Source: Candidatus Saccharimonadota bacterium (GTDB taxonomy: Archaea > Nanobdellota > Nanobdellia > Pacearchaeales > GW2011-AR1). Taken from it: a stretch of DNA of 32,000 nt. Where the stretch lies: assembly GCA_026002795.1 (NCBI GenBank), contig BPGA01000001.1:503453-535452 (forward strand), given 5' to 3'. The notes below the pieces were generated by a model, which was not told the origin of the DNA, ran no database searches, and saw only the letters and a program-made list of their open reading frames with translations. The translations under genes were made by a program, and so were the position numbers. Shown piece after piece: positions 1-32,000 of this stretch (its first letter is position 1; every line of letters starts with the position of its first letter).

Positions 1-48
1 CAAAAGAATATTTAAAACAAAACCTAATCTAACACTTCTTTTAACTCT

Positions 49-339
49 CTACAAATAACTTTCTAGTTCTTTTAATAATCTTTTTGACCTATTTGCAGCT
101 TCTAACCTTAACTCTTCAGGGTTATTTGTTTGAGGTATGTAGTGTAAATGCTTTTTAATTGCAACAATTCTTTTTGTTTTTGTGTCTAGAGCTTTATAGA
201 TAATAGAGTGTGCTCCAACTTTGTACCTTTCTAGAATTTCATATCTTTCTGGATCAACCTCTCCTTCAAAAACATCACGAGAGGAATTAGGATTTTCTAA
301 TCCATATTGTGTTCTTTTTAAAGGCAAAGGAGTTATCAT
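49..339 (-). CDS. Chimeric small protein (96 aa): a protein-kinase N-lobe-like fragment fused to the repeat-family C-terminal tail; possibly a gene remnant
   Basis: Residues 32-63 (YEILERYKVGAHSIIYKALDTKTKRIVAIKK) resemble kinase subdomains I-II with a VAIK-type lysine. The last 22 aa (EELRLEAANRSKRLLKELESYL) and nt 49-117 nearly match the 3' end of gene 15301..15957. The start overlaps the upstream gene's stop as ATGA (336-339). Confidence 0.45.
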   Translation of the reverse strand: MITPLPLKRTQYGLENPNSSRDVFEGEVDPERYEILERYKVGAHSIIYKALDTKTKRIVAIKKHLHYIPQTNNPEELRLEAANRSKRLLKELESYL

Positions 340-962
340 CTTTTTTGTTCTCCTTCTTTTGGCTTATATTTTTCAAGAACTACCTTTCCTGCTTCATTCA
401 AATCAGCAAAATAACCTGAAGAAGCTACTTTTAATGAAACAGCCCTGTTATATGCTTCTCTTAAAATATTGAAAGCATTTAAAGCATCTTTTTCTTGTTC
501 AGTTCTGTTTTCTTCTGGTTTGCTTAATATAGATTCTGCTGTATAAGATGCTAGTTCTGTAGGAACACTAAACTCAAAACCATTAGATAATCCTCTAACA
601 ATTCTTTCTAAATCAGCTAAGCTAACAACCATTTTGCTTTCTTCTAGTATCTTAGCAATCTTTAAAGAGATTTCATAATTTGTTGGATATGAGGGTTCAC
701 CAAAAACACCAAAAGCTTTTCCTTCTTTTAATCTAGAAAGATACTCCTCTTTTCTTTTTCTTTCAATTTCTTCAGAAAACATTAACTCAGTATATTTTTG
801 TTCTGCTCCAAAAAGACCAAGCTGACCATACAATAAAGGATTATTTCTTACTTGATTTGATCCAAACACTCCTTGATATAATTCATACTCTAAATTAGAT
901 ATTGCATTCTCTCTTCTTTTTCTCATTAAATCTTCAATCTCTTTTTGATTTGTTTCTGCCAT
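336..962 (-). CDS. Hypothetical protein (208 aa), driven by the repeat-family promoter cassette
   Basis: Long ORF. I moved the start to the ATG at 960-962 (MAETNQ...), because the track's extension (MNSNKTERFINMLFFEKNM) reads through the conserved BRE/TATA. I recognise no domain. Confidence 0.6.
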   Translation of the reverse strand: MAETNQKEIEDLMRKRRENAISNLEYELYQGVFGSNQVRNNPLLYGQLGLFGAEQKYTELMFSEEIERKRKEEYLSRLKEGKAFGVFGEPSYPTNYEISLKIAKILEESKMVVSLADLERIVRGLSNGFEFSVPTELASYTAESILSKPEENRTEQEKDALNAFNILREAYNRAVSLKVASSGYFADLNEAGKVVLEKYKPKEGEQKR

Positions 963-982
963 GTTTTTTTCAAAGAAAAGCA

Positions 983-1016
983 TATTTATAAATCTTTCGG
1001 TTTTATTACTATTCAC
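983..1016 (-). promoter_or_regulatory. Truncated copy of the repeat-family upstream cassette (BRE/TATA, leaderless spacing)
   Basis: Sense strand reads CCGAAAGATTTATAAATATGC, followed by an A7 run and then ATG. It matches 22093-22145 and diverges beyond about 1010. Confidence 0.6.
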
Positions 1017-1060
1017 AAGTAATAACCAAAACTAAGGAATTAATAAAATTAAATAAAAAA

Positions 1061-1363
1061 CTAACAAAACCTGTTTTTTGTTTCTTCATCTCTCGGATCC
1101 TTCCATTCTTTATCAATCTGCATAAATGCTCCTGTTATAGGTTTCATCTCTATTATTGTTTTATCCTTACAAAAAACTTCAAAATCTTGACAAAAATTAT
1201 TATTACATATAGCTTTTGTAAAAGAGTGAGTATACCAAATTTCTTCATTTTTTAAATTATTGTTTGAATTTTGTGTTTTATAGAAAAAATAAACTAAAAA
1301 AAGTGAATTAAACAACAATAAAATGCCCAGTAAAATTAAAATATTCTTTGAAACTTGTTTCAT
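1061..1363 (-). CDS. Small membrane-anchored or secreted cysteine-containing protein
   Basis: N-terminal hydrophobic helix (ILILLGILLLFNSLFLVYFFY) followed by a soluble region with 4 Cys. No recognised domain. Confidence 0.5.
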   Translation of the reverse strand: MKQVSKNILILLGILLLFNSLFLVYFFYKTQNSNNNLKNEEIWYTHSFTKAICNNNFCQDFEVFCKDKTIIEMKPITGAFMQIDKEWKDPRDEETKNRFC

Positions 1364-1572
1364 TTTTCTTTTTTTCCTAAAAAGTTTTTAAAAATATGTG
1401 TTTTCCATAAAACGTTTCTAAAAATAATTTTTATCGACGATAAAAGCGTTTTTTTAATAGAAAAATTTATAAAGAATAAACAACTTTTATAAACAAGAAA
1501 AATAAAGATAGAACAGTTTTTCTGTTCAAACTAAATTAAAATCTAAAATTAAAAAGTTAATATTTAGCATAA

Positions 1573-3471
<1,899 letters not shown>

Positions 3472-3494
3472 AAAATACATAAAAAAGCATTAAA

Positions 3495-3773
3495 ATGGGA
3501 AAGCTTAAAACACCAGAATGGATATTAGAAGGTTTTGATAGTAAAGAAGAATGGGAAAAAGCAAAAGGAATAAAAAGCAAAGGAAAACAAAAAGGAACTT
3601 TTAATTTAAGGTGTTGCCCAAAATGCGGAAGCTTTGAAGTTTGTGTAGTTTTAGTAGGTGAAGAAGGAAAAAAAGCTGACTTATGGGAATGTAAAAAGTG
3701 TAAATGGAAAGGAAAAAATATAGAAGAAAAATCTCTTTCAGAAGAAGATTATTTAAAAGAACTTGAAAAATAA
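3495..3773 (+). CDS. Small zinc-ribbon protein encoded between gyrB and gyrA
   Basis: CPKCGS ... CKKCKW (two CxxC knuckles) in a lysine/glutamate-rich 92-aa protein. It sits 23 nt after the gyrB stop and 7 nt before the gyrA start. Confidence 0.7.
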   Translation: MGKLKTPEWILEGFDSKEEWEKAKGIKSKGKQKGTFNLRCCPKCGSFEVCVVLVGEEGKKADLWECKKCKWKGKNIEEKSLSEEDYLKELEK

Positions 3774-3780
3774 TTGAAAA

Positions 3781-6201
3781 ATGAAAGACGAAAATAACAA
3801 ACAAATTATCAATACTGAAATCTCAGAAGAGATGAAAAAATCTTATTTAGATTATGCTATGTCTGTTATCGTTTCGAGAGCTCTTCCTTCTGTTGAAGAT
3901 GGATTAAAACCAGTTCAAAGAAGAATTCTTTATTCAATGTATTTAATGGGTTTAAAGCCAGGAAGCCAGACAAAAAAATCAGCGAGAATAGTTGGAGATG
4001 TTTTAGGAAAATTTCATCCCCATGGTGATGTTGCAGTATATGATGCTCTCGTGAGAATGGCTCAGAACTTTAGTTTAAGATACCCCCTTATTTTTGGCCA
4101 AGGAAATTTTGGAAGTATAGACGGAGATCCTCCTGCTGCTATGAGATATACAGAAGCAAAACTTATGCCGATATCTTCAGAGTTATTGCAAGATATAGAA
4201 AAAGAAACAGTAAATTTTGTTCCTAATTTTGATAATTCATTAAAAGAACCAGAGCTTCTTCCAGGAAAAATACCTAATTTAATTATAAATGGCGCATCTG
4301 GAATTGCTGTAGGTATGGCTACAAACATACCACCACACAATATTAGAGAGGTTTGTGATGCTATAATTGCATACATAAAAGACCCTGAAATTCCAGTTCA
4401 AAAAATTCTTGAGATTCTTCCAGGCCCCGACTTTCCTACTGGAGGTTATGTTTCTGGCGAAATAGAAAAGATTTACAAAGAAGGAAAAGGAAAACTTATA
4501 ATTAGAGGAAAAGCATCAACAGAAAAAATAAAGAATAAAGAAGCAATTGTTATAACAGAGATTCCTTATATGTTAAACAAATCAGATCTTTTAACACAAA
4601 TTGCTGATCTAGTTCAGAAAAAAAAGATTAATGATATTTATGATATAAGAGACGAAAGTTCAAAAGGAAAGATTAGGATTGTTTTGGAATTAAGAAAAGA
4701 TTCAAATCCAAAATTTGTCATAAATTATCTCTATAAATACACAAGACTTCAAGACTCTTTTAACGTTAACTTTTTGGCACTTGTTAATGGCCAGCCAAGA
4801 GTTCTGAACATTAAAGATTATTTTAAAGAATATGTAGAGTATAGAAAAAAAATAATTACAAAAAGAACAAGATTTGAATTGAAAAAATCAGAGGAAAGAA
4901 TTGAAATTGTTAAAGGCCTTTTAATTGCTTTAAACAACATAGACAAAATTATCTCTTTAATCAAAAAATCTAAAAACACAAATGAGGCTTCTGAATCTTT
5001 AATAAAGATTTTTAGTTTAACCAAAAAACAAGCATCTGCGATACTTGAAATGAGACTTCAACAATTAACTTCTCTAGAAAAAGAAAAACTTGAAAAAGAA
5101 AAGAAAGAACTCGAAAACAAAATTTTAGAATTCAAAAAAATACTTTCTGATGTTTCTGAAATTTTAAAAATAATTGTTAAAGAATTGAATGAAATAAAAA
5201 ATAAATATGGTGATGAAAGAAAAACACAAGTAATAAGCAAAATTTCTGAAATATCAGAAAAAGACATTATTCAAAAAAAGGAAGTGATAATTATGATAAC
5301 AGACAAAGGTTATTGCAAAAGAATGGATTTAAAAACATATAAAGAACAGAAAAGAGGTGGTAAAGGAATTATTGGTAGTGATCTTACGACAGGAGATTTT
5401 GTTAAAGAGGTTATTGTTTGTTCTACACACGACTATCTTCTATTTTTTACAAACCATGGAAGGGTTTTATGGTTGAAAGCCTATAATGTTCCTGCAGCTG
5501 AAAGATATAGCAAAGGAAAAGCGTTAGTTAATCTACTTAACCTGAAAGAAGAGAGTATAACAAGCGTTATTCCTGTTAAAAGTTTTGACGATTTCTTGTT
5601 TATGGCAACGAAAAAAGGAATTGTAAAGAAAATTTCATTAAAACATTTTTCAAAACCAAGAGCTAGCGGAGTTAGGGCAATAACTCTTCCTTCTGATAAT
5701 TCAGATTTTCTTATAGGGGTTGAAGTAGTTCATCCAAAAGAAGAAATCTTATTAGCAACTAAAAATGGTATTGCAATAAGATTTAATTCAGATGAGGTAA
5801 GAGATATGAGCAGAAATAGTTATGGAATAACAGGAATAAAACTTGAGGAAAATGATGAGGTTAGAAGTCTCGAAGTTCTTAGAGATGATACAATTCTTAC
5901 AATTACAAAAAACGGATATGGAAAAAGAACTCTTGTTTCAGACTATAGAAAAACTTCTAGAGCTGGTAAAGGTGTTATAAATTTAAAAGTAACTCAAAAA
6001 ACAGGAGAGGTTGTAAAAACAGCCTCAGTAAATGAAAAAGATTCTATAATTATAACAACTGCAAAAGGACTTGTTTTTAGAACAGCTGCAAAAAATGTAA
6101 AAGTTATAGGAAGAGCTACGCAAGGAGTTAGAATTCTAAAGCTTCATCAAGGAGATTTTGTAACAGATTTAATTAGAGTTAAAGAAAATACTGAAGAGTA
6201 A
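3781..6201 (+). CDS. gyrA: DNA gyrase subunit A
   Basis: Catalytic-Tyr motif [10 protein letters not shown], a GyrA-box-like [10 protein letters not shown] at the start of the C-terminal beta-pinwheel region, and HPHGD. 806 aa. Confidence 0.97.
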
Positions 6202-6269
6202 CTTTCGTGATTTTTTCTGTTATCAATTTATTAAGTTAAATTTAAATACAAATAGGCTGTTTTTAATTT

Positions 6270-7547
6270 ATGATAGATTTAAAAGATTTGAGAGAAAGGC
6301 CTGAAGTTTACATAGAAAACATTAAGAAAAAAGGTCAAGACCCAAATATTGTTTCTGAAACTTTAATTCTTGATAAAAAATGGAGAGAAGCAAAAAAAAG
6401 AGCTGATTATTTAAGAAAAAAAAGAAATGAAATTTCTCAAGAAATAAACGAAGCAAAAAAACAAAAAAAAAGAATTGATGAATTGTTGAAAAAAGCTAAA
6501 GCATTGCCCAATCAAATAAGAGAAGCAGAAACAGAAGAAAAAGAAATTTTTACAGATTTGCAATCTTTTCTTTCTAAAATTCCTAATTTAATGCATAAAG
6601 ATGTTCCTATTGGCAAATCCGAAAAAGACAACGTTGTTGTTAAAAATGTTGGGAAACCAAAAAAATTAAATTTTAATGTTAAAAACCATGTAGAAATTTC
6701 CGAATCTTTAAATTTAGTGGATTTTGACGCATCTGCAGAAGTTGCAGGAACCGGATTTTATTACCTTAAGGGAGATTTAGCTCTTTTAAACCAAGCACTT
6801 ATTAAATTTACAATAGATTTTATGTTAAAAAAAGGCTATACGTATCTAGAGCCACCATTAATGATAAGAAAAAAAATTGCTATAGCTCAAGGAGATTTTG
6901 AGGCATTTAAAAATGCTCTTTATAAAATAGAAGGAGAGGATCTTTATTTAATTCCTACTGCAGAACATGCAATACTCGGAATGTTATCAAATAAACAAAT
7001 TCCTGAAGAAAAACTTCCTTTAAGATTTTTTGGTTATAGTATGTGTTTTAGAAAAGAGATTGGAAGTCACGGAATTAATGAAAAAGGACTTTGGAGAACC
7101 CACCAGTTTAATAAAGTTGAGCAGTTTATATTTTGTAAGCCAGAAAATAGCTGGGAATGTTATTCTGAATTAATGAAAAACTCTGAAGAAATTCTTAAAA
7201 AACTTAAACTTCCATATAGAATAATTGAAATTTGTAGCGCTGAGCTAGGAAATTGGAAAGCAAGAAGTCATGATTTTGAAGTTTGGAGGCCAACTCTGAA
7301 AACTTATGGAGAGGTTATGTCTTTAAGCAATTGTACTGATTATCAGTCAAGAGAGCTAAACATTAGAGGTATAAGAAAAAACGGAGAAAGGTTTTTTTTG
7401 CATACACTAAATAACACTGCACTTGCTACTTCTAGGATTATGGTTGCAATATTAGAAAACTATCAAAAAAAAGACGGAAGTGTTGAAATTCCAGAAGCAA
7501 TTAGAAAGTATATGAATGGAAAAAAGATAATTAAACCTTCAAACTAG
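6270..7547 (+). CDS. serS: Seryl-tRNA synthetase
   Basis: N-terminal coiled-coil arm and class II core motifs (FRKEIGSHG...GLWRTHQFNKVEQF, LNNTALATSR). 425 aa. Confidence 0.95.
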   Translation: MIDLKDLRERPEVYIENIKKKGQDPNIVSETLILDKKWREAKKRADYLRKKRNEISQEINEAKKQKKRIDELLKKAKALPNQIREAETEEKEIFTDLQSFLSKIPNLMHKDVPIGKSEKDNVVVKNVGKPKKLNFNVKNHVEISESLNLVDFDASAEVAGTGFYYLKGDLALLNQALIKFTIDFMLKKGYTYLEPPLMIRKKIAIAQGDFEAFKNALYKIEGEDLYLIPTAEHAILGMLSNKQIPEEKLPLRFFGYSMCFRKEIGSHGINEKGLWRTHQFNKVEQFIFCKPENSWECYSELMKNSEEILKKLKLPYRIIEICSAELGNWKARSHDFEVWRPTLKTYGEVMSLSNCTDYQSRELNIRGIRKNGERFFLHTLNNTALATSRIMVAILENYQKKDGSVEIPEAIRKYMNGKKIIKPSN

Positions 7548-7549
7548 CT

Positions 7550-7849
7550 TTAATAATTTTTCTTGAGAAAAATTTTAAGTATTAAAAATGTGAATAAATA
7601 AGATAAAACAATACCAACAATTAGTACTATATAATTTATTGAGTATACATGAAAATTATAAGAAAAAAATAGCCACATTAAAACAGAGCCGTTTGAGCTT
7701 GAATTACAGGGCGCTTTAATACATCTAATTCCATTATCATAATTTATAAAAGGAATAAATACAATCAAAATTAAAAAAGAAAGAATTAGATGTGTTTTTG
7801 TAGGTTTTAAAAAAATATTTTTGAACATAATTAATAATTCAAAAAACAC
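7550..7849 (-). CDS. Small hydrophobic membrane protein (hypothetical)
   Basis: Two or three predicted TM helices and a short CxxxxC loop. It is convergent with serS, and the start codon is uncertain. Confidence 0.4.
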   Translation of the reverse strand: MFFELLIMFKNIFLKPTKTHLILSFLILIVFIPFINYDNGIRCIKAPCNSSSNGSVLMWLFFSYNFHVYSINYIVLIVGIVLSYLFTFLILKIFLKKNY

Positions 7850-7948
7850 AAATTTAAAAAAATTTTGAAAATAAAGAGTAAATTTTAAAAATAATTTTTT
7901 ATTAATATTCTGTTGATAAAAGACCTGAAAAAAATTTCAAATTTTTAA

Positions 7949-8020
7949 GCCTCAATGGTCTAATGGCGATGACGCTAGCCTGTCGCGCTGGAGATCCGGG
8001 TTCGATTCCCGGTTGAGGCG
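7949..8020 (+). tRNA. tRNA-Asp (anticodon GUC)
   Basis: Hand-folded cloverleaf: acceptor GCCTCAA/TTGAGGC, anticodon stem CTAGC/GCTGG with loop CTGTCGC, T arm CCGGG-TTCGATT-CCCGG. No encoded CCA and no intron. Confidence 0.9.
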
Positions 8021-8164
8021 TTTTATTAAAAAAACCTAAACTTAAATTATATTCATTTCTTAGTTCAATAGACAACTTCTTAAATTTATACTAAAAATTA
8101 AAAAATTTAAGAAAACTAAAAAATGAAAAGAAAAGTTTAGAAAATAAAAATTGAAAAATAAAAA

Positions 8165-8617
8165 TTAAAAACTTCTACTTTGTGTTGTCTGGCAAAGTTG
8201 CTCATTTCCAGAAGCATCAATAAAGTAAGGTGTAAACTCTATTCTTGATGCGTTCAACAAAGATGTCTGTAGTTTTGCAGATTTTGTTTCAAGCTGATTT
8301 ATTTTACTTCCGAAATCAAGCACTCCTGTGCTAGTAGTTCCATTAAACAAAACCACTTTTACTCCACCAATATCTCCTCCACCAGCACCTCTACGTAAAG
8401 TTACTGTATAGTTACCAGTTTCACCAGCAACAGGATTAACACTTACAAACTCTAACTGAATTGCAGCGCATTGTGTTGTTATATCAATTTGCTCTGAACC
8501 TTGCTCAACAAGATTTCTAATAACCACCCAAATTATTCCAATTGCAATTATTGTAAGCAAAATTATAAGCAAAGTAGTAACAACAGCTGACAAACCTCTT
8601 TTGTTTTTTTGGTACAT
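8165..8617 (-). CDS. Archaeal type IV pilin-like protein (class III signal peptide)
   Basis: N-terminus MYQKNKRG|LSAVVTTLLIILLTIIAIGIIW fits the prepilin peptidase (PibD/FlaK-type) cleavage context. N-glycosylation sequons NYT, NGT and NAS follow. Confidence 0.75.
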   Translation of the reverse strand: MYQKNKRGLSAVVTTLLIILLTIIAIGIIWVVIRNLVEQGSEQIDITTQCAAIQLEFVSVNPVAGETGNYTVTLRRGAGGGDIGGVKVVLFNGTTSTGVLDFGSKINQLETKSAKLQTSLLNASRIEFTPYFIDASGNEQLCQTTQSRSF

Positions 8618-8717
8618 TTTATTTTAACTTAATTAAATTATAAAATAAAATATTATTTAAAAACCTTTCTGTATTGAGAGGCTAAAATTATCTTCTACAA
8701 GTAAAAACTTAAATAAA

Positions 8718-9920
8718 TTATTTATTAAAAGATTTTAGCAGTGTAAAAAACTCTTTTTTGTCAAAAATTTTGTCTGATTCTGAAAAACCAATTCTTTCTG
8801 CAAATTTCCAAAAAGCTTCTGGTTTGTATCCTTGTTTTCTTAAAGAGATTAGTGTTGGTAGTTTTTCATCGTCCCAACCAGAAAAATACCCTATCACGAT
8901 TCCTTCTCTCATTTTTGTTGTAGAAAGCTCAAAATCTCTAAAATGGATTCTTCCTAAAAAAGCAGTCCACGGAAAAGTTTTTTTACCAAGAGCATTATAA
9001 ATCATTTTTTGTCTTTTTGCATTATCTCTGTGATCTTTTGCTCTTATCACATGAGTCATCTTTAGTTCTATATCATCTACAGCAACAGCAAAATTCATTA
9101 AAGGCCAAACTCTGTATTTTTTTCCTTGTCTAGGGTGTTTTTGAAGGTTTATTCTAGCTAAAGGAAAATCTCTCATTGCTGGATTTTTATCTTTCATGTT
9201 TGATTTAAATCTTAAAACAGCTTCTCCTTCATTAAATCCATTCTCATTTAGCATATTTTTCCATCTCTGAAGATTTTCTTTTATAGAAAAACTCCTACAA
9301 GGACAATTTCTTTTTTCTTGGACATACTCTTTAAATTTTTCAGAAGGACAGCTACAAACATAAGCTGAATTTCTTTTTATTAGTTTTTCAGCATAACTGT
9401 AATAAAGAGGCATTCTGTCTGATTGTATCAACAAAATATACTTTTTTTTAAACAACCAATCACAATCTTCTTTAATCATCTCATAAGAATCAGAAAAAAC
9501 ATTCTCAGGATTTGTGTCTTCAATTCTTACATAAAACTTACCGCCATATTTTTTAACAAAAAGATAAGAAAGAGAAGCTGTTAAAGCATGGCCAATATGT
9601 AAAGGACCAGAGGCACTTGGAGCAAACCTCATAATAACTTTACCTTTTTTTGCTTTAGGAAGAGAAGGTAAACCAACTCTTTTTTTCCTTTCACTTATTA
9701 TTTTTTTTAATTTTTCAAACTCTTCTTTCTGCCTTTCAATGCTTAAAGAATTTACCTCATTAACAATTTTTTCAATCTCTTTAAATTTTTCTTTTAACTC
9801 CTCTCTTTTTAATCCCTCATGAAACAAAGAAGAAATTACAGAGTTAATACTAGCTTTTCCTCCGTATGATAAAGAATTTTTTAAAGCATAAGCTCTTGCT
9901 TTTTTTTCTAGATTTTTCAT
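8718..9920 (-). CDS. gltX: Glutamyl-tRNA synthetase, archaeal/eukaryal type, apparently lacking the C-terminal anticodon-binding domain
   Basis: N-terminal archaeal GluRS-type helical region (YALKNSLSYGGKA), HIGH motif (RFAPSASGPLHIGHA), WDD..LPTL and a KMSKS-like LSTTKMRE. Only 400 aa. Confidence 0.85.
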   Translation of the reverse strand: MKNLEKKARAYALKNSLSYGGKASINSVISSLFHEGLKREELKEKFKEIEKIVNEVNSLSIERQKEEFEKLKKIISERKKRVGLPSLPKAKKGKVIMRFAPSASGPLHIGHALTASLSYLFVKKYGGKFYVRIEDTNPENVFSDSYEMIKEDCDWLFKKKYILLIQSDRMPLYYSYAEKLIKRNSAYVCSCPSEKFKEYVQEKRNCPCRSFSIKENLQRWKNMLNENGFNEGEAVLRFKSNMKDKNPAMRDFPLARINLQKHPRQGKKYRVWPLMNFAVAVDDIELKMTHVIRAKDHRDNAKRQKMIYNALGKKTFPWTAFLGRIHFRDFELSTTKMREGIVIGYFSGWDDEKLPTLISLRKQGYKPEAFWKFAERIGFSESDKIFDKKEFFTLLKSFNK

Positions 9921-9981
9921 AATTAGATAAATCTCTTGTAATTTATAAACTTAAATAATTTAATAAAAGTCTAAAAATTTT

Positions 9982-10251
9982 TTATTCTAACTTTTCTATG
10001 TTTAATTTCCTTTCTAGAAGTTCAACTCTTTGTTGTAGGTTATAAATCTGCGCAGAGAGGTTATCTAGTTTATTAGACATCTCAAGAATTCTTTTTGCAA
10101 GTTTTCTCCTTCTTTCTTCAACACTCTCTAAAGAACTTTCTAAGGAATTCTGTTCTTTTTCACTTTCTTTTTTTAATTCATTTTTCTCTTGAAGCTGCTT
10201 TTTTATTGCTTCTTCAATATCTCTTTTCTTCCTAAATCCAAAAATTCCCAT
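9982..10251 (-). CDS. Small coiled-coil protein (hypothetical)
   Basis: 89 aa with a heptad-rich charged sequence. It is divergent from the 10345 gene. Confidence 0.5.
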   Translation of the reverse strand: MGIFGFRKKRDIEEAIKKQLQEKNELKKESEKEQNSLESSLESVEERRRKLAKRILEMSNKLDNLSAQIYNLQQRVELLERKLNIEKLE

Positions 10252-10344
10252 AAAAATTAAACATAGTTTATATTTTTAAATTTAGTTGTGTTTAGAAACA
10301 TTTTTTAAATAAAAAAGCATCATTATAGTAAATATTTATAAAAA

Positions 10345-11787
10345 ATGAGCGCAAGTATTTCACAAATAATAGGAAAAATAAATCCAACACTTTATGCAGA
10401 AAACGGAAAAGAACTTCTTAAAAAATATCAATATTCAGACAAAATTCCTGCAGAAGAAGTAAAAGAAAAACCGATATCTAAACATGAGTTAGTTTATGAT
10501 TCTTCTTCAGAGACTTTAGAGCCTGTTTATTTTTTTATTTTCGATATGATGAATGATCTTGGTTTAGAAGTAGAGAAATTAGTAGATAATTTTACCTCAT
10601 CTCCAGGTTCAGGCCATTTTGGTGAACTTGGGCAGAGAGCAACAATAATGCAACAACAAGCAACAAAAATATTAGGTGATGTAAATAATGTTTTAAGAAG
10701 CATTTTAAATATTCTTTATGATCTTAAGGATTTTAGAATAAGGCTTAATTATTACGATGATTTAAAAAACGAAAAAAAAAGAGATGCAGCTTTACTTGCT
10801 TTAAAACAAATTTGGTTAGACAAAGTAGATATACAAAAAGGAAATTCTAGTATAAAAGCAATGAGTGTGCAAGGCGGATTTCAATCTTTAATTCATGCTT
10901 TTCTTGCTGTGAAAAATGAGAAGGATGCAGAAAATTTAGATTTAAATGATGTAATTAAAAGAGTTGTAAAGTCAAGAATTTTGGAGTTTAATGAATGGCT
11001 AATAAATTCTGAAAGAGAACTTAGGAATAGATATGAACTTGAAAAAAATTATTTAAGAAGCCAGGTAAATGCTCTTAAATTGTACTCAAGATGGGCCAAA
11101 CCATATTTAAAAGCGGCTTATGAATTAGAAATGAAATCAAGAGAAAAAGAAGCAGCTCTTGTTAAAGTTTTTAATACTCTTCTTTTAGAGCTTTTATTGT
11201 TTGGAAAAAAGAAAATAGATAAAAATGAAGAAGAGAAAAAATTAAATTTGCCAAAAGGAATTTCAAAATTAAAAACAAGGGATTATTATTACTGTGTTAT
11301 TGTAGAATTTAAATTTAGAGGAATTCCTCAAAGAATAAGCCAGCAAGCACATTATGTTTTTGGTGGTAGAGTTGACATTTCATTTAAGTCTTACTCACTT
11401 AATAGCGACGAGTTAAAAAAACTTGAGAAAGAAATTGAAAGTTCTGAATTTGGTGATGTTTTAAAGCTTATAGAGGGAGCTACAACAGAAAGTCTTGACA
11501 GAATTCAAGAAGAAATAAACTTTTTTTTAGAAGAAAAAAGTAGTGAAGAAGAAAAAGAAGAAACTAAAGATACCTCAAATCCTTTTATTGCTTTATTTGG
11601 CGGCTATGAAAAAAAACAAGGAGAAATAGAAACTAAAAAAGAAACAAAAAACGAAACTTTAAAAATTGAAAAAGAAAACTACGCTGAAAAAAATTATTTA
11701 AGGAAATTAGCAGACGAAAAAGCTAAAGAATTAGCGCTTAACCTTTTTGAATCTTATAAAAAAGCTCACGGAATGCCTAGTTTTTAA
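10345..11787 (+). CDS. Hypothetical protein, 480 aa, largely helical with an acidic/lysine-rich C-terminal region
   Basis: Long ORF with a TATA-like box upstream. No motif I can assign and no P-loop. Confidence 0.6.
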   Translation: MSASISQIIGKINPTLYAENGKELLKKYQYSDKIPAEEVKEKPISKHELVYDSSSETLEPVYFFIFDMMNDLGLEVEKLVDNFTSSPGSGHFGELGQRATIMQQQATKILGDVNNVLRSILNILYDLKDFRIRLNYYDDLKNEKKRDAALLALKQIWLDKVDIQKGNSSIKAMSVQGGFQSLIHAFLAVKNEKDAENLDLNDVIKRVVKSRILEFNEWLINSERELRNRYELEKNYLRSQVNALKLYSRWAKPYLKAAYELEMKSREKEAALVKVFNTLLLELLLFGKKKIDKNEEEKKLNLPKGISKLKTRDYYYCVIVEFKFRGIPQRISQQAHYVFGGRVDISFKSYSLNSDELKKLEKEIESSEFGDVLKLIEGATTESLDRIQEEINFFLEEKSSEEEKEETKDTSNPFIALFGGYEKKQGEIETKKETKNETLKIEKENYAEKNYLRKLADEKAKELALNLFESYKKAHGMPSF

Positions 11788-11883
11788 CATTAATTAAAAT
11801 TCTAAAAATTAAAATAAAAAATTCATCAAAAATATTAGAACTTGTTTCTATATATTTATATACTTTTATACTAATTTAATTAT

Positions 11884-12525
11884 ATGGCCACAAACAAAAA
11901 AAAAGTAAAATTTAAACAACTCAAAAAAAATAAAAAATTTAATAGAAATAAAAACCTTTTTGAAATAATTAAGAAAAAGCCTTTAAAAGAGATCATTGTT
12001 GATGAATCTACTTTAGAAAAAGCTATAGAAAGCCTTTCTAAAAAACAAGATTCAGATTTTTCAGAAACATTTTTTCAAGAAAAAAGAGAGGATTTCTTTG
12101 AAACCAATGATTTAATTAACATTTTAGATGATTCAAAAATTAGTTTAGAAAAAGTAGCTCAAGAGATTCAAAGACCAATAATTTTTGGACAGGGTTTTAA
12201 AAATGAAGAAAAATCAGAGTCAGAAACACCAAACTATACAGGAAAATATAAAGAAAAAGAACAAAAAAACTACTCTTTAAGAGAAGAATCATTAAAAACA
12301 CCTTTTTTTAGAGAGAGAATTTTGGTTAGAACACAAAATGAAGAAAAAATTCAAAAAAAACCAGGTGATTTTTTCTTTGAACTCGGATTCAGACAAGACA
12401 ATGTAGAGAGTTTAACATTCGAAAGAAAAAACTTTCAAGAGGAAAAAATGTCTTCAATAGATTATGAAGAAAGAAGAATTCAAGATTATAAACAATACAA
12501 ACCCCGAAAAAATAGAGAAGAGTAA
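11884..12525 (+). CDS. Hypothetical K/E-rich, probably disordered protein
   Basis: 213-aa low-complexity charged sequence with a TATA-like element (tatatatttatata) upstream. Confidence 0.45.
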   Translation: MATNKKKVKFKQLKKNKKFNRNKNLFEIIKKKPLKEIIVDESTLEKAIESLSKKQDSDFSETFFQEKREDFFETNDLINILDDSKISLEKVAQEIQRPIIFGQGFKNEEKSESETPNYTGKYKEKEQKNYSLREESLKTPFFRERILVRTQNEEKIQKKPGDFFFELGFRQDNVESLTFERKNFQEEKMSSIDYEERRIQDYKQYKPRKNREE

Positions 12526-12577
12526 ACAAAAAATCAAAAAAAGTAACTTATATAAATAAAAAATTTTTCTTTAAGTT

Positions 12578-14365
12578 ATGGTAGATTACAAAGCAGCACC
12601 ATATAAAATATCAGATATTTACTCTGGTGGTTATTCATCTTTTCAGCCAGCTCAAACTTCAAAGTATTTTCCTGTCGGATATTTTGGCATGACTACAGAC
12701 CCGCGTTCTGCAAATATTCTTCAGGAGGTAAGTCAAAAGCTTCTTACAGGTGTTAAAAATATTGAAATAGAAGCACTCTCTCAAGAAATTTTTGATTCTA
12801 TACCTAAACAGCATTTGAAAGAGGTAAATAGACTTGCAAAACTTACAGGAATTAATGTTTCTCTTCACGGACCTCTTGTAGATGTCGCTGGTTTTACAAG
12901 ATCAGGATGGAGTGAAATAGAAAGAAAAAACGCAGAAAAAGTAATTGTTGATACTTTACTAAGAGCAAAAGAGTTAAATCCAGATGGAAACATAATTGTA
13001 AATTTCCACTCTTCACAAGGAATTCCAGGAAGCGTTCCTCTACCTCCACATGAAAGAACTGAAGGAAGAGAATACAAATTGATTTACGCTGTTAATAAAG
13101 AAACAGGAGAGTTAGTTAAATTAGAACCAGAAAAAAAATTTTTTCCTGGAGAAGGAAAAGTTGAAGAAAAAGAATTTTCTCCAGAAAAAAGACTTGAAAT
13201 TTTAAACAGAGAAAGTTGGTCAGATAACTTTTCAAGAATACTTTTAAATTTAGACAGAGTTAATGAAATTTTTGAAGAAACAAAACCGTTTATTTTAAAA
13301 TATTTGGATGAAAATGGTCAATTAAAAATAAAAGATATAAGAGAACTTCCTAGTGAAGTAGAAAGAAATGCATTTAGAAGATTTATTTTAGCTAATAAAT
13401 ACCTTACAGAAGAAATCTACTCAAAACAAATTTCAAATTTATTTAGTAAAGCATATGAATACGGAACCCAAGAACAAAAAGAAATGCTTTCTAGTATCTC
13501 TAATAAAATATCTAAGAAGTTAGACAATAATAAAATAAATCCTTTTTCTTTATATGAAGCTATTCATGATATAGTTAATGAATTAGATTCAGAAAACCTT
13601 ACTCCAAAAATTTTTGATAGTTTAGATAATTTTTCGCTTGAGAAGACATCAGAAACATTTGGAAATGCTGCTTGGCAAGCATATAAACAATCAAAAGGAA
13701 AAGGTCTTCCTATACTTACAATAGAAAATCCTCCAGCAGGGTTTGCGTTAAGTACGGGAGAAGAACTAAAAGAGCTTGTAAGAAAATCAAGAGAAAAGTT
13801 TATAGAAAATGCTGTTAAAGAAGGCCTTTCAAGAGAAGCTGCTGAAAAAGAAGCTGAAAAAATTATAGGAGCTACATGGGACGTTGGTCATATAAATATG
13901 TTAAGGAAATTTGGTTACAAGGAAGAGGAAATAATCAAAGAAAGCGAAAAAATTGCTCCTTATTTAAAACATGTACATCTTTCAGATAATTTCGGTCTTG
14001 AGCATACAGAATTGCCAATGGGTATGGGAAATGTTCCTATAAAAGAAATAATGGAGAAACTTGGAGAAAAAGGATTTGAAGCTAAAAAAATAATAGAAGC
14101 AGGAAATTGGTGGCAACATTTTAGAACTCCACCGTTTGTAGAAACTTTAGAAGCAATGGGCTCTCCAATTTATTCGATGGAAATTGGTCAATACTGGAAT
14201 AAGATCGGTTCTTTTTATCAAGGTTATTCTTTAGGAATGGAAGGAGCATGGCTTCCTCAGATAAACTATGAAACATTTGGAGCTGGTTTCTCAATGCTTC
14301 CAAAAGAGCTTGGCGGTTCTAGAACAGGTGCAGGATCTAGGATTTCAGGAAGACCTATGGAATAA
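12578..14365 (+). CDS. Xylose-isomerase-like TIM-barrel (AP endonuclease 2 / sugar-phosphate isomerase-epimerase superfamily) protein with a large internal insertion
   Basis: Superfamily landmarks: GINVSLHGP, IIVNFHSSQG, LTIENPP, WDVGHINM, HVHLSDNFGLEHTELPMGMGNVPIKEI and IIEAGNW. About 200 aa of helical insert lie between the NFH and IENPP strands. Confidence 0.7.
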   Translation: MVDYKAAPYKISDIYSGGYSSFQPAQTSKYFPVGYFGMTTDPRSANILQEVSQKLLTGVKNIEIEALSQEIFDSIPKQHLKEVNRLAKLTGINVSLHGPLVDVAGFTRSGWSEIERKNAEKVIVDTLLRAKELNPDGNIIVNFHSSQGIPGSVPLPPHERTEGREYKLIYAVNKETGELVKLEPEKKFFPGEGKVEEKEFSPEKRLEILNRESWSDNFSRILLNLDRVNEIFEETKPFILKYLDENGQLKIKDIRELPSEVERNAFRRFILANKYLTEEIYSKQISNLFSKAYEYGTQEQKEMLSSISNKISKKLDNNKINPFSLYEAIHDIVNELDSENLTPKIFDSLDNFSLEKTSETFGNAAWQAYKQSKGKGLPILTIENPPAGFALSTGEELKELVRKSREKFIENAVKEGLSREAAEKEAEKIIGATWDVGHINMLRKFGYKEEEIIKESEKIAPYLKHVHLSDNFGLEHTELPMGMGNVPIKEIMEKLGEKGFEAKKIIEAGNWWQHFRTPPFVETLEAMGSPIYSMEIGQYWNKIGSFYQGYSLGMEGAWLPQINYETFGAGFSMLPKELGGSRTGAGSRISGRPME

Positions 14366-14437
14366 AACTATCTGTTAAAAAATAAAAACAAAAAGAATAA
14401 AAAGTATATTCTGTAAAATATATAAAAGAGAATAAAA

Positions 14438-15271
14438 ATGAAAAAAGTTAGTCAACAAAAAAATAAGTTAAAAAAAGAGTTAAAAAAATTTCCAACACTC
14501 CAAATTAAAAGAGAAAAGGATATTGCTCTAGATTTTGCCACAAAAGTTTATAAAAAATTTGATAAACTTATTAAATCTGTTGTTCTTTTTGGTTCAAGTG
14601 CAAAACAAACAAATGTTCTTGGTTCTGATATTGATGTAATGATAATTATAGATGATGTTACAATAAACTGGGATCAAGAGTTAATAGCATGGTATAGAGA
14701 AGAGCTAGAGAAATTAGTTAAAGAAAATCCATATAATAGGCCTTTACACATTAATACAATAAAATTAAGCAGCTGGTGGGAAGATATTTTAAGAGGCGAT
14801 CCTGTTGTGATTAACATTTTAAGATACGGAGAAGCTTTAATTGATTTTGGCGGTTTTTTTGAGCCATTGAAAATGCTTCTTATACAAGGAAAAATAAAAT
14901 CAACTCCAGAGGCAATTTTTAGTGCATTACAAAGAGCACCACAACATTTAGTAAGAAGTAAAATAGCAGAACTTAATTCTATCGAAGGAATTTATTGGGC
15001 AATGGTTGATGCAGCTCATGCAGCTTTAATAGCAGCGAATGTACAACCAGCTTCTCCAGAGCATATTGCTGCTGACTTAAAAGAAGTTTTTGTTAATAAC
15101 GGAAAATTAAATATGAAATATGTTGTTTGGTATAGAGATTTACATCTTCTACATAAAAAAATAGCGCATGGAGAAGTTAAAGAATTAAAAGGTGTTGAAA
15201 TAGATCAGTGGCAGGAAAGAGCTCAAGAATTTTTAGATGTTATGGGTCAGCTTGTGAAAGAATTAGTTTGA
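14438..15271 (+). CDS. Nucleotidyltransferase (Pol-beta superfamily) fused to a HEPN-like helical domain
   Basis: LFGSSAKQTNVLGSDIDVMIIIDD (GS...DxD) and a C-terminal helical region with an Rx5H pattern (RDLHLLH). Paralogous to 23742..25580. Confidence 0.75.
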   Translation: MKKVSQQKNKLKKELKKFPTLQIKREKDIALDFATKVYKKFDKLIKSVVLFGSSAKQTNVLGSDIDVMIIIDDVTINWDQELIAWYREELEKLVKENPYNRPLHINTIKLSSWWEDILRGDPVVINILRYGEALIDFGGFFEPLKMLLIQGKIKSTPEAIFSALQRAPQHLVRSKIAELNSIEGIYWAMVDAAHAALIAANVQPASPEHIAADLKEVFVNNGKLNMKYVVWYRDLHLLHKKIAHGEVKELKGVEIDQWQERAQEFLDVMGQLVKELV

Positions 15272-15300
15272 TAGATTTGAATCCTGGATTTATTTAAACT

Positions 15301-15957
15301 TTACAAATAACTTTCTAGTTCTTTTAATAATCTTTTTGACCTATTTGCAGCCTCTAACCTTAACTCTTCACTTAACCCTTTATCTTCAGCCATCTCTCTA
15401 AGATCCGTATAATAACCTTCTTTCACATACAAATCAATAGCCCTTCTTCCAGCTTCATCAACTTTTCTTCCAGCTTCTAACCTTAACTCTTCACTTAAAC
15501 CTCCATCTTTAGCCATCTCTCTAAGATCCGTATAATTACCTCTTTCAGCACAAAAATCAATAGCCCTTCTTCCCGCCTCTAACCTTAACTCTTCACTTAA
15601 ACCTCCATCTTTAGCCATCTCTCTAAGATACGTATAATAACCTTCTTTCACATACAAATCAATAGCCCTTCTTCCAGCTTCTAACCTTAACTCTCTACTT
15701 AATCTCTCATCTTCAGCCATATCTACAAGAACACAATAATTACCTCTTTCAGCACAAAAATCAATAGCCCTTCTTCCAGCCTCTAACCTTACCTCTTCAC
15801 TTAACCCTTTATCTTCAGCCATCTCTCTAAGATCCGTATAATAACCTTCTTTCACATACAAATCAATAGCCCTTCTTCCAGCCTTTAATCTTATTGAAGG
15901 GTTTTCACTATGTTTTGCTAAAATTAAGAGTTCTTCAAGGTTTAGTTCTTTTGTCAT
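15301..15957 (-). CDS. Helical tandem-repeat protein, family copy A (218 aa; N-cap, 3 x 34-aa units, 1 x 41-aa unit, C-cap)
   Basis: Repeats such as LREMAEDKGLSEEVRLEAGRRAIDFCAERGNYCV show a HEAT/PBS-lyase-like pattern (xxVRxxAxxxAxxL). Shares the conserved N-cap MTKELNLEELLILAK and tail NRSKRLLKELESYL. Confidence 0.8.
   Translation of the reverse strand: MTKELNLEELLILAKHSENPSIRLKAGRRAIDLYVKEGYYTDLREMAEDKGLSEEVRLEAGRRAIDFCAERGNYCVLVDMAEDERLSRELRLEAGRRAIDLYVKEGYYTYLREMAKDGGLSEELRLEAGRRAIDFCAERGNYTDLREMAKDGGLSEELRLEAGRKVDEAGRRAIDLYVKEGYYTDLREMAEDKGLSEELRLEAANRSKRLLKELESYL
15403..15831 (-). repeat. In-frame tandem coding repeats (102-bp and 123-bp units) of copy A
   Basis: The nucleotide motif ccttcttccagc(c/t)tctaaccttaactc recurs at unit spacing. 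Confidence 0.85.
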
Positions 15958-16080
15958 GTTTTTTTTGAAGAAAAGCCTATTTATAAATCTTTCGGTTTTA
16001 TTATCACTCTACAGTTACTATTATTAATCTTTATTTTGATTGTTATTTTGGTTGTTGTGTTTTATGTTATGTTTTTGTAT
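15958..16080 (-). promoter_or_regulatory. Conserved upstream cassette of the repeat family (copy A): A8 run, BRE/TATA, CA-rich tract
   Basis: Nearly matches 17326-17452 and 22093-22219. Sense strand CCGAAAGATTTATAAATAGGC has its TATA centre about 26 nt upstream of the ATG. Confidence 0.75.
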
Positions 16081-16104
16081 TACAAATAAAAAGTTAAGAC
16101 TTAA

Positions 16105-16149
16105 ATTTTAAACCTTTTTATTAAAAATTTAAGAAACTATTTTTAAACT
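16105..16149 (-). repeat. Conserved ~43-bp block immediately 3' of the repeat-gene stop codon (copy B)
   Basis: Matches 20942-20984 except for one indel (aaacctttttattaaaa(a)tttaagaaactatttttaaact). Confidence 0.7.
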
Positions 16150-17325
16150 TTACAAATAACTTTCTAGTTCTTTTAATAATTTTTTTGACCTATTTTTAGC
16201 TTCTGTCCTTATATCTTTACTTAACCTTCCATCTTCAGCCATCTTTATAAGACCCCTATAATTACCTCTTTTCGCACACAAATCAACAGCCCTTCTTCCA
16301 GCCTCTAACCTTAACTCTTCACTTAAACTTCTATCTTTAGCCATCTCTCTAAGACACCAAGAATCACCTCTTTCAGCATACAAATCAACAGCTCTCATCG
16401 CAGCCTCATCCACTCTTCTTCCAGCCTCTAACCTTACCTTTTCACTTAAACTTCTATCTTTAGCCATCTCTCTAAGATCCCAATAATTACCTCTTTTCGC
16501 ACACAAATCAACAGCCCTTCTTCCAGCCTCTAACCTTAACTCTTCACTTAAACTTCTATCTTTAGCCATCTCTCTAAGATCCGTATAATAACCTTCTTTC
16601 ACATACAAATCAACAGCTCTCATCGCAGCCTCATCCACTCTTCTTCCAGCCTCTAACCTTACCTTTTCACTTAACCTCTTATCTTTAGCCATCTCTCTAA
16701 GACCCCTATAATTACCTATTTCAGCATACAAATCAACAGCTCTCATCGCAGCCTCATCCACTCTTCTTCCAGCCTCTAACCTTACCTTTTCACTTAAATT
16801 TCTATCTTCAGCCATCTCTCTAAGACCCCTATAATTACCTCTTTCAGCATACAAATCAACAGCTCTCATCGCAGCCTCATCCACTCTTCTTCCAGCCTCT
16901 AACCTTACCTTTTCACCTAACCTCTTATCTTTAGCCATCTCTCTAAGACCCCTATAATTACCTCTTTCAGCATACAAATCAACAGTTCTCATCGCAGCCT
17001 CATCCACTCTTCTTCCAGCCTCTAACCTTACCTTTTCACTTAAATTTCTATCTTTAGCCATCTCTCTAAGACCCCTATAATTACCTCTTTCAGCATACAA
17101 ATCAACAGTTCTCATCGCAGCCTCATCCACTCTTCTTCCAGCCTCTAACCTTACCTTTTCACTTAAACTTCTATCTTTAGCCATCTCTCTAAGATACGCA
17201 TGCACATAATAACCTTTTTTCACATACAAATCAATAGCTCTCATTCCCGCTTCTACTCTTATTGAAGGGTCTTCACTATATTTTGCTAAAATTAAGAGTT
17301 CTTCAAGGTTTAGTTCTTTTGTCAT
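16150..17325 (-). CDS. Helical tandem-repeat protein, family copy B (391 aa; N-cap, 6 x 41-aa units, 2 x 34-aa units, C-cap)
   Basis: Five consecutive, nearly matching 123-bp units (LREMAKDRxLSEKVRLEAGRRVDEAAMRxVDLYAERGNYRG), then alternating 34-aa and 41-aa units. Same caps as copy A. Confidence 0.8.
   Translation of the reverse strand: MTKELNLEELLILAKYSEDPSIRVEAGMRAIDLYVKKGYYVHAYLREMAKDRSLSEKVRLEAGRRVDEAAMRTVDLYAERGNYRGLREMAKDRNLSEKVRLEAGRRVDEAAMRTVDLYAERGNYRGLREMAKDKRLGEKVRLEAGRRVDEAAMRAVDLYAERGNYRGLREMAEDRNLSEKVRLEAGRRVDEAAMRAVDLYAEIGNYRGLREMAKDKRLSEKVRLEAGRRVDEAAMRAVDLYVKEGYYTDLREMAKDRSLSEELRLEAGRRAVDLCAKRGNYWDLREMAKDRSLSEKVRLEAGRRVDEAAMRAVDLYAERGDSWCLREMAKDRSLSEELRLEAGRRAVDLCAKRGNYRGLIKMAEDGRLSKDIRTEAKNRSKKLLKELESYL
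16252..17193 (-). repeat. In-frame tandem coding repeats of copy B (five 123-bp units at 16579-17193, then 102/123/102 bp)
   Basis: The motif tcttcttccagcctctaaccttacctttt recurs with a 123-nt period. Confidence 0.9.
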
Positions 17326-17452
17326 GTTTTTTTTGAAGAAAAGCCTATTTATAAATCTTTCGGGTTTATTATCACTCTACAGTTACTATTATTAATCTTT
17401 ATTTTGATTGTTATTTTGGTTGTTGTGTTTCGTGGTGTGTTTTTGTTTTTTG
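17326..17452 (-). promoter_or_regulatory. Conserved upstream cassette of the repeat family (copy B)
   Basis: Same block as 15958-16080 and 22093-22219. BRE/TATA lies at 17346-17363. It abuts the stop codon of the wHTH gene. Confidence 0.75.
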
Positions 17453-17457
17453 AAATT

Positions 17458-17916
17458 TTATTTTAAAACAACAATGTTAGTCATTCCTCTTCTTTTTCTT
17501 TCGATCAGCTGTTTTGATTCTAATTTATCTAAAATTCTAGAAACTTTAGATTTTGGAAAATTGAAATGTTCAACAATTTCACTTTGATAAACACCTTTAT
17601 CTTTATTTTCTTTTATAAAAGAGAAGACTTTCTTTTCTTCAGAGTTAAGTTTGCTTATGTCATAATCTTTTTGCTCAATAATTCTCTCTTTACTAAAAAA
17701 CACTAAATAAAATCCAAGCGCCAATATAAAAGAAAAAATTCCAATTGCAAAATGAGAAACAGATATTCCTCTTTCAATTACAATACACTCTTTGTTGTTG
17801 TAACAGCCCAACTGCTCTGATTTTTCTGTAAGATTTGAGATATAGTAAATAAAAATGCCTCCGACAATTAACGAGATCACAATTAAAACAATTCCTAATT
17901 TTTTGTTATTGTCCAT
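17458..17916 (-). CDS. Membrane-anchored winged-helix (MarR/TrmB-like) DNA-binding protein
   Basis: Two TM helices (LGIVLIVISLIVGGIFIYYI and HFAIGIFSFILALGFYLVFF), then a wHTH-like region: GVYQSEIVEHFNFPKSKVSRILDKLESKQLIERKRRGMTNIV. Confidence 0.7.
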   Translation of the reverse strand: MDNNKKLGIVLIVISLIVGGIFIYYISNLTEKSEQLGCYNNKECIVIERGISVSHFAIGIFSFILALGFYLVFFSKERIIEQKDYDISKLNSEEKKVFSFIKENKDKGVYQSEIVEHFNFPKSKVSRILDKLESKQLIERKRRGMTNIVVLK

Positions 17917-18022
17917 TTTTCTTTTAATTTTTTATGGTATAATAATTTTTTGCTTAAGAGAAAATTATTTAAACTAGAAATTATTTAAGTTAATTATTTA
18001 TTAAGTTAAAGAGGTAAAAACA

Positions 18023-18442
18023 ATGAGTTACGGGTTAGTTAATGAAAAAGTTGTTCCAACTGGTGTAAAAATTATTGCTGTTTTATATTATATTGGTGCA
18101 GTTATTTTGATAGTTTTTGGTTTGCTTCCACTTTTTGCAATAGGTAGAGAAGCAATTGCTTTAACTTTAGGAATTATCATCCTTCCGGCCTTAATTATGC
18201 TTGGCCTTGGTATTTTTTCGTTTTTTATAGGTAGGGGTTTATGGAAAGGAAGAAATTGGGCTAGAATTATTGCTATAATAGTATCTGTTTTAGGAGCTAT
18301 TACTGGAATTTTAGGAGTTGCTATTGGAGCTATTTTAATGTTTCCATCTAGTTTAACTACAAGCTTAATTTCTATTGCAATAAATGTACTTATAGGATCA
18401 TATCTTTTATTCAATAAAAAAGTAAAACAAGCATTTGCTTAA
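18023..18442 (+). CDS. Integral membrane protein, about 4 TM helices (hypothetical)
   Basis: Hydrophobic 139-aa ORF with a GRGLWKGRNWAR loop. Confidence 0.6.
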   Translation: MSYGLVNEKVVPTGVKIIAVLYYIGAVILIVFGLLPLFAIGREAIALTLGIIILPALIMLGLGIFSFFIGRGLWKGRNWARIIAIIVSVLGAITGILGVAIGAILMFPSSLTTSLISIAINVLIGSYLLFNKKVKQAFA

Positions 18443-18567
18443 ACTTTCCATCGCTTTTGTGAGAAAATTTTTATTCTAAAAAAGAAAAAGAGATTTATTA
18501 TAAATAAGTTAATTTTAGAGTTCTTGGAAAGGTCTAAATTTATTAATTTTGAATAATTAAATTAAAT

Positions 18568-19335
18568 ATGATAAAAATACAAAAAATTCAGGACCCTAAT
18601 AAAGGCCAGCATTTTCTTGTTAGTAAAGAGATAATTAAAAAAGAAATTAAAGAAGCAAACATCTCAAAAAAAGACTTGGTTATTGAAATTGGTGCGGGAA
18701 CAGGAAATTTAACAGAAGAACTTTCAAAATATGCAGGAAAAGTTATTGCTTATGAAATTGATAAAAGTTTTGAAAATGACTTAATGAGTTTACAAAAAAA
18801 TTATGAAAATCTAATTGTGATTTTTGATGATGCATTTAATCATTCATGGAAAAACTGCACTAAAATAGTTTCAAATATACCTTTTTATGTTTCTGACAAA
18901 ATTATTTTTAAAGCCATTCAAGAAGATATTAAGGAGATAATTCTTCTTGTTGGAGAAAAATTCAAGAAAAAACTTTCCAACAGAAAAACAAAAATTGGTT
19001 TTATAGCAAACTTATTTTATGAAATAGAATTTTTAATGAAAGTTAAAAAAGAAAATTTTTATCCTAGACCCAGGGTTGATTCTTGGCTAATTAGGCTTAA
19101 GATAAAAAAACCAAATTCAAAATTTGAAAGCATTTTAAGGTCTTTTATTTTAAAAAAAGGAAAAATAAAAAACGCAATAATTTACTCTTTTGTAGAAAAC
19201 AAAAAAACAAAGAGAGAAGCTCGTTATTTTATAAAAAAAGCTGGTTTTTTTACTAGTGTTTTAGAAAAACCTGTTTCAAGAGTTACAGGAAATTTTTTAG
19301 TTAGGCTTGAAAATTCTTTAAAAAGTTTTCTTTAA
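18568..19335 (+). CDS. rsmA: 16S/18S rRNA adenine dimethyltransferase (KsgA/Dim1 family)
   Basis: GQHFL, SAM motif VIEIGAGTGNLTEEL, VSNIPFYVS and FYPRPRVDS. Confidence 0.85.
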   Translation: MIKIQKIQDPNKGQHFLVSKEIIKKEIKEANISKKDLVIEIGAGTGNLTEELSKYAGKVIAYEIDKSFENDLMSLQKNYENLIVIFDDAFNHSWKNCTKIVSNIPFYVSDKIIFKAIQEDIKEIILLVGEKFKKKLSNRKTKIGFIANLFYEIEFLMKVKKENFYPRPRVDSWLIRLKIKKPNSKFESILRSFILKKGKIKNAIIYSFVENKKTKREARYFIKKAGFFTSVLEKPVSRVTGNFLVRLENSLKSFL

Positions 19336-19355
19336 CTTTTTTAAACTTTAAACGA

Positions 19356-20342
19356 TTAAACAATTCCATTTTCTACAATCTCGTTCCAAGAGCGCTCTCC
19401 TATAGCAACCATTGCTTCTAACATTGTTAAAATTGGTTTAGGATATTTTGCAAAATCATCGAGAGCAATCCTAGGGCATGCCAATTCTACAAAAGCCTCT
19501 ACATTATAAAAATTCATTATCTTATCTGGGGTAACTTCTGACATTGTTATTACAACAGCTTTTTTTCCTGCAGCTCTTAGTTTTTCAAGAAGTTTTCTAG
19601 GATTTCCAAATTTTTGGCCAGGTTTAATCTCTATTATTATACCTATGTTTTTAGCTTCTCTAAACTTTTCTATTGAAAAAAGTCTTTGCTTAAGAATTTT
19701 TTCACGCAAACCAGCCATGCTTCTTACTTCATCATTATAAACATCTAAAAGAATAACTGGTTTTTTAACTGCAAGTGCAGCGCCCATCGCATGAAACTGG
19801 TTTCCAATTATCACAAAACAATCCACGCCTTCTTGAATTGCTTTCAATCCTCTATACTCACAACCAGTTATATGTCCTTCATAAGCATTTGTTCCAACTT
19901 TTTTTGAGAGAGTTACTTGTTTTCCATTTTTTTCATAAAAATCCTTTATCTTTTGTATGTCATGTCTGTGCTGAATTGAATAAGAAAGTCCAATTTTTTT
20001 ATAATTTTTAAGATGTGGAATGGATTTTTTTAGTATTGAACTTAAATCAAGTATATCTTTAACTTCAATATACAGAACAGGAAAGTCAACATCAATAAAT
20101 TTAGCATGGCCAAAATGTACAATTAAATCAACTCCTAAAGCCTGAGCTTCCTGAATAGCAACAGAGCAAGCGCCCCAACAACTTTCTCCTGAAAAAATAC
20201 ATTCTATACCTAAAGATTCTATCCACTCTGAAATTTCGTGGGCGTTTTGTTTTATGCCTTCTGCTAGCTGTACAAGCACTTTTTTAGGCTTTCTTTTTTT
20301 TAATTCTTTAATTAAAGTTTCTTTTTCAAAGTCAAGTGTCAT
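19356..20342 (-). CDS. dph2: 2-(3-amino-3-carboxypropyl)histidine synthase (diphthamide biosynthesis, Dph2)
   Basis: Archaeal Dph2-like three-domain layout, with conserved Cys in ESCWGACSVA, GHITGCEYRG and ELACPRIA. 328 aa. Confidence 0.9.
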   Translation of the reverse strand: MTLDFEKETLIKELKKRKPKKVLVQLAEGIKQNAHEISEWIESLGIECIFSGESCWGACSVAIQEAQALGVDLIVHFGHAKFIDVDFPVLYIEVKDILDLSSILKKSIPHLKNYKKIGLSYSIQHRHDIQKIKDFYEKNGKQVTLSKKVGTNAYEGHITGCEYRGLKAIQEGVDCFVIIGNQFHAMGAALAVKKPVILLDVYNDEVRSMAGLREKILKQRLFSIEKFREAKNIGIIIEIKPGQKFGNPRKLLEKLRAAGKKAVVITMSEVTPDKIMNFYNVEAFVELACPRIALDDFAKYPKPILTMLEAMVAIGERSWNEIVENGIV

Positions 20343-20382
20343 TTTAAAACTTAAAAAGAATTAGATTATAAGTATTTTGGTT

Positions 20383-20463
20383 TTAGCAGCAGATTCCTCT
20401 GCAATCTGAACAGTTTTCTTCTCCACAAATCATGCATCTTTCTTCTTCAATCTCTTTACTCAT
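20383..20463 (-). CDS. Candidate micro-ORF (26 aa, six Cys): MSKEIEEERCMICGEENCSDCRGICC
   Basis: Hand-translated and absent from the ORF track. It has CxxC-x4-CxxC-x3-CC, an SD-like GAGGT 9 nt upstream of the ATG, and local GC enrichment relative to the flanking spacer. It lies 40 nt upstream of dph2. Confidence 0.35.
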   Translation of the reverse strand: MSKEIEEERCMICGEENCSDCRGICC

Positions 20464-20509
20464 TTTTATAAAACCTCTTTAAATGCCTTTATTTCAATTT
20501 TTATAAAGA

Positions 20510-20920
20510 TTAACTCTTATTTAAAATTTTTTGTAGCTTCTCAATAAACTCTCTTAACTGAATTATATCTAAATTATTTTGTGCTGTTTCGTGTAAATAA
20601 TTTCCGTCATTTAGAGGAATTGCATTAAAACCAGTTATCATTTCATTACATCTAAAATATAAATAACCAGCAATATGATTTCTGCTAAACCAAACATCAA
20701 TAAAAGGTTCTATATGTGTTTTTTTGTAACAGCTTAATCTAACCCCAGAGTTCAAATAACCCCTAATTTTTACATCAACATTAAGATAAAAATCTTGGCC
20801 AATAGGAAAACTAATTCCACCAAGATTTCTTAATTCTCTTTGTGAGCTTAATTCGTAAAAATTTAAAAATTCTTCTAGATTTACTAGCCCTTCTCTTAAA
20901 ACAACTCTTGAAATGCTCAT
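20510..20920 (-). CDS. Hypothetical protein (136 aa)
   Basis: ORF between repeat copy C and dph2. No recognised motif. Confidence 0.5.
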   Translation of the reverse strand: MSISRVVLREGLVNLEEFLNFYELSSQRELRNLGGISFPIGQDFYLNVDVKIRGYLNSGVRLSCYKKTHIEPFIDVWFSRNHIAGYLYFRCNEMITGFNAIPLNDGNYLHETAQNNLDIIQLREFIEKLQKILNKS

Positions 20921-20941
20921 AGAAGAACATAGAAACTTCTC

Positions 20942-20984
20942 TTTTAAACCTTTTTATTAAAATTTAAGAAACTATTTTTAAACT
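20942..20984 (-). repeat. Conserved ~43-bp block immediately 3' of the repeat-gene stop codon (copy C)
   Basis: Matches 16105-16149. It may carry a terminator and/or the TATA of the next gene. Confidence 0.7.
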
Positions 20985-22092
20985 TTACAAATAACTTTCT
21001 AGTTCTTTTAATAATCTTTTTGACCTATTTCCCGCCTCTAACCTTATCTCTTCACTTAACCCCTCATCTTCAGCCATCTTTATAAGACAACTATAATTAC
21101 CTGTTTCAGCATACAAATCAATAGCTCTCCTTCCAGCTTCATCAACTTTTCTTCCAGCTTCTAACCTTAACTCTCTACTTAATCTCTCATCTCTAGCCAT
21201 CTTTTTAAGAACACTATAATTACCTGTTTCAGCATACAAATCAACAGCCTTTCTTCCAGCTTCTAACCTTAACTCTCTACTTAATCTCTCATCTTCAGCC
21301 ATCTCTCTAAGATCCATATAATAACCTTTTTTCACATAAAAATCAATAGCTCTCCTTCCAGCTTCTAACCTTAACTCTCTACTTAATCTCTCATCTCTAG
21401 CCATCTTTTTAAGAACACTATAATTACCTGTTTCAGCATACAAATCAACAGCCTTTCTTCCAGCTTCTAACCTTAACTCTCTACTTAACCTCTCATCTTC
21501 AGCCATCTCTCTAAGATCCATATAATAACCTTTTTTCACATAAAAATCAATAGCTCTCCTTCCAGCTTCATCAACTTTTCTTCCAGCTTCTAACCTTATC
21601 TCTTCACTTAATCTCTCATCTCTAGCCATCTTTTTAAGATCACTATAACTACCTGTTTCAGCATACAAATCAACAGCCTTTCTTCCAGCTTCTAACCTTA
21701 ACTCTCTACTTAACCTCTTATCTTCAGCCATATCTACAAGATCACTATAATTACCTGTTTTCAGCATACAAATCAATAGCCTTTCTTCCAGCTTCTAACC
21801 TTAACTCTCTACTTAACCTCTCATCTTCAGCCATCTTTATAAGAACCCAATAATAACCTTCTTTCACATAAAAATCAATAGCTCTCCTTCCAGCTTCATC
21901 AACTTTTCTTCCAGCTTCTAACCTTAACTCTCTACTTAACCCCTCATCTTCAGCCATCTTTACAAGACCACTATAACTACCTCTTTCAACACACCAATCA
22001 ATAGCCTTTCTTCCAGCCTTTAATCTTTTTGAAGGGTCTTCACTATGTTTTGCTAAAATTAAGAGTTCTTCAAGGTTTAGTTTTTTTGTCAT
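20985..22092 (-). pseudogene. Helical tandem-repeat protein, family copy C, interrupted by a +1-nt frameshift (would be 368 aa with 8 units if repaired)
   Basis: Track ORFs 20985..21776 and 21751..22113 overlap and carry the same repeats. The T run at 21758-21761 is 4 nt, where paralogous units read cctgtttcagc (3 T). Length 1108 nt = 3n+1. Confidence 0.75.
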
Positions 22093-22219
22093 GTTTTTTT
22101 CAAAGAAAAGCATATTTATAAATCTTTCGGTTTTATTATCACTCTACAGTTACTACTCTTAATCTTTATTTTGATTGTTATTTTGGTTGTTGTGTTTCGT
22201 GGTGTGTTTTTGTTTTTTG
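22093..22219 (-). promoter_or_regulatory. Conserved upstream cassette of the repeat family (copy C)
   Basis: Same block as copies A and B. BRE/TATA lies at 22113-22130. It has an A7 run, as does the 983-1016 copy. Confidence 0.75.
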
Positions 22220-22259
22220 TAAACTACTCTTAGAAGAATAAATCAACAACTTTTGTTCT

Positions 22260-22808
22260 TTAATTTGCTGCTTGTTTTTTTATTTCTGACACAATTCTTA
22301 CTTTACAAGGTATCTTTGATTTTACTCTTTCAAATACCTCTCTTGTTAATTTTAATGTTTTTTCATTTGGTAAAGCAGCCCAAAAAATTTTTGTTTCTGG
22401 ATTTAATATAGTTGCTCTTGCAGTTGGTTTACCAAAAGATAATTGCATTCCAGACTGCATTCTATCTGCTCCGGCCCCAGTCAGCATTTTATTTTCTCTT
22501 TGTATATGATGTGGAAAAGGAATTACCTTAAAAAGATATTTACCAGCTAAATTTTTATCAAGAATTTTGTGAATATACTGTCTACAAGCTTCTAAAGCAT
22601 TACTTCTTACTTGCGCTTTTTCTTCTGAAATCATAACTACTTCATAAGGTAGTTCTCCTTTATTATACATTTCAATAGAACCCATAACAAATTTAACAAC
22701 ATTGCTTTGCGGTACTGTCTTTATATAAGATTTTTCTTTCTTTTTGCTTACCCTAGTGTAAGGCACGACTTTCTTTTTAGAGTATGATGCTGCTTTTCTT
22801 AATGCCAT
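22260..22808 (-). CDS. rpl10e: 50S ribosomal protein L10e (uL16)
   Basis: MALRKAASYS...PYTR...FVMG...VRSNALEACRQ...GAGADRM..GMQLSFGKP is typical of archaeal L10e. Confidence 0.93.
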   Translation of the reverse strand: MALRKAASYSKKKVVPYTRVSKKKEKSYIKTVPQSNVVKFVMGSIEMYNKGELPYEVVMISEEKAQVRSNALEACRQYIHKILDKNLAGKYLFKVIPFPHHIQRENKMLTGAGADRMQSGMQLSFGKPTARATILNPETKIFWAALPNEKTLKLTREVFERVKSKIPCKVRIVSEIKKQAAN

Positions 22809-22810
22809 TT

Positions 22811-23113
22811 TTATCTTTTTCTAGAAATATAAACACTAATTTCACTTCTAGAATCTTCATACATTTTAATTAATTCAACTAAACTACAAGATTCTAAGTT
22901 ATATTCATAAACTCTTTCTGTCAATATTATATTTTTTTTGTTGCTTCTATTGCTTGCAGAAACAACGGTCTTTCTCTCAATTAAAACATCATAATTTGAG
23001 CCATCTAAATATCTTTCTATAACTTGATAAGGTATAACCTCCTCTAAATCAAGTGTTTTAAGATCTTTAACTAGATAAACTTTCTGTATCCTCATTGTTC
23101 TTTTATTTTTCAT
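22811..23113 (-). CDS. Hypothetical protein (100 aa), 2 nt upstream of rpl10e
   Basis: ORF only. Co-oriented and tightly packed with the ribosomal protein genes. Confidence 0.5.
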   Translation of the reverse strand: MKNKRTMRIQKVYLVKDLKTLDLEEVIPYQVIERYLDGSNYDVLIERKTVVSASNRSNKKNIILTERVYEYNLESCSLVELIKMYEDSRSEISVYISRKR

Positions 23114-23147
23114 TTTAAAATATAGTTTATTTGATAATCTGTTGACA

Positions 23148-23405
23148 TTAACCTTTTAATAATCTTTTTATTAGACTTTCGTCATTGTAATGATGTAAAA
23201 CTAAAAGATCACCGTTTTCTACAGCTCTTACTATATAAAATTTTTCATCAACCTTTATAATAGCATTTAAAATAATTCCTTTTCTTAAAAAAGAAGAGTT
23301 TTCATCTTCTACATCACTACTAAGTAAAACACTACCTAAATATTTTAAACTCCTTCCAATTTCTTTTGGTTTGTATCTTTTACCAACCTTTAATTCAAGA
23401 CCCAT
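23148..23405 (-). CDS. Hypothetical protein (85 aa)
   Basis: ORF only. It lies between rpl35ae and the 100-aa ORF. Confidence 0.5.
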   Translation of the reverse strand: MGLELKVGKRYKPKEIGRSLKYLGSVLLSSDVEDENSSFLRKGIILNAIIKVDEKFYIVRAVENGDLLVLHHYNDESLIKRLLKG

Positions 23406-23434
23406 TTTTAATTTTTTTGATTAATTTAGTTTTT

Positions 23435-23689
23435 TTACTTTATTTCTACTTCTGTTGTAATTGCTTGTCCAGGCAAACCTTTTTCAAAAATTGCACGAAC
23501 AAGACCTTTATTTCCATGAGGAGATGAAATTTTACCTTTAATAATTTTTCCTGAAGGCGATTTCCATTCCACAATTTTTCCTAAAAATTTTTTTGCTTCA
23601 TTTCTATCTTTAGCTCCTACATCTATTAAAAAATGCCTTTTGTGTATTGTATGTCTTCCTCTTCTAAATTGCATAATTTTTCCTTTCAT
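23435..23689 (-). CDS. rpl35ae: 50S ribosomal protein L35Ae (eL33)
   Basis: GKIVEWKSPSGKIIKGKISSPHGNKGLVRAIFEKGLPGQA matches the L35Ae signature region. Confidence 0.9.
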   Translation of the reverse strand: MKGKIMQFRRGRHTIHKRHFLIDVGAKDRNEAKKFLGKIVEWKSPSGKIIKGKISSPHGNKGLVRAIFEKGLPGQAITTEVEIK

Positions 23690-23741
23690 AATAAATTTAT
23701 TGATTAAATGATTTTAAAAATTTTTATTTTTGTCTGAATAT

Positions 23742-25580
23742 TCAAAAAACAATTTCAAAATCTCCGAGCTCTTTCCTTAAAATATCAAAAATTTTAGGAT
23801 TTATTGTTGTTTCTTTGGACTTTTCTTTTTCCAGGGCTTCATTTAATTCTTCAGTATTTGAATCTTCTAACCTGTCAGTTATCCTTTTGATTTTTCCGTT
23901 TAAAATTAAGAAAGAAACATTTTTAAAGTTTAAAAGTTCTGCAAAAAATTCTTTTCCTTCTTTTTTATATCTAATATTTAATTTTCTTTTTTCTATGTTT
24001 GCTAAATCTATTCTTTGAGAGTATTCTGTTAGTGCATTTAATAAAATAGAGCTATTTTTTCTTATATCTTCTATTCTACTTTCTTTTATCTTTTTTTCAT
24101 CAATTGATTTTTTTGCTTCTATAATTTCATTTAAAATTTTTAAGTGTTGTTTTGTGAATTTTCCTTTTTTTACCAACTCTTCTTCAAAAAAAGACAAAAC
24201 CTCTTTTTTAGATTTTTTTCCAGATATTGATTCAAGAATAGAAAAAATTTCTTCATAAATTTGATTAATTGTTTTTTCTTCTGCTCTTTTTTCAATTTGT
24301 TCTTTCAGTTCTTTTAATCTTTTTAAATAATCATCTACCTCTTCAATTATCACATCAAAATCTTTTCCTTTAATCTCTTTTAGTTTTTCATGTTCAAAAT
24401 CTTTGTAAATTCTAACAACTTTCTCTAGAATATCAATATATTTTTTTTCAAGCATTTTTTCTTTTTCAACAAAAATTTTTCTAGTTTCAGAAACTACTTG
24501 TTTAGGCGTAGGAGGAGGCAATCCATACAACATTAATAAAGCTTGCGTTGGAGTTATTACACCCCAATAAATATCATGAACCATTACATCAACTAAAGCA
24601 TCTTTTGCTCTTTTGATAGTTTTATCACCCATAGACATAAACATTTCAATAGCCTCTTTACTTGGTTTTAAACGTCCCATTTTAAGTAAAGCTTTCCAAG
24701 GCAAGAAAGTCCCCCTGTCATAAAGTGGTACACCATCTCTAATAAAAGTGAACATAACAGGATGAGCATCCTTGACAGATTCCCAAAAGTCAGTTAATAA
24801 ATAAACTTGTACATTAAGTATGTTTTTTTTCAGTCCAGCAAGAGCAACTGCTTCTGCAATATACTGGTTTATCATTGCTCTTAATCTTTCTTTTAGTTCA
24901 ATGCGTGGCATTCTTTTTACATCTGTATCATTTATGATTACAAAAGAATCAACATCAGATTCTTTAGTTACATCACCCCTTACAAGGCTTCCAGCAATAA
25001 CATAAGAAACAACATACTTATCAAACTTATTAAGAACAAGCTCTTTATGTATTTGAGCAACCCTTAATGCAGAAAGAATTCCTTTATCATATAAAGGATA
25101 GCTAGTTCCTATAACACCAACGAGGTCGAATTTACTATCAAGACAAGCCTCCCATATATCTACAGGAGATTTTATATAAACCCAAACATTAAGTTTTAAT
25201 TTATCAATTTCAGCAATAATTTCTTTTTTTATTTTTAAAGAATTCTTAAAATTTTCTTCTGGAATTATAATGTAAAGATGAATTTTTTTTAGAAGAGTTT
25301 CAAGTTGTTCTTGACCTATGTTCTCTCCTAATTCTTCTTCTATTAACAATTTAATTCCTTGTGGGTGGATTACACCGATTGCTTGAGTGAAAGGAAACTT
25401 TTTTAAAATAAATGCTTTAATCTTCTCTAAATCTTTTTTTGTTTTTTCAAAAGATTTTTTTATTTCAGAAACCTCTGGAAGTGTTGGTTTTTTTTCAGAA
25501 TACTTATTTAAATCCATTTCTGGAAGCTGAATTTCTTCTTTTGGATTGTCGTTTTTGGAATCTTCTTTATTTTTTTTCAT
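23742..25580 (-). CDS. Large nucleotidyltransferase-HEPN-like protein (612 aa): a degenerate N-terminal NTase-like module, then an intact NTase, a HEPN-like domain and a coiled-coil tail
   Basis: Intact motif AGSLVRGDVTKESDVDSFVIINDTD. An upstream module has similar layout but lacks GS/DxD (IGVIHPQG...HLYIIIPEE). Rx6H pattern present (RIYKDFEH). Colinear similarity to 14438..15271, e.g. LTDFWESVKDAHPVMFTFIRDGVPLYD against LSSWWEDILRGDPVVINILRYGEALID. Confidence 0.7.
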   Translation of the reverse strand: MKKNKEDSKNDNPKEEIQLPEMDLNKYSEKKPTLPEVSEIKKSFEKTKKDLEKIKAFILKKFPFTQAIGVIHPQGIKLLIEEELGENIGQEQLETLLKKIHLYIIIPEENFKNSLKIKKEIIAEIDKLKLNVWVYIKSPVDIWEACLDSKFDLVGVIGTSYPLYDKGILSALRVAQIHKELVLNKFDKYVVSYVIAGSLVRGDVTKESDVDSFVIINDTDVKRMPRIELKERLRAMINQYIAEAVALAGLKKNILNVQVYLLTDFWESVKDAHPVMFTFIRDGVPLYDRGTFLPWKALLKMGRLKPSKEAIEMFMSMGDKTIKRAKDALVDVMVHDIYWGVITPTQALLMLYGLPPPTPKQVVSETRKIFVEKEKMLEKKYIDILEKVVRIYKDFEHEKLKEIKGKDFDVIIEEVDDYLKRLKELKEQIEKRAEEKTINQIYEEIFSILESISGKKSKKEVLSFFEEELVKKGKFTKQHLKILNEIIEAKKSIDEKKIKESRIEDIRKNSSILLNALTEYSQRIDLANIEKRKLNIRYKKEGKEFFAELLNFKNVSFLILNGKIKRITDRLEDSNTEELNEALEKEKSKETTINPKIFDILRKELGDFEIVF

Positions 25581-25627
25581 AATAAATGCTATTTTCTTTG
25601 TATTATAAATCTTTTTAATTTCAAAAA

Positions 25628-25698
25628 TGCGCGAGCCGGGACTCGAACCCGGGCCACCAGATTGGCAATCTGGAATTCTACCACTAAACTACTCGCGC
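25628..25698 (-). tRNA. tRNA-Gly (anticodon GCC)
   Basis: Reverse complement folds as acceptor GCGCGAG/CTCGCGC, anticodon arm CCAGA-TTGCCAA-TCTGG and T arm CCGGG-TTCGAGT-CCCGG. No encoded CCA. Confidence 0.9.
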
Positions 25699-25743
25699 TT
25701 TTTAAGAAATAAAATGTAGATCTTTTTAAAATTTTAGAAAAAA

Positions 25744-25814
25744 TGGCCCTGGGAGGAATCGAACCTCCGCCCCATCGGCGTAAACGATGTGTTCTGCCAT
25801 TAGACTACAGGGCC
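25744..25814 (-). tRNA. tRNA-Val (anticodon UAC)
   Basis: Reverse complement folds as acceptor GGCCCTG/CAGGGCC, anticodon arm CATCG-TTTACGC-CGATG and T arm GGAGG-TTCGATT-CCTCC. Confidence 0.9.
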
Positions 25815-25866
25815 TTCTTTAATCCTTCTTTAATTTTTCTTTCTACTTTTTAAAGAATTTGAACTT

Positions 25867-26390
25867 TTAAGCTTTTTTCTGATCAATCTTTTTTCTCATT
25901 TCAATTAAAATAGGCGGAAGCTCTCCATTTTTAACTTTAGATATTCTCATTCTATCATGAAATGGAACATAAGGACTTTTTTGATAACATTTTAACCATT
26001 CTTTTAACATTTCTCTATTTTGATCAAAACACTCTTTTTTTAATTGCCTTCCAACATCCAAAGCTGCAACATATCTTTTAATGCTATAACTAGCTAAAGT
26101 AGGTAAGTTTAAAATAATGTTAATTGCTTCTTCATAGTCTAAACCAACTAATTTACCTATCCTTTTTATCTTTCTCACAACTCTTTCATGATCCAATCCA
26201 GCAAATTGCGGAAAACTTGATATAGCTTTTTTAATATCTTGAAAAGTGAATCTGTAAATTTCATAAATTCTAGAAAAAAGATTTACTAGTTTTTCTTTAT
26301 TTTTTACTTTATTACAAAAATACTCGTTGCTTAAAAGTTTTTGAGCCTCTTCTTGTTCAACCCAAATTCAACAAGATCTTCTAAAAGCAT
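25867..26390 (-). pseudogene. Helical protein gene with a probable frameshift near its 5' end (hypothetical)
   Basis: The downstream frame is open from 26367 to 25867, but its only start is the track's TTG at 26196. A consensus BRE/TATA (26409-26425) sits about 25 nt upstream of an ATG at 26388-26390, whose frame stops after 19 codons (stop at 26331-26333). Confidence 0.4.
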
Positions 26391-26534
26391 GTTTTTTTAA
26401 AGGGGATCTTATTTATAAATCTTTCTTCTAATTTTCTATTAAAAAGTAATAACACTAATCCAAATTCTAAATTTTAAACCTCTTATCGATTGGCAAACTT
26501 AAGAACTAATAATTTTTATAAATAACAATAAAAA

Positions 26535-26616
26535 CGCCCACGCCAGGAATCGAACCTGGAAGCCTCAGAGAGGCCGGGAGCTCCAATCCCGTGCAATACC
26601 ATTATGCGACGTGGGC
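26535..26616 (-). tRNA. tRNA-Ser (anticodon GGA), with long variable arm
   Basis: Reverse complement folds as acceptor GCCCACG/CGTGGGC, anticodon arm CGGGA-TTGGAGC-TCCCG, variable arm GCCTCTCTGAGGCT and T arm CCAGG-TTCGATT-CCTGG. Confidence 0.9.
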
Positions 26617-26786
26617 CTAATTAAAAAAGAAAAAGATAAATATTTAAAATTAATCCCTAAATCAGATTAACTAAATCAACTTAACTTGATTTTATTAAGA
26701 TATTAGTTTTTAACTTCGAACACGAATAAAGATTTACTTCAAAAACCACATTTATAGATTGTTTAAATTACTTATTTAAATTTTTA

Positions 26787-27041
26787 TTATTTCTGCGACT
26801 TAACATAACCAAAAGCTTTAACAAAATACCATTTTCCTTTTCTATTTATAATTAAATCTGAAATATAAAAAGCACCACTCTTTTTTATATAATCCAAAAA
26901 CCTTTCTTCTGCTTCTTCTCTCGTTGTTCCAACACCTGTAAGCCTTATTTGGTTATAGCCACCAACTACTGGCTTATCTTCAACAATTCTCAATTCAGAA
27001 AGCCTTTCTTCAAGTGTTTTTCTTTTTTTTCTAAAAAACAT
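26787..27041 (-). CDS. Hypothetical protein (84 aa)
   Basis: ORF with a TATA-like box (TTTTTATAAATATC) about 22 nt upstream. Confidence 0.5.
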   Translation of the reverse strand: MFFRKKRKTLEERLSELRIVEDKPVVGGYNQIRLTGVGTTREEAEERFLDYIKKSGAFYISDLIINRKGKWYFVKAFGYVKSQK

Positions 27042-27131
27042 CTTTTAATTTAAAAATTGATATTTATAAAAATTTTTATATTTAATTATTATTGTTTATA
27101 TTATTATTTACTAGAAATACCTCTTAAAAAA

Positions 27132-27932
27132 TTAAACAGAAATTGGAGCTTTAATTGCTGGATGAGGATCATAACCCTCTAAAATAAAATCTTTATATGT
27201 GCATGTGAAAGCAATTTCATCTAAAGACTTGTTTGGAATCTTTAATGTAGGAAGTTTTTTTGGTTTTCTTTTTAGTTGAATATTAACTTGTTCTAAATGG
27301 TTTTTATAGATGTGAAGATCTCCAAAGCTATGTATAAGTTTTCTAGCTGTTCTACCTGTTTCTTGAGCAACAATTTTTGTAAGAAGAGCATATGAGGCAA
27401 TATTAAAAGGAACACCTAAAAACGCATCAGCAGATCTTTGGTAAAGATGGCAATCTAAAAAATTTTCGTCGCAATAAAACTGAAATAAAACATGGCAAGG
27501 CGGAAGAGCCATTTTTTCAAGATCAGAAACATTCCATGCACTTACAACCAATCTTCTTGAATCTGGATTTTTTTTAATTTCTTCAATAACATTTTTAATT
27601 TGATCAATTTTTTTACCATCATAACTAGGCCAGCTTCTCCATTGATATCCATATATTGGTCCAAGATTCCCGTTTTCATCAGCCCACTCATCCCAAATCG
27701 TAACGCCTCTTTCTTGTAATGATTTAATGTTTGTTTCTCCTCTTAAAAACCACAAAAGTTCTTCAACAATGGATTTAAAATGCATTTTTTTTGTTGTTAG
27801 TAAAGGAAAGCCATTTCTTAGATCATAACTTGTTTGATAACCAAAAACAGAAATTGTTCCTGTTCCTGTTCTATCTTTTCTTTCTTTTCCGTTCTTTAAG
27901 ATGTACCTAAGAAGATTAAGATACTCTTTCAT
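27132..27932 (-). CDS. thyA: Thymidylate synthase (ThyA, folate-dependent)
   Basis: [26 protein letters not shown], catalytic LPPCH and DLHIY. Confidence 0.95.
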
Positions 27933-27992
27933 AAATAAAAATAAACAAGCTTATTTAATAAAAATTATTATTTTAAAAAACCATAAATAAAA

Positions 27993-28430
27993 TTATAAGG
28001 AATCATTTGTATAGTTTATTTTTTCTTCTTTGTATTGTTGTTCGTTTAAGTCATTTGAAAAAGCGACATAACATTTTTCTATGTATTCATTTACTTCATT
28101 ATCGTTAAACCAACCAATTCCAAGAGCATGAGCTTGTTCATGCATAATGATTGAACTGTCTTTTACCGCTTCTTCTGATAAAAAAATAAATCCACCAGCA
28201 ACGTATAAACCATCGCATTTTTTTTCTAAAAAACAAGGTATTCCTTTTAATTTAACTAAAAAATATTTTGGTGTTTTTGCTTCATAACCAGTACACTCTT
28301 TCATTTTTTTCCATAATTCATCATACCATTCTGGAGGATCAAGAGGCTTAATTAAGTAAGAAGTTAGTCCACCAACTGTTAAAAAAGTTCCTATAGAAAT
28401 ATTTTTTAAAATTCTAACTAAATTAGCCAT
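27993..28430 (-). CDS. Putative membrane-anchored zinc metallopeptidase-like protein (HExxH)
   Basis: N-terminal hydrophobic helix and an IIMHEQAHALG motif. No further family assignment. Confidence 0.45.
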   Translation of the reverse strand: MANLVRILKNISIGTFLTVGGLTSYLIKPLDPPEWYDELWKKMKECTGYEAKTPKYFLVKLKGIPCFLEKKCDGLYVAGGFIFLSEEAVKDSSIIMHEQAHALGIGWFNDNEVNEYIEKCYVAFSNDLNEQQYKEEKINYTNDSL

Positions 28431-28490
28431 ATTTAACTTTTAAATTTTATATTAAATTAAAAAATATTAATTAAAACTAATTTTTTATGT

Positions 28491-28799
28491 CTATTCTTTC
28501 ATCTCTATTTTTATATTGACGTTCTTGGGAATTTGCATCCTCATAATTTGATGTAAAACTTTTTCATTTGCAGGTAAATCAATAAGTCTTTTGTGTATTC
28601 TTAATTCAAAATTATCAAATGTTGCAGTTCCGTTTCCACAAGGACTTTTTCTTGTTGTAATTTTAAGTCTTTTTGTAGGTAAGGGTATTGGTCCAGAAAT
28701 GTTTATTCCTGATTTTTTTGCAATTTCTTTAATATTCTCACAAATACGATTAATCATTTCTATATCTGTGCTGTTTAACTTAATTCTAACTTTTGCCAT
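28491..28799 (-). CDS. rps10: 30S ribosomal protein S10 (uS10)
   Basis: KVRIKL...GPIPLPTKRLKITTRKSPCG.G..T.D.FELRIHKRLIDL. Confidence 0.93.
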   Translation of the reverse strand: MAKVRIKLNSTDIEMINRICENIKEIAKKSGINISGPIPLPTKRLKITTRKSPCGNGTATFDNFELRIHKRLIDLPANEKVLHQIMRMQIPKNVNIKIEMKE

Positions 28800-28941
28800 T
28801 TTTTTATTTTATTTATTTTTAGTTTATATAAATTACTATATTAAAACTAAATCTTAGGTATAAAAATTTAACCATAATTCTAGCTTAAAATAAGTTTCTG
28901 GAATTTTGAATAAAAATTAATTTTTCATTCACTTTATTGCA

Positions 28942-29424
28942 TTATCTTCTTTTGTATGTTATGAAAGAATAATCGTTGTGTCTCTCTATTTTGATAATCT
29001 CCCAAAGTCTTTCATCTATTTCAGGAAAAAAAACATCTCCAAAAAAATCTTTATAGATTCTTGTGATTTCAAGTTTGTTTGCTAAGTCCATAGATTGTTT
29101 ATAAATTTCTCCGCCTCCAGCAATATAAACAACATTACTTATAGATTTAGCTTTCCTAACTGCCTCATATAATGAGTTAACTATTATCGGATTTCCTGAA
29201 AAATCTCTCTCTAAGGTTCTCGAAACAACAATATTTATTCTTCCTTCTAAAGGCCTATTTTTTTCAGGTATTGATTCATAAGTTTTTCTACCCATTATTA
29301 CAGGATAACCAAGTGTTAGCTGTCTAAATCTTTTCAAGTCTTCTTTAATGTTCCAAGGAATTTTTCCCTCATGTCCTATAACATTATTATTTGCAACAGC
29401 TGCAATAATTATAACTTCCTTCAT
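28942..29424 (-). CDS. folA: Dihydrofolate reductase
   Basis: IIAAVANNNVIGHEGKIPW, VIMGRKTYESIP and YIAGGGEIY. Confidence 0.92.
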   Translation of the reverse strand: MKEVIIIAAVANNNVIGHEGKIPWNIKEDLKRFRQLTLGYPVIMGRKTYESIPEKNRPLEGRINIVVSRTLERDFSGNPIIVNSLYEAVRKAKSISNVVYIAGGGEIYKQSMDLANKLEITRIYKDFFGDVFFPEIDERLWEIIKIERHNDYSFITYKRR

Positions 29425-29499
29425 TAAAAAACAAATTAAAAGAGATTGAAAAAACTTTTTATAGCTACCCTACTTTAATTTTAAAAAAATTAAAAGAGG

Positions 29500-31206
29500 A
29501 TGGCACAAACATTCATAGAGATAAGTTTTATCTTAGGAATTGTCTTTATTTTTTCTTTTTTGATGAGAATCTTAAGACAACCTTTAATTGTTGGTTATAT
29601 TTTATCAGGAGTAGTTTTAGGACCTTATTTTTTGGATCTTTTGCCTAAAACAGAAATACTTAGTGTATTTTCTGAACTAGGAATTGCTTTTTTACTTTTT
29701 GCTGTGGGTCTTCATTTATCTCCTAAAGTTATAAAAGAAGTTGGTAGAATTTCTTTGATTACTGGTTTAGGTCAAATATTTTTTACAGCACTATTTGGTT
29801 ATCTTTTAGCTAAAATTTTGGGCTTTTCAAACATTACTTCTTTATACATAGCCATTGCTTTGACTTTTTCTTCTACAATTATAATAATGAAAATTCTAGC
29901 TGATAAAAATGATTTAGAGAGTTTATATGGCAGAATTTCTATAGGTTTTTTACTTGTTCAAGATCTTATTGCTATACTAACAATCATTGTTATATCTTCT
30001 TTTTCAAATTCATCTGGTTTTTTTGGTCCTATAATTTTAACACTTGTTAAAGGATCTTTACTTGTTTTAATTTTAATTCCAATTAGCTTATTTATACTTC
30101 CAAAATTACAAGGTTTTTTTGCTCGCTCTCAAGAGTTTCTTTTTGTTTTTGCTTTGTCTTGGGGGCTTGTAATTTCTTCTTTATTTCTTTACCTAGGCCT
30201 TTCAATAGAAGTTGGTGCTTTAATAGCTGGTGTTCTTCTTTCTATTTCTCCTTATAACCTAGAAGTAAGCTCAAGATTAAAACCTCTTAGAGATTTCTTT
30301 TTGATATCTTTTTTCTTGGTTTTAGGAGCCCAGATGGCAGTGACAAATGTTTCTCACCTAATTTTTCCAGCAATTATTTTTTCTTTATTGATTTTAATAG
30401 GTAATCCTTTAATTGTTATTTCGTTAATGGGTTTTGAAGGGTTTACAAAAAAAACAAGTTTTCTTTCAGGTCTTACAGTTGCTCAAATAGGTGAATTTTC
30501 ATTAATCACAATAGCTTTAGGTGTTAAACTTGGACATATTTCTAATGAAATTCTCTCGCTAATAACTCTAATAAGTTTAATAACAATAGGAATTTGTACT
30601 TACATGATGTTATATTCAAACAGTATTTACAAGGTACTTTCTTCAAAATTATATCTTTTTGAAAGAAAAAATTTGAGAGAAAAAAGGAAACTAACACAAA
30701 AAATCGATGCTATCCTTTTTGGTTATAATAGAATTGGTTTTGATGTTTTAACTTCTCTTAAAAAGATAAAAAAACGCTATCTAGTTGTTGATTTTAATCC
30801 AGATGTTATTTATAATCTAAAAAAACTTAGAGTTCCTTCTTTATATGGAGATGCAGATGATGAGAATTTACTTGATGAACTGCCTCTTCAAGAAGTCAAG
30901 CTGATAATTTCTACAATTCCTGACTTTGAGACAAATGAACTTATTTTAACTAAAGTTAAAAAAATTAATCAAAAATCAATTGTAATTTTAAGAGCACACA
31001 CAATAGATGAAGCAATGAAACTTTATGATAAAGGAGCTGATTATGTTGTTACTCCACACTTTTTAGGGGGTGAGTATTTAGGAAAAATGATTTATGAAAA
31101 CAAAACCAATTCTGAAGAATACTCTAAAGAAAGAAAAAAACATATAGAAAACTTAAAAGAAAGATTATTTTTAGGACATAAGCATCCAGAAGTAGAAAAA
31201 AACTAA
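29500..31206 (+). CDS. Monovalent cation:proton antiporter (CPA2, Kef-like) with C-terminal RCK/TrkA-N domain
   Basis: LRQPLIVGYILSGVVLGP and about 12 TM helices. The C-terminal Rossmann-like region (ILFGYNRIGFDV...YGDADD) follows. Confidence 0.85.
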   Translation: MAQTFIEISFILGIVFIFSFLMRILRQPLIVGYILSGVVLGPYFLDLLPKTEILSVFSELGIAFLLFAVGLHLSPKVIKEVGRISLITGLGQIFFTALFGYLLAKILGFSNITSLYIAIALTFSSTIIIMKILADKNDLESLYGRISIGFLLVQDLIAILTIIVISSFSNSSGFFGPIILTLVKGSLLVLILIPISLFILPKLQGFFARSQEFLFVFALSWGLVISSLFLYLGLSIEVGALIAGVLLSISPYNLEVSSRLKPLRDFFLISFFLVLGAQMAVTNVSHLIFPAIIFSLLILIGNPLIVISLMGFEGFTKKTSFLSGLTVAQIGEFSLITIALGVKLGHISNEILSLITLISLITIGICTYMMLYSNSIYKVLSSKLYLFERKNLREKRKLTQKIDAILFGYNRIGFDVLTSLKKIKKRYLVVDFNPDVIYNLKKLRVPSLYGDADDENLLDELPLQEVKLIISTIPDFETNELILTKVKKINQKSIVILRAHTIDEAMKLYDKGADYVVTPHFLGGEYLGKMIYENKTNSEEYSKERKKHIENLKERLFLGHKHPEVEKN

Positions 31207-31233
31207 AATTTAATTTTTCTTTAATTTTCTTTT

Positions 31234-31881
31234 TTATTTTTCTTTAATTCCAATAATATCAAAAACAAGATCAAAAAATCTTAGTATAACTTCAATTACA
31301 ATAATAAATAAGAGATAACTTAAGATTGTTGTATAAAAATTTGCGATTTCTTTAAACTGAACAAAGATTCTTTCAAAACTAATTATCGCTGGATTAGATA
31401 TTGCTATGACGAGAAGTGTTAAAGGTAATAATTTAGCAACTTCTTTAGCAACACTTTCTCCATATTTTGGAATGTAAGCCATTATTCTTATCGCTGTGAT
31501 TATTGCTATAGAAATTGTTAAGAGTGTTTTTAACGTTAAATTTTCAATCATAAAAATCAGGAAAATGCTAAAAACTAAAAACCATAAAAAAACTAAAAAA
31601 GGTAAGATAATTATGTACTCTAAAAAATACAAAAATATTGAAAAAATTTTATAAGCTGTTTGGTGTTTGTACTTGTTGTATTGAGATAAATTTAATTCTA
31701 ACAAATTTTTTGTTCCTAAAAATCTATAAAATTTCCATACAAAGACAGAATAAATAACTATAACTAAAGCTATTCCGAAAATAAGTAAATAATCTTTAAA
31801 AAGAGGTGGAACAGAAGAAATTACTACATCATAAAATTTTTCTATGTTATAAAATATATTATAAAAAATGTCAAAGATCAT
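31234..31881 (-). CDS. Integral membrane protein (hypothetical)
   Basis: A 215-aa hydrophobic ORF with multiple TM helices. Confidence 0.5.
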   Translation of the reverse strand: MIFDIFYNIFYNIEKFYDVVISSVPPLFKDYLLIFGIALVIVIYSVFVWKFYRFLGTKNLLELNLSQYNKYKHQTAYKIFSIFLYFLEYIIILPFLVFLWFLVFSIFLIFMIENLTLKTLLTISIAIITAIRIMAYIPKYGESVAKEVAKLLPLTLLVIAISNPAIISFERIFVQFKEIANFYTTILSYLLFIIVIEVILRFFDLVFDIIGIKEK

Positions 31882-32000
31882 TAAAAAATAAAAGAATTGT
31901 TGCTTTTAAATTTTAGTTTTTTAATGAAAAAAGATAAAATAAACCGATTCATTTATGTTGCTCAATTGCTAAAATATTTTTAGGAAAAGTTTGTAAGTTT

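What the first reader, a model, noticed from the sequence alone, without database searches (positions are those of the whole stretch)
15301..17452. Multi-copy helical tandem-repeat gene family with a fixed promoter cassette and a fixed C-terminal tail
Two adjacent minus-strand genes (15301..15957 and 16150..17325), a third copy at 20985..22092 and a chimeric remnant at 49..339 share three elements. These are an N-cap (MTKELNLEELLILAK), a variable number of nearly matching 34-aa and 41-aa units (4, 8 and 8 full units in copies A, B and C), and the tail NRSKRLLKELESYL. Nucleotide identity between units, both within and between genes, is very high, which indicates ongoing unequal recombination or gene conversion. 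The units show a HEAT/PBS-lyase-like pattern (SxxxRLEAGRRAIDLY), suggesting a protein-binding alpha-solenoid. Invariant 5' and 3' ends flanking a length-variable interior, in several copies within 22 kb of a compact genome, is what an expansion/contraction (variable surface or host-interaction) family would look like. I know of no described equivalent in archaea. The function is entirely inferred.
Basis: partly seen in the sequence, partly recalled or inferred. Interest (0 to 1): 0.8.

Follow-up and report, generated by a model that had tools for sequence, protein, structure and literature searches.

The report
Expanded HEAT-like repeat genes, tiny archaeon
A very small (535 kb) symbiont-type archaeal genome carries several recently duplicated, recombining genes for an uncharacterised helical-repeat protein, each with the same promoter and the same end; the genes are real and their evolution is unusual, but their function is unknown.

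Summary
Three minus-strand genes (A 15301..15957, B 16150..17325, C 20985..22092) share a ~126-nt upstream cassette, an N-cap, 34/41-residue units and a 14-residue tail. Corrections: the unit counts are 5, 9 and 9, and C has a +1 frameshift. The "remnant" is the 3' end of a fourth cassette-to-tail locus (47..1008) with an unrelated interior.

AlphaFold models both intact proteins confidently as alpha-solenoids, and the nearest folds are HEAT-type. No curated family matches. The genes are not orphans: a whole-database HMMER search finds 186 distant clusters, in other DPANN archaea and at least one bacterial contig. These share the caps and the 34/41 dimorphism.

Within the window, units evolve by tandem duplication and a 21-nt slip. 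Replacement changes concentrate on the turn and short helix (pN/pS 1.67, against 0.38 at core positions). The copies lie at both breakpoints of a 7-kb synteny break against a related archaeon.

There is no signal peptide or membrane segment, so a surface role is unsupported. The most likely function is a cytoplasmic protein-binding scaffold family with diversifying specificity. I rate it a new variant of a known kind, of moderate interest.

The parts
15301..15957 (-). Gene A: 218 aa, N-cap + 5 units (34,34,34,34,41) + tail; pI 5.06
   Evidence: AF2 pLDDT 93.5, pTM 0.82
15958..16083 (-). Upstream cassette of A (~126 nt); BRE/TATA CCGAAAGATTTATAAATA at 15978..15995, starting 30 nt before the ATG (leaderless mRNA inferred)
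16150..17325 (-). Gene B: 391 aa, N-cap + 9 units (36, 41x5, 34, 41, 34) + tail; pI 9.40
   Evidence: AF2 pLDDT 90.7
17326..17451 (-). Upstream cassette of B; BRE/TATA at 17346..17363
   Evidence: the Logan contig ends inside it at 17423; no RNA structure, z = +0.98
20985..22092 (-). Gene C: N-cap + 9 units + tail, split by a +1 frameshift (extra A at 21758..21761); after correction 368 aa, pI 6.78
   Evidence: the N-terminal fragment is GIU68751.1, KatS3mg001_601
22093..22218 (-). Upstream cassette of C, directly downstream of the L10e gene; BRE/TATA at 22113..22130
   Evidence: the Logan contig ends inside it at 22190
20941..20984 (-). 3' flank of C (~45 nt, T-rich), shared with the 3' flank of B (16105..16149); the duplicated unit therefore runs from promoter to beyond the stop codon
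963..1008 (-). Fourth copy of the core promoter (46 nt identical to C's version), here driving an unrelated gene
   Evidence: the Logan contig starts inside it at 979
336..962 (-). 'gene208': a 208-aa protein of unknown function placed between the promoter copy and the tail; a 99% paralogue is KatS3mg001_036
   Evidence: 73% homologue in relative L010
49..339 (-). 96-aa ORF (GIU68728.1) whose start overlaps the gene208 stop codon (ATGA): a ~75-aa protein-kinase N-lobe-like fragment fused to 'EELRLEAANRSKRLLKELESYL'. Homology to the repeat genes covers 47..118

Best explanation
This is a lineage-specific, recently expanded set of paralogues of an uncharacterised family of capped HEAT-like alpha-solenoid proteins. 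The genome is a 535-kb Pacearchaeota (DPANN) genome. Shown: each gene is a complete portable unit, made of a ~126-nt upstream cassette with BRE/TATA, an N-terminal capping helix, 5-9 helical hairpins of 34 or 41 residues, a C-terminal capping helix and, for B and C, a shared 3' flank. In each hairpin a long helix of 17 or 24 residues is followed by a short helix of 9. Shown: the arrays change by tandem duplication of unit blocks. A 21-nt slip between 11-nt direct repeats toggles units between 34 and 41 residues. The gene ends stay more alike than the interiors. Shown: cassette and tail copies mark a fourth locus with foreign content, and the repeat genes sit at both edges of a 7-kb synteny break. 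Inferred: recombination among the dispersed copies drives unit-number change, homogenisation of the gene ends and local genome rearrangement. Inferred: transcripts are leaderless. Inferred: the proteins are soluble cytoplasmic protein-binding scaffolds. Their conserved long-helix layer builds the solenoid. The turn around the invariant Gly, the exposed side of the short helix and the following loop form a diversifying binding surface. The paralogues (pI 5.1, 9.4 and 6.8) would then recognise different partners.
For: Anatomy. Fold: AF2 pLDDT 90.7 and 93.5, all-alpha with alternating long and short helices. Foldseek's best matches are HEAT/ARM proteins, YibA and alphaRep. Family: 186 clusters at E<=1e-3 among 1.84 billion representatives. 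N- and C-caps are conserved in distant members. Unit spacing across the family peaks sharply at 34 (29 cases) and 41 (44 cases). Recombination: the C5-C6 block against the C7-C8 block is 203/204 identical apart from a 21-nt indel flanked by GAAGCTGGAAG. Units are 86% identical within genes and 79-83% between genes, while the upstream 130 nt is 88-95% and the N-cap 95-97% identical. Selection: pN/pS is 0.97 overall, 1.67 at codons 15, 17, 19, 20, 22, 28 and 29, and 0.38 at conserved codons; nine residues are invariant. Location in the cell: no hydrophobic segment. Rearrangement: relative L010 has L10e, the gene208 homologue and the NTase gene in a row, where the window has C ... B, A. Promoter: the BRE/TATA core is shared with L010's gene208 promoter.
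Against: No partner, expression data or functional homologue exists, so 'protein-binding scaffold' rests only on fold class and the pattern of variable positions. An overall pN/pS near 1, a frameshifted copy and a chimeric locus would also fit relaxed constraint or decay. The pN/pS values come from non-independent paralogous units in a 28% GC genome with constrained synonymous sites, so they are indicative only. No conserved gene neighbourhood was seen in relatives. The polarity of the synteny change is unknown because there is no outgroup.
Confidence: 0.6

Rival explanations
1. This is a variable surface or host-contact family. The proteins would be exposed on or exported from the symbiont, and repeat number would vary to change or evade host recognition.
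For: Several copies have length-variable interiors, and replacement changes are excessive at specific positions. The organism is a DPANN archaeon with a 535-kb genome, a group generally thought to depend on hosts (my own knowledge).
Against: There is no signal peptide, membrane segment or anchor: the N-terminus is a charged capping helix and max KD19 is 0.43. There is no long simple-sequence tract of the kind that drives phase variation; the A-run in C is only 4 nt. Distant homologues lie among housekeeping genes with no secretion genes nearby.
Confidence: 0.1
2. These are modular nucleic-acid-binding repeats in the manner of TALE, PUF or PPR proteins. Each 34/41-residue unit would read one base through the hypervariable residues next to the invariant glycine.
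For: The units are near-identical two-helix repeats of ~34 residues. Variable residues (15, 17, 19, 20) cluster at the inter-helix turn, and Arg is conserved at positions 1, 6 and 7. B is basic, with pI 9.4. Two alternating unit lengths recall the P/L/S motifs of PPR proteins (my own knowledge).
Against: A is acidic (pI 5.06) and C neutral, and pI across the family runs from 5 to 9 with no basic bias. No TALE, PUF or PPR profile or fold match was found. The conserved Arg/Glu/Asp residues are spaced i, i+4, which fits intrahelical salt bridges.
Confidence: 0.1
3. This is decaying or selfish repeat DNA. The copies would be non-functional or on the way to loss, and the pattern would reflect recombination alone.
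For: Overall pN/pS is ~1. C is frameshifted. The fourth locus and its duplicate KatS3mg001_035 are truncated chimeras. The exact A and B sequences are absent from the public protein collection.
Against: A and B keep open frames of 218 and 391 codons in a 28% GC genome. Nine unit positions are invariant, and core codons have pN/pS 0.38. AF2 confidence is very high without an alignment. Each copy keeps an intact consensus BRE/TATA. The family persists across distant lineages.
Confidence: 0.1
4. This is an ordinary member of a curated repeat family (HEAT/PBS-lyase HEAT-like, TPR, ankyrin, or the small UPF0147, YaeP or BPSL0761 proteins) with a stable housekeeping role.
For: The units carry the D..VR..A signature, and the nearest folds are HEAT-class. 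B reaches 43.3 bits against BPSL0761_fam, whose cut-off is 35. Of 115 family members, 42 give summed hits to BPSL0761_fam, 19 to YaeP and 19 to PRK04330 (UPF0147). The unit profile hits YaeP structure 5h1n at E = 0.0047.
Against: Pfam HEAT, HEAT_2, HEAT_PBS, TPR, Ank and Arm give no hit at E<=1 for A, B or C. All hits to the small-protein families are sums over repeats with no individually significant stretch. Foldseek TM-scores are at most 0.45. Unit number differs between paralogues, and the locus is absent from a close relative's syntenic site.
Confidence: 0.05
5. This is an assembly artefact: one repeat gene was duplicated or mis-joined by the assembler.
For: Near-identical units (some 100%) are hard to assemble. 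Short-read Logan contigs break at every copy. The frameshift in C could be an assembly or sequencing error.
Against: Each copy has unique flanks that match independent contigs at 100% identity. Units differ by 17-21% between genes, and each gene has its own unit variants. Four separate junctions are supported.
Confidence: 0.03

Closest known systems
HEAT-like / PBS-lyase HEAT-like repeat proteins (E. coli YibA, PDB 1oyz; synthetic alphaRep, 7q1e_D; HEAT solenoids such as karyopherin-beta2, SF3B1 and CAND1)
   Same: Two antiparallel helices per unit stack into an alpha-solenoid. The turn-plus-helix signature 'D..(L)(P/S)..(V/L)R..A' is present. These are the best Foldseek matches.
   Different: No Pfam HEAT, HEAT_2 or HEAT_PBS hit. 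TM-scores are only 0.15-0.45. The helices are unequal (17 or 24 residues against 9), and there is a strict 34/41 dimorphism with dedicated N- and C-caps.
Small helical proteins of unknown function: UPF0253/YaeP (PDB 5h1n), UPF0147 (Ta0600, PDB 2qsb; PRK04330), BPSL0761 family (NF041728), SRE_fam
   Same: They share the motif 'L..MA.D..L[PS]..VR..A'. The unit profile hits YaeP at E = 0.0047, and many family members give summed hits to these models.
   Different: Those are single-domain proteins of 55-90 residues, whereas these are arrays of 5-9 units with caps. No single stretch is individually significant. None of them has a known function, so the link gives no mechanism.
Lineage-specific expansions of repeat-protein genes (ankyrin, TPR, Sel1, LRR) in host-dependent bacteria, and recombining TALE genes of Xanthomonas (my own knowledge)
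   Same: Several paralogues have conserved ends and a variable number of near-identical units. They evolve by unequal recombination, and replacement changes concentrate on exposed positions.
   Different: The repeat type is different. No secretion signal or secretion system was seen, the organism is archaeal, and no target is known.

Membership tests
HEAT / HEAT_2 / HEAT_PBS (Pfam PF02985, PF13646, PF03130) | Significant match to the family profile | tested here: not met
   No such hit at E<=1 for A, B or either C fragment. Only 1 of 115 relatives hits HEAT_2, at 3.7e-4.
HEAT / HEAT_2 / HEAT_PBS | Helix-turn-helix units stacked into an alpha-solenoid | tested here: met
   AF2 pLDDT 90.7 and 93.5 with alternating helices. 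Foldseek's top hits are HEAT/ARM proteins, YibA and alphaRep, but TM-scores are <=0.45.
HEAT / HEAT_2 / HEAT_PBS | Conserved Asp ... (V/I/L)-Arg-x-x-Ala signature at the turn and start of the second helix | tested here: met
   D27, R1 and A4 are invariant in all 23 units. The family consensus is 'D..LPE.VR..A'. The HEAT consensus used for comparison is from my own knowledge.
BPSL0761 family / YaeP (UPF0253) / UPF0147 | Whole-protein score above the curated cut-off with an individually significant domain; small single-domain architecture | tested here: inconclusive
   B scores 43.3 bits against a cut-off of 35 for BPSL0761_fam, but with 0 significant stretches. A is below cut-off. The architecture (218-391 aa arrays) differs from these 55-90-aa proteins.
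TPR (34-residue repeat) | Match to TPR profiles; two helices of about equal length | tested here: not met
   No TPR hit. The helices are 17 or 24 residues against 9.
Ankyrin repeat | Match to Ank profiles; helix pair plus beta-hairpin loop; 33-residue period | tested here: not met
   No Ank hit for A, B or C, and no strand in the models. Giant ankyrin proteins appear among the HMMER hits (P0017, P0073, P0075, P0135) only as summed periodic matches, and they lack the unit motif.
TALE-like / PUF / PPR nucleic-acid-reading repeats | Profile or fold match; basic binding surface; one hypervariable specificity site per unit | tested here: not met
   No profile or fold match. pI is 5.06, 9.40 and 6.78. 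Variable residues do cluster at the turn, so a functional analogy is not excluded.
Phase-variable / contingency surface gene family | Export or anchoring signal, and a hypermutable simple-sequence tract | tested here: not met
   No hydrophobic segment. The only frameshift lies in a 4-nt A-run. Population polymorphism cannot be tested with these tools.

The most novel reading that the evidence does not exclude
The fixed promoter cassette and fixed tail act as recombination handles of a gene-cassette system in a minimal genome. They would let interiors be expanded, contracted or swapped; the fourth locus carries unrelated cargo between the same ends. The diversifying solenoids would be effectors that bind host proteins, reaching the host through cell-to-cell cytoplasmic connections without a secretion signal. 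That would be an archaeal counterpart of the ankyrin, TPR and TALE effector expansions of bacterial symbionts.
Probability: 0.1. Interest if true: 0.8.

Novelty: new variant of a known kind. Interest (0 to 1): 0.5.

Why it matters
DPANN archaea have very small genomes, so recently amplified, recombining paralogues stand out. Here at least five loci and more than 3 kb are involved. In bacterial symbionts, expansions of this kind mark proteins that deal with the host. The work also defines an uncurated repeat family with a strict 34/41-residue dimorphism and dedicated caps, which could become a Pfam entry. It gives a concrete case of dispersed gene copies sitting at the breakpoints of a genome rearrangement. 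Finally, the near-ideal, confidently folding units from a thermophile may interest repeat-protein designers.

Tried and rejected
(1) The word-index homology search failed twice: with B and with the unit alignment. The index does not cope with these charged repeats, and only the full HMMER scan worked. (2) Scans of genome, metagenome and viral contigs with the three-gene alignment found no close relative. (3) Pfam, NCBIfam and PDB sequence searches with whole proteins gave only repeat-inflated hits with no significant stretch, such as Il2rg, OstA_2, RHH_7 and AcrIIA3; I rejected these as noise. (4) Ankyrin kinship was considered because giant ankyrin proteins scored E ~1e-21, and rejected. (5) PADLOC gave nothing for A, B or gene208. 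(6) BFVD fold search gave only generic solenoids. (7) Rfam found only four tRNAs, and the cassette RNA fold has z = +0.98, so there is no RNA element in the cassette. (8) The sigma-70 promoter and terminator scan is not relevant to an archaeon. (9) Gene neighbourhoods of five distant homologues share nothing. (10) Six literature searches (UPF0147, KatS3mg, DPANN + HEAT repeat, YaeP/UPF0253, BPSL0761, Pacearchaeota + tandem repeat) found no description of the family. (11) The NCBI contig itself could not be fetched, so the second chimeric locus (KatS3mg001_035/036) could not be read.
Full report
**Source.** The window belongs to a 535,452-bp contig of a metagenome-assembled "Candidatus Pacearchaeota archaeon" (locus-tag prefix KatS3mg001). 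Exact protein look-ups tie window genes to GIU68742.1 (_592, 14438..15271), GIU68745.1 (_595, 17458..17916), GIU68749.1 (_599, 20510..20920), GIU68751.1 (_601, the N-terminal fragment of copy C) and GIU68728.1 (_578, 49..339). GC content is about 28%. The surrounding genes are housekeeping: gyrase, seryl-tRNA synthetase, ribosomal proteins L10e, L35Ae and S10, KsgA, Dph2 and thymidylate synthase.

- ORFs A (15301..15957, 218 aa) and B (16150..17325, 391 aa) are intact.
- Tandem Repeats Finder reports 102- and 123-nt periods (34 and 41 codons) and higher-order periods of 204, 225 and 328 nt.
- The 44-nt tail-coding sequence occurs four times with at most one mismatch. Two probes from the upstream cassette occur three times each. 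None is expected by chance.
- The conserved upstream block is about 126 nt. It is 88-95% identical over 130 nt between copies, and the first 66 coding nt are 95-97% identical.
- B and C also share about 45 nt after the stop codon. The duplicated module therefore runs from promoter to 3' flank.

- Counting the unit fused to the N-cap, A has 5 units and B and C have 9 each.
- C is broken by one extra A (GAAAACAGG at 21758..21761, where sister units read GAAACAGG). This gives two ORFs. Whether it is a true pseudogene or a sequence error cannot be decided here.
- The 41-residue unit is the 34-residue unit plus seven residues (EAGR[KR]VD) inserted after "RL".

**Independent assembly check.** Logan contigs assembled from run DRR290133 match the window at 100% identity. 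They stop at 979, 17423, 20988 and 22190, each inside a cassette or tail copy. That is how a short-read assembler behaves at truly repeated sequence. It also confirms the unique flanks of every copy. Units differ by 17-21% between genes, so the idea of a single locus duplicated by the assembler is excluded. The internal unit order remains unverified.

**Fold.** AlphaFold2 without an alignment models B at mean pLDDT 90.7 and A at 93.5 (pTM 0.82). Both are all-alpha. Each unit is a long helix (17 residues, or 24 in 41-type units) followed by a 9-residue helix, and capping helices sit at both ends. Foldseek against the PDB returns HEAT/ARM solenoids (karyopherin-beta2, SF3B1, CAND1, Vac8), E. coli YibA, alphaRep and designed helical repeats. 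TM-scores are only 0.15-0.45. Viral structures give only generic solenoid matches. The units carry the HEAT-type signature: D27, then L30 and S31, then R1 and A4 of the next unit, all invariant or nearly so. So the fold class is HEAT-like, with its own geometry.

**No curated family matches.** Pfam gives no HEAT, TPR, Ank or Arm hit even at E<=1. What it does report are sums over repeats with zero significant stretches. NCBIfam and PDB sequence searches behave the same way.

**The genes are not orphans.**
- The word-index search found nothing. A full HMMER scan of 1.84 billion cluster representatives found 186 proteins at E<=1e-3 and 75 at E<=1e-10.
- Apart from the window's own fragment, these are 16-36% identical. 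Named examples come from Nanoarchaeota and Woesearchaeota MAGs. One well-scoring cluster lies on a contig with typically bacterial genes: a LytTR regulator, LacZ and SpoIIE.
- Distant members keep an N-cap ("L.LEELLLL...D...R..AG") and a C-cap ("A...L..Y...L...RL"). The fixed ends are therefore the family's capping helices.
- A unit HMM iterated on the hits shows that adjacent units are spaced almost exclusively 34 (29 cases) or 41 (44 cases) residues apart. The two classes have different sequence signatures. The dimorphism is ancient and family-wide.
- Of 115 members, none hits a Pfam repeat family. They give only summed weak hits to UPF0253 and UPF0147, and in NCBIfam to BPSL0761_fam (42 members), YaeP (19), PRK04330 (19) and SRE_fam (9).
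- The unit profile hits the YaeP structure 5h1n at E = 0.0047 and Ta0600 (2qsb) at E = 0.68. All of these are small proteins of unknown function.
- Giant ankyrin proteins among the hits are periodicity noise.
- I found no paper on the family.

**How the copies evolve.**
- Two unit subtypes, "VK[EK]GYY" and "AE[RT]GNY", are shared by all three genes and tend to alternate. A two-unit super-repeat therefore predates the gene duplications.
- Within genes, subtypes are homogenised: B2-B5 are 93-98% identical and C6 equals C8.
- In C, the block C5-C6 and the block C7-C8 are 203/204 identical except for a 21-nt indel flanked by the 11-nt direct repeat GAAGCTGGAAG. That indel makes C5 a 41-residue unit and C7 a 34-residue unit. 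This is direct evidence for recent tandem duplication, and it offers a slip mechanism for switching unit length.
- Even the best between-gene unit pairs (90-91%) are less alike than the N-cap (95-97%). The non-coding cassette (88-95%) also exceeds the 79-83% mean for units between genes. This points to gene conversion or strong constraint at the 5' ends.

**Selection pattern.** Across the 23 units, pN/pS is 0.97. It is 0.38 at conserved codons and 1.67 at codons 15, 17, 19, 20, 22, 28 and 29. Using the modelled secondary structure, those codons are the turn around the invariant G16, the non-core side of the short helix, and the loop after D27. The long helix is conserved (R1, E3, A4, R6/R7, A8, D10). 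The three proteins differ strongly in charge, with pI 5.06, 9.40 and 6.78, and none has a hydrophobic segment. The units are not independent and synonymous sites are compositionally constrained, so I treat these ratios as indicative only.

**Promoter.** The sequence CCGAAAGATTTATAAATA, which I read as BRE plus TATA, starts 30 nt before each ATG. That places the expected transcription start at or near the ATG, giving a leaderless mRNA. This is an inference from usual archaeal promoter geometry. Looser versions of the motif precede other genes in the window. The cassette has no predicted RNA structure and no Rfam match.

**The fourth locus.**
- A 46-nt copy of the promoter, identical to C's variant, lies at 963..1008. 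It drives an unrelated 208-aa gene (336..962).
- That gene's stop codon overlaps the start of the 96-aa ORF at 49..339.
- Residues 30-65 of that ORF align weakly but consistently with the glycine-loop-to-VAIK region of 131 protein-kinase structures. The kinase-like part then joins, at "NNPEE|LRLEA", the last partial unit and the tail.
- The same two-gene module exists elsewhere in the genome: KatS3mg001_036 is 99% identical to the 208-aa gene, and _035 has the same first 75 residues and then "EEIRLD*". The family therefore touches at least five loci.

**Synteny.** A related Pacearchaeote contig (L010; L10e is 85% identical) has the order L35Ae, L10e, homologue of the 208-aa gene, then the convergent NTase and AP-endonuclease-family genes. 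In the window, the L10e side maps to 24077..22262 and the NTase side to 15277..9976. The 208-aa gene maps to 1019..329. The 7 kb in between (C, a 136-aa orphan, Dph2, KsgA, a membrane protein, a wHTH regulator, B and A) has no counterpart at that site. Both breakpoints are repeat genes. The relative's promoter for the 208-aa gene shares the BRE/TATA core. Recombination among dispersed cassette, unit and tail copies is the simplest reading, but the direction of change cannot be set without an outgroup.

**Mechanism.** My best explanation is a lineage-specific expansion of a capped HEAT-like solenoid family. It evolves by unequal crossing-over and gene conversion, and it encodes soluble cytoplasmic scaffolds. 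Their conserved long-helix layer builds the solenoid, and their turn and short-helix surface diversifies to bind different partners, most likely proteins. The anatomy, the fold class, the recombination traces, the existence of a wider family and the synteny break are shown. The binding role, the leaderless transcription and the causal link to rearrangement are inferred. The rivals are a surface or host-contact family, a nucleic-acid-reading array, decay, a curated housekeeping family and an assembly artefact. Each is weighed in its own section of this report, and none is favoured by the data.

**Verdict.** The finding is real and somewhat richer than described, with a fourth locus, a frameshift, a synteny break and a wider family. 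Its functional interpretation remains open, and the surface-protein idea lacks support. It is a new variant of a known kind (an alpha-solenoid repeat family) with unusual dynamics for a minimal genome. Interest is 0.5.

Noticed in passing
window 21758..21761: An extra A in a short A-run splits copy C into two ORFs. The public record annotates the 113-aa N-terminal piece as its own protein (GIU68751.1). It could be a true pseudogene or a sequence error.
   Followed up: partly
window 336..1008: A 46-nt copy of the repeat-gene core promoter drives an unrelated 208-aa gene of unknown function. A JGI source names a 73% homologue '6-pyruvoyl-tetrahydropterin synthase', but Pfam gives no support for that. 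A 99% paralogue, KatS3mg001_036, lies elsewhere in the genome.
   Followed up: partly
window 49..339: Residues 30-65 of the 96-aa ORF look like the N-lobe (glycine loop to VAIK lysine) of a Ser/Thr protein kinase, cut off and fused to the repeat-gene tail. An 80-aa near-duplicate, GIU68185.1 (_035), ends 'EEIRLD*'.
   Followed up: partly
window 15277..22262 compared with L010 1942..2757: A related Pacearchaeote contig has only the 208-aa gene homologue between L10e and the NTase gene. The window has a 7-kb block there, bounded by repeat genes.
   Followed up: yes
window 979, 17423, 20988, 22190 (ends of L002, L011, L001): Independent short-read (Logan, DRR290133) contigs are 100% identical to the window and end exactly inside cassette or tail copies. 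L002 also ends at 8160, in an AT-rich tandem-repeat patch (8094..8171).
   Followed up: yes
window 15301..15957 and 16150..17325: The exact A and B protein sequences are absent from the 15-billion-protein collection, although the locus-tag numbering (_593, _594) leaves room for them. They may be annotated with other boundaries or not at all.
   Followed up: partly
window 17458..17916: A 152-aa protein with an N-terminal membrane segment and a C-terminal winged-helix domain (DUF7343/MarR-like) ends about 7 nt before the start of B's upstream cassette. It is a candidate regulator, but this was not tested.
   Followed up: no
window 14438..15271 and 23742..25580: Two proteins carry a minimal nucleotidyltransferase domain (NTP_transf_2), with weak hits to PADLOC candidate systems (PDC-S09, PDC-M05A). 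The first is convergent with gene A and conserved in relative L010.
   Followed up: no
window 20510..20920: A 136-aa orphan lies directly downstream of C on the same strand. It has no Pfam, NCBIfam or PADLOC hit and is a singleton cluster in the protein collection.
   Followed up: no
window 25628..26616 and 7949..8020: There are four tRNA genes (Gly-GCC, Val-TAC, Ser-GGA and Asp-GTC). No other Rfam family is found in the window.
   Followed up: yes
hits P0078 and one member of alignment A5: Two HMMER hits carry a DnaJ (J) domain. P0078 has no significant unit match to the unit HMM, and the second protein was not identified, so family membership is doubtful or unknown. If real, a J-domain fusion would fit a client-binding role.
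   Followed up: partly
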